From IMG/VR virus record IMGVR_UViG_3300049483_000112, positions 3,464 through 67,463 of that record: a stretch of 64,000 nt of DNA; one strand, 5' to 3'. The notes under the pieces were generated by a model that saw only the letters and a list, made by a program, of their open reading frames with translations, was not told the DNA's origin and ran no database searches. This DNA comes from a virus. This document shows positions 1 to 64,000 of the stretch, piece by piece. Position 1 is the first letter of the stretch. Every line of letters starts with the position of its first letter. A program made the translations under genes and the position numbers.

Positions 1-209
1 TTCGGCCTGACCGCGGTTGCTCCCCCAGACGAGGCATTGATCGCGTCAACCAGGCGCTGGCGCGCGACAAGGTCTTGCGCAAGCAACATGTCGAGCTCGG
101 CCTGCGTCACGTCGCGGTTCTGTGCTTTGGCCAGTTGGATGATGGACGAGATCTGCGCGGCGCGGTCGATCACGCCGAGCAGCAGGGTCACCAGTGCTGC
201 TGAATTCAT
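1..209 (-). CDS. Partial small protein in lysis region (runs off window)
   Basis: ATG at 209 overlaps the upstream TGA (ATGA). Manual translation MNSAALVTLLLGVIDRAAQISSIIQLAKAQNRDVTQAELD... has no stop before base 1. Confidence 0.6.
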   Translation of the reverse strand, partial: MNSAALVTLLLGVIDRAAQISSIIQLAKAQNRDVTQAELDMLLAQDLVARQRLVDAINASSGGATAVRP

Positions 210-625
210 TTTTTCGCTCCTTGTTTCGTTGCGAGGTATGTCTGCAGCGCGGTCAGCACCGCAACGGTAGACGACAGTCTTGCGTTTGCGGCGCTCGCTT
301 GACATGTCGGGTCAGGCGATCCGGTGCCAGGAACTACAGGGCACTCCCTCGAGTACATCTGACCGGCCAGGACGATTCCCTCGCGCGCTGCGTCGGTCTG
401 CATCAGCACGTTGCGCGCATCTTCGTTGCTGATGACGCCGCCCATGAGCAGATCCGCCGCGCTGTTGCGCACCTGTGCAACGGTGCCGATGGCCGCCGCC
501 GCTCGCTTGTTGAACGTGTCGAAGTCCGAGGTTGTGGACAGGCCAAGCCATGCGCAGCCTTGCAGCAGCACTGCAATCGCGAACAGCAGCGGTGCGAAGT
601 GGTTTCTGTGGATCGGTAATTTCAT
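206..625 (-). CDS. Lipoprotein, possible spanin-like lysis accessory
   Basis: Hydrophobic signal ending LLQG-C (lipobox), AGGAG RBS before the ATG at 625, located after holin-like genes. Confidence 0.55.
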   Translation of the reverse strand: MKLPIHRNHFAPLLFAIAVLLQGCAWLGLSTTSDFDTFNKRAAAAIGTVAQVRNSAADLLMGGVISNEDARNVLMQTDAAREGIVLAGQMYSRECPVVPGTGSPDPTCQASAANARLSSTVAVLTALQTYLATKQGAKK

Positions 626-635
626 CTGGGCTCTC

Positions 636-1115
636 CTACGGTCGTGTGATGTCAATCACGGGTGATGCCGGCTGCGCCGGCGGGGATGCCATAGCCGCTC
701 CTGGCTTCAGCGCGTCAACAGCCTGCCGCACCGCCGCAAGCCGCTCATTGAACCTCGCGTCAATCAGGTCGATGAGTTGATCGCGTCTGATTGTCGATGC
801 GATCGTTGGCGGCGGTACCGTCACCACTCTCGCCGTAACGTCAGGTTGCCCAGCGGCTATCGGTTGCGCCGCCGCTGCATTGATGAGCTCAACCTTTTGC
901 TCAGTGGTCGCGGTGATTTCCTGCTTGATCAACTTGGCCGGGACGATCAGGAAACCGAGCACCGCATTGACCGCAAGCACCTGCGTTGGGGATAGAAGGT
1001 GGATGTCGCTGAAGGTGTTCATCATCAGCATGAGCGCGTCGAAACTGCCGATGAACACTCCGAGCAGCATGGTGTAGGTCTTGAAGTGGCGGCCTGGGGC
1101 TGGTACGAGTTGCAC
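636..1115 (-). CDS. Putative holin (2 TM segments)
   Basis: Two N-terminal hydrophobic helices; downstream of tail genes. Confidence 0.45.
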   Translation of the reverse strand: MQLVPAPGRHFKTYTMLLGVFIGSFDALMLMMNTFSDIHLLSPTQVLAVNAVLGFLIVPAKLIKQEITATTEQKVELINAAAAQPIAAGQPDVTARVVTVPPPTIASTIRRDQLIDLIDARFNERLAAVRQAVDALKPGAAMASPPAQPASPVIDITRP

Positions 1116-1124
1116 GGTTCACTC

Positions 1125-1382
1125 CTACTGGTTTGGGTCAAATGATGACAGGAAAGCTTCCACAAGTGCGGTCTCGTGCGGCGTCATATCGCGCCACGCA
1201 CACGCCTTTTCGCGAACCATCGCCACAAGCACCTCGGGAGCGTAGTCGATGCCGTCCAAGTGCAACGCCTCCATGCCCTTGATTGCCGGCGGGCTGGTCA
1301 AGTCTTTGCACGCTCCATCCAACATCACCCCGCCCTTATTCGTGTCCCAAAAGACGCGCTTGAGGTAGAGGTAGATGCTCAT
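1125..1382 (-). CDS. Hypothetical protein
   Basis: ATGA-coupled ORF in the late operon. Confidence 0.55.
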   Translation of the reverse strand: MSIYLYLKRVFWDTNKGGVMLDGACKDLTSPPAIKGMEALHLDGIDYAPEVLVAMVREKACAWRDMTPHETALVEAFLSSFDPNQ

Positions 1383-1798
1383 CGACGATCCGTCGTCATG
1401 TGCGCCGTCACGAGCCGCCGCACTTCGGACACCTCTTGCCGAAGATCTCTGATGCTCTGTTTGATCTCAACATCCGCGTCCTGTCGCTCGCTCGTGCGCA
1501 TGTTCTGCTTGTCTTCCAACGACTTCACGCGCTCGCGCAGCAGAGCAATTTCGGTGTTCACGCTGGCCCCGATCAATTCAAGAGCGGCTCGGCTTTGCTG
1601 CTGATTAGCGTCAACCGTGTGAGCGAGCGACTGGAACGCCCAGACGCCAGCAAGCACCGCGCCCGCTATCGAGATCAGGTGCGACAGATTGATTGTCCAG
1701 TCGACGCGCGGCCACCTCGCCCTCGCCCGATGATCAGCGAGCGGCGCGGTGTCGTCCGGCGTTTCGGTATCGGCCCACTCTTCGCGCTTTGTCTCCAT
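1379..1798 (-). CDS. Single-TM coiled-coil membrane protein (holin/antiholin-like)
   Basis: INLSHLISIAGAVLAGVWAF helix followed by coiled coil; GAGG RBS before METKRE. Confidence 0.55.
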   Translation of the reverse strand: METKREEWADTETPDDTAPLADHRARARWPRVDWTINLSHLISIAGAVLAGVWAFQSLAHTVDANQQQSRAALELIGASVNTEIALLRERVKSLEDKQNMRTSERQDADVEIKQSIRDLRQEVSEVRRLVTAHMTTDRR

Positions 1799-1874
1799 CG
1801 CCACCTCGCATTTGGCGCGCAGCATTGATGTGCAGCGCACGCATTGTCGCAATTTGAGGTGAAGAAAAGAGCGC

Positions 1875-2267
1875 CTACGGCAGCCTGAGTGAAACCCAAC
1901 TCACCTTCCAACCGGACACCTTCGCGGTGGGGGCGAGTCCTGTCACTGCGGCCGATCCTGACGGCGGGGTGATGAAGCGCGTCCCACCACTTGACGGCAC
2001 CGCGGTTGGCGCAAGTCCGTTCATCGATAGGCTGCCAACGCCTGGCGAGAACACCGGGTTGTTGCGCAGCAGTGTCGGCGCCTTGCCGACTGCGGCCAGT
2101 GAACCCGTCGCCGGTGAGAAGATCGGGCTCGAGTCGTTGACCCAATACACCGGCAGCCCGGCATCATTCACCCATACGACGACCCCGCCGTTGTCGGCGA
2201 CCCATTGCACGCCTTGCACCACGACCGGCGCCGCGACACCATAAACGCGAGCTTGGCGCTCTGGCAT
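1875..2267 (-). CDS. Small protein carrying three copies of the fibre repeat of 24941..28507
   Basis: SPATGSLAAVGKAPT, SPGVGSLSMNGLAPT, TPPSGSAAVTGLAPT; C-terminal GWKVSWVSL resembles GWFVSWTQF. Confidence 0.65.
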   Translation of the reverse strand: MPERQARVYGVAAPVVVQGVQWVADNGGVVVWVNDAGLPVYWVNDSSPIFSPATGSLAAVGKAPTLLRNNPVFSPGVGSLSMNGLAPTAVPSSGGTRFITPPSGSAAVTGLAPTAKVSGWKVSWVSLRLP

Positions 2268-2288
2268 TGGAGTCTCACGCGGCGGCGC

Positions 2289-3983
2289 TCACTTGGCGCC
2301 GCGTGCCATAAGGTCTGACCACAGATACTGCACTGCCGCCACAAGCTCCGGAATGAGTTTCGACAGGTTCACGCTTTGCGGCAATACATTCACCTCGACG
2401 CATCGCTCAGACCCGTCTTGGTTGCGAACCTCTCTCCGCTCCATCGCGTCTTTCTCGCCATGGACGGCATCCGGTTTGACTGCTTGCAACTCGTGGGCAA
2501 CGAAGCCGATGTCTTTCACGCCATCTGCGGCCCACTCAAACTTTCGCACTGGCCATGATAGGACCGCTTCAAGCGCCTTTTTGCCGTCTGCGTCCTTGAT
2601 GTTTTTCTTCAGTCGATAGTCGGACACGTTGTTGAATGCCCCTGTGGATCCGTTGGTGGTGATAGTCCACACCTGCCCGTTCCCGTTATACCCGGCGGCA
2701 GCGGTGGTCAAGCCAGTTCCGCTGTTGACGATGTCGATGCGGCCGGTTGCTCCGCCTTCGATATTCACACCAGGGGTCGTCGTGTCGTTGGCAATCTTGT
2801 TGAAGAACACGCCGAGCGACAGGTTGTTGAAATAGGCCAATACGTCTCCGCTGATGGCCATTCTGGTCGCAAGCGCCGACCCATACGTCTTGACGCCGTA
2901 CTCGCCCTGCGCCCCCACTTGCTTCGCGTATGCGCTCGCGCATTGGCGCAATCCTGTGTCGGCCCAATAGTTCAGCGCCGGCTGAGCGCCGGCAGCCTTG
3001 TTGACAAGATTCACCTCCAACCCGTCAGACAGGCGGGCGATACCGGCCTCGTATTGCATGAGGCAGTTTTGGCCAGGCATACCGCTGTTGTCGACCCAGA
3101 CTGGTGATGTCGCATAGAACGCGCCGTAAAGGACGTTCCCAATCGTGCCGGCCTCAAGCACCCCCTGCCCAGCGCCGTTTGCTTCGATGTCCCCGCCAAT
3201 AACCGTGACGCCCCTGGCCGCACCCATGATTCTGATGCCGTACCCGGTGGCGCTTTGGCATAGCGGGCCATCGATGGTCACCCACATGCACTGCTCTATG
3301 CGTAGATTGTCGCCGCCGTTGCGGAGTAGATCCGGCTTGACAATAAGCCCTGCGTTGGCATCTACCACACCGCTTCCGTCGTGCACGTGGATGCCGTGAG
3401 ACTCGTTGTCGTATGCGCTAACGTGCTCAAGCACAAACGCGTTCGTATTAGCGGCGCCGTCAGACCCAACCCTGAAGCCGCACTGACCTGAGTTCGTCGA
3501 TGTCACATAGACGCAGGCCGTCCTTGAGCCGGTCATCTGGATGTTGTTGCCTGTTTTCCCTGCCGTACTGTCGACCTGAAGGTCAATGAGCCCGCTGTCG
3601 TCGTTTGATAGCAGCACGCCAACGCCATTGAAGTCCTTCAGCAGCACGCTGCGAGCTCGCGCGCCACTATCCGAACTTGACGTTTGCCCGACGCCGCGCA
3701 GTTTGACTGCGCGCGCGGGAGTGAATGGGCCGTTCCCAAGCCTGAACACCCCAATGCACAACGGCATGCGGCCAGCCGAGACGGCGGCCGAGACTGCAGC
3801 CTCGAATTCGGTCTGCGTGTTTGTCGCGCCTGTTGCGTCGACTCCTGGGTATGCAGCGATGGACAGCATCCCCTGATATTGCGCGTACAGGTTCAATCTC
3901 TGCACAGCCTCGAGCAGTTGGGCTCGCGCGGTGCGCGGGCTATCTGAGCCAGAGTCTAGGTTTGTTGTGACGATGTCTGCCAT
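2289..3983 (-). CDS. Tail spike, beta-helix with C-terminal peptidase S74 intramolecular chaperone
   Basis: GVDATGAT start of a pectate-lyase-like domain; SDYRLKKNIKD...IGFVAHELQAV...LIPELVAAVQ S74 motifs. Confidence 0.85.
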   Translation of the reverse strand: MADIVTTNLDSGSDSPRTARAQLLEAVQRLNLYAQYQGMLSIAAYPGVDATGATNTQTEFEAAVSAAVSAGRMPLCIGVFRLGNGPFTPARAVKLRGVGQTSSSDSGARARSVLLKDFNGVGVLLSNDDSGLIDLQVDSTAGKTGNNIQMTGSRTACVYVTSTNSGQCGFRVGSDGAANTNAFVLEHVSAYDNESHGIHVHDGSGVVDANAGLIVKPDLLRNGGDNLRIEQCMWVTIDGPLCQSATGYGIRIMGAARGVTVIGGDIEANGAGQGVLEAGTIGNVLYGAFYATSPVWVDNSGMPGQNCLMQYEAGIARLSDGLEVNLVNKAAGAQPALNYWADTGLRQCASAYAKQVGAQGEYGVKTYGSALATRMAISGDVLAYFNNLSLGVFFNKIANDTTTPGVNIEGGATGRIDIVNSGTGLTTAAAGYNGNGQVWTITTNGSTGAFNNVSDYRLKKNIKDADGKKALEAVLSWPVRKFEWAADGVKDIGFVAHELQAVKPDAVHGEKDAMERREVRNQDGSERCVEVNVLPQSVNLSKLIPELVAAVQYLWSDLMARGAK

Positions 3984-3991
3984 GTGTCCCC

Positions 3992-6900
3992 CTATGATCG
4001 CACCACAACCGATGCTGATGACAGCACCGGGAACGAGCCTGTCACGACCCATCTGAACTTGAAGAACCTACCTGTCACGTAGGTGATCGGAATCAGCGAC
4101 CAGCCGGCCAGGAACACGCCGTCCGAGCTTGCCTTGTACTGCGCCTGCACGGTTCCAGTAGCCGCGTGCTCCTCTGTGATTTTGACGGCTAGCACCGACC
4201 CAAGATCAATGGCCGGATGTTCATAAGAGATCTCGCCGTATGACGGGCCGTCCCAACTGTCCCACGCGTCCCATGTGTCCGGGATTGTGTCCCACGTCAA
4301 GGTGCCTATGTCTGCAATGACGCCCCCCACAATGACGCCGTTGACGATTGCCCCAGGCCAGCCCAGGGCGCCAATGTCGAACGCAGCCTCACCGGATAGA
4401 ACGCGCTCCATCAGTGGGGTCAGGGCAGCCTGGAAGTCTTCTATCACGCACACCCCCTCAAGCGTCTGCGCGTAGATAGGCCACGTGTACGTTTCCCCGG
4501 CGGCAACTTCAATCGAGCGAGAGTAGCCTATTGGGGTGACCGTGTGGACTGATATCCCCGTCGTTGGGACGAAGGTGGTGTTTTGGATCGCATATTCGCC
4601 GGCGTCCACTACGCCGTCGGCATTCCAGTCGACAGCAACGTTAACGACGGCCGCGTACTTGTCCGAGAAGACCGACGGCGACCCATCGAACACGGCCGTG
4701 CCAGAGATGACTAACACTCCTGTTGCATTGAATTGAGCCGTGAATCGAATCGTTCCGAGCAATGACCAGTGCAGCCCGCTATAGGTAGACGACGCCCCAC
4801 TGTGCCGTAATGACACGCCGTCCGCGACAACGGGCTCAACGAATTGCACGCGCCCTTGCCGCTTACCCATGAACACGCCGGTCACGAGATATGAGTACGG
4901 CTGTACCTCATCAAGCGTCTGGCGCGCTCCACCATAGACATTGAACGAGCACAACTTCACGAAGACGGTCTTGCCAAGCAAGCTCACATCTAGGGGGCCG
5001 GACTCGGCGATCGCGTCATCCATCCTGACGAATGGAGCGCCTACTTCGTGTTGCGTCACGTTGGTTTGATAAGCACCGCGCGCCAGCCCAGACAACGAAT
5101 AGGATAGGTTCCCGGTCAGCGTCGCTGTCGTGTAGGCGATGAACTCCTGATCGACGCCGCCGATGTAGCACAGCGTGCCGAGCACACCGCCGGTCCCGCT
5201 CACGCTTGATAGTTGCCCAGAGTGGATTCGAACCGGCAGCGTCCCGACATCGATAGGCCCAGTGGTCACGCCGTAGCGGCTGCCGCCGAAGATTTCGCCG
5301 AGCTTCACATAACTGTCGCCGTCGTACGAGGCCCAGACCTCGCACCCGCCCCATGCGGGCGTGAGCCCGCCGGTCGCTATGGCGATCGCCAGGCTCGTTG
5401 TGATGAGCTCGCCAGGCAACTCGAAGATGACTGGCGCGCGCGCATTGCCGGGACTTTCGTTGTAATTGGCAGCGAATCCAATGCCGGCCTGTCGCGGGTA
5501 GGCCGTTGCCGATGCAACCCCCAATGGGAAGTCTTCTGCGACGACGCTTAATTCGCCGTCCTCGGACTCCTCAGTCTTGATGATGCGCACCGGCAATCGT
5601 GAGTAAAGAACCGGGTCGGTCAATGTGACGAGGTCCATTGGCTCGAGCATCACCTTCGTCCACGGTAACTTGAACGAGTACTCGTTTCGGATGTACATAC
5701 TGCGCTGCAACAGCAGTTGCGCGACCGCGGCCGCAACAGCAGCCTTGCAGATCCAGTGGCATCGAATCACCGGCATGGTCCTGAGGCTATAGGCGTCAAT
5801 GCTCGCCTGATCCTTCACATCGCAGATCTCGATGTTGTACAGGTTGTCGCGGTTCAGATATTCGAGTTGAATGTGGTTGTAGCAATCGCTTTGCTGCTTG
5901 CGAGTCACCTTGATCGGGTCGGCCAGATCGATGAAGTCGTCATCAGTGAGGTCGTATTCCGGCGTCGTGTTGGCGACGAACGTCGCACCATTCGCTGATA
6001 GGTTCGCGTCACCGTAGGAGATCATCTTGAGGCGACCGCTGGACCACACGGGCCCGACGTTGGTAACCCTGCTGATGGTCGACACAAAGTCAGCCGCGGT
6101 CATCTGCTCGGTCAGGGCGGGCGAAAGCAAGATGCCTGAGGCAAGGCAATAGTTGCTCCACTCGGTCATATCGCCCAGCATGGCCGACGGCAGCGCCGCC
6201 CCGAAGCGATCATTCGTCAAGATGTCCTGCGTCAGCGTCGCAGGGTTGGCATCAGGTGTGGATGTGGAGATGCTGTACGCGAGTGGGCCCTGAACCTCGA
6301 ATGTGTGGTTATCGACTGCGGCGCCGCTGCCAAGGTCGTAGTTTTGCCCCGCAACATAGGCGATGCCGGAGTAGCCGACGGCCTGGTCTGGGAAGTCGGT
6401 AGACAAGACGGTCCACGGCGACTGCCCGATCTGCCCGTCAAAAAACGTCAGCCCCAGGTTGTCTAGTCCCGTGTTGCCGCTTGTGCCGGCAACCCACTGA
6501 TAGGTGATCTGTACGTCAGTCCCCGCCGCGCGAGAATTGGCCGGGAACGTATAGGTGCCGCCGTCTCGCGTGTAGTCGAACCCGTCTGTCATCCATTGCC
6601 AACTTGAGCCGCCATGCTCCGGGTTCGCCAGCCACGCATGGACACTCGCTGCAGCGGCGATGGTTGCGGCGTGGGCCACAACAACATCCCCGCCGCCGCC
6701 TGGCACTGAGAACGTCTCCGTTGCTGTGTTTGTGTCACCAGGGACGAATCCGCCGTCGTACAACTTCTTGCCGCGCCATGTCCTCGGCACACCACGAATT
6801 TGCCCTTCACAAAGCGCCATCGCAACGCTCGCGGTGTACGTGTAGGTCGTGCTCTGCGTCTTGACGGAACCACCCTTTCCGGCACTCGACTCGGTTGTGT

Positions 6901-7069
6901 GCGGTATGGCCTGAAACCCACCGTACCAAATCAGGTTGCCAGGAATTCGGTTGACGCCGTAGACGATCGGGATCGTCACCCCGTAGGCGCTCGACTGCAA
7001 TTTCAGCGCTTCGATCTTCGTTTCCGAAGTGCTGATGGTCTTGCCGCCGCCACCGATGAGCCCGCTCAT
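3992..7069 (-). CDS. Tail tip / central fibre protein (J-like, GTA-type)
   Basis: LQSSAYGVTIPIVYG N-terminus, LEPMDLVTL, LSGLARG motifs; follows NlpC/P60. Confidence 0.85.
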   Translation of the reverse strand: MSGLIGGGGKTISTSETKIEALKLQSSAYGVTIPIVYGVNRIPGNLIWYGGFQAIPHTTESSAGKGGSVKTQSTTYTYTASVAMALCEGQIRGVPRTWRGKKLYDGGFVPGDTNTATETFSVPGGGGDVVVAHAATIAAAASVHAWLANPEHGGSSWQWMTDGFDYTRDGGTYTFPANSRAAGTDVQITYQWVAGTSGNTGLDNLGLTFFDGQIGQSPWTVLSTDFPDQAVGYSGIAYVAGQNYDLGSGAAVDNHTFEVQGPLAYSISTSTPDANPATLTQDILTNDRFGAALPSAMLGDMTEWSNYCLASGILLSPALTEQMTAADFVSTISRVTNVGPVWSSGRLKMISYGDANLSANGATFVANTTPEYDLTDDDFIDLADPIKVTRKQQSDCYNHIQLEYLNRDNLYNIEICDVKDQASIDAYSLRTMPVIRCHWICKAAVAAAVAQLLLQRSMYIRNEYSFKLPWTKVMLEPMDLVTLTDPVLYSRLPVRIIKTEESEDGELSVVAEDFPLGVASATAYPRQAGIGFAANYNESPGNARAPVIFELPGELITTSLAIAIATGGLTPAWGGCEVWASYDGDSYVKLGEIFGGSRYGVTTGPIDVGTLPVRIHSGQLSSVSGTGGVLGTLCYIGGVDQEFIAYTTATLTGNLSYSLSGLARGAYQTNVTQHEVGAPFVRMDDAIAESGPLDVSLLGKTVFVKLCSFNVYGGARQTLDEVQPYSYLVTGVFMGKRQGRVQFVEPVVADGVSLRHSGASSTYSGLHWSLLGTIRFTAQFNATGVLVISGTAVFDGSPSVFSDKYAAVVNVAVDWNADGVVDAGEYAIQNTTFVPTTGISVHTVTPIGYSRSIEVAAGETYTWPIYAQTLEGVCVIEDFQAALTPLMERVLSGEAAFDIGALGWPGAIVNGVIVGGVIADIGTLTWDTIPDTWDAWDSWDGPSYGEISYEHPAIDLGSVLAVKITEEHAATGTVQAQYKASSDGVFLAGWSLIPITYVTGRFFKFRWVVTGSFPVLSSASVVVRS

Positions 7070-7512
7070 GGCCACAAACTCCAAAATTGCACAGCGCGGC
7101 GCCCGAGCGGTTCGTCGCGGTCTCGCGAGATGATGACGCCGCGGCCGACATATGCATGCAGCAGCAGCAGCCCGGCGTGATCATCTGCCGCGATGATGAT
7201 GGCGCCATGGGAGAAGCAGCGGCCGAACCGGTAGAGCGCCATGTCGCCAAGGCGGCCTTGATCGACTTTGTGAGCGTACTTCTGGACCCACCCGAGAAAG
7301 CGCTCCTCCTCACGGTGCATGTGCCAGTCTGGCGGATAGGGCCCGGTATCGATCGGCGGGATCAATCCGCACCCTGAATACACCCCAATGAGCAGTTGTG
7401 CGCAGTCAACGCCAGCGCCTTTGATGCGCGCGCCGTGATGAAAGGGGGTCTTCAGCCACGAGAGCGCCTCACTCTGCACCGCCAGCCGCTGTGCCGTCTC
7501 CTCGGTCATCAT
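7066..7512 (-). CDS. Tail-associated NlpC/P60 peptidase
   Basis: WLKTPFHHGARIKGAGVDCAQL, FSHGAII and LLHA catalytic C/H/H motifs. Confidence 0.9.
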   Translation of the reverse strand: MMTEETAQRLAVQSEALSWLKTPFHHGARIKGAGVDCAQLLIGVYSGCGLIPPIDTGPYPPDWHMHREEERFLGWVQKYAHKVDQGRLGDMALYRFGRCFSHGAIIIAADDHAGLLLLHAYVGRGVIISRDRDEPLGRRAVQFWSLWP

Positions 7513-8390
7513 GTGACCGTCTCCGGCACCGGGATGAACGGGAAGCCCCTGAAACGAGCCAGGTTGTTGAACTTGGCGGCGCACTGATCCTTCGTCTTGT
7601 TGCAGCCAGGGAATGCATTGAACGTATCCCCCGCTGCGACCGCGAATGGCCATGGGGAGATCACCGTCAACCGATAGGCGGCATGCGACTTCACTGTGCG
7701 TGAATGGCCAGCATTGGCGCCGGAGGTCATTGTCACGACCCCGAGATCAAAATACCCGTCTACACCCTGTAAAGCGGCGGCCAAGAACGAAGTCCTTGCT
7801 GCGTCCGTTGGGCCAGTCGCCGCCCCGCTCACACCGCGTCCGGCCCTGCTGATTCCGCACGCGCCGTCGTACAGCGTATTTCCACACCCGGCTTGGTAGA
7901 TGTTGCGCGGCACTCTGCTCGTCAGCAGATCAAGCATCGAGCGCACCGAAAACGTGGCTTCGTACCGATTGCAGTCAATGTCGCCTGGGCGGCCCGAGAA
8001 GAGCTCAACGGCGCCGACCCATGCCGAGGCCCTACTCGCCGCGAAAACGCGCTCCAGCGTGATCCTGGCATTGTCTAGCCCCCCTGCCGCGATGAACGAC
8101 ATCATCGGCACCCCGTTGACCGTCACCGTCGAATCGGCGGCCACCGTCATGCTCATCGTGTCAACGTCGACGCCGACCGTCAGTTTCGTCTTGCCGCGAG
8201 AGATCAGGGGGCCGATCGCCCAGGTGTTGCCGTTGGCTGTGATGTCCCGGTCAGCGCTCGTGTATCGCAGCGTCGTCCCGCTCGTCAGGGTGATGGTGAA
8301 CAGATCCTCCATGACCAGTTGGCCAGGGGACACGGAATTGAGCAGCGCGATGAGCGCGCCCGGCGATGTCTCCCACGACGGCTCGCGCAT
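7509..8390 (-). CDS. Baseplate hub / minor tail protein (DUF2163/BR0599-like)
   Basis: GCGNTLYDGACG ... PGCNKTKDQCAAKFNNLARFRGFPFIP four-Cys signature. Confidence 0.9.
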   Translation of the reverse strand: MREPSWETSPGALIALLNSVSPGQLVMEDLFTITLTSGTTLRYTSADRDITANGNTWAIGPLISRGKTKLTVGVDVDTMSMTVAADSTVTVNGVPMMSFIAAGGLDNARITLERVFAASRASAWVGAVELFSGRPGDIDCNRYEATFSVRSMLDLLTSRVPRNIYQAGCGNTLYDGACGISRAGRGVSGAATGPTDAARTSFLAAALQGVDGYFDLGVVTMTSGANAGHSRTVKSHAAYRLTVISPWPFAVAAGDTFNAFPGCNKTKDQCAAKFNNLARFRGFPFIPVPETVT

Positions 8391-8392
8391 GG

Positions 8393-8992
8393 TCACTCCT
8401 TCACCGTGATCATGCCCAGGTCCGCAAGCTCCCACAAGCCGACCATGAACTTGCTGAACTCTGCGCCGTCTTTGAGAAACCGGCACCGCCAATAGAACGA
8501 ACCGGTCCACGCGACGACCTTGCCGGCCGTCGGAGCGGTGACGAAGGTCACCAGCCCCGCGCTGTCGATGGTGTAGTGAGTCGTCAACGTCTGCAGCGAG
8601 CCGTCGACATAGATGGAAGGCGCGCCGTTGACGTCCCATACCGGCTCGAGGTAGCCGCCGAAGCTTCTGATCAGTTGGAAGGCTTGTGTCGAACCGTTTC
8701 CGACGCCGATCTGCTGCAGCGCCACGGTTGAGTCGTCTGCGTCCGTGTACAGAAAACTGTCGAACGATCCACCGCGGGAGTTGACGAACCCGAGCATCTG
8801 CGCGAGCTCGGTGTAGGCGCCGGCCTGGCGCAGCACCTCATAGCCGAACTTGTACTCGTAGCGCGGATAGCTCCAATTCTGCCGTCGGTACTCGCGCCCG
8901 CTGACCGAGGTCTTGATGGTCGTGCTGTGCACCGGCGCGCGGCTGAATGGCCAGCGCCGGCCAGGCAGGTCGGGTAGAACTTGGTTGCTCAC
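8393..8992 (-). CDS. Distal tail protein (DUF2460-like)
   Basis: SVSGREYRRQNW, GVGNGSTQAFQLIR, WTGSFYWRCRF; follows tape measure. Confidence 0.85.
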   Translation of the reverse strand: MSNQVLPDLPGRRWPFSRAPVHSTTIKTSVSGREYRRQNWSYPRYEYKFGYEVLRQAGAYTELAQMLGFVNSRGGSFDSFLYTDADDSTVALQQIGVGNGSTQAFQLIRSFGGYLEPVWDVNGAPSIYVDGSLQTLTTHYTIDSAGLVTFVTAPTAGKVVAWTGSFYWRCRFLKDGAEFSKFMVGLWELADLGMITVKE

Positions 8993-8993
8993 A

Positions 8994-11900
8994 TCACCCC
9001 TTCACAAAGACGAAGTCGCGGTTCATCTGCTTGAGCATTTTCGCAAGATCGTTCTTGTGGATGAAGTCTCCGCCCGCCGTGTGGATGTGCACCGTGCCGC
9101 CGGCGCCGCCACCACCGCCGCCAAGCATGGTCCGCAAGGCGTGCGCCTCGGCAGCCGGAAGCACCATCTCGTTCTTGTGCACCGCCGCGATCTGGTTGTG
9201 CGGGATCTGCCACCACCCTCCCTCTGCTGAGTTGAGCATGCTCATCGCCATGCCCAGGGCGCCGGCGGACACGCCAAGAGCGGCAACCGGGGCGAATGGG
9301 CCAAGGAAGCCGAAGAACTCGACGAGCTCGGCGAACGCGGCAGCAATCGCGATCCCGATGCGCTTGATGGCGTCACCGGTCATCGTCAGCAGCGACGCGG
9401 CACTACCTGCTTTCTCGATGCCCGCTCGCTCGGCAGTTCCTGTGGCCACAGCGGCCGTCTGCGCCGTCTGCGCCGTGGTCGTGATAGCCACACCAGCCTC
9501 GGCCGCAGCCACCTGCGCGCCGACGGCGATCCCTTGCGTCGCGATCATCTCCGCTACGCCAACCTGATCGAGCGTGGCCCGCTGCGCCATTCCGGCCGCC
9601 TTCACTGCCGTCTGCGCGGCCTCGCCGCCGATGAACTTGGCCACGATCGTGTCCACCATATTGGTGACCACGTTGATGCTGCGATCAACCATCTTGCCCA
9701 GCGCTGTGTCGCCGCTGAACAACCGCTCGGTGAACTTCTTGGCTATCAAATCTTCGAACGTCTTCGCGATCGTGACGGCGAATTGCCTGATCGCATCCTG
9801 CAGCGTCACCACCCCAGACAGCAGGCTGCTGATCATCGAGGTGAAGCCCCCCTCGATGCTCATGCGAGCCTCGCGCTCAAACTTCGTGCGCTCAAGCACG
9901 GCTCGGTTGCTGATGTCTGTCAGTTTGGCCTGATGTTCAGCGAACGCGCTTGTCCTGGCCTTATCGATTTCGTCGAGCTTTTCCTGATTCCCGCGCGCCA
10001 GTAGCATCTGCGATCTGAAGTTGGCCATGCGCAATTCCCACAGCCGTTCCTCAAGATCGCGCTCAATGCCAAACATCTCGTCGGCAGTGATTTTGCCCAT
10101 CGCAAGGCGCTGCTGAGCGGCCGCGCGCTCAGCGTCGAGCTTCCTTGAGCCGAGATCCAGGGCTGCATCGGCTTCCCTTCGCGCGTACCCTTCCGCCATC
10201 GCCAGTTGAGCGAGTTGGGCCCGGTTCGCGATGTCGGTCAACTTCGCCTGATGTTCAGCGAATGAGACTGCCCGCTTTTTCTCGATCTCGTCGAGCTTCT
10301 CTGCATTGCCGCGGGCCAGCACGAACTCGGAGTTGAGCTCTGCCATGCGCAGATCCCACAGCCTGCCCTCAAGGTCGTCCTCGATGGCGAACATCTCATT
10401 GGCTGTGATCTGGCCAAGAGCCAGTCGCTGTTGTGCAGAGGCGCGATCGGCCTCAACAATCTTCGCCCCGAGATCGAACGCGGCGTTCGCCTTGCGCATG
10501 GCATAGCCGTCCGCCTCTGCGCGTAGCGCGTTTTCCTTCTCGATGTTGATCTGCTGCGCTATCCCGAGCGTCTTGGCCTCTGCAATGGCGATCTGCCCTT
10601 CAAGGGCTGCGATCTGAGCCATGAACTGCAGGCGCTGAGGCTCTTTGACACCCTCGGCACCCATGCGCGTGCGTATGCCGGCAATCTCGGCCTTGCGCGC
10701 TGAAATTTCGCGCGCGTTCTCTTCCTGCTGCAGTCGCTCCTTGTCTCTGAAGTAGTCCTCGATGCTGATCAGTTTTCGCGCGTATGCGTCATCCTGAATG
10801 CGCTGCTCCTCGGCGTCGTACTCTTTCAGCAGTGCGATGCGCGCGTCGCGGTCCGCCTTCTCTAGCGCCAACTGCGCTGTCGCGATGGCGGCCGCCGTGC
10901 TGTCGACAATAGGGATCTTCTTCTTGCCCGTCTCCGTCGTCGTGCCAGGCCTAGATCCCCAAGCGTTTTCGGCCTTGATGCGCTCCCGCTCTTCAGAGCT
11001 CATCACGGCTGAGGCAATATCGGCGTTCCCTTTCGCGGCGATCGCGACGAGCTTCTCGCCCCCCTCTTTGACGATGCGCACGCGTTCATCGATGCCGCGC
11101 TGCCACTCTGCCTTCGTACCCTCCCAATCGAGGTGCAGCGCTCGCTCAGCGACAGCCAAGAAGGACGAGAAGGCGCTCGAAAGCACATCCATTTGCGTCT
11201 TGACGGCGGACACCATCAACTCGACGCTGACCCTGAACCCGATGAGCAGCGCGTGGACCGTCCTGAATACCGTCTTGAAAAACTCGAGCGCCGTCATCGG
11301 TTTTTCGTTGAAGACGACGCCGATCGCCTCAGACAGTGCGGCGAACACTTCGCTGATGAACCCCCAGACGGTTTCGATGACGACCTTGACCTCCTGCCAC
11401 ATCCCAACAAAGGCCTCTGCCGCCGCTTGTGCGCCACCTACTAGCGCCGGGCCAGCATCGGCTAGCATCTTCGATGCCTCAGCGAATGCCGGCATCATCG
11501 TCTCGCCGATCGTCTTCGAAACCCCCTTCATCACGTCGTTGACATCGTTCAGGGCCATGCGGTACTTCTCAGTCGCCGCAAAGCTCTCTGCCGTCACAAC
11601 AAGGTTCAGTTCCCTGTTTTTCTTGGCGGCTTCGGCTATCGCCTCATCGTTCAATCGCAGCAGTTTCGTAACGTCGCCGACTCTGGTGCCGAACAACTTC
11701 ATCGATGCCTGCCCCTGGTCAACACCTGGGGCGTACTGCGACAGCAACTTGATCGACTCCATGAACACTTGGTTGGAGTCCTTGGTTCCGTTCTTGAGCG
11801 AAACCGTATCCACACCCATCTGCCGCATCTCTTCCGAGTTGTTGCGCAGCATGCGGTTGAACTTCGTGAACGCCCCCGTGTAAACGTCGGCGCTTGAGCC

Positions 11901-12167
11901 GATGTCATCGAGCGCGGTCATCATGGTGCTGGCCGTCTCGGTCGATATGCCGAGTTGCCGCGACATCTTCTCGGCCTCTCGGTTGATGCTTGAGGCCTCG
12001 TCGATGAAGTGCTTAAACGCAGTGCCGCCGGCCAACACCGCCGCCAGGCCCTGGAAACGACTCATGAGAGTGGACAGCGAGCCGCTGACTTGCCCGATCT
12101 TCGACTGAAATTCGTCGATGACCGCGCCGAATCGTACTGTTACGTCTTCTTCGCCTCGCGTAGCCAT
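8994..12167 (-). CDS. Tail tape measure protein
   Basis: 1057 aa, helical and Ala-rich; C-terminal SAEGGW...VHKNEMVLPA; canonical position. Confidence 0.92.
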   Translation of the reverse strand: MATRGEEDVTVRFGAVIDEFQSKIGQVSGSLSTLMSRFQGLAAVLAGGTAFKHFIDEASSINREAEKMSRQLGISTETASTMMTALDDIGSSADVYTGAFTKFNRMLRNNSEEMRQMGVDTVSLKNGTKDSNQVFMESIKLLSQYAPGVDQGQASMKLFGTRVGDVTKLLRLNDEAIAEAAKKNRELNLVVTAESFAATEKYRMALNDVNDVMKGVSKTIGETMMPAFAEASKMLADAGPALVGGAQAAAEAFVGMWQEVKVVIETVWGFISEVFAALSEAIGVVFNEKPMTALEFFKTVFRTVHALLIGFRVSVELMVSAVKTQMDVLSSAFSSFLAVAERALHLDWEGTKAEWQRGIDERVRIVKEGGEKLVAIAAKGNADIASAVMSSEERERIKAENAWGSRPGTTTETGKKKIPIVDSTAAAIATAQLALEKADRDARIALLKEYDAEEQRIQDDAYARKLISIEDYFRDKERLQQEENAREISARKAEIAGIRTRMGAEGVKEPQRLQFMAQIAALEGQIAIAEAKTLGIAQQINIEKENALRAEADGYAMRKANAAFDLGAKIVEADRASAQQRLALGQITANEMFAIEDDLEGRLWDLRMAELNSEFVLARGNAEKLDEIEKKRAVSFAEHQAKLTDIANRAQLAQLAMAEGYARREADAALDLGSRKLDAERAAAQQRLAMGKITADEMFGIERDLEERLWELRMANFRSQMLLARGNQEKLDEIDKARTSAFAEHQAKLTDISNRAVLERTKFEREARMSIEGGFTSMISSLLSGVVTLQDAIRQFAVTIAKTFEDLIAKKFTERLFSGDTALGKMVDRSINVVTNMVDTIVAKFIGGEAAQTAVKAAGMAQRATLDQVGVAEMIATQGIAVGAQVAAAEAGVAITTTAQTAQTAAVATGTAERAGIEKAGSAASLLTMTGDAIKRIGIAIAAAFAELVEFFGFLGPFAPVAALGVSAGALGMAMSMLNSAEGGWWQIPHNQIAAVHKNEMVLPAAEAHALRTMLGGGGGGAGGTVHIHTAGGDFIHKNDLAKMLKQMNRDFVFVKG

Positions 12168-12445
12168 TCAGGTTTCTCCGTCTTCACGACGCCTGGCATG
12201 TCGCCAAGCATGTCGAACAGGGCCTGAGCATTTTGCGCTTTCGGAGCCGCTCTTTGGCGGGTAACGCCGAGCGCAGCGCCGATCGCTGCCACGCTGGCGG
12301 ACAGTGGCGGCACTGTCTCCCAATGCTTGGCAATGGCCTCGAGCCGCGGAATGGTCATCTCCGCGTCGATGTATTCCCACGTCCAGCCGAACGCGTCGAT
12401 CAGGGCGACGTAGATCCCATCCCAGTCGACGCGCTCGCTTCCCCC
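12140..12445 (-). CDS. Tail assembly chaperone C-terminal extension (gpT-like), reached by -1 frameshift
   Basis: The -1 frame from GGGGGAA reads GSERVDWDGIYVALIDAFGWTWEYIDAEMTIPRLE... and is continuous with ORF 12140..12358. Confidence 0.75.
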   Translation of the reverse strand, partial: GGSERVDWDGIYVALIDAFGWTWEYIDAEMTIPRLEAIAKHWETVPPLSASVAAIGAALGVTRQRAAPKAQNAQALFDMLGDMPGVVKTEKPEWLREAKKT

Positions 12446-12780
12446 GATGGTGCCGCCGCCTTGGTGAAGCCGGAGATCGCCAGCACCGCGTCAAGCACCT
12501 CGGCGTAGTTTTCCAGATCGAGCATGTCGGCAACTGACTCGACGGTGATGTCTGGGTAGTTGCGCTTCATCGCCGCATGCACGATCGTCGCCACCGTGTC
12601 CATCTGCTCGACGGTCGGTCGCGCGCCCATGCTTGCGAGCGCCTCGACTCGCTCTTGCAGGTCGATGATCGATCGAAAGCCAAGCGCAGGGATGCGGTAC
12701 TGCTCCGCACCCATCGTGACCCAGCGACCCCCTCGGTTGAGCACGGGCTCAATCTTCTTCGCGTCGGGGTCGTTCATCAC
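12400..12780 (-). CDS. Tail assembly chaperone (gpG-like)
   Basis: Between tail tube and tape measure, with a slippery site near its 3' end. Confidence 0.85.
   Translation of the reverse strand: MMNDPDAKKIEPVLNRGGRWVTMGAEQYRIPALGFRSIIDLQERVEALASMGARPTVEQMDTVATIVHAAMKRNYPDITVESVADMLDLENYAEVLDAVLAISGFTKAAAPSGEASASTGMGSTSP
12439..12445 (-). promoter_or_regulatory. Programmed -1 frameshift site G GGG GAA
   Basis: TCG GGG GAA near the chaperone 3' end; the -1 frame stays open to 12140. Confidence 0.75.
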
Positions 12781-13508
12781 TCGTCGGTGCTGATCGTCAT
12801 CACGTTGTTCGACGCATCGGCGAACGAGCTCCAGTCAAACGATGGGATGCCGAAGTCCTCAAGCTTCGTCGCGAGCGAAAGCTTGTTGGACATGCAGCGG
12901 TTAAGAACGAAGGTCATCTTCTTCGATTGGAAAACCTCGGTGAAGACGACGCTGAACTCTGGCGCCTGGCCGAGCAGTTGGTTGGTGACGGTGATTTTCT
13001 TGCCGTTCGATGCATCGGCCCAGGTGTAGCTCACCAGCACCGCAGCGTTGGCCTGAGACGAGTTGAAGGTGTAGACGCCCGTCGACTCGTTGCACGAGTA
13101 CTGCTGGCCAACTGGCGCGTTGGCGACCTTGACGAACAGCGAGCCGTCCGACGCGAGCACCACGCCCATGTCCTGCAGGAAGGTCGTGTTGTGCGATGCC
13201 GTCACGATGTTGGCCGTCACCGTCGCCGCCTCTGCAACAGCGGTCACCGTCGAGCCCGTTGCCGGGTTCGTGTTGCCGAAAAACAGATCGTTCCATGCCG
13301 CGGCGTTGATCTGCGCCCAGTCGGCCTTGCCGGTGACTTTCCCGGTGCCGCGGCCCAGCGCGATCGGGAACTGGTACTGCCCGTACAGTTCCTTCAGGTT
13401 GAACGACATGTCCAGCGTGACCCCCTGCAGCCCGCCGAAGCGCACCGGAGTGGAATTCGCCGTCGTGTTGCGCCCGTACAGGACGCCGCTGCCGAATTGG
13501 TATTGCAT
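12777..13508 (-). CDS. Major tail tube protein
   Basis: QFGSGVLY, FGGLQGVTLDMSFNLKELYGQYQFP, LATKLEDF; position in tail operon. Confidence 0.85.
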   Translation of the reverse strand: MQYQFGSGVLYGRNTTANSTPVRFGGLQGVTLDMSFNLKELYGQYQFPIALGRGTGKVTGKADWAQINAAAWNDLFFGNTNPATGSTVTAVAEAATVTANIVTASHNTTFLQDMGVVLASDGSLFVKVANAPVGQQYSCNESTGVYTFNSSQANAAVLVSYTWADASNGKKITVTNQLLGQAPEFSVVFTEVFQSKKMTFVLNRCMSNKLSLATKLEDFGIPSFDWSSFADASNNVMTISTDE

Positions 13509-13521
13509 CTCGGATCTCCTT

Positions 13522-13971
13522 CTAAGGGACTAGAACCGTGATCGGGATGAGCGCCACCGCTTCGTCGCCTAGATCACCCTGGAAAATTTCGATGTTGCCC
13601 TCGATCGCACAGTGCGACACGCTGAGCCCTAACGTGCTCGCGTAGTTTGACAGATCGTCGCGGTGAATTGCGGCCTCTACCGCATCCAAAAGCGGGTTCA
13701 AGATCTTGGTGGCGACCACGTCCTTGTCAGCGCTGCCGCCCGTGTGCGCGTAGAGGTAGAGCTCGATCTGCAGCCGCCACAGCGGGGGCAACCCCTTGCG
13801 GTATTGGTTCGTCTCTGCGCGCTGCTGCATGAGCAGCGACGGCGTGTCCTCTGGCAACACTGCGTCCCACGTCTTGACCGTGCGGGTCGCGGTCTTGAAC
13901 AGTGGCGCGCCGCCGACCGTCAGCGCCTCAAAGAAGGCGAAGACGGTCGAGTAGATCTGCTCTCTGTTCAT
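13522..13971 (-). CDS. Tail terminator / completion protein
   Basis: MNREQIY...LNPLLDAVEAA...TLG...HCAIEG; position before tube. Confidence 0.75.
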   Translation of the reverse strand: MNREQIYSTVFAFFEALTVGGAPLFKTATRTVKTWDAVLPEDTPSLLMQQRAETNQYRKGLPPLWRLQIELYLYAHTGGSADKDVVATKILNPLLDAVEAAIHRDDLSNYASTLGLSVSHCAIEGNIEIFQGDLGDEAVALIPITVLVP

Positions 13972-14549
13972 TTGGTGACAAGCGCCTCTGCCGCAGCGGC
14001 CCGGATCTCTGATCGAATGCGCGGGGCCATCTCACTCAGCGTCGAGCGGAGAAACGAGCGCTCAGGCAAGTGCACGTTCCTGATATGCGCCCTCACCGTC
14101 CCCCAGACGGCATTCGCCTCCTGGGTCTTCCGCAGCCTGCGCAAGATCACCGCATCTGAGTTCTTTCGCGGCGTCCCGTCCTTCTTCAGTCCAGCGCGAT
14201 AGGCGGCACTGTAGTCGGCGCTGGTCAGGTGTGTGTACTTGCGCAGATGCTCTCGCACGTGCACCGGGCCATCGAACCCGAACTCGTGGACGGCTGCGTA
14301 GCGGACGTTCGTGCCAACCGTCGCGATGATGTTCTCGCCCATCACGTCAACGCGCTGGTTGATCGATCGGCGCAGCGTGCCGGTGCGTACATGCAGAGCC
14401 TGGCCGCTTAGTTTGGTTTCCTTCACCGCGCCCTGCACTTCGATGGCGAGGCGGCGAATGACGCGCACAAGGTTCGCCTGCAACTTCGGCGCTACGCCGC
14501 TCAGCCTGGCCAACAGCCTTTCCGCTTCCATGCTGATGAATAGTTGCAT
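13968..14549 (-). CDS. Neck / tail completion protein (HK97 gp10-like)
   Basis: VRTGTLRRSI, VGTNVRYAAVHEFG, LPERSFLR. Confidence 0.8.
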   Translation of the reverse strand: MQLFISMEAERLLARLSGVAPKLQANLVRVIRRLAIEVQGAVKETKLSGQALHVRTGTLRRSINQRVDVMGENIIATVGTNVRYAAVHEFGFDGPVHVREHLRKYTHLTSADYSAAYRAGLKKDGTPRKNSDAVILRRLRKTQEANAVWGTVRAHIRNVHLPERSFLRSTLSEMAPRIRSEIRAAAAEALVTK

Positions 14550-14553
14550 GGCG

Positions 14554-15324
14554 TCACACCGGAGCTTTCTTGCGGAAGGGGCCGAGCGCCTCTTTGATAC
14601 TCGGCGTGAACCCCTTGTCTTCGTAGGTGATGCTCTCGTTGGCAAGAGTCTTCGAACGAACCCCGATGTTGTCGGCCTGCTTCAAGTCGAGCGCCACCAT
14701 CTCGATGCACGCCTGCTCGACAGGCCCCGGAATGAACCGGTACTCCATCTCGACGTGCATGCCGCTGTTGGCCGAATTGAATGTGTAGGTGCCGGCCGAG
14801 AATGAGTACTGCCCAGGCGCTGGCGCGTTTCCCACCTGCACCAGGGCGGCCGCGTTCGCCGTGTCCATCACCGTGACGTTGGTGATCGCGGTGCCGCCCT
14901 CGCGCGGCGTGATGGTCGGCACGTTGCCGGCTGGGATGTAGCCGAGCTCGCTGGTTTGATAGCCGGACTCCCATGAGCACAGCACATTGCGCCGACCCAT
15001 GGGGAACTTGTCGGTCGTGAGAAAGACGGCCACGTCGCTGAACTGAAAGCCGGGCTGCTGATCGCTCGGCGCCGGTACCACGACCCTGCCGTTGATCGAC
15101 AGCGACGAGACATCGATCACCGGCGCGTCAGGCAACATCAGGATGCGCGAACCGGTCCCGTCGAGGTGTCGATTCACGTTCTGCACGTAGGGAAACGTGC
15201 GGCCCGTGTACTGCTCGATCAACCTTGACTCGCGCGGGATCAGTTCGGCGATTCTGGCGTCGGCGCCTGTAGTGGCAAGCGTCATGTAGCGCTTGACTGC
15301 AGCGACCGTGGTCAGGTCTGCCAT
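14554..15324 (-). CDS. Head-tail adaptor with inserted beta domain
   Basis: DLTTVAAVK, IEQYTGR, IPGPVEQACIEMV motifs. Confidence 0.8.
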   Translation of the reverse strand: MADLTTVAAVKRYMTLATTGADARIAELIPRESRLIEQYTGRTFPYVQNVNRHLDGTGSRILMLPDAPVIDVSSLSINGRVVVPAPSDQQPGFQFSDVAVFLTTDKFPMGRRNVLCSWESGYQTSELGYIPAGNVPTITPREGGTAITNVTVMDTANAAALVQVGNAPAPGQYSFSAGTYTFNSANSGMHVEMEYRFIPGPVEQACIEMVALDLKQADNIGVRSKTLANESITYEDKGFTPSIKEALGPFRKKAPV

Positions 15325-15326
15325 GG

Positions 15327-15542
15327 CTACTTCTTCGCCGGCGCGGACTGGGATTGCCCCTCGACCACCTTCGTCAGCCCGTGCGCCTCAAGCCCGGCCG
15401 CCAGATGCACAGGGACTTCGACCGTGCGGTCTGGTTCGGCCTCGATCTCGAACCCGCCGACAGAGATCGACGTGCTCATGTTGTCGGGGATGCGCATGCG
15501 GACCATGCTGAGCTTGAACGGGTTCTTGTGTGAGGACATCAA
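15327..15542 (-). CDS. Small hypothetical protein after capsid gene
   Basis: AGGAG RBS; fills the gap between capsid and adaptor genes. Confidence 0.6.
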   Translation of the reverse strand: MMSSHKNPFKLSMVRMRIPDNMSTSISVGGFEIEAEPDRTVEVPVHLAAGLEAHGLTKVVEGQSQSAPAKK

Positions 15543-15557
15543 ACGCTCCTAGAGTGG

Positions 15558-15589
15558 AAAAACGCCCCGGCACCTTTCGATACCGGGGC
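15558..15589 (-). terminator. Intrinsic terminator after major capsid gene
   Basis: GCCCCGGTATC-GAAA-GGTGCCGGGGC followed by GTTTTT on the minus strand. Confidence 0.8.
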
Positions 15590-15638
15590 TTTGAAGGTCA
15601 CTTACGCGACCAGGGAGGAAACAACACGAGATCAGCGA

Positions 15639-17156
15639 TTAGCCGTTGGCGATGTTGCGGATCACCGCCAGGGCGAACGTGGCATACACCTGCAGCACGC
15701 CGTCTTGGTAGACGCCGTACTCGTATTTGCGGGTGCGCAGCGGCCATTCGATCTGGTAGTAGTCCCGGCGCATCCGCATCTGCATCACGTTCGTGACGTT
15801 GCTCAGCGGGTAGGGCAGTCGCTGCGTGGTGAACAGGATCGTGCCAGGCGGCATGTTCGGATGTAGGCGCACCCTCAACTCTTGCGCGCTGTCCATCGAG
15901 AACTTGTTCAGGTACGACTTCACCATGATGCCGCCGCCGACCATGCCCTGATCAGCATTGAAGACGAAGCGCTGTGCCGCGGACTGGCCACCCTGCAAGA
16001 TCTTCGCGCCGATGCTGTTCATCTCCTGGCTCGAAACCCACATCGTGTCGGGGCTCAGCCGGTAGTTGTCCCACATCGACTTCAGCACTGCATCGATCTG
16101 CACGACGCCGCCGGAGCCGTCAGCCGTCAGCGCGGTGCCGGTGCCCGCCGTGCCGTTGGCCATCGTCACCTGCGTTGCGCCCAGGCTTGACTGCATCGCC
16201 ATCGTCAGGATGCCGTCGAACGCCAGCGAGTTCCGCGACTTTTCGGCCGCAGTGAGCGCATTGAAGTTCGATTGCCCAGGCGACACCGTCGTCCCGGCAG
16301 CCGCGTCGGTGATCAACACCGAGTTGATGGTTGTGATAGCGCCCAGCGTCAGGTTGCCGGCCGCCGCACCCCAGAACCACGCGTATGCGACCGCACCGTC
16401 CACCGCCGCCACCGTGGCAGAGATGACCGACGTGTTGGAGCTCGCGGCAGTCGTCACGTTGGCTTGCGGGCTCGGGTACGCGCTGCCGCCGTTGATGGTG
16501 TCGGTCGACGAGTCGGCGTTCGTGCGCACGTAGGATTGCACGATGCCGCCGGTCAGCGACGCCAGCATGTACCCTTCGAACGTGAGAGCGACGCAGCCGA
16601 CACCGTAGGACGCGTTGCCAGTCAGGGTCCCGCCGGCATTGGCAGACGACAGGGTCGGCGTTGGCGTGTTGGCCAGCGCGTACTGCGTGTTGCCGCCGAG
16701 GATGACCTTCTCTTCGTTGATCATCATCGCGCGCAGCAGCCCCTCGACGGCCAGCGCCTTGACATCCTCGAAACCTTCGCCGGCGTAGTCGGCCTCGAAG
16801 GTCACGTTGTCTTCAAGGCCCATGCCCTTGTAGGCAGCCGTGTAGTCTTGGGTCGAGGTCGTGATCACCGCGCCACGATTGCCTTGGCTCACGAAGCCGT
16901 TGACTTTCGTGGTGTTCACGCCGGTGACGGCGCGCCAGTTCGCCTGGATGCCACCCTTGCCGCTGACACGAGGGATCTCGTTGCGCAGCGGCGTGATGAC
17001 CGGGTAGAGCTTCTTGGACGGGGCCTCGAGGTCGTAGGCGGTGATGCCGCTGACCGCTGAGCCGCTTTGCGTCCACGACTTTGCCAGTTCCGAGTCCGGC
17101 ATGCCCTGCGCCGCCTTGACGAGCGCGAGGGTTTCCGCAGTGGTTTGTGCGTTCAT
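15639..17156 (-). CDS. Major capsid protein with Ser/Thr/Gly-rich insertion
   Basis: YDLEAPSKKLYPVITPLRNEIPRV, LHPNMPPG, YEYGVY; downstream of protease, followed by terminator. Confidence 0.88.
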   Translation of the reverse strand: MNAQTTAETLALVKAAQGMPDSELAKSWTQSGSAVSGITAYDLEAPSKKLYPVITPLRNEIPRVSGKGGIQANWRAVTGVNTTKVNGFVSQGNRGAVITTSTQDYTAAYKGMGLEDNVTFEADYAGEGFEDVKALAVEGLLRAMMINEEKVILGGNTQYALANTPTPTLSSANAGGTLTGNASYGVGCVALTFEGYMLASLTGGIVQSYVRTNADSSTDTINGGSAYPSPQANVTTAASSNTSVISATVAAVDGAVAYAWFWGAAAGNLTLGAITTINSVLITDAAAGTTVSPGQSNFNALTAAEKSRNSLAFDGILTMAMQSSLGATQVTMANGTAGTGTALTADGSGGVVQIDAVLKSMWDNYRLSPDTMWVSSQEMNSIGAKILQGGQSAAQRFVFNADQGMVGGGIMVKSYLNKFSMDSAQELRVRLHPNMPPGTILFTTQRLPYPLSNVTNVMQMRMRRDYYQIEWPLRTRKYEYGVYQDGVLQVYATFALAVIRNIANG

Positions 17157-17193
17157 GTCTTTGCTCCTGATCGATGTGGTTGTCAGGTGGAGG

Positions 17194-18321
17194 TCACTTG
17201 CGGAGCGGCTGAGTTACTGTCAGCGGCGCACCGCCATATCGGTGGAGGTTCTTGATGAGCCCTGCGGCCTCGTGCGGATCACCACGGTCGTCGATGATCG
17301 GCTCGGCTTTGTTGAGTTTCGACGCTTCGGTGTCACCACCACCCAAATCGTCGGCCTTTGAAATTGCGCGGAGCATCACGCGCGGCGTCGCCGGCTGTGC
17401 TTCGAGTTTGATGATCTTCGCTGTCGCGTCCTCGAGCGCCTTTTGCAATGGCGCGAGCGCGTCGGCGACGATCTTCTGAAGGGCGGCCTCGTCGAGCTTG
17501 GCAACCGGAGCGTCGACCTTTTCGACCTTCTCGGCTTTCTTGGCCTCATCGGCGCACTCGTCGCCATCTGGCTCGGCCTCTTTGTCCTCTTCATCGGCAG
17601 CCTTGGCATCAGCGGCAGCCTTGGCATCTTCAGCCGCTTTTGCGTCCTTCTTGGACGGCGGCCACGCCTTGATCATCTCGATCACTGCGCCGATGTTCAG
17701 GCCGGCGTCGTTCATCGTCTTGCCCAACAGGGCGACCTCGTCTGCCGTGCCCTCGACCGTCACATCGTCGGGGTCCACATCCTCGACCTTCTCTGCATCA
17801 GCCTCGGGCTGATTCTTGAAGTCGACCTTCTCGACAGCGCCGTCGGCCTTTTGCACTTCGAAGAACTTCGCGCTCGGGATGCACGGCCGATCGACCAGCG
17901 AGATCTCGGTTGGCTTCGCCGTGTAGCGCGTCACGTCTTTGCCATCGGACTTCTCGACAGTCTTCGGGCCGACGTACGACCCGCCGATGGAAAAGCCGGT
18001 GTAGCAGCCCTCGTTGACCTTCTTCCACTCCTGATCGTCCACGATCTTGGCGACCACATCGATCGCCTTGTCGGCGTCATTGAAGTCGATCTGCGTCAGT
18101 TTGCCGGCGGACACCTTGCCGTGCATGGCGCGCACATTGCCCATGCTCTTGCCGCCGGTGTCCTTCGCGATCTCTGCCGACCAGGCCTCGAAGTGTGGCT
18201 TGCTCGACAGATAGTCCATCACCTCGTCCGACTTGTCGACCATCTCTTGCGCCGCCCGACCGAAGACGAGCCGCTTCTCTTCATCGACCTTGGTGATCTG
18301 CGCGAAGATGTTCATCGACAT
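17194..18321 (-). CDS. Prohead protease (XkdF/HK97-like) with scaffold-like C-terminus
   Basis: ITKVDEEKRLVFG, RAMHG, YTGFSIGG, EISLVDRP; charged Ala/Glu/Lys tail. Confidence 0.85.
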   Translation of the reverse strand: MSMNIFAQITKVDEEKRLVFGRAAQEMVDKSDEVMDYLSSKPHFEAWSAEIAKDTGGKSMGNVRAMHGKVSAGKLTQIDFNDADKAIDVVAKIVDDQEWKKVNEGCYTGFSIGGSYVGPKTVEKSDGKDVTRYTAKPTEISLVDRPCIPSAKFFEVQKADGAVEKVDFKNQPEADAEKVEDVDPDDVTVEGTADEVALLGKTMNDAGLNIGAVIEMIKAWPPSKKDAKAAEDAKAAADAKAADEEDKEAEPDGDECADEAKKAEKVEKVDAPVAKLDEAALQKIVADALAPLQKALEDATAKIIKLEAQPATPRVMLRAISKADDLGGGDTEASKLNKAEPIIDDRGDPHEAAGLIKNLHRYGGAPLTVTQPLRK

Positions 18322-18397
18322 GGTTGACTCCTGTGCCGGCGCGGTGTATCGCCTAGTTGGCGCGATAGTAGCGGAAACGTTGATGCTTTTGGGGGCA

Positions 18398-21300
18398 CTA
18401 CAGGCGCAGCGCCAGGCGCCGCTTCAGGCTCGTCTCGCGCCGCTTTTTCTTCTTCTTGCCCGTGTTGCCGTAAGCCGTGAGCCCGCTGGTCGCGCTTGCC
18501 GATTGCACGAATTCCTTGCGCAGCCCGACGCCGCCTGTGAGCTCAGCGACGGTGCGGCTGACGATCGCTGCCACCTCGTCTGGCGTCAACTCCCCTGCTT
18601 CGCCGACTTGTTGATCCCCTTTACCAAGCCTTGTGCGGCCTGGCGCATGAACGCTTCCATTGAGCCCCCGCCCGTCCACGGAAGCATTTTTCGCTGGGGC
18701 GTCCCCTTTGAATCCGCGGTAGATGGAGTCGGAGATTTTTCCTGCTTCGTGCTGCTGTTCGAGTGCGTCATAGAGCTTCCTTTCCATGTCCTGTTGCGAT
18801 GTGATAGTCCACTTGTCGAGCGACGCTTCTTTCGCGTTCCCGCGCCCGAGGCTATTGTCGACTGCGCGGACCCAGACGTTGCCCGAGCCGTTGTACTTTG
18901 CATAGAGCGCGCGCACGGTTGGCAGTGCGCCGGCGTGCGTCTTGGCGTGCTCTGTGATCGGGACCGTGCGCCCAGTGCCGAACTCTCTTTCCTGCCCTGC
19001 CGCCCGCGGCAGCGCCCCGTTCACGAGGGCGTCGACAGGATCTCGGTGGACATAGAGGATGCCGACCTGGCGGCCCGAGTCCAGCGCCTGCATCACCTTC
19101 TTCTCTGCGCTGCCGAGCGTGTTCATGTTGGTGTCGTAGATGATGTTGGCCCTGGACACCATGTCAGCAAACTCGGGCAACTTCATGCCGGACGACTTAC
19201 CCGCGCCGGTGCCGCCAGCGGTGAAGAGCACGACCGGGTGCATGCCGCCGGGCACCGGCTCAGCCAGCATGCGCGCGTACAACTCCTTGATGAATAGGCT
19301 GGCCGGCTCATGGACGGCAGCGCTTTGCGTGCGGTCGGCGAGATAGTCTGGCGACAACTCGCGCGCGATGTCGGTGTTCAGCACTCGTCCGCCGAGCCCT
19401 GGCGAGTCCTTCTCGGCGAGCGCGTGGTACTCGGCAATCGCCGCCGTGAACGCCTTCTCGTTCGTCACCTTGAACTCGTGCTCCCCCTTGCTGTTGGTGC
19501 CGGTCATCGTCATTCCGAGCTTCTGCGCCAACGCAAACTCGATGGCCGACTGCTTGGCCGTGAGCGTAGATTGCCCTTCAGCCCTGGCAACCACAGCGGC
19601 GCGCGTGCCTTCAGAAGCGCTGGCGCCACCGCCGGCGTCCGTCCACATGCCATGTGCGTCGCGCGGCTGATCAGGATCGAACCCCTTCAACAGCGCGGAC
19701 AGATTCGTTTTCATGACGCCTCCCTTGTCATCGATGCCGAGGCGCATGCGAATCACCGAGCCGAGCATGCGCAATGACTCGACCTCGTCGTTCGTCGGCT
19801 CGCGCGGCGGGCCAATATCGAAGCCGAGCAGTTCGTTGATGTTGATGAACTTTCCGACCTTGCCTTCCACCCAATCTGCGAAGCGTCGCGCGCCGTCGCT
19901 CGAACTCTTTGGCGTCGACTTCGCGCCAAGGTGCGTGTACAGGTTCTGCTCGTGAAACCACAGGCCCGCCTGAACTTGTGACGCCTTCAGGCCGGTCCTC
20001 GATGCCACCTCGTTGATCAGCGCCTTTGATGCGCGCCGCATAGGAGCGGTCGGGCCGCTGATGGCGACCATCTTCCCGTTCTTGTCCTTCACCGAGGCCT
20101 GCTTGAAGTACCTCGCGAACGTGCGCGTCATCCACTTGTCGACAACCGGGTCTTCAATCCCGTGCATGTTGCTGATGAAGGGCCCGATCTTTGGCCCGAA
20201 GATGCTCAGCCCGAGTTGTTTCTGGTTCTGCGTCTTCAAGACGAGCTTGCCCTTGCTGCCGAGCAAATCCTTTTCTGCTTCGTGCAACTCTTTGTTCGTG
20301 TGATCGGAGTAAAGCCAGGCCACCGCGCCCGCCTCGCCGAATCTCTCGACAAGCGTGTTCAGCGCGCCCATCCCCTTGGCGACGTATTCGCCGCGGATGG
20401 TCCACAGGCCAACCTTGCCAGTAAAGCCTGGCTCTCCTTGCGGGTTGTACGGTGGCAGCCGCCCAGTGCGTTCGTACTCTCGAAATATCTTCGCGCCCGT
20501 GTTCCAACTGATCATCGGGTCGGTCCCGTTCGCCGTGATGCCGGCCACGACACCGAACAACTGTTGCTTCACCGGTTCCGACAGCGACGGGATGTATTTT
20601 TGCGTGATCTCCATCGCGGTCTTGATGTCGTCGGTGTACCAACGCTTGAAGTCGCCCTTGCCAGTTACCTCTTCGCGCAGCAATTGGTACTTGATCTCCT
20701 CTGTGGCGGTCTGCACTGCATGCTCGAAATTCTTGGCGACTTGTTCCTTCACCTGAAGCGGATCTTTGGGGCTCGCCTCATACGCGACCGGCCCGCCTTC
20801 GCTGAACATGGCAGCGATCTGGTCAACAGACATGCGCTTGCCCTCGTGCGCCGCGCTGTTGCGAATGTTGATCGCGCTGAACTTGCCGGCCATGCCGCTC
20901 GGACCGCCCTCATCTGTCCATCGGCCGAGCTCGTCCCGCTGCTGATCCTCGCGAAACTTTTCGAGCTTCTCGGCGCGCGCACGCCGCAGCCGTGGTGTGC
21001 ACGCTAGCGCTCCGAAGTCGTCGGCCTCTTCGTCGATCTTGCCCAGGCCGGCGCGCACCTTGCGGTAGTCCTTCTCCATGATGGTCAACTCGTTTCTCAT
21101 CGTCTTGCGCTGCGTCGGATCAGGCACGTAGCCGTGGCGTCGATAGAACTCCTCGGCCTTGGGCATCGCAGACAGAAAGACACCCACGCCCTTTGAGGCG
21201 GCCACTTGCTCGACCTCTTTCAACAGGCGCGACCCTTCGCCTTCTTTCAGCGAAAAGAGGTAGTCAACCTCGATGTCGTGTTCGCGCCCAGGCTGCGCTG

Positions 21301-23011
21301 GCGTGTACTGCACGCCGCTGACGATCCGTCCGTTCTCGACGACGAGCTTGTGCTGCGTACCTGCGTCGATGTCCTTTTGCCTATACAGCAGGATCGATTC
21401 CATCAGCCAGTAGGCCGCCTTCTCTTTCGGTGACGCGCCGCGCTCAAGCGCCTCTGCCTGCTGCGCAGAGTACATGTCAATCAGCACATTGCGGTTGCGC
21501 GATGTGACCGGCGTGTCGCCACTCGGTAGCGGCTCGCCATGATGTTCAGTTGAGCCGAGCAGCGTCTCGACAATCGCGTTGCCGCCTTCGTTTGTCCAGC
21601 GCCCATGATCATCGCGGGGCTGTGCGTCGTCGTACTTCGCGACCTGGCCGACCCATAGGTCGTCAGCGATCAACCCCGCCTTGACGGCGTGACGGTACAC
21701 GGGCAGCGTCTTGAAGTGTGCAAGGTTGCGCACCAGACGCATGAACTCTGGCGACTTGTATGGCGGCAGATCCCACGCGGTCTTTGTCCAGTCTGCATCC
21801 GCCTGGTCGGCATCAACGTCGATCGTTTGGTCTGTCTTGCTGAGCGCCTTGCCCATGGCCTCGTCTCTCAACTTGACCTCTGCCTGCGCGTACACGGGCC
21901 ACGGCCTGTCCCATCGGCCGCCAACCGCGTTTGGCGACAGCATGATCGCGTCAGTCTTTCCGCCAAGCACGACGAACTCGGACTCGCTCAGGCACCCGAA
22001 CCCTGTCCTCGGTGTCGACAGGATTCTCGATGCGGGCATCTTCACCAAAAGCACGTTCCCGTAGCCGCCTGCAAAGTCTGCCGCCATGTCCGCGTGCGCC
22101 GAAAACGACGACATCGGGTTCATGGTCACTTTGTAGTAGCCAGGCGGCGCTGGGGATCCTCTTGTTGCAACGATCCCGCGCATCAGCGTCACCTCTTTGA
22201 GCCCGGCTTTCGCAAGATCTGCCTGCGTCTGGCTGTACATCTCGCGCAGGAATGCGCGCGTGCCGGCAATTGCGATCTCCGGTGACGCCGTGATGCGCAT
22301 GTGATCCATCGCCTCTTGAGCCAGCCCGGTTGGGGATATGGGCAACTCTGGGTTCGCCACAGCCGCCGTGTCGCGCACACCCCGCAGGCCGAACTCCTGC
22401 TTCACCATCTCTTGCAGGAAAAGCGACCGCGGGTCGTGATCTGCCGATGTCACAGCCCATGACGACACAAATTGTCGAATGGCATCCTCGCTACGGAGGT
22501 GCAGTTGCTGCTGATCCGCCGGCCCAAGAAACAGGCCCGGCGCAGACTGCATCGGCATTGCAGCCATCAGCGCGCGCCAGTCTGCGTTCTTGACGAGCTC
22601 GTCCTTCAGTCGCAACTGAGATAGCTCTTTTGCTTCTTCGCCCGTCCTGACTCCAGGCCAAGCCGTATAGGCCTCTGCGTCGGCCATGCTCTGCTCTACA
22701 GGACTCCACCCGCCCAGTGCCTCGCTCGGCTTGAAGTCGCTTTGCTCGAATCGAATCGATGCTGCATGCGGCGTGCCGGCGGCCGGATCCGCAGCGCCAG
22801 TCATCTGCTCATCTGACCATCGACCGCGCTCGTCGCGCGCTTGGTTCGGGTCGTACTTGAGCAGTGCGCCGAGATCGATCTTGCCCGTGTAGCCCGAGGC
22901 GTAGATCGCCGTCGCCTGCCGCTCAGCCTGCGCGCGCGTCGGGTAGCACTTCTGATTGCCCCATTGCCAGCCTTGCTCGCCGTTGGGGAGGGTGCAACGT
23001 TGGATCGGCAT
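18398..23011 (-). CDS. Polyvalent head-associated protein: ART + GNAT + HhH/glycosylase-like + zeta-toxin-like kinase
   Basis: VTLMRG..MSSFS..ESEFVVLG (R-S-E ART); LKEGEGSRLL..AEEFYRRHGY (GNAT); GPKIGPF..VVDKWMTR..QVQAGLW; FTAGGTGAGKSS..IYDTN (zeta-like P-loop). Confidence 0.75.
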   Translation of the reverse strand: MPIQRCTLPNGEQGWQWGNQKCYPTRAQAERQATAIYASGYTGKIDLGALLKYDPNQARDERGRWSDEQMTGAADPAAGTPHAASIRFEQSDFKPSEALGGWSPVEQSMADAEAYTAWPGVRTGEEAKELSQLRLKDELVKNADWRALMAAMPMQSAPGLFLGPADQQQLHLRSEDAIRQFVSSWAVTSADHDPRSLFLQEMVKQEFGLRGVRDTAAVANPELPISPTGLAQEAMDHMRITASPEIAIAGTRAFLREMYSQTQADLAKAGLKEVTLMRGIVATRGSPAPPGYYKVTMNPMSSFSAHADMAADFAGGYGNVLLVKMPASRILSTPRTGFGCLSESEFVVLGGKTDAIMLSPNAVGGRWDRPWPVYAQAEVKLRDEAMGKALSKTDQTIDVDADQADADWTKTAWDLPPYKSPEFMRLVRNLAHFKTLPVYRHAVKAGLIADDLWVGQVAKYDDAQPRDDHGRWTNEGGNAIVETLLGSTEHHGEPLPSGDTPVTSRNRNVLIDMYSAQQAEALERGASPKEKAAYWLMESILLYRQKDIDAGTQHKLVVENGRIVSGVQYTPAQPGREHDIEVDYLFSLKEGEGSRLLKEVEQVAASKGVGVFLSAMPKAEEFYRRHGYVPDPTQRKTMRNELTIMEKDYRKVRAGLGKIDEEADDFGALACTPRLRRARAEKLEKFREDQQRDELGRWTDEGGPSGMAGKFSAINIRNSAAHEGKRMSVDQIAAMFSEGGPVAYEASPKDPLQVKEQVAKNFEHAVQTATEEIKYQLLREEVTGKGDFKRWYTDDIKTAMEITQKYIPSLSEPVKQQLFGVVAGITANGTDPMISWNTGAKIFREYERTGRLPPYNPQGEPGFTGKVGLWTIRGEYVAKGMGALNTLVERFGEAGAVAWLYSDHTNKELHEAEKDLLGSKGKLVLKTQNQKQLGLSIFGPKIGPFISNMHGIEDPVVDKWMTRTFARYFKQASVKDKNGKMVAISGPTAPMRRASKALINEVASRTGLKASQVQAGLWFHEQNLYTHLGAKSTPKSSSDGARRFADWVEGKVGKFININELLGFDIGPPREPTNDEVESLRMLGSVIRMRLGIDDKGGVMKTNLSALLKGFDPDQPRDAHGMWTDAGGGASASEGTRAAVVARAEGQSTLTAKQSAIEFALAQKLGMTMTGTNSKGEHEFKVTNEKAFTAAIAEYHALAEKDSPGLGGRVLNTDIARELSPDYLADRTQSAAVHEPASLFIKELYARMLAEPVPGGMHPVVLFTAGGTGAGKSSGMKLPEFADMVSRANIIYDTNMNTLGSAEKKVMQALDSGRQVGILYVHRDPVDALVNGALPRAAGQEREFGTGRTVPITEHAKTHAGALPTVRALYAKYNGSGNVWVRAVDNSLGRGNAKEASLDKWTITSQQDMERKLYDALEQQHEAGKISDSIYRGFKGDAPAKNASVDGRGLNGSVHAPGRTRLGKGDQQVGEAGELTPDEVAAIVSRTVAELTGGVGLRKEFVQSASATSGLTAYGNTGKKKKKRRETSLKRRLALRL

Positions 23012-23014
23012 CGG

Positions 23015-24808
23015 TCACTCCTCGGTGTCCGCATTGTCCGCGCCCCAGTCCTCCTTGCGGAGCACCGGCAAAACGTCGCAGTTGTGCGCAATAATGCCGC
23101 TAGCGCAATACCACCCGTCAACAGTCTGGAAGTTGTAGACATGACCCTCAAAAAATCTCCGCCCAATGCTGACCACCTTGTCGCTGAATATCGCAGCGGG
23201 AAGAGTCTTTTGCAGATCATCCGTCAAACCGGCTGGCCTAGAAACCGCACCTACATGCTTGCGCGCACCTTGGGCATCATTGATCCGCAAAGAAGGATTG
23301 AACGGTGCCGAAGTCCTGAAGTGCGAGCTTTGCATAGCGAACAAACGAGCGGATGGTGGCGTAACGCAATCCCAAGCCAGCGCGCGGCGCAGGTCAAGGC
23401 TGCGCATGCAGCCCCCAACAAGCGCGCCAAGGATTGGTGGCAAGGAAAGAACGCCACACAGCGCGTCAAGCACCTTGCCAAGACGTGGGCGGGGTTTGCG
23501 CATGAGCGTGAGTTCGTGCGCTTTTGCTCCGATGCCGGAGTGTTGGTGAAGCGGTGCTTCCGCATTGGAAAGTACAGGCCTGATTTTCGCATTGATGACA
23601 CACGCCTTCTTGTCGAGGTCTGCGGTAACTATGCCCCCGGCGATAGATACAGAACCGTCCGCCGCGAGCGCATTGAATATCTCCTCCGCTCTGGATGGTC
23701 GATCCTGTTTGTCCTTATAAGGCCAGGGGATCGCGTCGGCCTCGCTGCTGCTGATCACACTATCACCTTGATGGAGTCGATCCGCGGCGACGAACCCGTT
23801 GTCGGTCAGTATTGGGTGATCAGGGGTAACGGTGAGTTCGTTTCCGCTGGCGGTCCTGATGACGACGACTTCCCCTTCGTATAGGCTCCTTGTCGCTGCT
23901 CGCACCTCTGGCCCCCAGACAATAGTGCTAGGCGCCAGACAAAGACAGTTCGGGTGCGCTGGCGGGAAGTCGATCCCCGTGTCGCCGAAGTCGTCCTCAA
24001 GGTCCACAACGCCAGCCTCTGCGGCGTCGTCGCACTCATCAGGCTCTGGATGCGTGTCGGCAAGGATCCATCGCTTGCCCTCGACCTCGCCTGTTGCGCG
24101 CCAACCCTCGACGTTGCCCTGCACGTGCGCGAACGCGAGCTCTGTGCGCGCGATCATGTCAGCGCGCGCGGGCCCGAATGCGCCCAACTCTTCGATTGCG
24201 CTCGACAGGTCATCGGCGCTCATGCCTTCTTCGACGGCGCGACTCAACAGGCCACGCACCGCCTCGTCTGTCGTGTCGGCGTAGTCCTTCATGAGCTCGC
24301 CGCCGCGGTTGGCCGCGTAGAAGACGGCCTCGGCGTCGACTTGATGCACCATCGCTTCAGTAGCGGCGAAGCCTACTTGCTCGAGCCCGGCGCGGCCGGC
24401 CGTCTGATATGCGTCGAGGATCTCGGGGCGCAGGATGCGAATGATCTCCTCGGCCAGGTCGTCGTAGTTGGCGCGAAGGATCTTCATCACTGCGGCGACG
24501 ACATCATCGTCACTTGCCTTGGCGAGCTTTTGCGCGCGCGATCCGTAGGCGGCCGCAGCCTTCGCCGCGATGGCCACGCGGTGCCGACGCAGCGCCTTGC
24601 CGATCCGGCTCGCCACCCTGCCTTCCCGGCGCGCGACGAATCTGCCCACAGCGGTTGTGTGCGGCCGCAGGCGCCCCTTGGCGAGTTGATAGGCCGACTC
24701 CTCCTCTGCCTTCGCCAATTCGAGCGCGCGCGCGATGCCAGGCATGCTGCAGCCGCATGGTGTCCTGACGAAGACAGACCGATTCCCCACCGTGCAACAT
24801 CCTTTCAA
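23015..24808 (-). CDS. MuF / SPP1 gp7-like head morphogenesis protein with intein (start may be downstream, e.g. 24745)
   Basis: RADMIARTELAFA, KRW, ECD, PPAHPNCL-[intein]-CDVLPV. Confidence 0.9.
   Translation of the reverse strand: MKGCCTVGNRSVFVRTPCGCSMPGIARALELAKAEEESAYQLAKGRLRPHTTAVGRFVARREGRVASRIGKALRRHRVAIAAKAAAAYGSRAQKLAKASDDDVVAAVMKILRANYDDLAEEIIRILRPEILDAYQTAGRAGLEQVGFAATEAMVHQVDAEAVFYAANRGGELMKDYADTTDEAVRGLLSRAVEEGMSADDLSSAIEELGAFGPARADMIARTELAFAHVQGNVEGWRATGEVEGKRWILADTHPEPDECDDAAEAGVVDLEDDFGDTGIDFPPAHPNCLCLAPSTIVWGPEVRAATRSLYEGEVVVIRTASGNELTVTPDHPILTDNGFVAADRLHQGDSVISSSEADAIPWPYKDKQDRPSRAEEIFNALAADGSVSIAGGIVTADLDKKACVINAKIRPVLSNAEAPLHQHSGIGAKAHELTLMRKPRPRLGKVLDALCGVLSLPPILGALVGGCMRSLDLRRALAWDCVTPPSARLFAMQSSHFRTSAPFNPSLRINDAQGARKHVGAVSRPAGLTDDLQKTLPAAIFSDKVVSIGRRFFEGHVYNFQTVDGWYCASGIIAHNCDVLPVLRKEDWGADNADTEE
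23081..23941 (-). mobile_element. Intein (287 aa) in MuF
   Basis: Block A CLAPST, block B LTVTPDHPILT, block F GHVYNFQT, terminal AHN with +1 Cys. Excision restores HPNCLC. Confidence 0.9.
23141..23884 (+). CDS. HTH + DUF559/Vsr-like PD-(D/E)xK endonuclease nested antisense inside the intein
   Basis: 247 aa from ATG 23141: EYRSGKSLLQIIRQTGW (HTH-like); HEREF..FRIGKYRPDF..LLVEVCG..ERIEYLLRSGWSILFV. Confidence 0.8.
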   Translation: MTLKKSPPNADHLVAEYRSGKSLLQIIRQTGWPRNRTYMLARTLGIIDPQRRIERCRSPEVRALHSEQTSGWWRNAIPSQRAAQVKAAHAAPNKRAKDWWQGKNATQRVKHLAKTWAGFAHEREFVRFCSDAGVLVKRCFRIGKYRPDFRIDDTRLLVEVCGNYAPGDRYRTVRRERIEYLLRSGWSILFVLIRPGDRVGLAAADHTITLMESIRGDEPVVGQYWVIRGNGEFVSAGGPDDDDFPFV

Positions 24809-24940
24809 AACAAGAGAGCACTTTTGGCAGAAAATTTCACCACTTCAAACCGCAGCATTTATGCGCCAGGCGGCGATAGTGACCACTACCGAAAGGTGCA
24901 ATTTCCTTTCAAAACGAAAGAGCGTTTTTGAAATTTCCTG

Positions 24941-27900
24941 TCACGCGTACATCGCCACCATCTCGATGAAGTCCGCCAGGTCAGGATCGTATAGGGTTGT
25001 GTTGGCCGCAGGCGCCAGCCCGAGCGCCGTCATCGACCCCGTAGGCACGCTGATGACGATCGGCTGCTGCCGCACTGGCGGCCTGATCGGCAGCCTGACG
25101 CGGTGCGCAATCAGCCGAGGGACGATCTGCTCTTCCGCTGGGCGAATGTCGCTGACGATGATGCTCGGGGCGAACCCGGCGAATGCACCATGGCCAGTTT
25201 CAACGCCGATCGGAACGTCGACAGGCTTGGGCCGATAGGTGCGATCGACGATGAAGTCTGGGCGTCGGTTGCCGCGGCCCCAGCCCACGCCGTCCAGGGT
25301 TGGCGGCAATGCCGGCGCAGGCGCTTCTGCAACTTCTTCTTCGCCAGGGACCAGCCCAACAATCGTCATCGACCCCGTGGGCACCTCGATGACGTGATGC
25401 TCGGTGCGCGCGACCGTCGGCGCAAAGCCCGTGAACTGCCCGGTGCCGGTGCCAGGCGTCGCGGTGATGAACTCGCTGATCAGGATCGACGGCGCTAGGC
25501 CTGCGAATGCGCCCGTGCCGGTGTCCGGTTTCACCCCCTGCCCGAGCAGCACCGATGGAGGAAGACCGACGAACGCACCAGACCCAGTCGCAACGCCGGC
25601 GATGACGTGCTCGGTACGCGAGATCGTCGGCTCGAGGCCCGTGAATACGCCAGACCCGAACCCAGGCTGCGCCGTCTTGCCTAGCGCACTGTTGAGCACC
25701 CCAGGGGCGAACCCGCCGAATGCGCCGGCCCCAGTCGGTACCGCAATAATCTGGCCGATCAGGATAGACGGGGCGAGCCCAATGAATGCGCCCGTGCCCG
25801 CGGGCGGAGTGGCCGAGATCAGGTCGCTGACCAGCGCCGTCGGCGCCAAGCCGCTGAACGCGCCAGTGCCAACCGGGACCGGCAAGTTGGTGTTCGTCGC
25901 ACTGCTGACCGAGATCGTTGGCGCCAGGCCTTCGAACGCGCCGCTGCCTACGCCAGGCGCTGCGCTGCGCAGATCCGAAACCGCAATCGATGGAACAAGC
26001 CCGGTGAACGCCCCGGTGCCAAGGCCCGGCCGCGCCAACAGGCCGACAGTGATGATCGGGGCGAACCCAACGAAGGCACCCGAGCCGGCGCCAGGCTGCG
26101 CGATGACATTGAGCAGGGTGCTTGGGGCAATCCCAACGAATGCCCCGCTGCCGGTGGCTGGCTGATAAGTTGACCCGCGCAGAGCAATCGGCAGCAGCCC
26201 GGTGAACGCCCCCGCCCCGACGCCTGGCGTCGCCACCACCCCAGTGAGCAGCGTTGGCGCAAGCCCCGCCGCGGTCAACGAACCAACCCCTGGCCGGAAT
26301 ACATAGCCGGTGATCGCAGCGGGCGCAAAGCCCGACGCAGACAGCGTGCCGGGCCCAGGCTGCGCGATCTTGAGGTCGCTGATGGTTGCGGTAGGGGCAA
26401 GCCCTGCAAACGCTCCTGTGCCCGTTCCTGGCTGCGCGAATGCGCCAACTACGAACGTCGGCGCTAGGCCAGCGAATGCGCCGCTGCCGGCCGGCGGCTG
26501 CGCGATCGCGTTTGTCAGGATCGAAGGCGCAAGTCCGGCGAATGCGCCGGTCCCAGCCCCCGGCTGAGCGACAGTCCCGCGCAGGATGGCCGGCGCGAGT
26601 CCAGCGAATAGGCCGGTCCCGGCGCCAGGCTGCGCAACAGTGCCAACGACCAGAGTCGGAGTAAGACCGGCGAACACCCCTGTGCCGGCACCGGGCTGGA
26701 TGATCGAGTTGATCAGCAGCGACGGGGCGAACCCTGCGAACACGCCAGCGCCGGCAGGCACGGCATAGATCGCACTCGTCAGCAGCGTCGGTGCCAGCCC
26801 TGCGAACACTCCGTTGCCTGTGCCGGGCTGCACGTAGGACTGGATCAGGAGCGACGGCGCGAGCCCGACGAAAGCCCCGTTGCCTGTGCCGGGCTGCTTG
26901 ATCTCTCCGCGCAGCGCCGTCGGAGCAAGGCCTGCGAAAACGCCCGTGCCAGCGCCGGGCTGCGCATACATCTGCACGAACAGCGCTGGCGCAAGCCCGG
27001 CAAATACCCCTGTCCCTGCGCCAGGCTGCGTGATCGTCCCGGCGACAACCGTCGGCGCTGCGCCAGCGAATACCCCGTTGCCCGTGCCGGGCTGTGTGAT
27101 GGTGCCGCGGAGCGCTACCGGTGTTGAGCCAGCGAATACCCCGTTGCCGGTGCCGGGCTGCGCGACTGTTCCGATGATCAGCGTGGGCGCCAACCCAGCG
27201 AACACGCCATTGCCAAGACCGGGCTGCTCTACCTCGCCGCGCACCAATGTCGGCGCAAGGCCCGCGAACACACCGTTACCGGCTCCCGGCTGTTCGACCT
27301 CACCCCTTACCAAAGTCGGCGCGAGCCCCGCGAATACGCCATTGCCCGTACCGGGTTGATCGACTTCGCCGCGCACAAGCGTCGGCGCGATACCGCTGAA
27401 TACGCCATTGCCGGTGCCAGGCTGCTCGACCTCGCCGCGCAGCAGCGTCGGAGCGAGCCCAGCGAAGACGCCGTTGCCCGTGCCTGGCTGTTCGACCTCA
27501 CCACGAAGCAGCGTCGGTGCGAAGCCGCCGAAGACGCCGTTGCCGGCGCCAGGCTGAGTGATGGTGCCGCGCAGCACCGTTGGGGCAAGGCCAGCAAACA
27601 CGCCATTGCCTGTTCCCGGTTGCTCGTACATCTGCTGGAATGCGATCGGCGCCAGTCCAGTGAATGCGCCGGTGCCGTAGCTCGGGCTTGCTGTGACGTT
27701 TGCAGTGACGCCAGCCACCGGGATGGCGAACTGCGTCCACGAGACAAACCAGCCCGTCGACTTCGTCGCCGTCGGAGCGAGCCCGGTTGCGACCGCCGAC
27801 CCAACTGGTACCGCAATCGTCTTGTCTTGCGCGAACGAAACCCACATCTCGCAGCCGTCGCGGCTGCCGCTGAATGTCGGGTTGTAAATCTGCGTCGCAG

Positions 27901-28507
27901 TTGCGCTCACCACCTTGCGCTGGGTGATGATCTGCATGCCGGAGGTGGTCACGCCAACGCCGGCCTTCAGCCCCGCTGACCATGAGCCGTTGGACGTGTC
28001 CGAGTCGTCGGTCGCGGTGTCGTTGCCCTCCCGGCCCATCGCGCCGATCACCATCGTCCCGTTTGTTAGGGACGAGGTTGTGATCGACGGGACGTTCGAT
28101 GTGGCCGTTTCTTGCGCGCCAGTGACGTAGACGACCGAGTAGCCGGCCTCTGGCGTTACTTCATGCAGCGCCCACGCCTTCGCGACTGCGTTGGCGCTGA
28201 TCGTCATGGTGATCGTGTTCGCCGTCGTCAGCGTGCCGACCGCCATGTTGCAGGTGAACGCGCGCATCGCCGCGCCGGCGTTCGCTGCGCCAGGGTCGAT
28301 CAACGAGTTGACGCGCGAAACCCAGGTGTTCCCTACCGAGTCAGTGATCGACGAGTAGGGGTCGGCCCCGTTCGTGCCGCTGTTGTCGTATGCGCAGAAC
28401 AGAACAGCCAGCGAGCCTGCGCTGAAGTTGGACCCAGGCGTGACGACGAGCGTCGTGCTCGACGAGTTGTGTGTGCCTGAACCTCGATCTGCGCCGCTGA
28501 TTGCCAC
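24941..28507 (-). CDS. Long virion fibre-like protein with ~36 tandem 22-aa repeats
   Basis: GTG start with GGAG RBS; N-terminal beta domain, then QPGTGNGVFAGLAPTLLRGEVE-type repeats. Confidence 0.8.
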   Translation of the reverse strand: MAISGADRGSGTHNSSSTTLVVTPGSNFSAGSLAVLFCAYDNSGTNGADPYSSITDSVGNTWVSRVNSLIDPGAANAGAAMRAFTCNMAVGTLTTANTITMTISANAVAKAWALHEVTPEAGYSVVYVTGAQETATSNVPSITTSSLTNGTMVIGAMGREGNDTATDDSDTSNGSWSAGLKAGVGVTTSGMQIITQRKVVSATATQIYNPTFSGSRDGCEMWVSFAQDKTIAVPVGSAVATGLAPTATKSTGWFVSWTQFAIPVAGVTANVTASPSYGTGAFTGLAPIAFQQMYEQPGTGNGVFAGLAPTVLRGTITQPGAGNGVFGGFAPTLLRGEVEQPGTGNGVFAGLAPTLLRGEVEQPGTGNGVFSGIAPTLVRGEVDQPGTGNGVFAGLAPTLVRGEVEQPGAGNGVFAGLAPTLVRGEVEQPGLGNGVFAGLAPTLIIGTVAQPGTGNGVFAGSTPVALRGTITQPGTGNGVFAGAAPTVVAGTITQPGAGTGVFAGLAPALFVQMYAQPGAGTGVFAGLAPTALRGEIKQPGTGNGAFVGLAPSLLIQSYVQPGTGNGVFAGLAPTLLTSAIYAVPAGAGVFAGFAPSLLINSIIQPGAGTGVFAGLTPTLVVGTVAQPGAGTGLFAGLAPAILRGTVAQPGAGTGAFAGLAPSILTNAIAQPPAGSGAFAGLAPTFVVGAFAQPGTGTGAFAGLAPTATISDLKIAQPGPGTLSASGFAPAAITGYVFRPGVGSLTAAGLAPTLLTGVVATPGVGAGAFTGLLPIALRGSTYQPATGSGAFVGIAPSTLLNVIAQPGAGSGAFVGFAPIITVGLLARPGLGTGAFTGLVPSIAVSDLRSAAPGVGSGAFEGLAPTISVSSATNTNLPVPVGTGAFSGLAPTALVSDLISATPPAGTGAFIGLAPSILIGQIIAVPTGAGAFGGFAPGVLNSALGKTAQPGFGSGVFTGLEPTISRTEHVIAGVATGSGAFVGLPPSVLLGQGVKPDTGTGAFAGLAPSILISEFITATPGTGTGQFTGFAPTVARTEHHVIEVPTGSMTIVGLVPGEEEVAEAPAPALPPTLDGVGWGRGNRRPDFIVDRTYRPKPVDVPIGVETGHGAFAGFAPSIIVSDIRPAEEQIVPRLIAHRVRLPIRPPVRQQPIVISVPTGSMTALGLAPAANTTLYDPDLADFIEMVAMYA
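25345..27815 (-). repeat. Degenerate 66-bp coding tandem repeat
   Basis: About 36 units counted in the translation; most similar at ~26800-27620. Confidence 0.9.
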
Positions 28508-28541
28508 GCTGTTCTCCTGCGTGGAGCGCCACGCTACGCCG

Positions 28542-29567
28542 TCATGTCACCGCCGTGAATTCGACTGACAGGTTGCCATAGTTCGTGATCGAGTCGGCCT
28601 GCGACGCGTTCAGCGTGCGCTCAACAAGAGTGAAGGTCGCACCGACCGCTTCGTTCCACGACGCTATTGTCGTATTCGCATCCTGCACCAGCCGCACCGT
28701 GTGATTGCCCTGCAGGACGTAGCTCAACACATGGTTGCTCGAGGACAGCGGGTCATTGCCAGACGACAGGGCGACCTTGAATGTGCTCGGCGTCGTGCCG
28801 GGCAACTTCGCATAGTCCGAGTCGTCGCGCGTCGTCTCGTCGAGCATCGCGTAGATCGAGTTTCCAGTGCTCGCTGTCCAATTCCCAGCGCTAAGGTCAC
28901 TCGCCGGGCGCAGCGTCTGCCCCGCCGCCCCCTGCTTGAGCAGGACAATGCTCGCTGAGATGTAGTAGTTGCCGCTCGTCCCGTTTGCGTTGTAGTTCCC
29001 CGTCGAGGTGAACTCGCGACGCATCACGAAGAGGTCTTCGCCAGCAAGCGTGTTCCCGTGATGCCCCGCCGTGATGTTGGCGCCCGTTAGCGCCGACCAC
29101 CCGGCTGCCGGCACGAAGGCGCCGTTCGCGTTTGACGTTTCAACTGCGATGCCGAACCCGACTGTGTTCGCCTGACTCGTCGTTGGTGCATTGCCAGAGT
29201 CCCAAGATGTTGTCGGCCCAGAGGGCCCTGGCGCCGCATACTTGTCAACGCAACTTGACGTAACGACGCCGCTCTCTTCGATGCCGAAAATGCACGTGTC
29301 CTGTGCCGTACTGATGTTCGCCGTGATCCATGTGACGCCGGCCTGGCTGTTGGGGCACACCCACATTGCAGATGCCTCGACTGCATCGTTTGGTGTGAAT
29401 GCGCTGACGTAGCTTTGCCCCGCGCTGTCAGAGACGCCTGTGACATATCTGCCGTTGCGGCCGACGATCGCGATCAGACACGACCCCTGCGCAGACGCAG
29501 AGATGTTCACCGAAACAGTGTTTGCGCCGTACCCGTTATCGTTGGCAACCGCTTGAACGAGGGACAT
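28542..29567 (-). CDS. Virion decoration/fibre-associated beta protein
   Basis: S/T/G/N-rich; VTGVSDSAGQSY resembles SSITDSVGNTW in the neighbouring protein. Confidence 0.65.
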   Translation of the reverse strand: MSLVQAVANDNGYGANTVSVNISASAQGSCLIAIVGRNGRYVTGVSDSAGQSYVSAFTPNDAVEASAMWVCPNSQAGVTWITANISTAQDTCIFGIEESGVVTSSCVDKYAAPGPSGPTTSWDSGNAPTTSQANTVGFGIAVETSNANGAFVPAAGWSALTGANITAGHHGNTLAGEDLFVMRREFTSTGNYNANGTSGNYYISASIVLLKQGAAGQTLRPASDLSAGNWTASTGNSIYAMLDETTRDDSDYAKLPGTTPSTFKVALSSGNDPLSSSNHVLSYVLQGNHTVRLVQDANTTIASWNEAVGATFTLVERTLNASQADSITNYGNLSVEFTAVT

Positions 29568-29571
29568 TTGG

Positions 29572-31881
29572 CTATCCGTTCGCGGCCAAGAAAGCCGTCA
29601 TATCGCTGACGGTGTATTGCAGCGCATCATCGCGGATCACGTGCGCTTGGGTGAAGTAGTGCGCGTACCCGCCAGACGGGATTGGGTTCGCCGCAGAGTT
29701 GTAGCACGCGATCTTCATGTAGACGCCTCCGCCAGAGCATGTGACCCCAGAGATGCGCCCGCCGGGGATCATTGCGCCATTGACCCATAGCTCCGTCCAC
29801 CCGCTGCCGTCTGTCGCAACGTACTCTCGCCCGATCATGTAGACGAAAGAGTTCCGATAGGTCGTCATGCCAGCGATGTTGACCTCGGTGTACGGGTTGT
29901 TTCCGTGATTGCATTCAAACATCAGTTTGTTGTCGCTGGTCCAACTCCGCATCCCAACCTGCATCCCGGCCGTCGGGTTGCTGTTCGTGTGCAAGTCCCA
30001 TAGCAGCATATATTGGCCGCTCGCCCGATCCCACATGAAGTCAGGGATGTAGGTCTCTTCCAAGTACCACACCACAGCGCCGACTGGGAACGATGCAAAC
30101 CCGGACAGGTCGGCTCGTCGCGCGCCGGGCTCTGATGTCTCGGTGTCGTTGCTGTCAATGGCCAGGCGCAAGCACGTGCGCCCGCCCTTTGTCACCTTCC
30201 CGAATCTAAGGTTGGACCCGTCAATCAGCGACGACTGCCCGGCTGTGTAGCCAGATTCTGTGAGCGAGCTCAGGGTGGTCCAGTCCTGCCCATACTGCAC
30301 CGCGCCAGGCATTGAACTAATGGGCTGCGACGCGCGAAAGCTCGCAACCGGCACGATGCTCTGCGCGCTCGCAATTGTGATGATCACGCTGCCGTATGCG
30401 CCGGCGGCGTTGGAGTCAATCGCGCTGATGTTGTACGTCGCCGAGCCGACTGTCCCAGCAACGCCGGACAACGCAGCATTGCCCGAGCTTATCGTCAGGC
30501 CAGGCACTTGAGGGTTGATCTGCGCCGTGTATGGCGGCGCCCCATTGATGAACCGCACAGGGACAATCGGGCTGACCACTTGCCCAGTCGTGAAGGTCAG
30601 CGTCGGCATGTCGACAATTGCTTGGAATGCAGCGTTGGCGGCAGCCGCGGTGACTGTGTACTGTGTGGCCCCTGTGAGGCCAGACGAGACCTCAATCCCT
30701 CCAATGACGGCGCGCTCGACGATCTGCACAATGTCCGGCGGGTTGACGTTGCCGTCAACGTTATATGCGGCATTGGTGCTCGAGTAGCCGGCGATGTTGT
30801 GCGCGCCGTTCACATAGAAGTCCCACGTCCTGCTCGTTGGGGTCACAGGCGTGTTGAATTCGTTCACCCACGTTGCCGCCGTTATCGCGTACGACTGCCC
30901 CTTGTAGATCAACCCGCCCGACACTCCCTGCAGCGTTGGCAGCGATGTGGCATGCGTGCCCACCGTACCGGATATCGTGACCGAGTTCGATGCCGCTCGA
31001 GGAGCAGAGGGAACTCCCAAAGGTGAAATTGCGATCACATCGCCAGTGATCACCTTCCCGTTGTTTGTTGACCCAGGCAAGAACGTGTTTACGGTTGTCG
31101 ATCGAGTGCTTTGCGCGGTGCCGTTCGCATAGAACAAGTACGAGAATGTGCAGCCTCCGATGTTTGCTGTCCCACTGTTGAGCGTCAGCACCTGAGTTGA
31201 CGGCTGCGTGCCTGAAGGCGATATGCTCGGGTCGACGGTAAAGCCGGGCACGTTCCCGGTGACCGGCCCGACAAGCGCGCTCGTCGATGGGCTACCGAGT
31301 GCCCCCGTGACGCTGTCGCGCGGAGTCTGCGTGACAGACAAGTAGAAGGTTATGTCCGCCGCCGATTGATTGTGGGTCGTCGTGATTTCGTTTGGGATCG
31401 GCGCGCGCGGGTTCGATGCGTTTTCGCGATTCCACGTCCACGAGTTTGTGTAGTTGTGTCCTCCGCTCGTGGTCACGTTGCCGGCCACCGCCGTGAGCAC
31501 AAGGCCGACTCCGAGGTTCCCAGTGATGGTCGGTGGGGAAGTTACTACCGGAGCGTTCCCGCCCCCCTGCATGAACGCCGACACGTTGGCGGCGAACTGC
31601 GCCAGCGTCTGCCCGCCCGGCAGCCCCGACACCTTGCCGGCGTCGAGCACGTTCTTCGCTTTCGTCAGGTCGTTGATGTCCGCGGCGGGTGGCAGCCCCG
31701 CCACCGCTGCTTGTGCCGCCGCTACCGATCCAGCAAGCGAACGAATGCCATATCCGATCGTCCCGGCCCCGTACTGAACAGCCTCACTGTATTGCCCTTG
31801 CGCTGTCTCGCGCAGCGCTCTATCGAGCCAACTCAGAGAAAGTGGCGTGCCCTTCGGGCCAAAGGTGTCTGTATATGCCAT
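29572..31881 (-). CDS. Ig-like repeat protein with C-terminal polysaccharide-lyase/ConA-like domain
   Basis: PVVTSPPTITG..VGLVLT and GAPPYT..PGLTISS Ig-like repeats; C-terminal WTELWVNG..YMKIACYN. Confidence 0.65.
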   Translation of the reverse strand: MAYTDTFGPKGTPLSLSWLDRALRETAQGQYSEAVQYGAGTIGYGIRSLAGSVAAAQAAVAGLPPAADINDLTKAKNVLDAGKVSGLPGGQTLAQFAANVSAFMQGGGNAPVVTSPPTITGNLGVGLVLTAVAGNVTTSGGHNYTNSWTWNRENASNPRAPIPNEITTTHNQSAADITFYLSVTQTPRDSVTGALGSPSTSALVGPVTGNVPGFTVDPSISPSGTQPSTQVLTLNSGTANIGGCTFSYLFYANGTAQSTRSTTVNTFLPGSTNNGKVITGDVIAISPLGVPSAPRAASNSVTISGTVGTHATSLPTLQGVSGGLIYKGQSYAITAATWVNEFNTPVTPTSRTWDFYVNGAHNIAGYSSTNAAYNVDGNVNPPDIVQIVERAVIGGIEVSSGLTGATQYTVTAAAANAAFQAIVDMPTLTFTTGQVVSPIVPVRFINGAPPYTAQINPQVPGLTISSGNAALSGVAGTVGSATYNISAIDSNAAGAYGSVIITIASAQSIVPVASFRASQPISSMPGAVQYGQDWTTLSSLTESGYTAGQSSLIDGSNLRFGKVTKGGRTCLRLAIDSNDTETSEPGARRADLSGFASFPVGAVVWYLEETYIPDFMWDRASGQYMLLWDLHTNSNPTAGMQVGMRSWTSDNKLMFECNHGNNPYTEVNIAGMTTYRNSFVYMIGREYVATDGSGWTELWVNGAMIPGGRISGVTCSGGGVYMKIACYNSAANPIPSGGYAHYFTQAHVIRDDALQYTVSDMTAFLAANG

Positions 31882-31909
31882 CGCTTACCTCCGGCAAGCG
31901 TGGCCGCCA

Positions 31910-32428
31910 CTAGCGCTTGAAGCACGTGCACGACGCGCAGTGAGCGCGCTCAGTGAGCCTTGCTCCGTGCGGATGGGCCTTGGCCCATAGCTCAAGATTC
32001 TCTGGCCGGTTGTCGCTCTTGATGCCGTTCTTGTGGTGCACATGCTCGTCTGCCTCAAGATACCTGCCGATCATCTTCTCCATCACAAGGCGGTGCTGCA
32101 GGACGTAGCGCCGCTTCGTGCCTTCGATGCTAGGGTGGCCGTGGGCTATTTCAAGCACGTATCCTCGTCGCATGGTCGTTCCGCCCTTCCAGCGGCTTGA
32201 CTTCTCCATTGCGGCCCGGCCTGGATCGACCGCATGGCTCGCCTTTGCTGCGCACGCGTGTCCGCAAAAGATTGCGCGCTGCGTCTTCCCTCTGTACGGA
32301 GGCAGATATTCCTCTTTGCACCATTCGCACACAGCAACGTAGACGCGCGTCCTGCATTGCCTTGCCCCGTACGTGTACCACCATTGTCCGGATTCGTCCT
32401 TCGAAAACTGATCGCTCGTTGGCTTCAT
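31910..32428 (-). CDS. HNH homing endonuclease with N-terminal Zn finger
   Basis: CEWC..FCGHAC; QHRLVME..VHHKNGIKSDNRPENLEL. Confidence 0.9.
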   Translation of the reverse strand: MKPTSDQFSKDESGQWWYTYGARQCRTRVYVAVCEWCKEEYLPPYRGKTQRAIFCGHACAAKASHAVDPGRAAMEKSSRWKGGTTMRRGYVLEIAHGHPSIEGTKRRYVLQHRLVMEKMIGRYLEADEHVHHKNGIKSDNRPENLELWAKAHPHGARLTERAHCASCTCFKR

Positions 32429-32475
32429 TGCGGCCCCTTGTTCAACAAGGTCGCAATCTTACCATTCAAATGTAC

Positions 32476-32928
32476 TCAATGTAGCTCGAACACGCCCCCC
32501 GCGTTAATTTGCACTGTAAGCGTGTTCGGCGAGGTGACGTTGAACTGCGCCGTCGTCAGTTTCGACCAGCACACCGGCCTACCGCCAGATACGCCGATCA
32601 CCGCGTACTTGCAGTTGACGAGCGTCGAGCCCGAGGCGGTGAACACAAGGTCGGTCGCCGTGAGCTTGTACGACTTCGCGCTCGCACCTACCGTCCATCC
32701 CAGGCCTGCCACCGCTCTGCCGCCGGCGGCATACCCGCCGCGCGCTGAGATCTCGCCGGTGATGCTCGCGAAGGTGGAGATCGTCAGCGTCTCAGCGTTC
32801 GACGCCGAGTTCGTGAGTTTCATCTTCATGGCGGTCGTGCCCAGATTGATCTGGGTGCCGCCGTTGTTGGAGCAGATGTTTTTCTTGACCTTGTTATACA
32901 AAACCCAAGCAGTAGCGGCCATGGTCAA
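32476..32928 (-). CDS. Small virion structural protein (fibre subunit candidate)
   Basis: EISARGGYAAGG, TDLVFTASG, LTVQINAGGVFEL; AGGAG RBS precedes the second Met (32922). Confidence 0.6.
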   Translation of the reverse strand: MTMAATAWVLYNKVKKNICSNNGGTQINLGTTAMKMKLTNSASNAETLTISTFASITGEISARGGYAAGGRAVAGLGWTVGASAKSYKLTATDLVFTASGSTLVNCKYAVIGVSGGRPVCWSKLTTAQFNVTSPNTLTVQINAGGVFELH

Positions 32929-32958
32929 ACTCCTTTAGCGCGGTGGGTGCAAGGATAG

Positions 32959-34443
32959 CTAATTTGTTGCCTCTGATGTGGCCACTTCCCCGAGCAGTTC
33001 GGAGATCTCTGCACCGGCGCCGACCTCGATGATCTTGGCAATCAGCCCGTCGCCGTAGACGCAAAGGTCGACCTCGTCACCTAGCAAGCGGATCATGTCG
33101 ACCATCTCTGTGGCCTGTTTGACCATCCACGGGTGGCACTGGAAAACCTTCCCGCCGCAGGTGACGGGCACCACGATCTGTCCATCGTTTTCGGGCTGAC
33201 AGTAGGCGTGATGGTCCTGATCCGTCAGGCACGAGTCCAGGCCGAACACATGCATCTGCCTGAATCCGAGCATGCGCAGCAGCGGAATGGCGCGCAGCAC
33301 CACCGTCGTACCGCCTGGCGTCGGGTAGTAGCACCCCTTCTTGTCGATCACGAACTGGGCGAGCTCGTCGCTCAGGCCGCAATGCCACAGGTACGTGCGC
33401 TCCCGCGGCAGCGGCTCGAGCGTGCTCGGGTGAGCCTGTGATGCGATCAGGTACTGGCACGTATCGACGATCGGCAGGACGAATCGTTGATTGAACGGCC
33501 GTGCATCGAGCACGACTTGCGCGCTGGGCACCATGCCGCGCTCGATGGCCCACGCATACGCTCCGTTGACCGTCACCAGGGCTGCGCCATCGGCTCGCAG
33601 TTTCTTGATCTCGTCGACATGGTCGTTCAGCGACGGCCCGCCGCCAAGCAAGATGAGCTCGCGCTGCTGCAGGTTGTATGGACGCACATGCTGCCAACCT
33701 GCTGAGATGTTCTCGCGCGCCTGCGCCTCTGCCACCTGCTCGGGCACGTTCAGCGCGCCAAGCACGACATCACTCGCCTCTTTCCATGCTGTGCAGTAGA
33801 CCGTGTACTCAAGGTCGGTCCTGCTTTCCCAATGAATGACTGCGCCGGCGTCAGTGAGCCGCTTGCGCCACATCGACGCCGGCTGCACGGTGAGGTGCAG
33901 CACCTCGCCAATCATGTTGCCGTAGCCCTCTTCGTGCAGCGCGATCTTGAAGAACACGTGCTGCGCGCTTGCCAGGATGTTGTGCAGCACCCGATCGACA
34001 TCGTCTGTCGGGATGTGCTCCATCACGTCAGTGCAGAACCCGTAGGCTGCGGTCACCTGTGGCGTCTGCGTCAGGTCGTGCTCGACGAACTTGATGCGGT
34101 CCGGCTGCGTCTTGCAGTACTCTGCAACCTCCTCGTCGAGGCAGTTCGGTGCGATGTCAAGCATCGTGACCCGCATCTTGCCAAGGGCAGCGAGCAGCCA
34201 TGCGCCACGCCCAGTGCCCGCACCGAAGTCGATGCACTCGGCGTGCGCAGGGATCTTGGCGACGCTGAGAAACTCTAGCGCTGACTGCTCGCCTGGAGCG
34301 TTCTCCCTGTACTCGGGACGCGCCCACATGCGCACGTACTTGTCGCGCTCCGGGTTGGGATGCCCGGCCAAGTGCGCGGCCGACTTTTGAATGAAGGTGT
34401 CGACCGCCTCTTGATTCACTTGAGCAGCCCCTTGCGGTAGCAC
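32959..34443 (-). CDS. SAM methyltransferase fused to Maf/MptE-like (DUF115) domain
   Basis: IDFGAGTG, CTDVMEHIP; LILLGGGPSL, VTVNGA, GGTTV..LGFRQMHVFGLDS. Confidence 0.8.
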   Translation of the reverse strand: MLPQGAAQVNQEAVDTFIQKSAAHLAGHPNPERDKYVRMWARPEYRENAPGEQSALEFLSVAKIPAHAECIDFGAGTGRGAWLLAALGKMRVTMLDIAPNCLDEEVAEYCKTQPDRIKFVEHDLTQTPQVTAAYGFCTDVMEHIPTDDVDRVLHNILASAQHVFFKIALHEEGYGNMIGEVLHLTVQPASMWRKRLTDAGAVIHWESRTDLEYTVYCTAWKEASDVVLGALNVPEQVAEAQARENISAGWQHVRPYNLQQRELILLGGGPSLNDHVDEIKKLRADGAALVTVNGAYAWAIERGMVPSAQVVLDARPFNQRFVLPIVDTCQYLIASQAHPSTLEPLPRERTYLWHCGLSDELAQFVIDKKGCYYPTPGGTTVVLRAIPLLRMLGFRQMHVFGLDSCLTDQDHHAYCQPENDGQIVVPVTCGGKVFQCHPWMVKQATEMVDMIRLLGDEVDLCVYGDGLIAKIIEVGAGAEISELLGEVATSEATN

Positions 34444-34619
34444 TTCGCGACGATGAACGATGCGCGGCTGATCAACTCAGGGCTCGGCTCTTGCCGCTTC
34501 GACCATGCCTGCATCAACTCGTTGATGATCGCTGCGCACTCCTCCTCGAAGGTGGGCGCAGGCTCGACCTTGATGGTCGGCACCATGCCAACCAGGCCAG
34601 CAGATCCAACGTCGCTCAT
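34416..34619 (-). CDS. Hypothetical protein
   Basis: Overlap-coupled small ORF. Confidence 0.5.
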   Translation of the reverse strand: MSDVGSAGLVGMVPTIKVEPAPTFEEECAAIINELMQAWSKRQEPSPELISRASFIVAKCYRKGLLK

Positions 34620-35017
34620 GTTTCACCTCTTCGTAACTTGCGGCGCAGCGCGTTTATGTGGTCCTTGTTCTTGGCCCGATACGCGCGCTGATATTCCCTG
34701 AAGCAGTCGCGATGCCAAAACCCAGTCCCCACTTGCTTCATTTCGTGCATGTTGCTGTGGTTCTTGCACCAGACACACGGCCGGCCATCATAGTCGCCGA
34801 TCGCCTGCATCCCGCGCATTCGAGCATGCAGCAGCATGTGGTATGCCTGATCTGGGCAGATGACCAGATTCGTCGGCACATTGTTGAACCTGTTTTCATC
34901 TACGTGATGAACGACTGCGCCACGCGGCAAAGGGCCGCCCAACGCCTTTTCAGCAACGTGGATGTGCGTCTCACGACGCCTGCCGTTCACCGTCGATCTC
35001 GGATAAATCTGGGGCAT
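34616..35017 (-). CDS. HNH endonuclease
   Basis: HIHVAEKALG..VVHHVDENRFNNVPTNLVIC..YHMLLH; starts inside the portal 3' end. Confidence 0.88.
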   Translation of the reverse strand: MPQIYPRSTVNGRRRETHIHVAEKALGGPLPRGAVVHHVDENRFNNVPTNLVICPDQAYHMLLHARMRGMQAIGDYDGRPCVWCKNHSNMHEMKQVGTGFWHRDCFREYQRAYRAKNKDHINALRRKLRRGET

Positions 35018-36695
35018 CTCTCTCCTTCCAAAAGGCCTGCATCGACCCGTCCGGCATTCTCCGCCCAACCAATACTTTACCCATTCGTTCGTCGGGTGGA
35101 TTGCGCGGCTTGAATGCGTTGACCGTCGTGTCGCCCACCTCTACATTGATCTCTGGCCGATGCTCGACGATGGTGGGGGGCTGCGCGGCAGCGACCTTGG
35201 CAACCACGGCGGCAATCCTGTCCGGGTCGAGCATAGCCAAAGCAGACGCCAACATCTTCTCTGCTGCTGTCTCTTTGGCCGGCGCTTTCTGCGCGCCAGG
35301 CGCTTCATCGTTGGTGTCCGCATTTGGATCTGGCGCCTTTGGCACTGGCACTTGCTGCCCTGTTTCGTCGACCATCATGCCGGGTGGCGGTGGCTCTGGG
35401 AATGCTTCCTTGCGCTGATCTGGAGTCATCGCCATCATCCCGAGCTCTTCGCGCGCCTCATCGGGCGTGATCACCTTTGCCGCGATGTAGGTCGAGTGGA
35501 TCGTCGCCTTGACATCAGGCGCGACTTCCTGATTCTTTTTCCACGTGAACTTGACGCCGAGGTACTCTCCGCCGAGGTGAGTCTTCAGCAGAAAGTTGAT
35601 CTTCGTGTCGAGCCACTTCATCAGCGGGAGCAAGCCCTCCTCTTTCGCTGACTCTGCGCCCTGCTGTGCTGTTGCCCTGTTTACCTGCATGATGAACGGC
35701 GTCGGAGGGATGCTGAACGCAAAGCAGATCACGCGCGCGAGCCACTCGTCGTACTGATCCTTGAGCACCGCCTCTTTCGGGAAGAGGATGTTGTCCAGGC
35801 TTGGGATGAAGCGCATCTTGCGTTTCTGCGCTGCGTTGCCCTCCATTAGCGAGTCCCACCACAGTTGAAAGTCTTGGATCTGTTTCGCGGTCCAACCCTC
35901 TGGCACCTGTGCGATCGCCTCTGGAATGTTGCCCTCGCTGTAGTACGCCAACTGCGACAACTGCCGGCGCATCGCGATGTTGACGGTCATCATCACTTGC
36001 TCGACAGGCGATAGGCCATAGATCCGACTCGAGCGCGGATTGCGCATCATGTACGTCAGGTCGTCTGTCGTGTAGTCGGCGGCCGGGATGCCTTTCAGGA
36101 TCTGCTGATATGCGGGGTCAGGGGGCAATGGCGTGCGCCCTGAGATATCGAGCACGCGCTTGATCGTCGCTCCGTCCACCAGTTCAAGCCCGTACAGTTT
36201 CCCGCCCTTCGTCTTGCGCGGGTAGACGCACACAGCATCGATTACCAACATGTCCTCGACGACCATGCTAATCCAGTCATCGAAGTCATGCTCTTTGTCT
36301 GGGCGCTCCATGAAATCGGACACGACCTTGATCTGGTCGGCGAATATCGTCGGGTCTGCCTTCTCGTCGACAGGCATCACCTCCCATTCGTAGGCCTTCA
36401 CCTGATCCTTGCGCGTCTCGATCACCAGGCGCATCAGGTCGTACGAGTCCGCGATCCCGCGCAGTTGGCTGAACGAAAACTGCTCTTCTGAACGCGGTTG
36501 AAAGCGCAGGTTGAGCGCGACTGGATAGTCGAATGCCCGACCTTCTGTCTTGTCCTGCGCAACAGGCGCAAGCGGCTGTCCAGGGCCGAACCATGATTCA
36601 GGCGTAACACCGCTGAGCACGTAGCGCATGCCCTGCTTGACCCGTTCGATCACGCCTGGCGCGATCTGGGTGCCAATGTCTTCGCGTGCTGCCAC
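34971..36695 (-). CDS. Portal protein
   Basis: LELVDGATIK, AYQQILKG, YGLSPVE, YYSEGNIP, ITPDEARE. Confidence 0.92.
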   Translation of the reverse strand: MAAREDIGTQIAPGVIERVKQGMRYVLSGVTPESWFGPGQPLAPVAQDKTEGRAFDYPVALNLRFQPRSEEQFSFSQLRGIADSYDLMRLVIETRKDQVKAYEWEVMPVDEKADPTIFADQIKVVSDFMERPDKEHDFDDWISMVVEDMLVIDAVCVYPRKTKGGKLYGLELVDGATIKRVLDISGRTPLPPDPAYQQILKGIPAADYTTDDLTYMMRNPRSSRIYGLSPVEQVMMTVNIAMRRQLSQLAYYSEGNIPEAIAQVPEGWTAKQIQDFQLWWDSLMEGNAAQKRKMRFIPSLDNILFPKEAVLKDQYDEWLARVICFAFSIPPTPFIMQVNRATAQQGAESAKEEGLLPLMKWLDTKINFLLKTHLGGEYLGVKFTWKKNQEVAPDVKATIHSTYIAAKVITPDEAREELGMMAMTPDQRKEAFPEPPPPGMMVDETGQQVPVPKAPDPNADTNDEAPGAQKAPAKETAAEKMLASALAMLDPDRIAAVVAKVAAAQPPTIVEHRPEINVEVGDTTVNAFKPRNPPDERMGKVLVGRRMPDGSMQAFWKERDAPDLSEIDGERQAS

Positions 36696-36697
36696 TG

Positions 36698-37054
36698 TCA
36701 GACTTTCGACGTGAACTTGAACCCACGCTTCTTAGCTTCTGCCTCAACGTGCAGCCGTTCGCTATGGTAGAAGATGCCGGACTTGCCGTTTAGCGCATCA
36801 AGTACGTCTTTGTTCGACCATCGCGGCAGGCCCTGAAGATGTCGTGGCAGGCTTTCATTGAAGGGCACGTCACGCCTTTTGACATGCTGCACCCATGCGT
36901 CTGTGCCTACTTCGGGCTCGGCGCCACCGCCAGATGTCCACCGCCCGCGCTCATCGCGGGGTTGGTCCTCACTGTATTTTTCGAACATCCCCGACGGGGT
37001 GACGGCCAACGGCTTACCGTATGCAGCCTTGATCAGGTCTGTGACTTCGGACAT
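36698..37054 (-). CDS. Small protein carrying the KYSEDQPRDERGRWT tag
   Basis: Same motif as the four copies in 18398..23011. Confidence 0.7.
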   Translation of the reverse strand: MSEVTDLIKAAYGKPLAVTPSGMFEKYSEDQPRDERGRWTSGGGAEPEVGTDAWVQHVKRRDVPFNESLPRHLQGLPRWSNKDVLDALNGKSGIFYHSERLHVEAEAKKRGFKFTSKV

Positions 37055-37077
37055 GGCGACCCCCTTGCAATGCCCGC

Positions 37078-37338
37078 CTATTGTGCCGTTTCGCCTTGTC
37101 GTTGTGGGGCTGCCTGCAGCGACGGGTTTTCGTGCGTCCCTCGGCGCAACTTGTGCCGATGCATTCGGAATCTCTGCTTCACGTGTGTGCTTGATCCGAT
37201 GTAGCGTTTTCCGTTGCGCTCATTAACGATTGCATAGAGCGCCGGGACTGCTCGGCTTCCGTCTGCTGCTCTTTTGCCAATGCCTGCTGTTGCATCCATT
37301 GCTGAAGCCCTGTTGTTGCGTCGCGCTGCTTGCGCCAA
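37078..37338 (-). pseudogene. Truncated GIY-YIG endonuclease overlapping terminase 3' end
   Basis: ALYAIVNERNGKRYIGSS..RFRMHRHKLRRGTHENPSLQAA, then an early stop. Confidence 0.7.
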
Positions 37339-38744
37339 GTGAAAAACTGTGTCATCGCGTCGATCTCATCATCGTCCCCGCCCTCTGCCCCGGTGAAGCG
37401 CGCTGCGGATGAGAGAAACGTCTCGATGCCGGGGTCAAGGCTCGGGTCTGGCAAGAATATATTCCCTGCCTCAAGCTCGGGCGTCATTGCATAGGCGCGC
37501 GAGGCTTTCCCACCCTCTGGGTTGATGCCAATGAGTGCGCCGAACGATGCGCTGAGACTGTCAATGACTGCGTCGCCATTTGCTTTTGCCTCAACGAGAC
37601 ACGCGACATAGTCGCCCCAACGAAACATGACAGAGCGCAACGCCTCAACCGTGGCGGTAAAGCTCAAGCGCTCCTTGATGCGGTGAATCAAGTACTTGTT
37701 CGCCCCTTTGTTCCCCCAAACATGGATGGCAACGAAGTCGCTCGTCTGCAGATTCTTGAACGTGCAGTCCACGCTGATCACGACCTCGTCGAATTCGGGC
37801 AGCGCCTTGTAGAACTTCCACTTGCTGCGATCGAAGATGTAGCCGCCCCGAGGGTCTGGCCGCTGCTGCAATTGCGCGTTGGTGTGATACGTGCCAAGCG
37901 CGTGCTCCATGTCGCTGACTGCGACCTCGCCAAGTCGATCGGGGAACAAGAGCTCGCCCTCGACTGTGCGCGGGTCCTTGAACCCGAGGATCGTCGTCTT
38001 GGTGTACTTCGCTTCGTAGCGCATGGGTAGGACAAGGTGTTCCCAGCCGCGCTCCTCGGCGAGCACGTAGCCGGTCGTGTCGCGCTCATTGAGGCGCTGA
38101 TGCACAAGCACGATCGCGTCGCGCTCCGGGTCGTTTGCGCGCGTGCTCACCACACCCTTCCACCACTCGACGCCGGCTGCGACCTCGACAGGGCTGTCTG
38201 CCTGCCGCGGGTTGATCGGGTCATCGATGATGCGTCGATTGCCGCCGAAACCTGTGCCGGCCGAGTCTGTCGACGTTGCAACGCGCGAGCCGCCTTTGTT
38301 GTTTTCGTATCGGGTCTTGACGTTCTGGTCACTCGACATCGCGAACAGGTGCCCGTAGGCAGCCTGGTATCGCGACGATTCGATGATCTTGCGCGATGCA
38401 ACAGCGTCACGCGTGGACAAGTCCTTGGCGTAGGACGCTGTCAGGTACTGCAATTGCGGCATGTGGATCCACTCCCACGCCGGCCATGCCTGGCTCACCA
38501 GCGTCGACTTCAACTGCCGGAACGGCATGTTGATCACGAGCTTTTTGATCTCGCCGCGGGTGATTGCCTCGAGGTGCTCGCAGATGGCGTGCACGTGCCA
38601 GTTGTCGCGATATTCGACGTTCGGCTGCAGCGCCGGCCAGGCGAACAGGATGAAGAATTCGTGAAAGCTTCTGCGCGCAGCCTCGCCGTCGAGCGCTATT
38701 GCCGTCGGGACTTTTGCGTTGAGCTCTGCAAAGTCAAGATCCAT
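37179..38744 (-). CDS. terL: Terminase large subunit
   Basis: LVINMPFRQLKS (variant Walker A), IIDDP, VHQRL, ISVDCTFK, VEAKANG, DDEIDAMTQ. Confidence 0.95.
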   Translation of the reverse strand: MDLDFAELNAKVPTAIALDGEAARRSFHEFFILFAWPALQPNVEYRDNWHVHAICEHLEAITRGEIKKLVINMPFRQLKSTLVSQAWPAWEWIHMPQLQYLTASYAKDLSTRDAVASRKIIESSRYQAAYGHLFAMSSDQNVKTRYENNKGGSRVATSTDSAGTGFGGNRRIIDDPINPRQADSPVEVAAGVEWWKGVVSTRANDPERDAIVLVHQRLNERDTTGYVLAEERGWEHLVLPMRYEAKYTKTTILGFKDPRTVEGELLFPDRLGEVAVSDMEHALGTYHTNAQLQQRPDPRGGYIFDRSKWKFYKALPEFDEVVISVDCTFKNLQTSDFVAIHVWGNKGANKYLIHRIKERLSFTATVEALRSVMFRWGDYVACLVEAKANGDAVIDSLSASFGALIGINPEGGKASRAYAMTPELEAGNIFLPDPSLDPGIETFLSSAARFTGAEGGDDDEIDAMTQFFTWRKQRDATTGLQQWMQQQALAKEQQTEAEQSRRSMQSLMSATENATSDQAHT

Positions 38745-38949
38745 GCTGCGCACGATACTCGCGCACGGCAACGACGAGGTCGCCCCACTCTTGGGGCGGC
38801 GGGGTTAGGTTGCCACTATCCACCAGCCGGCACGCGGCGCGCACTACGGCGTCCATCTTGAGCGCCGTTTCCCGAGCAGCGTTGGCGATGCGGATCTGAC
38901 CTTGTAGCGCTTGCGCGGCCTGGTGCGCTGCTTCGTCGGCTCGATTCAT
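38734..38949 (-). CDS. Hypothetical protein
   Basis: Coupled ORF starting MNRADEAA. Confidence 0.5.
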   Translation of the reverse strand: MNRADEAAHQAAQALQGQIRIANAARETALKMDAVVRAACRLVDSGNLTPPPQEWGDLVVAVREYRAQHGS

Positions 38950-39140
38950 GGCTTGCCCCCTACGCATTGCCAATACCACGTCCTCTTTGTGTCGGCCGCT
39001 GAAGGCACCATTGCGCCGCCGCGCATGTTGCACTGCTCAAGCGCGGCCTTTGGCGGCCTGATCGGGTCGCTCTTGAACGCCAGCAAGATCAGCCCGATGC
39101 AGATCATCGCAAACGCTGCGTAGATGAGGTAGCGGATCAC
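38946..39140 (-). CDS. Small membrane-anchored protein
   Basis: GTGA-coupled start, N-terminal hydrophobic helix, C-terminal Cys pair. Confidence 0.5.
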   Translation of the reverse strand: MIRYLIYAAFAMICIGLILLAFKSDPIRPPKAALEQCNMRGGAMVPSAADTKRTWYWQCVGGKP

Positions 39141-39601
39141 GCCTTGGGCCTCAAGATGTCCATCACCTGCTCGGGCAGGGAGCGCTCGCCGCCCCCGTGG
39201 CGGGCCAGAATTTCGCCGCACAGCCGCCTGGCCGCCTCATTCCCGCGGCCCTTGCCACCCTTCATGGCAATGACCACCTTGTCGCCATCGACCCGTACCC
39301 CCCTCATCGCCATCTTCTGCTGCGTAGTGAATTCGTCATCGCGAAGGCGCTGGGCAGCCGAATAACTCACTGCGTTTGCGCGCTCGGACTGGATTTTCTG
39401 CTGCTCCTCAAGCATTTGCTCGCGCAACATTGCGACGACGACGATCTCCACCAGTTCGCCCACGCCATAGAACGATAGGCTTTCCAACTGGAAAAGAGCG
39501 TCTGCAGCGGCTTTCTTCATTGCCGGCGTAGGGTAGGCAGGGTCCGCCCCTTTTGGCCCAACCTGGGCCCGCCTGGCAATGCTGGCGGCCTTTTCAGTCA
39601 T
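39137..39601 (-). CDS. Hypothetical protein
   Basis: 154-aa ORF in operon. Confidence 0.55.
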   Translation of the reverse strand: MTEKAASIARRAQVGPKGADPAYPTPAMKKAAADALFQLESLSFYGVGELVEIVVVAMLREQMLEEQQKIQSERANAVSYSAAQRLRDDEFTTQQKMAMRGVRVDGDKVVIAMKGGKGRGNEAARRLCGEILARHGGGERSLPEQVMDILRPKA

Positions 39602-39710
39602 GGTCGCCCCTGCGCCTCTTGTCCTGCTTGCGCCAGTCGAGGATGGCGACCACCACGACGATCAGCAGGCCGACCAGACCGGCGCCCGCCAACACTTCCA
39701 GTGCTTGCAT
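39594..39710 (-). CDS. 38-aa membrane peptide
   Basis: Manual translation MQALEVLAGAGLVGLLIVVVVAILDWRKQDKRRRGDHD, with GGAG RBS. Confidence 0.5.
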   Translation of the reverse strand: MQALEVLAGAGLVGLLIVVVVAILDWRKQDKRRRGDHD

Positions 39711-39721
39711 GTCGATCTCCG

Positions 39722-40207
39722 TCAAGCTTCGTCCTTCGTGCCGGATGCGATCCGGTCGAGGATCTGGCGCACCCCGCGCAGCCGGGCGATCTCCTCGTCG
39801 TCGAGGCGCTGCAGGTCAGGCGCCTGCGACTGCACGTAGAGGTTCTGGTTGATCACTGCCGGCGTGCCCTGGACGTGTCCAGAGACAACGCCAACCTGTT
39901 TCTCTGCTGCGACCGCTGCCCCGTACTGGCCATCTTGCGTGGCCAGGTTGCGCAAGTGTTCGAGGTTTGCGATGTGCTCTTGCAGGGTCAGGGCGCCGCG
40001 TTCTTGCACGACCTTCCCCAGTTCCCAGATCCTTGCCGCCACATTGGGAATTTTCAGGATCCGGCACCCCTGTTCGTTAATCGACTTCGGGGTCATGTCC
40101 AGCGAGTACCCCGCCGCTCGGTAGGCGTCGCTCGCATTGCGGCACTTCGCATAGGCGACTGCGAATGCCTCTTGCCTTGCTGTCAGATGATGTCTTGGTG
40201 CGCCCAT
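39722..40207 (-). CDS. terS: Terminase small subunit
   Basis: LTARQEAFAVAY..NASDAYRAAGYS..ILKIPNV. Confidence 0.88.
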   Translation of the reverse strand: MGAPRHHLTARQEAFAVAYAKCRNASDAYRAAGYSLDMTPKSINEQGCRILKIPNVAARIWELGKVVQERGALTLQEHIANLEHLRNLATQDGQYGAAVAAEKQVGVVSGHVQGTPAVINQNLYVQSQAPDLQRLDDEEIARLRGVRQILDRIASGTKDEA

Positions 40208-40355
40208 GATCAGAAACGGGGCGACGGCGCAAGCGAGTGCAGCATCTCTGCTTCAGCCAGAGCTACCTTGCGCAGCGCCCTGGCCCTTTGACTCCGTCCC
40301 GTGCTGAGTATCACGGTTAGCCCCTGGGGGTGTATGGGGTGCAGTATGCCACCTG

Positions 40356-40811
40356 TCAAGGCGCCTTCGGCGGTGGTGCTACCGATTCCCGATCATTGCC
40401 CGTCGGCTGATATCCGGGGCCGCACGCGGCGAGGTAAGGCCCAGCGGAACACGGTCGAAGCTCGGCTTTGAGCAATGCGTTCTCGTCTTCTAGTTCTTTC
40501 AATCTCTTGCGATGGCCGTTGCCCTGAATGAATGCGTCGTCGCAAACTTCTTGGTAGCGTTGCTTGAACTTCTGAACATCTACTCGCATCGCCTCGACCT
40601 CAGCGTCACGGGCTTGCCAAGCATCCCACGCCGCGGTGTCTGGGAAGTCCTCATAGACTCGCCCCCGACGTTCCCACCATTCATCGAATGCTTCTCTGCT
40701 CATGGTCATCCTTTCGCTGCTGCTAGGACTGCGTATCGTGGCACCTAACGGGTGCCGGTCGGCGTGCTGACTTGGGCCGTGCCCACCCTGCACACGCTTC
40801 GGGAGCAGCAA
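40356..40811 (-). CDS. Hypothetical phage protein (true start probably MTMSREAF)
   Basis: REAFDEWW..AAWDAWQAR. Confidence 0.55.
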   Translation of the reverse strand: MLLPKRVQGGHGPSQHADRHPLGATIRSPSSSERMTMSREAFDEWWERRGRVYEDFPDTAAWDAWQARDAEVEAMRVDVQKFKQRYQEVCDDAFIQGNGHRKRLKELEDENALLKAELRPCSAGPYLAACGPGYQPTGNDRESVAPPPKAP

Positions 40812-40819
40812 TTATGCGC

Positions 40820-41002
40820 CTACCCCTTAGTCTGGGTCAACCCGTTTTTTCGCGCGCGCCGCTCCTGCTTCCACCGATCCTCGATTGCCGCCCCTGACCG
40901 CTGATCGAACCCTGCCACTCGCATCGCGCGCTTGGCCTGCTCCCTTGTCTGTGCCGCGCGCACGATCTCGAGCTCTTCCTTCGACCACGGTTGTCGCTGC
41001 AT
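40820..41002 (-). CDS. Small HTH-like protein
   Basis: WSKEELEIV..RSGAAIEDRW pattern. Confidence 0.5.
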   Translation of the reverse strand: MQRQPWSKEELEIVRAAQTREQAKRAMRVAGFDQRSGAAIEDRWKQERRARKNGLTQTKG

Positions 41003-41197
41003 CGCATCCCCTCGGCAATGGAACTTCCAACAGGTCGCCGCCCGCCTGCAGGTAGTCGTAGCGCAGATGGAACAGCCGAATGCGCAACAGGCACCGAGCG
41101 ATCGGGCTGGCCGTCATGCTGAAGGCTTGTGCAACGTCGGCGTACTCGGCGCGCACGCGACCCTTGGCCCGCTTCGCTGCTGTGCCTGGCGTCATGA

Positions 41198-41710
41198 TCA
41201 TGCGAACTCCGCGAGCGCGTAATTCGCGATCAGCAACGCCTCGGCTCGGTTGTGGTGCTTGGCGAGCTTGAGACTTTCGAGCGCGCCTGGGAACAGGCGC
41301 CTTGCGCACACCAGCCCGGCGTGCTTGTCGCTCGTGAGCCCGTAGCGCTTTTTCCATCGCTGAGCGTCGACCCACTCGCACCGATAGCCGCAAGCAGTGA
41401 TGACACCCTCGATCACGCCGCGGCTGTGCGCCAACGATGCGATCGCGCTTCCGCCCGCAAGGCCCGGCGCAAGGAATCGAACGTCCTCGACGGCGAAGGT
41501 GATCGGCTCACCCAGCCCCCACCGCTGACGAATGTCGCTCAGCATGAGCATCAGAGCCCGGCCGTCGACTTTTCGGTGCTTGCGCTTGGTGTTGCCCTTG
41601 ACTGCCATCGTCGGCAGATCCTGCACCTCGACTCGCCTGCTGTCGTCGATGTTGTGGTCGATCACTGCGAGCGCGCCTGTCGTGCCTGGGTCAATGCCGA
41701 TGATGATCAC
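41198..41710 (-). CDS. RuvC-like Holliday junction resolvase
   Basis: IIGIDPGTTGA, VEDV, AQRWKK, HNRAEALLIA. Confidence 0.85.
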   Translation of the reverse strand: MIIIGIDPGTTGALAVIDHNIDDSRRVEVQDLPTMAVKGNTKRKHRKVDGRALMLMLSDIRQRWGLGEPITFAVEDVRFLAPGLAGGSAIASLAHSRGVIEGVITACGYRCEWVDAQRWKKRYGLTSDKHAGLVCARRLFPGALESLKLAKHHNRAEALLIANYALAEFA

Positions 41711-43473
41711 AACACGACCCTTGCTTGGCTTGAATACTCAACGAAGGCTGTTGGCTTACGCGCCGACGACCTACAAAACTGTTGCGATGCGACGTTGAAG
41801 TACAGCCAGAATTTTCTGTGCTGCACGTCACCATTTCTCTGCTTGTGAAGCTCGAGCAGCGCGTCGGGTTTTTCGTCGTCGGCCTCGTCCTCTTTGCGGG
41901 CCGACCACACGCTGAACACATTGTCTGCTGCGTCTGTGATCTTCCCGCTGCCTGCCACGTCCATTTTTCCAGGTGCCGCCCCCTCATCGCGAGGCTTTCT
42001 TGGGTGTGCCACCAAGTGCACGTGAGCGTTGTGTGTCTTTGCGAAGTCGGTCAGTTGCTGCATCGCTTTCTTCTGTTGCGTCAACGCGCCTGGCCCATCC
42101 TCTGGGACGTCCGTCATCATCAGCGAGTCAATCACGAACTGCGTTACCCCGTATCGTTTCGCTGCGTATGAGAACACCTCACTCAACCTCGCGATCGTCG
42201 ATGTGCCAGTGATTTTGATCAGCCAGTACTTGTCATGCACCCACTCCCCAATGGCGTCGATGTATGCCGGGGTCGGCATGTCTGTTCCGGACGCCTGCTT
42301 GACAAGTCGCTTGGCCTGCGTGCCTGGGGACATCTCGCCCGAGAACACGCACACAAGCTCGCCTTGACTCATCAGGCCAAGTTGCACTTGGTTGAGCATG
42401 AGGCTTTTCCCGTGGCCATTGATGCCGGTCCAGATGCTCACCTCGCCAGGCCTGAACTCCACGCATGCTTCGTATCGCTCACCAAGCAGCAGCATCGGCA
42501 GTCGCTTTGACTCCGGGGCCGGGTAAAGCATGCTCTTCACTTCGCCAAAAAATGTGGCGATGCTCACCAACTCGTCTGGGTCTTTTGTCTTCGCCGCCTT
42601 CAGTGCCGCGTGAAAGTCTTCACCGCTCGCCCCGTCCTGCAGCCATTGGTTCGCGTCCTTCGCTCCGAATTGCACAACCTTGCAGCGCTCGATGCCGAGT
42701 CTGTTTGCTACTTCGCCAGCCCCCTTTCGACCAGCCTCGTCATCATCGAAGCACAGCCAGATTTCGCTGAAGCGCTCAAGCCGTTCCCAATCGTTTTCAA
42801 CCCACTGATGATTCCCGGCGCCGGCATTCACCGACAGCGCTGGGATCTTGAACTGGTGCAGCGTCATCGCATCGATCTCGCCTTCGCAGATTGCGATGCT
42901 GCGCACGTTCGGTCCGATGAGGTGCCAGCCGAATAAGCATGGCTCAGCGCCTGCCTCTTGCCGCATGTCGCGCTTGGTTTTGGTGTCGCGATACTTGACG
43001 TTGATGAGCTTGCCATCACGGAAGTACGGAAAGGCCGCTTTCCCTGCAACCTCTCGCACCTTGAAGTCCGCGATGGTCTGCTCGTTCAACCCGCGCGACA
43101 TCAGCCACGCCTTCACCGATTCACCGCTTGAGGTTTGCTTCGGCACCTCTGGTCGCTTGTACTCGCGGTGCTGCTCGCGGCGCGGCATCTCACTGATGCC
43201 CAGGTAGGACCGAGCTTCTGTCAGCGCTTCTGCAATGCTGATCGAATGAACGCTAGCCCAAAGATCGAGAAGGTCGCCACCCTCGTCGGCCGCGAAGTCG
43301 CGCCACAACCCCTTCTTCGCCCCGCTGAGTCTCACCGACAGCGATGCGCCCTCTTCGCCGGCAACGCTGCCAGCCTTCCATTCCCCGCTCATGCGCTTGC
43401 CGTTCGGCAGTAGGTGCTGCGCCACATCTGCGGCGCGATCAGCAAGCCGCTGGGCGACATCGTGGGCATTCAT
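41707..43473 (-). CDS. Primase-helicase (Toprim + SF4, T7 gp4/Twinkle-like)
   Basis: ICEGEIDAM, CFDDDEAG, GINGHGKS, VIDSL, LVAHPRK, KQRNG. Confidence 0.92.
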   Translation of the reverse strand: MNAHDVAQRLADRAADVAQHLLPNGKRMSGEWKAGSVAGEEGASLSVRLSGAKKGLWRDFAADEGGDLLDLWASVHSISIAEALTEARSYLGISEMPRREQHREYKRPEVPKQTSSGESVKAWLMSRGLNEQTIADFKVREVAGKAAFPYFRDGKLINVKYRDTKTKRDMRQEAGAEPCLFGWHLIGPNVRSIAICEGEIDAMTLHQFKIPALSVNAGAGNHQWVENDWERLERFSEIWLCFDDDEAGRKGAGEVANRLGIERCKVVQFGAKDANQWLQDGASGEDFHAALKAAKTKDPDELVSIATFFGEVKSMLYPAPESKRLPMLLLGERYEACVEFRPGEVSIWTGINGHGKSLMLNQVQLGLMSQGELVCVFSGEMSPGTQAKRLVKQASGTDMPTPAYIDAIGEWVHDKYWLIKITGTSTIARLSEVFSYAAKRYGVTQFVIDSLMMTDVPEDGPGALTQQKKAMQQLTDFAKTHNAHVHLVAHPRKPRDEGAAPGKMDVAGSGKITDAADNVFSVWSARKEDEADDEKPDALLELHKQRNGDVQHRKFWLYFNVASQQFCRSSARKPTAFVEYSSQARVVL

Positions 43474-44360
43474 GCCGTGACCTTTTTCCCATTGGCGAAC
43501 GACTTGAAATTCTTGGCGCTACAGCCTTCGTTCTCGGCCTCAAACCGCGTCTTGAATCCTGCCTCGATTGCCCACGCCGGCTTTGCGTCATCCAACAGGC
43601 TGCCCTGCGCCGGCTTTTGCGACGGGGATCTTTCTGCTGCCTGCAAGACCCAGTTCACCCAAGTCCGATTCCAATCGAGCTTGACGGCATCTTTCCCCGC
43701 CTTGGCCGCCCAGAAGTTGGAAAACTTCTCAAGCTCGACACCTGCTCGGTCACCGAGCAACGCTTTCGCCCTAGCAAGTCCGGCCTCATTCGGATTCCAG
43801 GGTGAAGGCAAACGAGTTCCGCGTTTTGTTGGACCCGGCGCAGCCTGCGTCGGGCTACTACTCTCAACTCTAGTTCTTTCTCTTAATTCAGGTTCAGGTT
43901 CAGGTTCAGGCGGTTGGCCAACAGTTGAAAACCGTGACTCACCGTTTGATTTGATGTTATGTCGTTGATTATTCGGGCTTTTTTCTTTTGTTGACAATCT
44001 CAGAAGTTCGTCAACCTTCAGAAGCGCATCTGGGTCGTCCGCAAGCAAGGATCGCTCGGGAAGTGGGTGCTTGGCGCGCTTTATTTGGAGCCGCTGGCCG
44101 AATTTAGGGATAAACCCCAGTTGCCTCCGCCCGACTTGGTATGTACGGATCAGGTCCACATCGATCAGTTGCTGAACGAGTTTTTCTGCGTGCTCGCGCT
44201 TCAGGTCGGCGATCCGAGCAAGCCTGAATGGCGTTGCCTCAAAGAGGCCTAGATCGTCTGCAGACAGGATAATGGTGACGTACAGCCACCGTGCCTCAAC
44301 CGTCACGGAAAGGACGGCTTCTGAGTCGAGCAGCCCGTCCCTAATCAGTCGTTGCGGCAT
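43470..44360 (-). CDS. Replication initiator-like protein
   Basis: PQRLIRDGLLDSE..ARWLYV..ADDLG; C-terminal RGTRLP..KFSNFW..KLDWNRTWVNW; upstream of helicase. Confidence 0.75.
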   Translation of the reverse strand: MPQRLIRDGLLDSEAVLSVTVEARWLYVTIILSADDLGLFEATPFRLARIADLKREHAEKLVQQLIDVDLIRTYQVGRRQLGFIPKFGQRLQIKRAKHPLPERSLLADDPDALLKVDELLRLSTKEKSPNNQRHNIKSNGESRFSTVGQPPEPEPEPELRERTRVESSSPTQAAPGPTKRGTRLPSPWNPNEAGLARAKALLGDRAGVELEKFSNFWAAKAGKDAVKLDWNRTWVNWVLQAAERSPSQKPAQGSLLDDAKPAWAIEAGFKTRFEAENEGCSAKNFKSFANGKKVTA

Positions 44361-44608
44361 GCGCGCCCCCGCTCTTCTTTTTCGTACTCCATCACCCAGC
44401 GCGCGCGGGAGACTGATCTCAACCGCAGTGCAAGCCAACACAGGCGCAGCAACCGCATCGCTCGACTCCAAAAGCAGACGCCCAGTCGGCTGCGCACGCG
44501 AGTGTCGGCTCGCCCGGTTGCCCGGTGATGCGCATGCGACTGGGCGTCGATGCAATGACGGTGCTGCCGACACAGCCCGAAGTGGCGATTATGCCACTGG
44601 GAAAGCAA

Positions 44609-44824
44609 CTATAGGCTTTTCAGGTGTCGTTTTGGCAGCAAGAATTCTGCGAGCCGCTGCACCTTGTCGTACGCGATGTCGTGCCCGCTGTCGCCGTTGC
44701 GCAGCCTGCGCAGCGTGTCGTAGGAGACGCCGCAGGCCTTCTCGATCGCCGACAGGCTGCGGTCAGGCCGGAGCAGTTCGGCGCGCACCTGCTCTTTGAG
44801 GTTCGGGACTTTCATGGCCGGCAC
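44609..44824 (-). CDS. Cro-like HTH regulator
   Basis: LSAIEKACGVSYDTLRRLRNG..YDKVQRL. Confidence 0.8.
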   Translation of the reverse strand: MPAMKVPNLKEQVRAELLRPDRSLSAIEKACGVSYDTLRRLRNGDSGHDIAYDKVQRLAEFLLPKRHLKSL

Positions 44825-44861
44825 GATACACGCAAAAGTGCATGCGCGTCAAACCCCCCCC

Positions 44862-45143
44862 TTACTCGTCGCGCTCTTCGCGCACGCGATCAGCCCGCTC
44901 GTCTGCGCGGATCTCCTGTTCCTTCTCGGCGTCGAAGAAACCCGACAACGCAGCCTCGCGGTGCGCATCGAACTCGTTGCCGTCCGGCACGCGCGGCCAG
45001 CCGTTGTAGCCGCGTTCGTACTCAAGCGCCGCGGTCGCCGACTTGTACTCGCGACGGCGGCCGACGCGCGCGCGGTACACGGTCGCGCTCTCGATGATCG
45101 TCGCGCTGTTGGCGATCGTGTGCAGCAGTTGGTCTAGGTTCAT
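44862..45143 (-). CDS. Hypothetical protein
   Basis: ORF with RBS, coupled to the upstream ORF. Confidence 0.55.
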   Translation of the reverse strand: MNLDQLLHTIANSATIIESATVYRARVGRRREYKSATAALEYERGYNGWPRVPDGNEFDAHREAALSGFFDAEKEQEIRADERADRVREERDE

Positions 45144-45144
45144 T

Positions 45145-45399
45145 TCATTCCCCTTTCTTGGATGTGCAGCGGAAGGCCAGCGCGCACGCTTGCGCGACCG
45201 GCAACTTCACGAACTTCTCTCGGTTCACGTCGTTCAGCGCGTCCCACACCTGGCTGACCACGCTTGCAGACCACAAGTCCACGAAGCACTCGTTCACCTT
45301 CGCGCCCTGCTTCTCGTCAACGATGCGCTTGATGCGCTCGATGCCCGCCTGACCGATCGGGCTGGTTCGCACAGCCCACCTCATTTCACGCTTGGTCAT
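45145..45399 (-). CDS. Hypothetical protein
   Basis: AGGAGG RBS; first gene of the leftward unit. Confidence 0.6.
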   Translation of the reverse strand: MTKREMRWAVRTSPIGQAGIERIKRIVDEKQGAKVNECFVDLWSASVVSQVWDALNDVNREKFVKLPVAQACALAFRCTSKKGE

Positions 45400-45419
45400 A
45401 AACCCTCCTTGTCAAGCCG

Positions 45420-45487
45420 ATTGTCTCACATCTGCGCCGCCAATTGTTGATCCCCGTCAGCACTTCTGCGCACATCTGTGGCACAAT
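45420..45487. promoter_or_regulatory. Divergent early promoters
   Basis: Minus strand GCGCAGATGTGAGACAAT (45420-45437) and plus strand GCACATCTGTGGCACAAT (45470-45487) at the strand switch. Confidence 0.5.
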
Positions 45488-45517
45488 GGAGGTGTTGAAA
45501 ATGAACAGGAGGACGGA

Positions 45518-45808
45518 ATGAGTGCTGTAGTCAAACTGAGCGACCGGGCCCTGGCCGCACAAGTCGACCGCTTGGGCGAACTGAACGGGCAAATCGCTGC
45601 GCTGAAGAAGCGCGCGGATGAGTGCAAGGATCGCTTGATCGAGTCCGGCTATGCAGAGATCGAAGGCAAGAAGTACCGTGCCTCGATCGTGCTGCGCGAG
45701 TCGGTCAGGCTCGACCAGAAGATCGTGCGCGGGTTCCTGAGCCCGGCCGAGATTGCTGCTGCCTCGCGGGTCGTCGAGTCGGTCAGCGTCTGCTTATACG
45801 ACCTGTAG
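45518..45808 (+). CDS. Hypothetical early protein
   Basis: AGGAGG RBS; VDRLGELNGQIAALKK coiled coil. Confidence 0.65.
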   Translation: MSAVVKLSDRALAAQVDRLGELNGQIAALKKRADECKDRLIESGYAEIEGKKYRASIVLRESVRLDQKIVRGFLSPAEIAAASRVVESVSVCLYDL

Positions 45809-45962
45809 AGGAAAGCATGTTCAACGGTTATTTCATCAACGCGGCCCGCCGGGCGTTCGTGGCGCTGCACCCGCACTGGGGGTGCCGCATGCTGGCCTAC
45901 ACGGCAGCCGAGCGCGCCGAGGAGCATGACTTCATGGCCGCCTACATGGCAGGGGGTGAACT

Positions 45963-46346
45963 GTGAACAGCAAGCAAGCAATCGCGAAACTGCGCAAAGC
46001 GCTCGGCCCCAAGTTCGCCTACCGCATTGACCAGTTCGCGCTCGGCGCAGAAGAGCGCGCAGAGAAGCGCGAGCAGTGGCAACTGCTGAAGCGCATCGCC
46101 GACGAGGCCGTTGCCGCCCGCAAGGCGCGGTATGCCGAGATCCTCAAGGATCCGGTCTACCTCGACCTGCACGCGAAGGCGCTGATGGCCACCGAGGCGG
46201 CCGAGATTGCGGCCCGCGGGCTCAACGCCAAGCGGGTAACCGTTGGGCGCGACATCGGGTGGGCATTCTCGGTCGTGGCCGACGGCAACAACTGGTCCGA
46301 AGTCGTCGAGAAAGTCTGTAGCCCGCAGATTTGCGTTGACACGTAA
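45963..46346 (+). CDS. Hypothetical protein
   Basis: GTGA-coupled ORF. Confidence 0.6.
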   Translation: MNSKQAIAKLRKALGPKFAYRIDQFALGAEERAEKREQWQLLKRIADEAVAARKARYAEILKDPVYLDLHAKALMATEAAEIAARGLNAKRVTVGRDIGWAFSVVADGNNWSEVVEKVCSPQICVDT

Positions 46347-46365
46347 TGCGCAGATATGAGAAAAT
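46336..46365 (+). promoter_or_regulatory. Sigma70-like promoter
   Basis: TTGACA-18 nt-GAAAAT; contains GCGCAGATATGAGAAAAT, which resembles the 45420 motif. Confidence 0.55.
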
Positions 46366-46401
46366 CTACTTGAAGACAGAGCAACAACTAGGAGGTTCCA
46401 A

Positions 46402-46623
46402 ATGATCCGTTCCCAAGCCCATCTCAGCCAATCGGCCGGGCAGTTATTGCCGGCCCAACATGCAGCCCAAGCGTGGCACGACCTGGCCGACGAGCAAGAC
46501 GACTGGCTCGACGTAGCCCCCTGCGAAGCGTGCGCTGGCGACGCGCAACCGATCGGTTCCCTCGGCTCGCTGCAGCACTACCGCTGCGTGTGCTGCGGCT
46601 GGACCTTCGCTCAGCGCAAGTAG
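46402..46623 (+). CDS. Small Zn-ribbon protein
   Basis: CEAC..YRCVCCGW; AGGAGG RBS. Confidence 0.6.
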   Translation: MIRSQAHLSQSAGQLLPAQHAAQAWHDLADEQDDWLDVAPCEACAGDAQPIGSLGSLQHYRCVCCGWTFAQRK

Positions 46624-46704
46624 GAGCGCAGCGGCAAGGGCAACCAGCCTTTGCCGGTGCATTTCGCGCCCCCGCAGCAGCGGGTCAACCACTAGGAGAT
46701 TTTC

Positions 46705-47802
46705 ATGTCCACGAACCTGATGCAAGCTTCCAACCAGTGGCGCTCGCGCCCGGCCGACGAGAGATTTCTGAACCTTGTCGACATGCAGGAGCACTTCAAG
46801 CACATCCGCGACAACAGCCGCGCCGCTGTGATCTCAAGCCGCGGGCTCGCAGTAGCGCCGGTCGAGGGATCGCACGAAGGCCTGCAAGCCGTCATTCGAG
46901 GCGATGACAGGCCGCTCGAACTGACGCACTGGTCATTCGGGCAGATTTGCCAGCGTGCCGGCGCGCCAGCAGGATACCTGCGCGAGATCCCGAGCGAACT
47001 CGCCGCTGACTGCGTCAACTATGGGCTGCATGTCAACCGCGATATGGCTGACGTTGGTGTGCTGTCCTATCGCAACGGCGGCGATCCGATGCTGCGTGCG
47101 GTGACCGGTCCTGCATACGGTCGGGTCTGGAACGAAACGCTGACCAACGCTCTGGTGCGCCGCTTCGGCGACGGCATCAGCGGCAACTTCAAAGTGCCCG
47201 GCGAGTTCGGCCGCGATGTCGTTGTCACCAAGGACAACACGACCTTGTACGCCAGCGACCGCGACATGTTCGTGTTCTTGGCAGACGAGAAGAACCGCAT
47301 CGAGATCCCGAATCGGCGCAACGGCGAGAGCGGCTCCCTGGCCCGCGGGTTCTTCATGTGGAACAGCGAGGTCGGCGACAAGACTTTCGGCGTGGCCACG
47401 TTCTACTTCGACTACGCGTGCTCAAACCGCATCGTGTGGGGTGCGGAGGGATATAGCGAGATCACGGTGCGCCACACCGCGAGCGCGCCAGACAAGTGGA
47501 TCGAGCAGGTTGCGCCGGCAATCGAGCAGTACGCGAACGCGCCGACGACCAACATCGTCGCTGCGGTCGAGCGCGCGCAGAAGGCCAAGGTCGAGAAGCT
47601 TGACGACTTCCTGGCCAGCCGCTTCACGAAGAAGGTGGCCACTGCTGTCAAGGCGGCGCACATGGCTGACGAGCAGCGCCCGATCGAATCGCTCTGGGAT
47701 GTGGCCACGGGCATCACTGCCTTTGCCCGCTCAGTCCAGCAACAAGACGAGCGCGTCGGCCTTGAGCGCGAGGCCGGCAGGATTCTGAGCCTCGCGAAGT
47801 AA
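46705..47802 (+). CDS. DUF932-like phage/plasmid protein
   Basis: QWRSRPADERF, LYASDRDMFVFL, RGFFMWNSEVG, CSNRIVWG. Confidence 0.75.
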   Translation: MSTNLMQASNQWRSRPADERFLNLVDMQEHFKHIRDNSRAAVISSRGLAVAPVEGSHEGLQAVIRGDDRPLELTHWSFGQICQRAGAPAGYLREIPSELAADCVNYGLHVNRDMADVGVLSYRNGGDPMLRAVTGPAYGRVWNETLTNALVRRFGDGISGNFKVPGEFGRDVVVTKDNTTLYASDRDMFVFLADEKNRIEIPNRRNGESGSLARGFFMWNSEVGDKTFGVATFYFDYACSNRIVWGAEGYSEITVRHTASAPDKWIEQVAPAIEQYANAPTTNIVAAVERAQKAKVEKLDDFLASRFTKKVATAVKAAHMADEQRPIESLWDVATGITAFARSVQQQDERVGLEREAGRILSLAK

Positions 47803-47823
47803 CGACCCGTCATCAACCAGAGG

Positions 47824-47844
47824 GCGGCCCACTCGGGCCGCTTT
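47824..47844 (+). terminator. Hairpin, possible weak terminator
   Basis: GCGGCCC-ACTC-GGGCCGC followed by TTT. Confidence 0.45.
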
Positions 47845-47865
47845 CATCACGGAGACACCAACACC

Positions 47866-48183
47866 ATGTTTTTCGATCCCAAATCCCTCACACCCGGCAG
47901 CACGCACAGCATGCGCGTTTTCATCCAGGGCACCCCGCTGGACGGCTACTTGGTCTGCTCGATGTCGCCAGGCTCAATGCCCGACGGTTGGGTGAACGTC
48001 TGCGAGATGATCGTCGCGTTCACCATCCCGGCTGACTTCAACCCGATTGCCGCCGCCATTGCCGTGATCGACAAGCAGAAGGCAGCGGCGCTCGAGGCGT
48101 ACCAAAAGCGCGTCGCCGAGCTCAACACGCAATTGGAGCAGTACCTAGCGCTCGAAAACGCGCCGGACTGGAGCGCGGCGTGA
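47866..48183 (+). CDS. Hypothetical protein
   Basis: GGAG RBS, C-terminal coiled coil. Confidence 0.65.
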   Translation: MFFDPKSLTPGSTHSMRVFIQGTPLDGYLVCSMSPGSMPDGWVNVCEMIVAFTIPADFNPIAAAIAVIDKQKAAALEAYQKRVAELNTQLEQYLALENAPDWSAA

Positions 48184-48530
48184 GCGCGGCGTACTACTTC
48201 CATCATTGGCGCGTCCGAGCCGACATGGTCGAGGCGCTTGAGCTCTACCTCAAAGAGGGCGTGCCGCTCGGCGACTTCCTCGCCGCGATCGTGGCCAACG
48301 ACTTCGTCGAGGCCACCGGGCGCGCCGACATGGACAACCTGGGCAATTTGCCGGCGTTCGGCGCCTGGCTGTACAACGAGTGCCCGCGCCAGTCCTGGGG
48401 GTCGCGTGAAGCATACGAGGCCTGGCTTGAGATGCACGCCAAGCGCCGAGCCGCGGCAGCAACGGCCGCCAGGGACGCGATCGGGCCGGCTAATACCACC
48501 GCACCACCGGAGGCCGGAAATGAGCGCTGA
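48180..48530 (+). CDS. Hypothetical phage protein
   Basis: PLGDFLAAIVAND..ADMDN..LYNECP..WGS. Confidence 0.65.
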   Translation: MSAAYYFHHWRVRADMVEALELYLKEGVPLGDFLAAIVANDFVEATGRADMDNLGNLPAFGAWLYNECPRQSWGSREAYEAWLEMHAKRRAAAATAARDAIGPANTTAPPEAGNER

Positions 48531-48666
48531 GCGGCGCCTGCGCATCCTGGCGGGCATTCTGGTCGCCGTTCTGCTGTGCGGCTGCGGTGGATCGGATGAT
48601 GGTCGGTACAGGCCAGACAAGACGGTAGACCCCCCGGACTGTTCTGCATCCGGGGCTTGCCGATGA
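48520..48666 (+). CDS. Small lipoprotein
   Basis: MSAERRLRILAGILVAVLLCG-C lipobox. Confidence 0.6.
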   Translation: MSAERRLRILAGILVAVLLCGCGGSDDGRYRPDKTVDPPDCSASGACR

Positions 48667-48669
48667 TGT

Positions 48670-48792
48670 GGCGAGGCGAGGCGAGGCCTCGCCGGGCAAG
48701 GCGTGGCAAGGCAAGGCAAGGCAGGCAAGGCAAGGCGGGGCGTGGCACGGCAGGGCTAGGCGGGGCGTGGCGTGGCACGGCAGGTCAGGTTA
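48670..48792 (+). repeat. GGC-NN pentamer array 1 (putative guide ncRNA)
   Basis: 10 pentamers + GGCA + 11 pentamers + GGCA + GGTCA GGTTA; intergenic, directly upstream of the RAMP-like gene. Confidence 0.9.
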
Positions 48793-48876
48793 CGGGTTTT
48801 GAGGGCGGCGGCCCATTCCGCCGAACAGGTTTGTCGGGCGCCTGCGGCGAAGCCCCGGCTTTATCAGGAGTAGACC

Positions 48877-49683
48877 ATGGCTACCAAATCGACGAAACAA
48901 CCGACAGACCACGAGGAAATTCAAATCCTTGAGGTCGAAAGGGGCGTCATCGACTTTTTCATTCTCGGCACGACCCCGCTGTTGTGCAATCGAATGAGCG
49001 AAAAAGTTTGGCACGAACTTCTCGCGCCCAAGGGACGCAAGACGGAGTCCGAAAAGCAGGCAACGATGAAACACGATCCCATTCAAGAGTTTCGGGACTC
49101 GCCCTACATCATCGACGCCCCTCAGGCGCCAACGCTGTTGGGCATCATGCCGGTCGCGTTCAAGCGCGCGATGGGCACGGCTGCGCTCGATATGCCGGGC
49201 GCGAAAAAGGCGCAAGTTCTTCGGCTGGTGACTGTGCAGTCGGAGATGTTCCCGGTGTTCGGCATCCCGAGGCTGCACATGTCAATCACGCGCAGCGCCG
49301 ACGTGAAGAAGACGCCTGACGTGCGCACACGTGCCGTGTTGCCCGAGTGGGCCGCGCGAGTGCGCATCACCTACACGAAGCCGATCTTGCGCGCGCAGTC
49401 GATCACCAATCTGATTGCGGCTGCGGGGTTTCAGTCGGGCGTCGGCGACTGGCGCCAGGAAAAGGGGTCCGGCTCATTCGGGTGCTTCAAGGTCGTCGGG
49501 GAAAACGACCCCGACTGGAATCGCATTGCCGCCACTGGCGGTCGTGCGGCGCAGATCGAAGCGATGGAAAACCCCGTGGCCTACGATACCGAGGCAGAGG
49601 AAATGCTGGCGTGGTTTGTCGGGGAGAAGCAGACCCGCGGTTTCAACAAAAAGGGTGCCGTTGAACTCAGGAAGGCAGCATGA
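48877..49683 (+). CDS. Cas7/RAMP-like protein
   Basis: N-terminal FFILGTTPLL strand, IMPVAFKRAM, RTRAVLPEWAARVRITY, Gly-rich loop AGFQSGVGDWRQEKGSGSFGCFKV; AGGAG RBS. Confidence 0.7.
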   Translation: MATKSTKQPTDHEEIQILEVERGVIDFFILGTTPLLCNRMSEKVWHELLAPKGRKTESEKQATMKHDPIQEFRDSPYIIDAPQAPTLLGIMPVAFKRAMGTAALDMPGAKKAQVLRLVTVQSEMFPVFGIPRLHMSITRSADVKKTPDVRTRAVLPEWAARVRITYTKPILRAQSITNLIAAAGFQSGVGDWRQEKGSGSFGCFKVVGENDPDWNRIAATGGRAAQIEAMENPVAYDTEAEEMLAWFVGEKQTRGFNKKGAVELRKAA

Positions 49684-50177
49684 ACATCATCACTGGCGAA
49701 GATCGCGAGATCATCGAGGGGCGCTTGAAGTCGCTCCTCGCAGACGGCGGGGGCCGACTCACGCCCGAGCGCGTTGTCGCGGATGCGCGCGCCGTGGATA
49801 GTCCGCTGCACCGGCTGTTCGATTGGAATGACTCGTCTGCGGCGCACAAGCATCGGCTCGACACGGCGCGAGCGGTTATCGGCTCGATTCAACTCATCGT
49901 GAAAACCGAGCATGTCGTCTTGCGGGTGCCAGGTTACGTCCGCGATCCAAGTTGCGCCGGGCGCGAGCAAGGCTACGTCGAAACGGCGTCACTCCGCAAC
50001 GAAGAGGATGCCGCGAGGCAAGTTCTGCTGACCGAGTTTCAGCGCGCTGGCGCGTGCCTCGCGCGGGCACGGGCCTTGGCTGTGGTACTTAACCTTGAGC
50101 CGGAAATTGACGCGCTGTGCGCTGGAATTTCGGCACTGCGCGAGCGCATGGCGCAAGCGCCGGCGGCTGTACAGTGA
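49680..50177 (+). CDS. Helical accessory protein coupled to the RAMP-like gene
   Basis: ATGA overlap; GRLTPERVVADAR..SPLHRLFDWND..AAHKHRL..AR. Confidence 0.75.
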   Translation: MNIITGEDREIIEGRLKSLLADGGGRLTPERVVADARAVDSPLHRLFDWNDSSAAHKHRLDTARAVIGSIQLIVKTEHVVLRVPGYVRDPSCAGREQGYVETASLRNEEDAARQVLLTEFQRAGACLARARALAVVLNLEPEIDALCAGISALRERMAQAPAAVQ

Positions 50178-50179
50178 AA

Positions 50180-50584
50180 GGCCCGGCGAGGCAAGGCAGG
50201 CGAGGCTGGGCGAGGCGAGGCATGGCAGGGCCGGGCGGGGCTAGGCAGGCGCGGAACGGCTGGGCGAGGCAGGGCTGGGCTCGGCATGGCAAGGCAGGCG
50301 AGGCATGGCTAGGCCAGGCGTGGCAAGGCTAGGCCCGGCGTGGCAAGGCCTGGCCAGGCAGGCAGGGCGTGGCGGGGCCAGGCTAGGCGTGGCAAGGCAG
50401 GCATGGCGGGGCGAGGCGGGGCGGGGCGCGGCGTGGCTGGGCATGGCAAGGCGAGGCAGGCAGGGCGAGGCTGGGCGCGGCCAGGCTAGGCGAGGCGAGG
50501 CAAAGCAAGGCAGGCAAGGCAGGCACGGCGAGGCAGGGCGTGGCCAGGCAAGGCAGGGCAGGCATGGCTGGCACGGTGTGGCCC
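50180..50584 (+). repeat. GGC-NN pentamer array 2 (putative multi-guide ncRNA)
   Basis: 73 pentamers + 10 tetramers = 405 nt. GGCA tetramers delimit blocks of 3, 9, 9, 12, 7, 11, 10, 1 and 7 units. Followed by a CCCAAA-CTTT-TTTGGG hairpin. Confidence 0.92.
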
Positions 50585-50603
50585 AAACTTTTTTGGGTGT
50601 GCG

Positions 50604-50795
50604 ATGGCAAACGAAAATGACGCGGCGGGCCGATCATGCCCGCCATGCACGCAAGACTGTCGGCAGGGGCGAGACTGCCCGCTGCGTCAGGCGCGCGGCT
50701 CGTGGAACGATATTTCGTGGCAGGCGGCAGAGTTGGTGATCCTTGCGGTCGCCGCCTTTCTGCTCATCTCGTTTTGGGCGGGGTGGATCCAATGA
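50604..50795 (+). CDS. Small Cys-rich membrane protein
   Basis: CPPCTQDCRQGRDCP plus a C-terminal TM helix. Confidence 0.6.
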   Translation: MANENDAAGRSCPPCTQDCRQGRDCPLRQARGSWNDISWQAAELVILAVAAFLLISFWAGWIQ

Positions 50796-50971
50796 GTCGG
50801 CCGATACGAACGAAGTCCGGGCTGTTGATCGGTGGAGCTTATATTCAGCCGCCACCCAAGCAGAGCGTTGACGACGAAACGCTGCAACGAGCACTTCTGG
50901 CGCCGCCACGAGTAACCAGTTGGGCGGCGAAGATGCTTGCTGTAGTTCGACGGATGATGCGCAAATGTTGA
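50792..50971 (+). CDS. Hypothetical protein
   Basis: ATGA-coupled MSRPIRTKSGLLIGGAY..LQRALL. Confidence 0.55.
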   Translation: MSRPIRTKSGLLIGGAYIQPPPKQSVDDETLQRALLAPPRVTSWAAKMLAVVRRMMRKC

Positions 50972-51450
50972 CTCAACACCGGTTGCTCCTTTTGCTGCAC
51001 TACGATGCCATCACGGGAGCATTCACTAGGCTGCAATGCAGCAACAAACGATTCGTCGGCAAGGTTGTGAACGACTCGCATCACAGCGGCTACATCTTCA
51101 TTCGTGTCGACGGGAAGCGCTATGCGGCACACCGTCTTGCCTGGCTGTATATGACGGGCGCATTCCCGCGCGCGCAGATCGATCATAGAAACACCATCAA
51201 AGCCGACAACCGATGGGACAATTTGCGCGAGGCGACGAATAGGCTGAATGCCGAAAACAAACGAACACCTCGAGTAGACAACGCGGTCGGCCGTCTTGGC
51301 GTCTGTTTTCACAAAGCGTCTCAGCGCTTCGTCGCTCAGATACAAGTAGACGGTGTGAAGCGACACCTTGGTCTTTTCGATACCGCTGAAGAGGGGCACG
51401 TCGTCTATCTCGCCGCCAAGAAAAACCTACACAGAGGAAATACGCTATGA
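50965..51450 (+). CDS. HNH-AP2 homing endonuclease
   Basis: YDAITGAF, AHRLAWLYMTG, IDHRNTIKADNRWDNLRE, HLGLFDTAEE. Confidence 0.92.
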   Translation: MLTQHRLLLLLHYDAITGAFTRLQCSNKRFVGKVVNDSHHSGYIFIRVDGKRYAAHRLAWLYMTGAFPRAQIDHRNTIKADNRWDNLREATNRLNAENKRTPRVDNAVGRLGVCFHKASQRFVAQIQVDGVKRHLGLFDTAEEGHVVYLAAKKNLHRGNTL

Positions 51451-52331
51451 CCAACGATCTCACGACTCAACCTCAATCCGAGGGCGAACTCATTCAGGTG
51501 CTGCAATCGAGCCTGTACCCAGGCGCGGCAATTGACAGCATTCGCATGGTGCTTGGCTACTGCAAGGCGGCCGGGCTCGACCCGATGCTCAAGCCAGTTC
51601 ATATAGTTCCTATGTGGTCGCGCGAGCAGCAAGCGATGGTCGATGTCATCATGCCTGGCGTCGGCCTGTATCGCACGCAGGCGTCGCGCAGCGGCCAGTT
51701 CGCAGGCATGACCGAGCCCGAGTTCGGTCCCGATGTGACAGCGGACATCGGCGGCCAGATGATCACTTATCCCGAATGGTGCCGGGTGACTGTGAAGCGC
51801 GCGCTATCGAGAGGCGTCATCGCCGAGTTCACGGCGCGCGAGTACTGGCTCGAAAACTACGCGGTGAAAGGCGGCACGGACAAGAGCGTAGCGCCGAATG
51901 CGATGTGGAAGAAACGTCCCCGCGGCCAGTTGGCGAAGTGCGCGGCTGCGCAGGCCTTGCGCATCGCTTTTCCGGAGTTGGGCGCGCAGCCGACGGCAGA
52001 GGAGATGGAGGGCAAGACGATCGACCCTGCCGAGCCGTTCCCTTTGCTTGCGCCTGAACCACCGAAGGAGTTGCTCGCGGCAGCCCAGGCCGCCGCAAAG
52101 CTCGGCGAGAGAACTTATGCCGCCTTCTGGCACGACGCAGGCAAGGACAAGCGCAAACTGTTGGCGGGGCACCATGATGCCCTGAAGCTCGATGCTATTG
52201 CTGCCGACAAGGCGCGCACGGTCGAGATGACTGGCAATGCACCGGCAGGCACGCAACCGCCGACTGATGATCCGTGGGTCGCAGAGCTTGAACGGGCAGA
52301 GCGAGGAAATGCGCCGGAGCGGCAAGCGTGA
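51447..52331 (+). CDS. bet: Single-strand annealing protein, Bet/RecT family
   Basis: YCKAAGLDPMLKPVHIVP, GVGLYRTQA, MWKKRPRGQLAKCA..ALRIAFP. Confidence 0.9.
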   Translation: MTNDLTTQPQSEGELIQVLQSSLYPGAAIDSIRMVLGYCKAAGLDPMLKPVHIVPMWSREQQAMVDVIMPGVGLYRTQASRSGQFAGMTEPEFGPDVTADIGGQMITYPEWCRVTVKRALSRGVIAEFTAREYWLENYAVKGGTDKSVAPNAMWKKRPRGQLAKCAAAQALRIAFPELGAQPTAEEMEGKTIDPAEPFPLLAPEPPKELLAAAQAAAKLGERTYAAFWHDAGKDKRKLLAGHHDALKLDAIAADKARTVEMTGNAPAGTQPPTDDPWVAELERAERGNAPERQA

Positions 52332-52960
52332 TCCAAGGCTCGCCGGAATGGAAGCTTGCCAGGGCTGGCAAGGTGACGGCCAGCAGACTCGACGCAGTGA
52401 TGGCCAAGGGTCGCGGCAACGCGCCCAGCGCGACGCGCGAAGACTACATGGCTGAGTTGATCGCTGAGCGGCTCACCGGCATGCCGTACGAAGATGGCTT
52501 CGTCTCATTCGACATGCGCCGCGGAATGGAAGTCGAGCCGGCCGCCGCGCTCGCGTATGAGGTTGCGACTGGCACGGTGCTCGAAACCTGCGGTGTCATC
52601 GACCACCCATCGATCCCATGGACCGCCGCAAGCCCCGACAGGCTCGCCGGCGAAGGGCTCGTCGAGACCAAGTGCCCGAAGACGAAAACGCACCTCGCGT
52701 ACCTTCAGGCGGGCCGCGTGCCGGCAGATTACATCGCGCAGATGACGTGGCAACTCGTGTGTACGAATCGGCCATGGTGTGACTTTGTTTCCTTCGATCC
52801 GCGGCTGCCCGACGATCTGCAACTCTTCATCGTCCGCTATGTTCCGACGCCAGAGTACATCGCGACGGTCGAGGATGCCGTGATCACCTTTCTTGCCGAG
52901 CTTGATGATCGGCTGGCTCAAATCAACAGGCTGCGTCGCGGCAATGCACAGCCAGAATAA
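52328..52960 (+). CDS. Lambda-exonuclease / YqaJ family
   Basis: QGSPEWKLARAGKVTAS, ASPDRL, VETKCP, YIAQMTWQL, CDFVSFDPR. Confidence 0.92.
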   Translation: MIQGSPEWKLARAGKVTASRLDAVMAKGRGNAPSATREDYMAELIAERLTGMPYEDGFVSFDMRRGMEVEPAAALAYEVATGTVLETCGVIDHPSIPWTAASPDRLAGEGLVETKCPKTKTHLAYLQAGRVPADYIAQMTWQLVCTNRPWCDFVSFDPRLPDDLQLFIVRYVPTPEYIATVEDAVITFLAELDDRLAQINRLRRGNAQPE

Positions 52961-53228
52961 ACGCCCAATGGACGCGCTGGAGCGCGAGCATGTCACCGAC
53001 GTGAAGCGGGTTGCGTGCGCGTGCTGCGACGCGCCTGGGCCGACTGAGGCGCACGAGATCGTCCAGGGGCTGTGGTTCCTGTCGGTGTCGGCGTGTCGCG
53101 AGTGCCACCGCGGGGCGCACGGCATTCATGGCGACAAGGTCTACATGACGATCCGCAAGCTCACCGAGTTGGACATGCTCAACATCACTCTGCGCCGCGT
53201 GGCACTTCTGCGGAAAACACTTGCATGA
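52944..53228 (+). CDS. Ref/DUF968-like small Zn-HNH nuclease
   Basis: CACC..EAHE..CRECHRG..GIHG. Confidence 0.65.
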   Translation: MHSQNKRPMDALEREHVTDVKRVACACCDAPGPTEAHEIVQGLWFLSVSACRECHRGAHGIHGDKVYMTIRKLTELDMLNITLRRVALLRKTLA

Positions 53229-53662
53229 ACTCGGTCTTGCGATGGATACTTCGCACGCCTGCTGACGGCAGCAGGGTGTTCCAGTACATCAAGGAAAACG
53301 CCGGCCGGATGGCGAAGGCCGGCACGCCGCTGCAGGTGACGGTGGCAAAGTACAAGGCGACAAGATCGAATGAGCAAAACAAAAGGTGGTGGGGGGCGAT
53401 CGTGACTCCCGTTGCCGAACAGGTCGTTGTTGGCGGCGTCCACGTCGAGCCTGAGGTCTGGGCACATTACTTGAAGGAGAAGTGTCTGCCGGACGTCTGC
53501 GCGAAGGGGATCGACAAGCATCGAATTATGCCGGACGGGTCGCGCGTGCTGTCGATGGGCTCAAGCGACTTGAACACGCACGAGTTCAGCGAATTTATGG
53601 ACCGCTGCGAGGCTTTCGTCGTCACGGAGTTCGGTGTTTTCTTGCCGGCTGACGTGCAATGA
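53225..53662 (+). CDS. NinB-like recombination protein
   Basis: RSNEQNKRWW, EVWAHYLK, SSDLNTHEFSEFMDRCEAF. Confidence 0.8.
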   Translation: MNSVLRWILRTPADGSRVFQYIKENAGRMAKAGTPLQVTVAKYKATRSNEQNKRWWGAIVTPVAEQVVVGGVHVEPEVWAHYLKEKCLPDVCAKGIDKHRIMPDGSRVLSMGSSDLNTHEFSEFMDRCEAFVVTEFGVFLPADVQ

Positions 53663-54144
53663 TTGACGCTGTTCGCCTGCGCCAGTTGCTGTCGTACAGC
53701 AAGACCACTGGCGAATTCCGGTGGCGTGTCACACGCCACAAACGAGGCGGCATGACGCGGCCTGGAGATTTGGCCGGCTGCGTAGACCCGAACGGCTATA
53801 TCCGAATCACCATTGATCGCGCGCAATACTCTGCTCACCGCTTAGCAGTGTTGCATGTCACCGGCCATTGGCCGCCTATTGAGATCGATCACCGTGATCG
53901 CGATGGCACGAACAATCGATGGCTCAATTTGCGCGATGCAACCCACAGCATTAACGCACAGAACAGGTCCGCCAAACGCGGGAAGGAATTGCCGCTTGGC
54001 GTCTATCGACAAGACGGACGGTTTAGGGCGCGCATTTCAGTCAATGGCCGGAACCTTAACCTTGGTTGCTTTGCCTCCCAAGAAAAGGCTCACGCTGCAT
54101 ATATCGCAGCCAAGCGTGAGCTTCATCAGGGCCGCACGATCTAA
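53659..54144 (+). CDS. HNH-AP2 homing endonuclease
   Basis: YSKTTGEF, AHRLA, IDHRDRDGTNNRWLNLRD, NLGCF..AHAAY; paralogous to 50965..51450. Confidence 0.92.
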   Translation: MIDAVRLRQLLSYSKTTGEFRWRVTRHKRGGMTRPGDLAGCVDPNGYIRITIDRAQYSAHRLAVLHVTGHWPPIEIDHRDRDGTNNRWLNLRDATHSINAQNRSAKRGKELPLGVYRQDGRFRARISVNGRNLNLGCFASQEKAHAAYIAAKRELHQGRTI

Positions 54145-54162
54145 ACCAATAGGAGGGAAACA

Positions 54163-54408
54163 GTGTCCAGCAACCGCACCGCGGCAGGCGCCGCCAAGCC
54201 AACCGTTACGCGCCCCTACATCGTCCGCAACGGGTCCGGGGAAGTCATCCGTATCGTTGTGGCGTCGCACCCGTCGACTGTGTACCGCCACGTCGCAGAG
54301 GCGCTGTTCAAGGTTCAGGCCGCGTCGTCAACCGAAGTGATGCTCGCGATGAAGGACGGCATCGTGCCCGAGTTGATCGGACGCGAACAACTCCATTTGC
54401 CGGAATGA
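54163..54408 (+). CDS. Hypothetical protein
   Basis: AGGAGG RBS, GTG start. Confidence 0.6.
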   Translation: MSSNRTAAGAAKPTVTRPYIVRNGSGEVIRIVVASHPSTVYRHVAEALFKVQAASSTEVMLAMKDGIVPELIGREQLHLPE

Positions 54409-54620
54409 GCGCTGATGACGCCCCCGGCGGGGTCTACGGCGACGCCTGCAAAGAAGCGATGGAGTCGACGCAAGCCGTTGGCGTGATCCTGATCGTCATC
54501 AACGGCTCGAGCGGCACGGGCTTTTCAGTCGCTGGGCCGATCGAGATGATCAACGATGTGCCTGAGATCCTTGAACAGATCGCGGGCGACATAAGAGCTT
54601 CCCGCAACACAATCAATTGA
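54405..54620 (+). CDS. Hypothetical protein
   Basis: ATGA-coupled. Confidence 0.6.
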   Translation: MSADDAPGGVYGDACKEAMESTQAVGVILIVINGSSGTGFSVAGPIEMINDVPEILEQIAGDIRASRNTIN

Positions 54621-54627
54621 GGACACC

Positions 54628-55236
54628 ATGAGCCAATTCGAATTCGATAGCCCGACGCGCGTCACGATCAAGAACGTCAACGTGAGGTCTGAGATGCACG
54701 GCAGCGACCACGTGCCGGCGCTGGACATCTCGATGTCGTGCCGCCTCCCGAACGACGTGCTGAGCATGTTCAACGGCAACCTGAAGAGCATGTTCTATCA
54801 ACGCGCGGGCGGGAAGGCGCAGCCAGAGCTTGAGGGCGTCACACCGATCTCCGACATGCCGTCGCTGCGCTGCCCGCTGCTTGAGCCTGTGCGCCTCAAG
54901 TCGGAGTTCGCCGGCTATGCCCTGTCGATCTCGCACGGCATCGGGTCGGCCGGCATTGAACTGGCCGGATGTGAGGTGCGCAAGTTCAAGGTGGACTGCC
55001 TCGACGGCGGGACGGTCGAGCTATCGTTCCAAGTGCAGGCCTCTGGTGTGCAACCGTCCGTCATTGGCCTGGTCGGCGCTCTGCTCGGGCAAGAGGTAGA
55101 GGTGCTGCTCACGGCGCCGACTGCAGAGCAGCAGGCCGAGTTTGCAAAGGCGCCGGCTCCGGAGAAGAAGCGCAAGGGCAAGGCCCTGACTGCGACGGAC
55201 ATTTTCGCAGGCGCAACGGCCGCCACCGCGCAATGA
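54628..55236 (+). CDS. Hypothetical phage protein
   Basis: NVRSEMHG..VPALDI, DGGTVELSFQVQ; GAGG RBS. Confidence 0.7.
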   Translation: MSQFEFDSPTRVTIKNVNVRSEMHGSDHVPALDISMSCRLPNDVLSMFNGNLKSMFYQRAGGKAQPELEGVTPISDMPSLRCPLLEPVRLKSEFAGYALSISHGIGSAGIELAGCEVRKFKVDCLDGGTVELSFQVQASGVQPSVIGLVGALLGQEVEVLLTAPTAEQQAEFAKAPAPEKKRKGKALTATDIFAGATAATAQ

Positions 55237-55853
55237 GCCGGCTCGTTATTGCCGGCGCCGGAAACCTCGGGCGTGAGGTGGCGTCGTGGTGGCTCGCGGA
55301 AAATGCTGCGGACTTGCTTAGTACGGTGGCGTTTATCGATGACACACCGGGCATTCGGGGCGAGGTCGACGTTCCGGTCATCGGCGTCATCAGTCGGTCT
55401 GCTCTGCGCGATGATGATGCCGTGCTCGTCGCCATCGCTGATTGCATGGCCCGCTCGCGCGTTGCGGCCAGGGTGCTAGAGGCCGGTCGTCGCGCGGCGT
55501 ATTTTTCACGCGATTCGTCGATCTCGCGTCATGTCCGTTTCGGGTATGGCGCCATCGTGATGCCGGGCGCCAGGATTAGCGTGGCGGCTCGCATCGGCGA
55601 CGGGGTCGTGATCAACTGCAACTCAACAATCGGCCACGACGTTGTGATTGGCGACTGGGTGACCATCAGCAGTCAGGTCGACATCTGCGGCCGCGTCACG
55701 ATCGGCAACCGTGTGTTCATCGGCTCTGGCGCGCGCATCATGCCTGGCCTGATGATCGGAGAGGACGCCCACATCGGCGCAGGGTCTGTGGTGCTGAAGG
55801 ATGTTGCAGCCGGGGAGCATGTGTTCGGCGTGCCGGCGAGGAAAATCACATGA
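55233..55853 (+). CDS. Sugar acyl/acetyltransferase, NeuD/PglD-like hexapeptide family
   Basis: IAGAGNLGRE, FIDD, IGHDVVIGD, IGAGSVV, GVPAR. Confidence 0.9.
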   Translation: MSRLVIAGAGNLGREVASWWLAENAADLLSTVAFIDDTPGIRGEVDVPVIGVISRSALRDDDAVLVAIADCMARSRVAARVLEAGRRAAYFSRDSSISRHVRFGYGAIVMPGARISVAARIGDGVVINCNSTIGHDVVIGDWVTISSQVDICGRVTIGNRVFIGSGARIMPGLMIGEDAHIGAGSVVLKDVAAGEHVFGVPARKIT

Positions 55854-56719
55854 ATCAGTGGCAGCCGATCGCGCACGTCTCGGAGCTACGCAATCACGGC
55901 GACTATGTCTGCCTGCCGTGGGGTGGTGATCACGAGGTTGCGGTGACGAACTTCCACGGCGCAATCGTCGCATGGAACAACCGCTGCCCGCACCGCGGCG
56001 CTCGCATCTACACCGACATGTTCGGCAATGCCGAGCCCAAGTGCGCCTACCACGCGCGAGTCGCAAAAGTCGATCAGGTGAAGAGATGCGCAAGCACCAT
56101 CTTCAATGACTGGGTCTGGGTGTCTCATCAAGATGTGTGGTCCGACGCGCCGCGGATGTTGTTCGACGCTGGACGGTTCCCGTCGCTGAGCCTCTATCGG
56201 TCGGTGACGTTCATTCAGCAGGCGCATTGGACGGTGAGCGTCGAGAACGCGCTCGACTTCGAGCACGTCGGCGCGGTGCACGAAAGCTCACTGCACACAC
56301 TGGGCCTGAATTCTATGGTCCTAAACCTTTTCCCCAATGGCGGCTCGATGGAGCGCTTCAAGTCGAATGAGTCTCGCCGCTTGGCCGGGCTCGGCGCGAT
56401 GTTCGCGCACGACCTGCCCGACTGGGACTACGCGCATGTGCACTACTTCCCGTACACGTGCATGAGCAGCACCAAGGGTTTGACGGTGAGCCTGCAGCAA
56501 TATTTCCCGCGCGCCGACGGCACGACAACGTTTGTGCATCGGATGTACCAAGCGCAGACCAAGCAGGACGTGCGATCGTTCTTTGCGTCGGCCTGGGCCA
56601 TGAACCTGAAGATCTTCGACGAAGACCGGAAGGTCGTCGAGCTCGTCAGGCCTTGGCACAACGGCCCGCTTGAAGAGCACGAGGCCCGCATCAAGCACTT
56701 TCGCGAGCACCTTGCGTGA
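55850..56719 (+). CDS. Rieske non-heme iron oxygenase alpha-subunit-like
   Basis: NRCPHRG..CAYH Rieske ligands; ENALDFEHVGAVH and IFDEDR mononuclear Fe motifs. Confidence 0.85.
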   Translation: MNQWQPIAHVSELRNHGDYVCLPWGGDHEVAVTNFHGAIVAWNNRCPHRGARIYTDMFGNAEPKCAYHARVAKVDQVKRCASTIFNDWVWVSHQDVWSDAPRMLFDAGRFPSLSLYRSVTFIQQAHWTVSVENALDFEHVGAVHESSLHTLGLNSMVLNLFPNGGSMERFKSNESRRLAGLGAMFAHDLPDWDYAHVHYFPYTCMSSTKGLTVSLQQYFPRADGTTTFVHRMYQAQTKQDVRSFFASAWAMNLKIFDEDRKVVELVRPWHNGPLEEHEARIKHFREHLA

Positions 56720-56994
56720 CCGTCATTGGATTCGCCAGGGAGGTGCGCTGGCGCAAGAACACGATTCCGGCCGGTGCGGTGGTTGAGGCCGCGCATTCTC
56801 TGGCCGCCGAGTTCCGATCCGACTTCCCAGGTGTCGTGCTTGATCTTACGCCGCGTCCTGTGTTCACGATCTACGGCATCCACAGGCCGATCCGTTATGC
56901 GCTCTTTTGGGTTGATCGCTGCCCAGACTGCGTCGACAAGAAGTTCACGGCATGCCACACATGCAACGACACAAGGAGAGTGATTTGGACGTGA
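56716..56994 (+). CDS. Small protein with CxxC..CxxC
   Basis: CPDC..CHTC; GTGA-coupled at both ends. Confidence 0.55.
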   Translation: MTVIGFAREVRWRKNTIPAGAVVEAAHSLAAEFRSDFPGVVLDLTPRPVFTIYGIHRPIRYALFWVDRCPDCVDKKFTACHTCNDTRRVIWT

Positions 56995-58025
56995 TCAAGT
57001 TGATGATCCCAGACATGCCGAGCACGAATGAATTGATCCCCTACCTGCGGCGGATCGATCAGACGAGGCAGTACAGCAACAACGGACCTTTGGTACGACA
57101 ACTCGAAGCAGAGTTGTCGGAGCGCCTCGACGGCGCCGGTGTGCTGGCCGTTTCCAACGGGACCGTGGCCATCGAGTTGATCCTGCGAGCGCTTGACATG
57201 CCGCGTGCGCGGGTCGTTGTCCCGTCTGTGACGTTTGTGGCCACAGGTCAAGCGGTATGGAATGCCGGCATGAGGGCGATACTGACCGACGTTGATCGCG
57301 AGTCGTGGCAGATGGATCGCTGGCCGACAGTCGATTGCGACATCTGCTTGCCCGTTGCTGCATTCGGGGTGCCGGTTCCAACCTCATCATTCGCCGCCGC
57401 CGCAACCGAGTCGCAGCCGGTCGTGATAGATGCCGCCGGCGCGCTGACATGCCAAGAGATCCCCAACAGCGAGCACGTGCACCTTGCCTACTCTCTGCAC
57501 GCGACGAAGTTCGTCGGCTGCGGCGAGGGCGGCCTGGTCGTGAGCCGCAACGCAGACTTGCTCTCACGGGTCGAAGAGCTCCGCGCTTTCGGTCGCCACG
57601 GTACGAACGCGAAGATGAGCGAGTACCACGCGGCTGTTGCGCTGGCAGCGCTCGGCAGGATCGTCGGGAAGCGCCACCTGACCGTGGCGCTCGCGACAGA
57701 ATACCTGCGCATCTTGCCGGCCGAGGTTGAGGTTCAGACCGGCGTCATGGGTGATCGGACGATGTTCAATGTGCTGCTTCCTCCTCACCAAAGCGCCGCA
57801 CACGTGATCGATGCGATGGGGCTGCGCGGGGTCGAATGCAGGCAGTGGTACGCACCCTTTCTGCATGAGCGCGTCGAGTTTGCCGGCGCGGCTGCTGGCC
57901 GCGACTTCACGGTGTCAGAGATGATCGCGGCCAGAATGATCAGCCTTCCGTTTCACACCCGCATGACGCTATCCGACGTGAACAGGGTGTGCATAGCTTT
58001 GTTCGAGGTGCTCGGTGGCAAGTGA
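56991..58025 (+). CDS. DegT/VioA-family PLP sugar aminotransferase
   Basis: SNNGPLV, VSNGT, TFVAT, IDAA, SLHATK..GEGG, NAKMSE. Confidence 0.92.
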   Translation: MIKLMIPDMPSTNELIPYLRRIDQTRQYSNNGPLVRQLEAELSERLDGAGVLAVSNGTVAIELILRALDMPRARVVVPSVTFVATGQAVWNAGMRAILTDVDRESWQMDRWPTVDCDICLPVAAFGVPVPTSSFAAAATESQPVVIDAAGALTCQEIPNSEHVHLAYSLHATKFVGCGEGGLVVSRNADLLSRVEELRAFGRHGTNAKMSEYHAAVALAALGRIVGKRHLTVALATEYLRILPAEVEVQTGVMGDRTMFNVLLPPHQSAAHVIDAMGLRGVECRQWYAPFLHERVEFAGAAAGRDFTVSEMIAARMISLPFHTRMTLSDVNRVCIALFEVLGGK

Positions 58026-59883
58026 CAAGCTCCCGGCTGTTGTCGAGCCGGTCATCACGCAGATTGCGAACGTCAAGCTCGAGGACTGGGAGCGCGTCTG
58101 CTACCGGCGCGAGTACGAGCCCGCAGGGCAGGCCATGCTGACAAGCTTGCGCCGGCTGAAGGTCGGTGCCGAGTTCATTGGCTACGCTCCGAACACCGAC
58201 ATCAAGCCGATCCTCTACACGCGCTTCTGCGCGGCAGTCACTGCACTGCTGCTGGATCCCGGCTTTCAGATCAGCCAGGACGGGTTCGACCATTTGGCAT
58301 CCGAGCACGCGATCATGGACTTGCTGTGGCGCGCAAGCGCGTTTCGCAACAGCGACTTCATGCTGGCTCAAGTGTCAAGCCAGACCGACCCAGAGAATCC
58401 GGCCTCGATCACGATCCTCGACGGCCCAGGCCTGGCCAAGTTCCTGCTGACCTACTCGCTTCGTAGCGGCTTCATGCTCAATTTCGAGCAGACATTCCGA
58501 AAGTCGCCGCAATCAACATTTTCGCTCTGGGCCGGAATGATCAGTCCGCTGCTGACTGTTGCCAAGCAGGCGCATGAGCGTCGCGAGTTGCTGCTCGGGA
58601 TGCACGAGATCTTCGCCGACGTGACGCTAACAGACGCCATTCTGCCGACGCTGAGCGATGCCTACATGTACACGAGCTACGGCTCGAGGCGCGACAAGCA
58701 CGCCGCGAAGCGCACGGTGCACCTTCTGATGGCGTCCATGCTCGCAAAGCGTGGCGTCGTCATCCCGCCGTTGTCAGCCGAGGTGTTGCGCGTCGTTGAG
58801 CGACCGACGATCGTGCTCTGCCTTGAGTGGTGGACATCGTTGCATGCGATGTACCGGTGCTACGCGCCGATCGTCCAACAACTGCGATCGAAGTTCAGGC
58901 TCGTGGCGTTTTCGCAGGCGGCCGCAATCGACGAGGTCGGGAAGCAGTCCTTCGACGAGTGGCACGAGGTTCCGGCCGACAAGCTCGTCTTCGGCGACCT
59001 GATGAACCGCATCGCCGCGATCAAGCCAGACATCATCTACTACCCGTCGCTCGGAATGGCGATGTGGTGGGTGATGATGGCTTCGATCCGCCTGGCGCCG
59101 ATTCAGATGATGACTCTCGGGCACCCGGCCAGCAGCCACTCGCCCGTGATGGACTACCTCTTGTGCGACGAGGGCGCCATCGGCGACCACTCGCTCGTCA
59201 CAGAGAAGGTGGTCGAGTACCCGAACGGCTCGGCACGCTTCATCGCGCGCCCGGATGCGCAGTGGCCACAGCCGCTGGTCGATGATGCTCCGAACACGGT
59301 GCACATTGCCATCCCTGCGATGCTCTGCAAGATCTCTGCGCCTTTTGTAGAGACGCTGCAGCGGATTGCGTCCGCGGCAAAAACGCCAGTGGTCTTTCAC
59401 TTCTTCGTCAATATGCTCGGCGTGAATCTGTACGTCGCGGCAAGGGAGCTTCGCGAGTACCTGCCGACGGCGCTCATCTATCAACGAGACGCCTACAGCA
59501 GTTACCTAGCGAACCTGGCGAAGTGCCACGCGCACTTTTCACCGTGGCCGTTCGGCGGCACCAACAGCAACATCGATTCAATGCAACTTGGCCTGCCGAT
59601 CTTGACGCTACTTGGCGACGAGCCACACGAGCGATTCGACGCCTTGATGGTGCGGCGTGCGCAGTTGCCCGAGTGGCTTGTCACCCATAGCGTGGATGAG
59701 TATGTGGCCGCAGGCGTGCGTCTGATAGACAATCACGCCGAGCGCAACCAGATACGCGACCACTTGCGCTCCTTCGATCTCGTCGGTGAGTTTTTCGGCG
59801 AACACCCGGAGCATCGAACAGCATTCGTCGATACGGTGTGGCGCGTGTACCTTGAGCACCCCAGGGCAGAGAATGAAATTTGA
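58015..59883 (+). CDS. HMW1C/NGT-type (GT41) cytoplasmic protein N-glycosyltransferase
   Basis: 622 aa; YMYTSY..KHAAKR, LEWWTSLHAMYR, YYPSLGM, RLAPIQ..LGHPASSHS, PWPFGGTNSNID match HMW1C/ApNGT motifs. Confidence 0.88.
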   Translation: MASDKLPAVVEPVITQIANVKLEDWERVCYRREYEPAGQAMLTSLRRLKVGAEFIGYAPNTDIKPILYTRFCAAVTALLLDPGFQISQDGFDHLASEHAIMDLLWRASAFRNSDFMLAQVSSQTDPENPASITILDGPGLAKFLLTYSLRSGFMLNFEQTFRKSPQSTFSLWAGMISPLLTVAKQAHERRELLLGMHEIFADVTLTDAILPTLSDAYMYTSYGSRRDKHAAKRTVHLLMASMLAKRGVVIPPLSAEVLRVVERPTIVLCLEWWTSLHAMYRCYAPIVQQLRSKFRLVAFSQAAAIDEVGKQSFDEWHEVPADKLVFGDLMNRIAAIKPDIIYYPSLGMAMWWVMMASIRLAPIQMMTLGHPASSHSPVMDYLLCDEGAIGDHSLVTEKVVEYPNGSARFIARPDAQWPQPLVDDAPNTVHIAIPAMLCKISAPFVETLQRIASAAKTPVVFHFFVNMLGVNLYVAARELREYLPTALIYQRDAYSSYLANLAKCHAHFSPWPFGGTNSNIDSMQLGLPILTLLGDEPHERFDALMVRRAQLPEWLVTHSVDEYVAAGVRLIDNHAERNQIRDHLRSFDLVGEFFGEHPEHRTAFVDTVWRVYLEHPRAENEI

Positions 59884-60364
59884 AATTCAGATGCTTCAGC
59901 AGAAGATGCTGAACTGGCCGGTGGAGAGGCCGCCGATAGCGGGCCGCGACTTGGCGCCGGAACGCAAGGCGATCAGGCTGGCCACCGATCACATGATCCA
60001 CGATGCGCTACTGCGCAACGACTTGCCGGCCACCGTCGAGGCGGTGTGCAAGGTGATGATCGAGGCGGCCGATGTCTGCATCCAATGCGGCGATCCAGAA
60101 GTCGACGACTTCGTCACCGCATCACGTGAGTTGACGGTGTTTGCGCGCGACGTTGTTGACCGCGGCCTGCGCATGAAAGATATGGCCGACGTGAAGGCTG
60201 GCGTCGTCATGCTGGAGATCGTGTTGCGCGGTTTCGGGGTGCTTATCTCGATGCCGTACCTTGAGTGCTACACCGCAGCGCTCAACAATGAACCGATCGA
60301 GCCAATTCTTCGGGCAGCGGGCGTGATGAGGAGTGACGATGCCAACGAACCAAAAACTGCTTGA
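59873..60364 (+). CDS. All-alpha protein, possibly a degenerate MazG-like NTP-PPase
   Basis: Two helical DLxxVxxx segments; catalytic acidic residues not evident. Confidence 0.35.
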   Translation: MKFEIQMLQQKMLNWPVERPPIAGRDLAPERKAIRLATDHMIHDALLRNDLPATVEAVCKVMIEAADVCIQCGDPEVDDFVTASRELTVFARDVVDRGLRMKDMADVKAGVVMLEIVLRGFGVLISMPYLECYTAALNNEPIEPILRAAGVMRSDDANEPKTA

Positions 60365-60560
60365 GTCGCTTGCCGAGATCTTGGAGCGGCCGACGCTGTC
60401 GCCCGACACAATCTTGGAATCCTGCGACAAGTGGGACTCCGTCGCGGTGGTAATGACGGTCGCTGCGCTCGATGACCTATGCGGCGTGCGCGTCTCTGGC
60501 GAGCGGCTGACCGAGTGCATCACCGTCGCCGACATCCTTGCGATCGCTGAGCCGCAATGA
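60333..60560 (+). CDS. Acyl carrier protein
   Basis: Acidic, 75 aa, WDSVA phosphopantetheine site, TVADIL. Confidence 0.88.
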   Translation: MTMPTNQKLLESLAEILERPTLSPDTILESCDKWDSVAVVMTVAALDDLCGVRVSGERLTECITVADILAIAEPQ

Positions 60561-61576
60561 TCACGCCAAGCGGGAACTGGAAAGGGGCGGCCGGCGGGCG
60601 CATTGCGGGCGTCGTCGCTTCCGTCCCGTCAACCGTCTGGACGAATGCCGACCTTCCGCCTGGTGCTGACGAGGCAGCGCGCGTCACCGGTGTGCGCGAG
60701 CGCCGGCGCGTCGTGCAGGGGCAATCCGCAGAATCACTGTGCATCGACGCTGCGCAACGGCTGCTCACCAGTCTGCGCTGGGCCCCAGAGTCGATCGATC
60801 AGATGATTCTGATCACCGAGACACCGTCGCAGCGTATCCCCGCGCCAGCCTATAACGTCCATCGCGAGCTCGGCCTGGCTCGGCATTGCACGCTGATGGA
60901 GATCAACTACTCGTGCGTGGGCTACGTGGTCGGCCTGTGGAATGCGATGCAGATGCTCGAGGGGCGGACCAGGGGGAGGTCGCTACTCCTCGTTGGGGAC
61001 ACCTTCAGCAAAGCGCTGGACCCGCAGGATCGCGCGACTGGCCCGCTCTTTGGCGACGCCGGATCCGCAACCGCGATCGAGGTGTCGCTCTGCAGCCAGG
61101 TGTTCGTGCTTGGCATCAGCGGGACGAACAATCACAAGTTGTCGCAGGCCAATGGCGAGTTCTTGAAGATGGACGGCGCGGCCGTCTTCAACTTCACCCT
61201 CGACGAGGTTCCTCCGCTTGTCGCAGAGACGCTGCAGATCGGCCGCCCGGACTACATCCTGTTTCACCAAGCCAACCGCTTCATGCTCGACCACCTGATC
61301 ACCAAATGCAAACTGCGCGACCAGCCTGGCGGGTACGCTGCGGAGCAGATCCCGATCAACGTCGAGAAGTGGGGCAACACCTCCTGCGCATCGATCCCCC
61401 TGCTGCTGGCCGACAAGATCGGAGCGCGCGCTGCTGACAAGCGCGTTGCTGCCTTCGGCTTTGGCGCAGGATGGGCCTGGGGCGGCGCGATGCTCAACCT
61501 TGAAGGGATGCAGGTCTGCGAGCTCATCGAAAGCTTGCCGCCGCAATCAGCATCACTCGTTAACGGGGCGCTATGA
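60557..61576 (+). CDS. FabH-like ketoacyl-ACP synthase III
   Basis: TGVRERR, YSCVGY (Cys), LFGDAGSA, FHQAN (His), GNTS (Asn), FGAG. Confidence 0.92.
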   Translation: MITPSGNWKGAAGGRIAGVVASVPSTVWTNADLPPGADEAARVTGVRERRRVVQGQSAESLCIDAAQRLLTSLRWAPESIDQMILITETPSQRIPAPAYNVHRELGLARHCTLMEINYSCVGYVVGLWNAMQMLEGRTRGRSLLLVGDTFSKALDPQDRATGPLFGDAGSATAIEVSLCSQVFVLGISGTNNHKLSQANGEFLKMDGAAVFNFTLDEVPPLVAETLQIGRPDYILFHQANRFMLDHLITKCKLRDQPGGYAAEQIPINVEKWGNTSCASIPLLLADKIGARAADKRVAAFGFGAGWAWGGAMLNLEGMQVCELIESLPPQSASLVNGAL

Positions 61577-62313
61577 CGAACAAGGATTTGCTGGGGCGGC
61601 GCTACGCTGTCACCGGCGCAAGCTCTGGGCTCGGCTTGCATGTGGCCAAGGCGCTGTCGGAGCGTGGCGCTTCGCTCGTCGTCTTTGGGCGATCTGCCGA
61701 GCGGCTGGCCGCCGCTGAATTCACCGACGCCTTGATGGTGACAATGCCAGACCAGTCCACACCAAGTCAGTGGCGCGCAGCGCTCATCACGTCCACGGCA
61801 TCGGGGCGGATCGACGGGCTCATCCATTGCGCGGGCGGGGTCGTAATAGCGCCGATGCGCCTGACGCCAGATCGGCTGTACGAGGAGGCGATGGCGACCG
61901 TCGATATCGCCCTGGGCGTGATGGGCGCGGCAGCCAGCGCCGGCGTGCTTGCCGACGGTGGCAGCGTCGTTCTGATGTCCAGTGTCGCCGCACATCGCGG
62001 CGCGCCGGCCATGTCTGCCTATGCCGGCGGGAAGATGGCTGTTGAGGCCATAGCGCGCGTCGCAGCCATTGAGCTAGCCCCACGCCGCATCCGCGTGAAT
62101 TGCGTCGCTGCAGGCGCTTTTGAGAGCCCCATGCACGATCGGGTGACCGGGCCTATGACCCAAGCCATGCGCGACGAATATGCCTCGAGCCATCCGCTTG
62201 GCGTCGGCAAGATCGAAGACGTGGCCGCCGCCGTCCTGTTCCTGCTTTCTGACCAGGCGCGGTGGATCACCGGCACGACGATGGTTGTAGACGGCGGCTA
62301 CCTGGCGCGCTGA
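61573..62313 (+). CDS. FabG-like SDR oxidoreductase
   Basis: TGASSGLG, SS..YAGGK, IRVNCV, ITG..VDGG. Confidence 0.92.
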   Translation: MTNKDLLGRRYAVTGASSGLGLHVAKALSERGASLVVFGRSAERLAAAEFTDALMVTMPDQSTPSQWRAALITSTASGRIDGLIHCAGGVVIAPMRLTPDRLYEEAMATVDIALGVMGAAASAGVLADGGSVVLMSSVAAHRGAPAMSAYAGGKMAVEAIARVAAIELAPRRIRVNCVAAGAFESPMHDRVTGPMTQAMRDEYASSHPLGVGKIEDVAAAVLFLLSDQARWITGTTMVVDGGYLAR

Positions 62314-62774
62314 TGGTCATCTCGCTCTCGCCATCTGACATGCTGTTGGCAGCCATGGCTGGCTGTATGCGCAACATCGAGAACCTGTCAGCGGGGCGAA
62401 AGGACGCCTACTCGGCCGCAGGAAAGAGCGGGCTGGGCGACTTTCAGATGCACATCCTGGGTTGCATGGGGGAACTGGTCGTTTCGCGCTTCCTTGGCCT
62501 GCCATGGCACGGCAAAGGGGTTTTCCGCGGCCCCGACGTTGGCAGCAACATCGGTGTTCGCACGACCGAGCGCGACGGCGACAGCGTGCTTCTTGCGCTG
62601 CACGATGCCGACCCTGATGAGTTCCTGTTCTACTGCGTGCGACGCTTCAAGCGGTCCAATCGGTTCGAGGTGTTCGAGCCAATTCTTGGGGCGGCCGGCA
62701 AGCGGGCGGAGTTCTGGCGCTCAGACATGCCAGTCCCGGCGTATTTCGTTCCGGTGCGACCGATCACGCAATGA
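62313..62774 (+). CDS. Hypothetical, PD-(D/E)xK-like
   Basis: GCMGELVVSRFLG..GPDVG..IGVRT. Confidence 0.5.
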   Translation: MVISLSPSDMLLAAMAGCMRNIENLSAGRKDAYSAAGKSGLGDFQMHILGCMGELVVSRFLGLPWHGKGVFRGPDVGSNIGVRTTERDGDSVLLALHDADPDEFLFYCVRRFKRSNRFEVFEPILGAAGKRAEFWRSDMPVPAYFVPVRPITQ

Positions 62775-62995
62775 CAACCGGCCCGAACAAGCACGAGCGC
62801 GAGCGCCTTGAAGCGGCAGGCTATCTAAAGCCAGAGGCCCGCGACGGGTGCTGCAAGTGCGCGCACAGCAAGATCATCACCTACGAAAGCATCTACCACA
62901 TGCGCTGCCAGTTGCTGCGTGCGCCGGTGCGCAAGGTCGGCATCTGCATGAGCTTTGAGCGGGCCAGGCCCGCGGCTGAGCCCGACCCCTGCTAA
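62771..62995 (+). CDS. Small Cys-rich protein
   Basis: CCKCAHS..C..C; ATGA-coupled. Confidence 0.55.
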   Translation: MTTGPNKHERERLEAAGYLKPEARDGCCKCAHSKIITYESIYHMRCQLLRAPVRKVGICMSFERARPAAEPDPC

Positions 62996-63016
62996 CCTGT
63001 GCCTCGTGGCCGCCGC

Positions 63017-64000
63017 CTACTGCAGCAGCGCTCCGACTTGCTGCGCCGTGTACCCGGCGTCCTTGATGATGTAGAACCGGCCATAGAACATCTCGCGCTC
63101 GGGCCGCGAGTTGTCACCGTAACCCCCGCCCCACGAGTAGTTGTAGAAGGCCATTTTGACGTAGTCGCCGCCATCGGACGGCGTGTTTGCGCCGTTGGCA
63201 TTCACCGTCTGCGTTCCATTGACCCATGCTCTGATGTACCCGTCCGAGCCGGTCGACAGGCGGAACTGCACCATCATCTTGACCCACTGATCCGGCAGCG
63301 GCGTCGGTGTCAGCGCGAAGGCCGCATAGTTCGTGTTCCGGTTGATCTCAAGCACGCCCTTGTCCATCCCTACACCGAAGTTGCCTGAGATCCCTCCGGC
63401 GCCGGTGTGGATGTTCATCAGCGTCGAGTAGTCGTTGGCGAAGTAGGTGTTCGATGGGAGGTACATCTCCCACGCTACCCAGTAGTCAACCCCCTTGGAC
63501 AGGTTCTGGCCTGGCGGCATGACATCAACACGGTGCACATTGCCGGCGGTGTACGGGTCGCTGGACTTCATCGCGTGGCGAAACACCTTCCTGCCCGAGC
63601 CCTTGGGGTCGCTCACCTTGCCGAATCGCATCGCCGATCCAAGCACGGCGCCGTTTCCTGGGCAGGTGAATCCGGTCGCCTCATCGAGCGACGACAGCGA
63701 CGGGTAGGTTTCGCAGGCCTGCAGGTTGCCGCCCATCTGCGCAAAGGCAATCGACGGATCCACGCTACCTTGCACTGCGACTGTCCCGCTCGGCGGCGGC
63801 GGCGCGGTGGCGCACAACGGCGCCGACAGACTGACAACCCCGTTTGTACACGTCGCCGTGGCCGTGCCAGTAGTCGGTGCTGTGGTGTCTGCTAGCGCCG
63901 ATGTCGTCCCACTGGCGCCGCCGGCATAGGGGGCGGTGCACGATGCCGCGCCTTGCGTCCACGTGAGCGCCTGGGCAGCGCACGCTGCTGGGGTGGGGGG
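63017..64000 (-). CDS. Partial protein (5' end outside window) with Cys/Thr-rich module and C-terminal polysaccharide-lyase/ConA-like domain
   Basis: Frame is open to base 64000; C-terminal domain is paralogous to that of 29572..31881. Confidence 0.7.
   Translation of the reverse strand, partial: PPTPAACAAQALTWTQGAASCTAPYAGGASGTTSALADTTAPTTGTATATCTNGVVSLSAPLCATAPPPPSGTVAVQGSVDPSIAFAQMGGNLQACETYPSLSSLDEATGFTCPGNGAVLGSAMRFGKVSDPKGSGRKVFRHAMKSSDPYTAGNVHRVDVMPPGQNLSKGVDYWVAWEMYLPSNTYFANDYSTLMNIHTGAGGISGNFGVGMDKGVLEINRNTNYAAFALTPTPLPDQWVKMMVQFRLSTGSDGYIRAWVNGTQTVNANGANTPSDGGDYVKMAFYNYSWGGGYGDNSRPEREMFYGRFYIIKDAGYTAQQVGALLQ

Follow-up and report, generated by a model that had tools for sequence, protein, structure and literature searches.

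[quoted passage not shown] The virus record IMGVR_UViG_3300049483_000112 (whole genome 67,463 bp) encodes among its head genes a long polyprotein, P0001, in which one short peptide recurs ahead of different modules. What is this peptide for? We analysed positions 3,464 to 67,463 of the record (64,000 nt, here called the window, to which all coordinates refer). Our preferred answer, to which we assign a probability of roughly 0.55, is that the gene encodes a virion-cargo 'polyvalent' protein with a lineage-specific head-protease site and a universal tag at its junctions.

A polyprotein with a tag ahead of four modules

The gene of P0001 is an open reading frame of 1537 aa on the minus strand (18398-23011). 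As had been predicted, it lies between the genes of a MuF head protein (23015-24808, minus; Phage_Mu_F 31.6 bits) and of a prohead protease that continues into a scaffold-like coiled region (17194-18321, minus). The major capsid protein gene comes next (15639-17156, minus; phrog_13692, E 1e-132), while the genes of the terminase and of the portal protein (34971-36695, minus; Phage_portal and phrog_2662), which is untagged in this phage, are upstream. The protease matched PHROG head maturation protease families at E 5e-22 and 4e-11; it scored 19.3 bits with Pfam S78_2, under the cutoff of 24, and H67 and S111, the putative His/Ser pair of an HK97/S78-like serine protease, were invariant in 14 homologues. 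Thus the polyprotein gene has the location among late or packaging genes that characterises polyvalent proteins in the main text of Iyer et al. (2017, PMC5512222).

The MuF frame ends with TGA, and the ATG of the polyprotein follows one codon downstream in the same frame. The two are separate ORFs here, so that the N-terminal MuF fusion typical of MuF-type toxins is absent; elsewhere MuF was fused to tagged modules in 7 of 31 tagged proteins. The MuF gene also contains an intein (23081-23941; Intein_splicing 32.2 bits, TIGR01445 26.3 bits) that interrupts its HPNC-x-C motif. In the window there was neither a free ORF between the polyprotein and protease genes nor an immunity-like ORF adjoining the polyprotein.

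The original prediction had placed four motifs in the gene, and all four are there to the nucleotide, on the minus strand. They share K-[YF]-x3-Q-x-R-D-x2-G-x-W-[ST]. Tag 1 (aa 52-66, 22814-22858) reads LLK followed by KYDPNQARDERGRWS, tag 2 (aa 459-473, 21593-21637) VAK followed by KYDDAQPRDDHGRWT, tag 3 (aa 685-699, 20915-20959) LEK followed by KFREDQQRDELGRWT, and tag 4, with one extra Gly (aa 1109-1124, 19640-19687), LLK followed by KGFDPDQPRDAHGMWT. Scanning all six frames of the window with a regex, we obtained five matches, all in real minus-strand genes; the fifth (36938-36964) belongs to a tag at 36935-36979 in a 118-aa ORF, where FEK is followed by YSEDQPRDERGRWT. With a tag HMM trained on 515 copies from other proteins, tags 1 to 5 scored 36.3, 37.2, 32.2, 38.5 and 49.6 bits in a six-frame search of the 67,463-bp genome. 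The next best match in the genome reached 5.5 bits, and there was no sixth copy. Because the five copies differ at synonymous sites, it is the peptide that is conserved and not a DNA repeat; a DNA-level repeat or recombination handle was thus ruled out as the cause of the conservation. In the AlphaFold model the tags had pLDDT values below 50 and were not docked on the neighbouring module.

P0001 consists of five modules, four of them enzyme-like, and a C-terminal tail. The small N-terminal module (aa 1-45, 22877-23011, minus) matched phrog_31267 at E 2.9e-5, and its domain occurs as a standalone gene of 72 or 74 aa adjoining tagged genes in two related loci (L021 and L026). Module A (21647-22813, minus) is ADP-ribosyltransferase-like (R-S-ExE): R212, S236 and E277-x-E279 were invariant in 12 aligned sequences, Pfam DRAT scored 19.8 bits, under its cutoff of 25, and the top VIA-align rows for the model were mostly ART folds, if weak ones (Z 4-6). 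Module B (20969-21592, minus) is GNAT acetyltransferase-like, with a marginal Acetyltransf_1 match of 22.0 bits against a cutoff of 20.7 when scanned alone; Acetyltransf_10 and Acetyltransf_7 stayed under their cutoffs. Module D (18527-19639, minus) is a zeta-toxin-type P-loop kinase: PF06414 matched at E 2.1e-10 and 40.8 bits against a cutoff of 22.3, and the Walker A motif GGTGAGKS is present, which places it in the zeta family. Nearly all of the 74 homologues of P0001 (itself, P0009 and P0080 counted) are multidomain proteins with a zeta toxin.

Module C (19697-20914, minus) was assigned to DUF7178 with an HhH-GPD DNA-glycosylase-like fold from Atlas, Foldseek and VIA-align results. The nearest Atlas clusters were DUF7178 (score 0.95); the Pfam profile itself (PF23802, cutoff 27) gave 12.7 bits with module C and 28.8 bits with the homologous region of P0009. 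VIA-align superimposed the model on MjOgg (3knt_A) with Z 11.1 and an rmsd of 3.8 over 194 of 207 residues, a comparison to be read with the caution that Z below 13 between helical proteins may mean a mere common arrangement. All 50 VIA-align matches listed belonged to the HhH-GPD superfamily, and the best Foldseek rows were Ogg2, AGOG and DUF2419; no Pfam HhH-GPD match was found. FGPK265 and D282 were invariant in the alignment, and from the geometry of EndoIII (HhH Lys, Asp about 17-20 residues on) we take them to be the putative catalytic residues. Foldseek with the models of modules A and C returned nothing at E<=1e-3, and a PDB sequence search with both gave no match under E 0.3. As far as computation reaches (Pfam, the conserved triad and fold matches), the predicted ART, GNAT, HhH/glycosylase-like and zeta-like modules stand behind their tags. 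The chain thus unites at least two unrelated effector domains (Zeta_toxin, GNAT, ART-like and HhH-GPD-like), a further mark of polyvalent proteins.

The tag in other proteins

We searched 1.84 billion representative proteins with a profile built from the five copies. Matches numbered 2927 at E<=1e-3, of which 576 reached E<=1e-10 and 52 reached E<=1e-30. We examined 151 proteins by regex, the top 148 profile matches together with P0001, P0009 and P0080. The search found 521 copies in 147 proteins, with a median spacing of 248 aa and a maximum of 10 per protein. The tag is an unstructured peptide of 15 to 16 residues with the consensus [YF]-[DS]-x-x-Q-[PA]-R-D-x-x-G-R-W-[TS], behind which comes a Gly-rich segment. 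The first tag stood within 40 aa of the protein start in 52 of the 147 proteins, and at least about 165 aa lay beyond the last tag in 95% of them. Thus the tag is a header rather than a trailer.

The tag did not fall within any of 38 tabulated Pfam domain matches, which came from 26 of 31 sampled tag-rich proteins and from P0001, P0009 and P0080. P0009, the closest homologue, carries four tags at its module borders in a module order unlike that of P0001. A check fixed beforehand, whether the motif coincides with domain borders in homologues, was therefore passed. About 2,900 protein clusters have the tag at the borders of their modules. The 31 of the 148 proteins that were scanned have these domains between their tags: MuF, portal, zeta, GNAT, ARTs, DUF7178, InPase, NUDIX, LigT, nucleotidyltransferase, TopoI and LPD1; many modules behind tags belong to no known family. 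Four proteins have a tag 31-57 aa behind a MuF domain. The scan of the 31 proteins revealed no peptidase domain, so that any cleavage would need a protease acting in trans.

In 78 viral loci we counted 151 tagged ORFs, always on one strand and often adjacent, and 62 of these loci have a recognised head gene. Among the portal-family ORFs of related loci, 21 of 69 have a tag directly behind the portal domain; for the protease domain a tag follows in 9 of 57 ORFs. MuF is probably no obligatory partner, and we rejected this idea: of 25 viral loci with a length of at least 18 kb our own MuF profile matched only 10, and of 32 genome loci with at least 12 kb it matched 0. Clustering of neighbouring ORFs yielded no universal partner family, merely one giant single-linkage cluster held together by multidomain proteins. 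A tblastn search of 50,697 phage records with the polyprotein hit six records with a single module each, and the three of these that were inspected (Octadecabacter phage BD1, Bacillus phage HSE3 and a Manatee Spring siphovirus) are tagless; the search found no tagged cultured phage with proteomics. Candidate tagged prophages in cultured environmental strains are those of Rhodoblastus acidophilus DSM 137 (L122), Nitrospirillum amazonense (L093 and L107) and Caulobacter sp. S45 (L109).

Junction residues, capsid site and C-terminal tail

The triplets LLK, VAK, LEK and LLK precede the four tags, and ELAK is present near the N-termini of both the capsid and MuF proteins, as the original prediction had it. 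The capsid protein has a candidate maturation site L24-A-K26/S27 (17079-17087, minus; the slash denotes the presumed cut). An L-x-K with S, A, N or D as the next residue stood at the aligned position of every one of the 14 sequences whose N-terminus is covered (the window protein and 13 homologues; a 15th homologue, truncated at the N-terminus, was not counted).

Lys preceded the tag in only about 60% of the 521 copies, which speaks against the preferred reading. The tag core is universal, while the residues just upstream are lineage-specific. Within a protein the state of the junction, Lys or not, agreed in 0.895 of pairs versus 0.52 after shuffling, a value that none of 2000 shuffles reached. 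Such uniformity could also reflect common descent or gene conversion and not the specificity of a protease. Lys junctions come in two flavours, h-x-K/[YF] and h-K/A-G-F. Standalone tagged proteins of the 78 viral loci start with MAGFDPNQPRD, MGYDPNQPRD or MLKYSEDQPRD, and a cut in h-K/AGFDPNQPRD would leave the same N-terminus as that of the first type. Taken together, cuts at the two Lys flavours would yield mature N-termini like those of the standalone proteins. Many mature ends would then be Gly-Phe or Ala-Gly-Phe, and for this reason the idea of an N-degron recognised by ClpS, which supposes a cut leaving N-terminal Tyr or Phe, was dropped.

Cleavage by the prohead protease after the Lys had been predicted from these triplets and from the ELAK of capsid and MuF. 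Comparison supports the prediction through the capsid L-x-K, the lineage-specific junctions and the standalone starts, but not through MuF, where ELAK was not conserved in the 7 homologues inspected. A search of viral contigs with P0165 (junction RRA/Y) for covariation with the capsid site returned no locus. Complex prediction for the protease domain (aa 1-195) with a tag segment gave a score of 0.00, 'no answer', which speaks neither for nor against binding. On balance we lean towards the view that the prohead protease cuts after Lys in h-x-K, a motif shared with the capsid protein about 26 residues in. In P0001 the candidate residues are K52, K459, K685 and K1109 at the tags and K1499 in the tail.

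The C-terminal tail (about aa 1497-1522, 18446-18523, minus, with a poly-basic end up to 18401) resembles the capsid N-terminus. It copies the L-x-K site and about 20 residues beyond with a Smith-Waterman score of 58, while shuffled sequences averaged 32 (sd 4.2) and none of 1000 reached the score. The mimicry was seen in only three polyproteins (P0001, P0009 and P0215), and in neighbouring ORFs of 11 other loci the best scores for capsid N-terminus mimicry were 23-38, i.e. at the noise level. The single-module 118-aa tagged protein with the fifth tag is encoded between terminase and portal (36698-37054, minus); its 26-aa leader resembles the capsid propeptide with a score of 34 (shuffle mean 15.5, sd 3.5; 3 of 5000 shuffles reached it).

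These results suggest the following course of events. Five modules and the tail would be synthesised as one chain from the head-assembly operon. The chain would enter the procapsid by its tail, a mimic of the capsid cleavage site and of the start of the N-arm, and perhaps also with the help of MuF or portal; we propose this step tentatively, at somewhat less than even odds. The serine prohead protease would then cut after the Lys of each h-x-K ahead of a tag and free separate modules with the tag as their new N-terminus. Finally, the tag core would serve as a docking peptide in trans, which would keep the modules in the head or let them leave it together with the DNA. A role in packaging or ejection is consistent with the position of the tag N-terminal to every module. 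Yet binding to a fast-evolving head protein hardly accounts for a core that stays invariant while the capsid and portal families differ between phages, and we consider docking a doubtful part of the scheme.

Alternative roles and comparison with known systems

VENN of CdiA is a pre-toxin junction motif of polymorphic toxins. If the tag were a junction of this kind, it would chiefly be a border for the swapping of effectors, with a function inside the target cell (entry, refolding, activation or release, for example), and it would not address the capsid or be cut by the prohead protease. Several loci provide evidence for such a role. A prophage (L127) encodes a 583-aa portal-tag-module protein followed by a 203-aa ORF, an orphan cassette that repeats portal residues 345-496 with 114 of 152 identities; the similarity ends directly after GRWTAT. 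Only the last 80-110 or so portal residues precede the tag in two further loci (L114 and L102). Judged by these alignments, the tag is a recombination breakpoint at which modules have been exchanged over evolutionary time.

Furthermore, 35 of 51 bacterial-genome loci matched none of our lineage-specific portal, protease, capsid, terminase and MuF profiles. A Pfam scan of 96 ORFs from 10 of these 35 detected head genes in one locus only (L097), where a tagged protein has a CdiA-CT RNase-A-like domain. A tagged Tox-REase-5 is followed by an Imm52 gene, a toxin-immunity pair (L080), and two loci (L085 and L087) have tagged proteins with recurrent C-terminal families and a DUF6968 gene downstream; in these three loci immunity-like genes thus adjoin the tagged toxins. 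In the remaining loci of the ten the neighbours were ordinary cell genes. Loci without recognised head genes imply that the tag may work away from a capsid protease. Because the tag is found on toxin-immunity-like chromosomal cassettes and at a recombination breakpoint, a role as pre-toxin junction is equally live.

As the whole explanation, however, a pre-toxin junction is unlikely. Internal copies of the tag, up to 10 in number, occur here and in hundreds of proteins, and it is not confined to the front of a last toxin; the synonymous variation among its copies points to selection on the peptide and not on DNA homology for recombination. The polyprotein has no adjoining immunity-like ORF in the window, and the recognised head genes beside tagged genes in 62 of 78 viral loci likewise argue for the head. 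At the evolutionary level the pre-toxin junction and our preferred cargo reading are compatible.

Packaging and injection as a whole protein has been proposed for giant polyvalent proteins and for the N4 virion RNA polymerase. Similarly, P0001 might be packaged and injected uncleaved, with the tags as inter-domain connectors or internal docking sites. The main text of Iyer et al. (2017, PMC5512222) describes polyvalent proteins as single multidomain polypeptides, and the other 71 of the 74 homologues of P0001 (i.e. without P0009 and P0080), most of them zeta-bearing, are tagless, so that tags are dispensable for building such proteins. On the other hand, standalone proteins that start with the tag show that it is not simply a connector, modules of one kind were found in fusions as well as in tagged genes of their own, and the hydrophobic-x-Lys ahead of the tag matches the conserved capsid site. 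We therefore regard an uncleaved protein as quite improbable. Self-cleavage of the tag by an N-to-O acyl shift at W-[ST] would agree with the residues after W (T 59%, S 16% and A 13% of 521 copies) and is nevertheless very improbable, since Ala and Gly together occupy that position in about 19% of copies and the tag is unstructured in the AlphaFold model; the autoproteolytic sites known to us lie within folded domains.

With a header peptide at the module starts of thousands of phage and prophage proteins, head-packaged cargo could be listed directly. In its widest form, our reading would make the tag a universal portable header for head-loaded, injected proteins, with a lineage-specific cut that frees several effectors from one gene, exchange of cassettes at the tag among portal-, MuF- and protease-anchored polymorphic effectors and, in this phage lineage, loading by a capsid-mimic tail; taken together these claims are rather unlikely to hold throughout. 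If they did, about 2,900 protein clusters would list injected effectors behind their tags, and foreign proteins could be loaded into capsids by means of the tag. The capsid-mimic tail by itself suggests a simple encapsidation route that is possibly usable for the same purpose. Tag and cut would also explain how giant polyvalent proteins become separate enzymes without a peptidase of their own, and the logic of polymorphic toxins, i.e. a conserved junction and orphan cassettes, would extend to portal- and head-protease-fused proteins.

How does the tag compare with known systems? T4 internal proteins IPI-III and Alt share an N-terminal capsid targeting sequence ahead of the site at which the prohead protease gp21 cuts, and the cut takes it off. 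Like this sequence, the tag is a short peptide on unrelated proteins, here presumed head cargo, that is coupled to a prohead-protease site (a candidate site in our case). Unlike it, the tag has its conserved part behind the presumed cut, where the mature module would keep it, and it recurs inside polyproteins. With VENN, as we know it, the tag shares the position of a short conserved peptide where the delivery part ends and the variable module starts, and orphan cassettes keep the tag. It differs from VENN in its unrelated sequence, its many copies per protein, its link to phage heads and the lineage-specific protease-like site ahead of it.

We did not find a description of the tag in the literature searched, PMC9503650 and PMC12991175 included. 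We came across no junction motif in Jamet et al. (2017, PMC5576092) or in the MuF passages of Zhang et al. (2012, PMC3482391); the passages on motifs and junctions that we examined in the main text of Iyer et al. (2017) do not deal with such a tag, while its supplementary alignments could mention the motif. In MuF phage-capsid-type polymorphic toxins a toxin domain is carried on a head protein (Zhang et al. 2012; Jamet et al. 2017). As far as these sources describe them, they have variable C-terminal modules, some with immunity genes, and thus resemble the proteins studied here, where related loci contain orphan cassettes. In contrast, MuF is separate here, a single toxin is replaced by four tagged enzyme modules, and relatives are often anchored to portal or protease and not to MuF. 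The closest likeness in kind is to the polyvalent proteins, unrelated effector domains in one chain that are predicted to be packaged and injected, as set out in the main text of Iyer, Burroughs, Anand, de Souza and Aravind (2017, PMC5512222). P0001 likewise joins ART-like, zeta-type kinase and GNAT-like modules in one chain among head genes, and it is adjacent to MuF, just as polyvalent proteins are often fused or adjacent to MuF or portal. The same text proposes embedded metallopeptidases as processors of polyvalent proteins, whereas no peptidase was detected in the 31 tagged proteins scanned, and their modules carry a header tag.

Tag copies and their place in proteins

The 1537-aa polyprotein (18398-23011, minus strand) carries four copies of a peptide tag of about 15 residues, [YF]-[DS]-x-x-Q-[PA]-R-D-x-x-G-R-W-[TS] followed by a Gly-rich stretch, exactly where the original prediction had placed them. 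A fifth copy is located in an ORF of 118 aa (36698-37054, minus strand). When an HMM trained on 515 tag copies taken from other proteins was run in six frames on the whole genome, the five copies scored 32-50 bits and the next best match 5.5 bits. At the DNA level the copies differ at synonymous positions, thus it is the peptide that is conserved. The tags are preceded by LLK, VAK, LEK and LLK(G) in the polyprotein and by FEK in the 118-aa protein. The latter begins with a 26-residue leader; FEK, the tag and a Gly stretch come next, and then a domain of about 75 aa without known family.

Of 1.84 billion representative proteins, 2927 matched a profile of the five copies at E ≤ 1e-3; 576 of these passed E ≤ 1e-10 and 52 passed E ≤ 1e-30, and as many as 10 tag stretches were matched per protein. 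Examination of 151 proteins (148 newly listed plus the polyprotein P0001 and its homologues P0009 and P0080) by regular expression gave 521 copies in 147 proteins with the consensus [VLI]-x-K(60%)-[YF](95%)-[SDN]-[PED]-[DNS]-Q-[PA]-R-D-[ED]-x-G-[RK]-[WF]-[TSA]-x-G-G-G. The median spacing was 248 aa; the first tag was at most 40 aa from the protein start in 52 of the 147, and in 95% of them at least about 165 aa followed the last tag. Pfam analysis of 31 of the 148 tagged proteins (every third, within a size limit) identified MuF in seven and Portal_Mu together with MuF in one, as well as zeta, GNAT, two ART families, DUF7178, InPase, NUDIX, LigT, cytidylyltransferase, TopoI, a PI3K-like match and LPD1; no peptidase domain was identified in these 31. 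The expected coincidence of motif and domain boundaries in homologues was borne out, with no tag inside any of 38 tabulated Pfam domain matches. In four proteins the tag followed a MuF domain by 31-57 residues. P0009, the closest homologue (39% identical residues over 66% of the query), carries its four tags at module borders and has a different module order and the same C-terminal tail as the polyprotein; P0080 has four tags and a flavin oxidoreductase as the last module. The other 71 homologues of the polyprotein, mostly zeta-bearing multidomain proteins, lack the tag, which thus marks one large subset of polyvalent proteins, not all.

A scan of viral contigs yielded 78 loci with 151 tagged ORFs, all on the strand of the first match, and several tagged genes often lie next to one another (six in loci L036 and L039, five in L079, four small ones in L077). 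Standalone proteins have the tag at their very start, where L071 and, four times, L077 read MAGFDPNQPRD, L064 reads MGYDPNQPRD and L042 reads MLKYSEDQPRD. Using profiles iterated from the window's proteins, we found a tag 20-70 residues past the portal domain in 21 of 69 portal-family ORFs and a tag in 9 of 57 protease-domain ORFs. The tag is a module header; the original observation holds, and it extends far beyond the single gene in which it was first noted.

The locus and the modules of the polyprotein

The window comprises most of one contig of 67,463 bp, the minus strand of which carries a phage late operon. The terminase gene (37179-38771) is followed by the 118-aa tagged ORF, the portal gene (34971-36695), a methyltransferase/MptE-like gene and an HNH endonuclease gene. 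Three large ORFs of 1188, 341 and 769 aa (24941-28507, 28542-29567 and 29572-31881, minus strand) lie between portal and MuF (23015-24808); they had no PHROG match and no tag, and none had a Pfam match except the 769-aa ORF, which weakly matched a polysaccharide lyase. The polyprotein gene is located between MuF and the protease/scaffold gene (17194-18321), and the major capsid gene (15639-17156) precedes adaptor, tape-measure and tail genes, all on the minus strand.

The MuF gene contains an intein-like insert of about 287 aa (23081-23941, minus strand), which scored 26.3 bits with TIGR01445, above the cutoff, and 32.2 with Pfam Intein_splicing, below the cutoff of 35.8. Its first residue is the Cys directly after H-P-N-C-L and it ends with H-N before a Cys, so splicing would rebuild the conserved HPNC-x-C motif of MuF. 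The MuF stop is TGA followed by C, and the polyprotein ATG comes one codon (CCG) later in the same frame (23009-23017, minus strand). Read-through of TGA would yield a MuF-polyprotein fusion as is directly encoded in other phages; the shared frame could also be due to chance, the odds being one in three.

The labels proposed for the four modules (ART, GNAT, HhH/glycosylase-like and zeta-like kinase) hold as far as computation reaches. Residues 1-45 form a small domain, phrog_31267, which in two other loci is a standalone gene of 72 or 74 aa adjoining tagged genes. In module A (residues 67-455) R212, S236 and E277-x-E279 are invariant in 12 aligned sequences, and a Pfam DRAT match remained under the cutoff. 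Foldseek gave no match at E ≤ 1e-3 for module A. The best VIA-align rows of its AlphaFold model (mean pLDDT 64.5) were mostly ADP-ribosyltransferases with Z of 4-6 (CNFy domains 4-5 6.1, C2-I 5.6, PARP16 5.3). There is moderate support for reading module A as ART-like. Module B had a marginal GNAT match, and PF06414 (E 2e-10) identifies module D as a zeta-type kinase.

Module C groups with DUF7178, and the model built for it (mean pLDDT 65.9) matched HhH-GPD glycosylases, with a Z of 11.1 and an rmsd of 3.8 over 194 of 207 residues for MjOgg, and all 50 structural rows listed were Ogg, AGOG, EndoIII, MutY or the queuine-salvage enzyme DUF2419. An invariant F-G-P-K is followed by an invariant Asp 17 residues on, candidate counterparts of the helix-hairpin-helix Lys and the catalytic Asp of bifunctional glycosylases. 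DUF7178 seems to be a glycosylase-like domain of the HhH-GPD type that phages carry in internal proteins. A stretch homologous to module C is also present in the 2987-aa gp16 of the cultured Octadecabacter phage BD1 (L001), which is annotated as lysin and has no tags.

A candidate protease site and capsid mimicry

The original prediction had the prohead protease cutting after the Lys before each tag and pointed to similar sites near the capsid and MuF N-termini. In an alignment of the window's capsid protein with 15 homologues, one of them N-terminally truncated, L-x-K with S, A, N or D as the next residue was found at the aligned position in 14 of 14 rows covering the N-terminus, the window's own row among them. 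It is located 26-35 residues from the start, just ahead of a conserved SG[IL]T-x-YDLE segment, and reads L-A-K26/S27 in the window (slash, candidate cut). The corresponding ELAK close to the MuF N-terminus was not conserved in seven MuF homologues inspected. In the neighbouring protease H67 and S111 are invariant in 14 sequences, and a protease homologue in L050 carries ALAK-YSPDQPRD directly behind the protease domain.

The core of the tag is universal and the residues just before its aromatic residue are protein-specific, e.g. RRA/Y five times in P0165, KAG/[FY] five times in P0101, G-x-P-E/[YF] in P0189 and P0218 and x-N-A/F in P0142 and P0190. In a set of 114 proteins that each have at least three tags (459 tags), 0.895 of the pairs within a protein agreed in having Lys or not, compared with 0.52 after shuffling (0 of 2000 shuffles reached the observed value), an agreement that kinship of copies within a protein could inflate. 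Lys junctions come in two flavours, h-x-K/[YF] and h-K/A-G-F, where h is hydrophobic. A cut after Lys in the second would leave AGFDPNQPRD, the same N-terminus that the standalone MAGFDPNQPRD proteins would have after loss of the initiator Met. A cut by the protease is plausible, and the support for it is comparative.

The polyprotein tail L-R-K-EFVQSASATSGLTAYGNTGKKKK (residues ~1497-1522; 18446-18523, minus strand) aligned with capsid residues 24-49, L-A-K-SWTQSGSAVSGITAYDLEAPSKK (17010-17087, minus strand). The Smith-Waterman score was 58, while shuffles had a mean of 32 (sd 4.2) and none of 1000 reached it. The tails of P0009 and P0215, a further polyprotein, scored 46 and 66 against the capsid, and in both the same tail comes after a different last module. 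Thus the tail copies the candidate capsid cleavage site and the start of the mature N-arm (~20 residues); a poly-basic stretch closes it in the polyprotein. In the 118-aa protein the 26-residue leader resembles the capsid propeptide, with a score of 34 (shuffles 15.5, sd 3.5; 3 of 5000 reached it). Tail and leader would use whatever binds the capsid N-terminus in assembly, e.g. the scaffold region encoded by the protease gene. Such mimicry was not found in 11 other loci and may be a lineage-specific device.

Cassette borders, the role of the tag core and known systems

A scan of one bacterial genome per species with a stricter pattern from the window's copies yielded 51 loci, nearly all in Alphaproteobacteria (including Afipia, Stellaceae, Nitrospirillum, Azospirillum, Methylocapsa, Caulobacter and Rhodoblastus), plus one in a Solirubrobacteraceae MAG and one in an Armatimonadetes MAG; because pattern and ranking favour relatives of the window, this spread is not the true taxonomic range of the tag. 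Many of the tagged proteins have 100-500 aa and consist of leader, Lys, tag and variable end. No match to portal, protease, capsid, terminase or MuF profiles was obtained in 35 of the 51 loci, and Pfam was run on 96 ORFs from 10 of these. L080 has a tagged protein with Tox-REase-5 (258-1826) and an Imm52 gene downstream (1844-2587). In L097 a tagged CdiA-CT RNase-A-like protein (832-1563) directly follows a Phage_capsid gene. In L085 and L087 a DUF6968 gene, possibly for an immunity protein, is downstream of a recurrent Cys-containing C-terminal family. In the remaining Pfam-scanned loci the neighbours were ordinary cell genes.

The leaders of tagged ORFs contain a protease domain in L084, L118 and L125, and in L102, L114 and L127 they are copies of just the last ~80-110 residues of a portal. 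L127 encodes a 583-aa portal-tag-module protein (4600-6351) and downstream a 203-aa orphan ORF (6887-7498). The two share 114 of 152 residues over the last ~150 residues of the portal and the tag, and the similarity stops right after GRWTAT. This arrangement is like the orphan cassettes of polymorphic toxin systems, the tag standing where those have their pre-toxin junction. By sequence, L127 and also L114 and L102 look like polymorphic-toxin cassette exchange at the portal C-terminus.

The tag may act in packaging or ejection, as originally proposed. When module C was modelled together with the tags on either side, these had a pLDDT <50 and were not packed on the module, with just a lone bridge across R-D-x-x-G-R-W; the modelled lack of structure and packing fits a peptide acting in trans. 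We give a probability of about 35% to docking of the tag core for head retention or co-ejection; the main rival is that the tag acts in the target cell. That Q, R, D, G and W of the core hardly vary between phages with unlike capsid and portal families speaks against a partner among fast-evolving head proteins, and a net charge of about zero would argue against simple DNA binding.

No description of the motif was found in the main texts of the papers searched. The nearest concepts are polyvalent proteins (PMC5512222) and MuF-capsid polymorphic toxins (PMC3482391, PMC5576092), together with the capsid-targeting sequence of T4. Fusions of effector domains to MuF, portal and capsid-processing peptidase are already published (PMC9503650), in a paper whose relevant passages do not mention a common tag at the fusion joint.

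Follow-up and report, generated by a model that had tools for sequence, protein, structure and literature searches.

The gene for a MuF-like head morphogenesis protein in the window (the whole stretch of 64,000 nucleotides of viral DNA that was analysed) is interrupted in frame, and the strand opposite the insert holds a second open reading frame. This raises the question of whether the insert is an intein and, if so, where its endonuclease is encoded. We consider it highly probable that the locus is a mobile class-1 MuF intein whose homing endonuclease, instead of being an in-frame domain of the intein, has a gene of its own on the antisense strand, complementary to the intein codon by codon. 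The host gene and the intein comprise the following features.

23015..24745, minus strand: MuF-like head morphogenesis (minor capsid) gene, encoding a 576-aa precursor (Met at 24745, stop codon 23015-23017)
23942..24745, minus strand: N-extein, 268 aa, ending in ...FPPAHPNCL and aligning with 19 intein-less MuF loci
23081..23941, minus strand: class-1 intein, 287 aa, with Cys1, T-x-x-H, terminal HN and a +1 Cys, matching TIGR01445
23939-23941, minus strand: intein Cys1
23804-23836, minus strand: intein block B, LTVTPDHPILT
23123-23146, minus strand: intein block F, GHVYNFQT
23081-23098, minus strand: intein block G, GIIAHN
23018..23080, minus strand: C-extein, 21 aa (CDVLPVLRKEDWGADNADTEE), whose first Cys is the second Cys of HPNCxC

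The minus-strand ORF at 23015-24808 was identified as the MuF gene by Pfam Phage_Mu_F (PF04233), which matched residues 184-290 (31.6 bits; cut-off 29.6). The precursor also matched phrog_15127 ('head protein', E 1.8e-30) and other head and minor-head families of PHROG, and the database copy of the protein (P0153) is 576 aa long. The Phage_Mu_F domain ends in the H-P-N-C-x-C motif, and it is this motif that the intein interrupts, the precursor reading ...AHPNCL / CLAPSTIVW...TVTPDHP...GIIAHN / CDVLPVL... across the junctions. Of the two intein models, TIGR01445 (intein_Nterm) scored above its cut-off (26.3 versus 24.5 bits) and Pfam Intein_splicing (PF14890) below it (32.2 versus 35.8 bits). 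Cys1 shared an alignment column with the initial Cys of five other MuF inteins; in an alignment of 19 inteins, T39, P40 and H42 of block B (the T-x-x-H motif) and N287 were invariant and H286 nearly so, and the +1 residue is Cys. The closest intein-less homologue, L009, with an N-extein 46% identical to that of the window, reads HPNCICDITPVL where the spliced product of the window would read HPNCLCDVLPVL, and the intein boundaries are confirmed because this uninterrupted sequence is found at the site. The splicing residues and the L009 sequence together thus established, at 23081-23941, the canonical intein in the HPNCxC motif of MuF that an earlier note on this DNA had described. The same note had seen no LAGLIDADG or HNH motifs in the centre of the intein, and apart from the envelope of the intein model no Pfam match with E<=1 was found there.

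The opposite strand carries these features.

23141..23884, plus strand: antisense ORF (P0001), 247 aa plus TAG, with its ATG at 23141; N-terminal helix-turn-helix, helical linker and a Vsr/DUF559-like nuclease domain at about residues 118-238
23128..23132, plus strand: Shine-Dalgarno-like GGAAG, 8 nt upstream of the antisense ATG and complementary to block F codons; putative ribosome-binding site
23189..23275, plus strand: helix-turn-helix region, P0001 residues 17-45 (HTH_IclR E 0.015, below cut-off; family profile match to 2lvs_A)
23567..23701, plus strand: nuclease core motifs GKYRPDF (Y145, D148), LLVEVCGNY (E159) and RRERIEYLLRSGWS (R177, G185, W186)

An intact 247-aa ORF lying wholly within the intein and overlapping block B had been proposed, and it was found at exactly 23141..23884. 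Its codons are complementary to those of the intein in exact register (register 0); it begins within block F, where the antisense ATG is the complement of the His codon (CAT), and spans block B (23804-23836). In five phage loci the antisense ATG was located at the corresponding sense His codon, within GHVY or CHVY in four of them and within the nearby motif DCHNTPVY in L003, and a purine-rich stretch of the GGAG/GAGG/GAGA type was present upstream in four of the five (L001, L002, L004 and L005). A scan of positions 22300-24900 for sigma-70-like promoters found none (0.5 expected), with a consensus that may not be that of the host. Of the sequencing runs listed as covering 22800-24300, none was of RNA; the single DNA run among them may be the source. 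Terminator-like sites were found six times in the same scan against 1.8 expected; one of them lies inside the ORF (23498-23521, plus strand) and is regarded as a chance occurrence.

Given the codon usage of the neighbouring genes, the probability that the antisense frame is free of stops in the window is about 0.10 (the region has 62-63% GC); TTA, CTA and TCA together make up just 0.9% of the neighbours' codons. In four phages of lower GC content (47-53%), the corresponding probabilities per frame were 6e-3, 8e-6, 5e-3 and 3e-6, and both frames were open in register 0 in all eight loci tested (the window, L001-L005, L007 and L008). It was also apparent that the stop codons of each frame limit the choice of Leu and Ser codons in the opposite frame. 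We take the antisense ORF to be beyond chance because of its homology, not because of the openness of its frame. When P0001 was compared by HMMER with 1.84 billion representatives, 776 matches had E<=1e-3 and 77 had E<=1e-10, the best E being 2e-74; an ORF open by chance was rejected on the homology to these 776 representatives and on the open frames in the lower-GC phages.

The best match, P0003, which is encoded on a contig of 1183 bp, is 49% identical and 69% similar to P0001 with a single gap. By tblastn, P0001 matched 30 phage records, and in all ten of the loci inspected the match was antisense to an annotated MuF or head gene. Members of the family were present in phages of Gordonia, Cronobacter, Pseudomonas, Idiomarinaceae, Vibrio and Escherichia. 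The check proposed for conservation of the antisense ORF gave a clear answer: by both tblastn and HMMER it is conserved across distant phages. A mirror image of block B was recognisable in 65/65 aligned antisense proteins; position 226 was V or M in all 65 (RTG being the complement of His CAY), and position 229 was G, S, R or C in 64 (complement of Thr ACN). Searches for close relatives at the DNA level found none, whether the query was P0001 (genome and viral contigs), P0003 (viral, metagenome and genome contigs) or a two-sequence alignment (viral and metagenome contigs). A blastn search of positions 22000-25000 against phages gave no match, a word-indexed search of predicted proteins with P0001 gave 0 matches, and the ORF of the window was absent from a collection of 15 billion proteins.

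With P0001 alone, all Pfam matches were weak and below cut-off: MTES_1575 (PF18741) had E 0.015 and 15.8 bits against a cut-off of 38.2, DUF559 (PF04480) E 0.036 and 14.4 bits against 20.6, and HTH_IclR E 0.015. Among PDB sequences, the profile of the family matched the DUF559-like 3hrl (E 1.6e-7), 3r3p (3e-4) and 1cw0 (4.5e-3), as well as the tandem-HTH chain 2lvs_A (E 1.8e-9). The HTH-like N-terminus and the DUF559/Vsr-type motifs that had been read from the letters were in this way recovered, through 2lvs_A and 3hrl.

Predicted structures were obtained for the products of both strands; the alignments behind the two models differ in depth, with 65 rows for the antisense protein and 19 for the sense intein. 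The P0001 model had a mean pLDDT of 83.7, with helices at residues 10-18, 23-30 and 34-43, and its structural alignment with Vsr extended to model residue 238; a Vsr-like nuclease fold is thus the prediction for the antisense product. For the sense intein, AlphaFold gave a model with block-mean pLDDT of 78-97 for residues 1-70, 72-86 for residues 81-100 and 89-96 for residues 251-287, and residues 102-238 had values of 29-43 and no secondary structure. Two regions can be delimited on this basis.

23228..23638, minus strand: sense-frame 'linker' of the intein (residues 102-238), open, predicted to be unstructured, mirroring the nuclease gene, no Pfam match
23639..23881, both strands: about 80 codons for which folded protein is predicted on both strands, intein residues 21-101 (minus) and nuclease residues 167-247 (plus), both models being confident

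The residues of the active site were then compared within the family. E122 was conserved in 58/65 sequences and D148 in 65/65; P0001 retains both, together with Y145, E159, R177, G185 and W186. At the column of the general-base His (H213 of I-Bth0305I, H69 of Vsr), P0001 has P166, and 34 of 65 relatives have His there, in the GGxWH motif. If any His up to 10 residues past the invariant Glu is counted, 49/65 sequences have one and 16/65, P0001 among them, have none. The general-base His is also missing in P0003, the closest relative, and the two proteins have the His-less motif CGNY.PGD.YR in common. The final Asp of EDxHD (D222 of I-Bth0305I, D97 of Vsr) falls on column 174, where the alignment is approximate; P0001 has Arg at this column, which is variable in the family (H13, F13, L9, R8). 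Because the usual catalytic histidine is absent, current cutting by P0001 is uncertain.

In all 19 related MuF loci from IMG/VR viral contigs, both the intein and the nuclease were absent. The GC content of the intein is 57.1%, compared with 66.7% in the N-extein, and the GC3 of both its frames (0.59-0.64) is below that of five phage genes (0.76-0.87). The intein is sporadic in distribution and, because the 19 related loci are empty and it is GC-poor relative to the N-extein, looks imported, apparently recently.

A real intein whose antisense nuclease has, in this copy, been retired or repurposed, leaving an open frame that perhaps serves DNA binding but no active homing, would explain why P166 stands where 34/65 relatives have His and why P0001 belongs to the 16/65 with no His close behind the Glu. 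The probability of about 0.10 for an open frame at the GC of the window and the lack of a promoter-like site at 22300-24900 are compatible with this, and decay of the antisense ORF after homing ceases is what the available text of bioRxiv 10.1101/2025.01.02.630785 leads one to expect. However, the His-less motif has been maintained in P0003 at 49% identity and 69% similarity with only one gap, the seven other residues listed above are all in place, the nuclease fold is predicted with confidence, and the intein appears to be a recent import. We therefore regard a retired nuclease as improbable.

It might also be argued that the insert does not function as an intein at all, and that a free-standing Vsr-like endonuclease gene disrupted MuF and left a truncated or inactive head protein; phage genes are indeed fractured by free-standing endonucleases of this kind, as the available text of Dassa et al. 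(2009, PMC2677866) describes. Yet the MuF sense frame is unbroken across all 287 intein codons and includes Cys1, TxxH, HN and Cys+1, the N-terminal intein model TIGR01445 is above its cut-off, and the N and C lobes of the intein are predicted to fold with confidence. Moreover, removal of the intein gives HPNCL-CDVLPVL (HPNCLC), in agreement with the uninterrupted homologues, so that the extein junction rebuilds the HPNCxC present in 18 of the 19 related intein-less loci (the exception being L022). This explanation is very improbable in our view; plain disruption of the MuF gene was rejected on the continuous intein frame, the splicing residues and the restored HPNCxC.

Strand-specific tests of selection were all performed on other lineages of the family, because no close-relative DNA was found, and the lineage of the window was covered by the protein comparison with P0003 alone. 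In one pair of a trio of Gordonia Vividuovirus phages, differences at sense codon positions 1/2/3 numbered 3/2/25 in the N-extein, 1/1/16 in the first 65 aa of the intein, 49/7/25 in the intein centre, 1/1/6 in the last 40 aa of the intein and 8/7/22 in the C-extein, and the remaining two pairs gave a like pattern. In these relatives, the exteins and the two ends of the intein have their substitutions concentrated at sense position 3, and the intein centre has them at antisense position 3. Between ES2 and vB_Pae, translation of the 188 central codons gave 55.9% identity for the antisense and 36.2% for the sense frame, with 70/47/104 differences at antisense positions 1/2/3. An alignment of six phages gave a mean BLOSUM62 score of 0.918 for the antisense and 0.152 for the sense frame of the intein centre; the N-extein, serving as the control, gave 0.613 in the sense and -0.356 in the antisense frame. 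When the alignment of the six inteins was optimised for the sense frame, its poorly aligned centre slightly favoured that frame in several 30-column bins, and the best-conserved central bins favoured the antisense frame (columns 120-150, 1.76 versus 0.70). In the window itself, neither the mean log codon frequency (sense -4.187, antisense -4.194) nor GC3 (0.588 versus 0.637) separated the frames. The comparison of homologous MuF inteins on both strands that the earlier note had called for therefore had a positive outcome in the relatives, where selection switches to the antisense frame in the centre, and the codon patterns indicate that this frame is under purifying selection there.

That the antisense ORF is merely a by-product of a GC-rich, conserved in-frame domain, the true endonuclease being the sense-frame centre, is hardly credible: the GC content of the window (62%), the scarcity of TTA, CTA and TCA and a mirror conservation that does exist at block B (2.92 in the sense versus 2.04 in the antisense frame of the six-phage alignment) would suit it, but the frame is open in phages of 47-53% GC too (P 3e-6 to 6e-3), the centre is better conserved in the antisense frame with its wobble at antisense position 3 and the extein control shows the opposite, and the sense centre has no family match and is predicted to be disordered. 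A novel in-frame endonuclease in the sense centre is likewise contradicted by the codon-position, conservation and disorder results.

The dual-coding mobile element with its nuclease gene on the antisense strand, as first supposed from the sequence alone, is thus supported by conservation, selection, predicted structure and sporadic distribution. In such an element the MuF precursor would be made late and would splice itself, and the central 137 residues of the intein would act only as a disordered tether, kept free of stops. The nuclease would be translated from an antisense transcript of its own, starting at the ATG in block F with GGAAG 8 nt upstream. In co-infecting phages it would cut those MuF alleles that lack the intein, close to the site coding for HPNCxC, and repair of the cut allele would copy the intein in, that is, homing would occur.

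In the window the intein precedes the second Cys of HPNCxC, which places it two codons downstream of the usual position before the first Cys. A tentative and rather doubtful proposal is that the window and P0003 form a retargeted sublineage, in which the His of GGxWH has been exchanged for CGNY.PGD.YR and, in the window, the site has moved to a place before the second Cys, and that in addition some 80 codons (23639-23881) encode the folded N-lobe of the intein and the C-terminal half of the nuclease on opposite strands. If true, it would be a natural shift of a homing endonuclease target by two codons, accompanied by an altered active site.

The layout of an intein with an antisense nuclease is already described in a 2025 preprint, and the window is a new example; no new question is opened, because the architecture is already in print. 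As a natural instance of complete antisense dual coding, the element is a clean one. The 776 matching representatives and the six phage host groups show that the layout is widespread and not restricted to actinophages, and for annotation it means that gene callers overlook such antisense endonuclease genes. The comparisons that follow refer to the available text of the sources cited. Gosselin, Arsenault and Gogarten (bioRxiv 10.1101/2025.01.02.630785) reported that full inteins in minor capsid genes of actinophages contain anti-sense VSR-like endonucleases. Like these, the intein of the window is contiguous, lies in a minor capsid gene, carries its endonuclease on the antisense strand, has a sense centre without recognisable structure and shows a remote match to I-Bth0305I (3R3P). 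Their survey covered PhagesDB actinophages only, whereas the window is an uncultivated, non-actinophage viral contig. In contrast to their description, the ORF of the window has its start in block F and extends across block B; a further difference from their system is that the insertion point of the intein lies ahead of the second Cys of HPNCxC and that the nuclease is without the usual His.

Anti-sense LAGLIDADG inteins are known from Synechocystis DnaX and a Chloroflexus SpoVR-like protein (Gorbalenya 1998; Gogarten et al. 2002, as cited in bioRxiv 10.1101/2025.01.02.630785). They too have an endonuclease ORF opposite a functional intein, but their nuclease is of the LAGLIDADG and not of the Vsr-like type, and they reside in other host genes and in cellular genomes. 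In the 'fractured genes' of Dassa et al. (2009, PMC2677866), the halves of a split intein flank a free-standing Vsr-like endonuclease gene. N-terminal DNA-binding modules, association with inteins and occurrence mostly in phages are common to these nucleases and that of the window (PMC2677866). There, however, both intein and host gene are split into two genes and the nuclease shares no codons with the intein (PMC2677866), whereas in the window the intein frame is continuous and the two genes overlap fully on opposite strands. Finally, I-Bth0305I (Taylor et al. 2011, PMC3239194; 3R3P) is encoded in an intron on the sense strand, unlike P0001 (PMC3239194), and the two sequences are 12% identical; H213 is replaced by Pro in P0001, and D222 corresponds to a variable column. 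Both proteins nevertheless have an N-terminal DNA-binding region (PMC3239194), and E170, D196 and the extra Glu of I-Bth0305I correspond to E122, D148 and E159 of P0001.

The MuF intein of the window and the antisense ORF within it lie, correct to the base and in register 0, where the earlier note had placed them. Both are found in the 67,463-bp IMG/VR record, among structural genes encoded on the minus strand:

23081-23941, minus strand: intein, 287 residues, with Cys1, block B T-x-x-H, terminal His-Asn and +1 Cys
23141-23884, plus strand: antisense ORF P0001, 247 aa, ATG 23141 to TAG 23884
23015-24808, minus strand: MuF/SPP1-gp7-type head morphogenesis ORF (Pfam and PHROG matches)
34971-36695, minus strand: portal
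17194-18321, minus strand: protease-like gene
15639-17156, minus strand: phrog_13692, possibly capsid gene

The MuF ORF matched Pfam Phage_Mu_F (31.6 bits; cut-off 29.6) and phrog_15127 'head protein' (E 1.8e-30); the database copy of the precursor has 576 aa and starts from Met 24745. Four nucleotides past the MuF stop begins a 1537-aa ORF (18398-23011, minus), whose residues 1286-1373 match Zeta_toxin (PF06414) above cut-off (E 1.9e-8). By eye, its translation also shows the motif D-x-x-Q-x-R-D-x-x-G-x-W-(T/S) four times, and PHROG gave no match; the product, possibly linked to MuF, could be a large virion or ejected protein of several domains. Directly upstream of MuF, a 1188-aa ORF (24941-28507, minus) is made of repeats of about 22 aa (QPGTGNGVFAGLAPTL...); Tandem Repeats Finder gave a 66-nt period with 7.5 copies at 27129-27626 and additional arrays, and no Pfam or PHROG match was obtained. 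A 769-aa ORF (29572-31881, minus) with a weak Polysacc_lyase match (residues 554-729; 26.9 bits, cut-off 29.9) may be a tail-associated depolymerase.

The MuF gene reads ...FPPAHPNCL / CLAPSTIVWG...LTVTPDHPILT...EGHVYNFQT...GIIAHN / CDVLPVLRKEDWGADNADTEE, where slashes mark the intein ends, so the canonical intein reported to split the HPNCxC motif is indeed present. TIGR01445 scored above its cut-off and Pfam Intein_splicing slightly under it (32.2 bits; cut-off 35.8), and a scan of the whole record gave no other intein match. In the closest intein-less MuF locus (L009, 46% identity) the uninterrupted site is HPNCICDITPVL, which matches the spliced product predicted for the window, HPNCL-CDVLPVL, and thereby fixes the junction. 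An alternative intein start at CLCLAPST... was rejected, as it misaligns block A and gives a product, HPNCDV, two residues shorter than L009. The window intein is thus placed after HPNCL, with the second Cys as the +1 residue. The inteins of other phages are inserted directly after the residue preceding the first Cys in all five loci (N^CxC; T^C in KMB36), and the same site was seen in all 14 precursors that have an HP(N/R/Q) motif among 17 database MuF or minor-capsid-2 precursors inspected; these junctions were placed by eye.

P0001 is exactly complementary to the intein codon for codon, and in this register stops in one frame correspond to TTA, CTA and TCA codons in the opposite frame. Since just 0.9% of the codons of neighbouring genes are of these three kinds, the probability of 247 codons without a stop is about 0.10; the open frame of the window alone is therefore no proof of a gene, and the case rests on relatives. 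A tblastn search of a phage database with P0001 found 30 records, from Gordonia, Cronobacter, Idiomarinaceae, Pseudomonas, Vibrio and Escherichia phages, and all ten inspected matches were antisense to a CDS annotated as head morphogenesis, MuF or 'minor head protein with inserted intein'. Both frames were open and in register 0 in all eight loci tested (the window, L001-L005, L007 and L008); for four phages at 47-53% GC the chance of an open frame is 6e-3, 8e-6, 5e-3 and 3e-6 per frame.

HMMER against 1.84 billion protein representatives gave 776 matches with E<=1e-3, of which 77 reached E<=1e-10. The top match, P0003, is encoded on a 1183-bp contig and is 49% identical and 69% similar to P0001 with a single gap (E 2e-74). 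P0001 was aligned with 64 of the 150 HMMER matches listed, and all 65 sequences are intein-embedded; their C-terminal region mirrors block B T-P-(N/D)-H-P. The residue at 226 is V or M (65/65; RTG, complementary to His CAY) and that at 227 I or V (65/65); at 229, G, S, R or C is found in 64/65 (complement of Thr ACN), and 225 and 228 are mainly R, W or G (NGG, complement of Pro).

The antisense ATG of the window is the complement of the block F His codon (GHVYNF), and GGAAG, 8 nt upstream, is formed by the complement of the next block F codons. The ATG lies at the matching sense-frame His codon in each of five phage loci inspected (GHVY/CHVY in four, DCHNTPVY in L003), with a purine-rich stretch upstream in four (L001, L002, L004, L005); in Angelicage, judged by eye, the equivalent start codon would be GTG. 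A promoter scan of 22300-24900 detected no sigma-70-like promoter. Plus-strand GC skew is positive within the intein (+0.068 and +0.044; 23300-23899) and negative in the flanking minus-strand genes, which is weak evidence compatible with a plus-strand gene.

The cleanest test of which strand is under selection is provided by three closely related Gordonia Vividuovirus MuF genes, for which differences were counted per sense codon position.

Differences between Angelicage and Fosterous at sense codon positions 1/2/3
N-extein: 3/2/25
First 65 intein residues: 1/1/16
Central 211 codons of the intein: 49/7/25
Last 40 intein residues: 1/1/6
C-extein: 8/7/22

The two remaining pairs showed the same flip in the intein centre (54/12/34 and 42/11/26), so the wobble position there is that of the antisense frame; amino-acid identity of the centre is also higher in antisense (0.87) than in sense (0.76). 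The three inteins (Angelicage, L007 2054-2926; Fosterous, L028 1054-1926; Vivi2, L029 1054-1926; all plus) each contain an unbroken Vsr-like antisense frame of 291 codons, with selection acting on the antisense strand. Cronobacter ES2 and a Pseudomonas phage align without gaps over 233 codons, and over the central 188 codons their identity is 55.9% in antisense and 36.2% in sense, with 70/47/104 differences at antisense positions 1/2/3. Among six distant phages the mean BLOSUM62 score of the intein centre was 0.918 in antisense and 0.152 in sense; the sense frame scored higher in the block B overlap (2.92 vs 2.04) and in the N-extein control (0.613; antisense -0.356). When the alignment was optimised for sense, poorly aligned central bins slightly favoured sense and conserved central bins favoured antisense. 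The comparison of both strands suggested by the earlier note shows the centre following the antisense frame in relatives; no close DNA relatives of the window's own antisense ORF were found, and the tests all come from other lineages.

AlphaFold modelled P0001 from the 65-row alignment with a mean pLDDT of 83.7 (142/247 residues >=90): three short helices (HTH) are followed by a long helical linker and, at residues 118-238, by an alpha/beta domain. The domain was aligned structurally with VIA-align.

VIA-align values for P0001 residues 118-238
1cw0_A, Vsr: 11.4; 2.4; 112
1vsr, Vsr: 10.8; 2.5; 110
3hrl, DUF559-like protein: 10.7; 1.8; 89
3r3p_A, I-Bth0305I: 10.5; 2.8; 95

Foldseek gave a probability of 1.00 for both Vsr entries and 3r3p, and the family profile matched the PDB sequences 2lvs_A (tandem HTH, E 1.8e-9), 3hrl_A (1.6e-7), 3r3p_A (3e-4) and 1cw0_A (4.5e-3). 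The model and profile matches agree with the HTH-like N-terminus and Vsr/DUF559-type motifs read from the sequence earlier, and the interpretation as an intein with a putative antisense nuclease gene is supported.

In the sense intein model (19 rows) the HINT lobes are confident (block-mean pLDDT 78-97 at residues 1-70, 72-86 at 81-100 and 89-96 at 251-287), and residues 102-238 are without structure (pLDDT 29-43). Positions 23639-23881 encode residues 21-101 of the intein and residues 167-247 of the nuclease, both predicted to be folded, so that structural dual coding seems to extend over about 80 codons. In the Gordonia trio the corresponding stretch evolves by sense-strand rules, so the C-terminal part of the nuclease seems to tolerate the sequence set by the intein.

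Y145, D148, E159 and R177 are invariant in all 65 aligned sequences, and E122 is present in 58. In the alignment D148 corresponds to D196 of I-Bth0305I, and E159 to the extra conserved Glu. A His aligned with H213 (Vsr H69) occupies that column in 34/65 and lies within 10 residues of the Glu in 49/65; P0001 and P0003 share CGNY.PGD.YR in its place, so the EDxHD motif test of the window copy was negative. P0001 was filed as a putative Vsr-like endonuclease of the antisense-intein type.

A search of IMG/VR with the window N-extein gave 19 related MuF loci, none of which has an intein at the HPNCxC motif or a nuclease-profile match. The intein looks compositionally foreign to the phage: its GC is 57.1% vs 66.7% in the N-extein, dropping to 0.57-0.59 across 23100-23899, and its GC3 is 0.59-0.64 whichever frame is read, with 0.76-0.87 in five phage genes. 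From the sporadic distribution and atypical composition we infer that the intein was probably acquired horizontally. Sense-frame relatives (P0154-P0166; 92-98% of the query covered, 'linker' included) are found in other host proteins, namely Phage_min_cap2 (PF06152), RtcB (PF01139), Terminase_6C (PF17289), PF25310 and a MuF-ADP-ribosyltransferase (PF03496) fusion, which suggests that the same intein-plus-antisense-gene module may have moved among host genes.

The element belongs to an already published architecture; in the window copy, only the shifted insertion site and the His-less motif might merit a closer look. Gosselin, Arsenault and Gogarten (bioRxiv 10.1101/2025.01.02.630785) describe full inteins of actinophage genes, those for minor capsid proteins among them, with a VSR-like endonuclease encoded antisense. 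According to their preprint, the minor capsid inteins all have non-canonical endonucleases and the in-frame centre is without recognisable structure; antisense LAGLIDADG inteins published in 1998 and 2002 are cited. The preprint also names, as endonuclease VII-like inteins, a cluster that includes 'Angelicase' and Affeca; this may be another gene of the three Gordonia phages above or a different classification. Two related systems have been published: split inteins with a free-standing Vsr-like endonuclease (Dassa et al. 2009, PMC2677866) and the intron-encoded I-Bth0305I (Taylor et al. 2011, PMC3239194). The window intein resembles those of the preprint in having a sense-frame centre that is, here by prediction, without structure.
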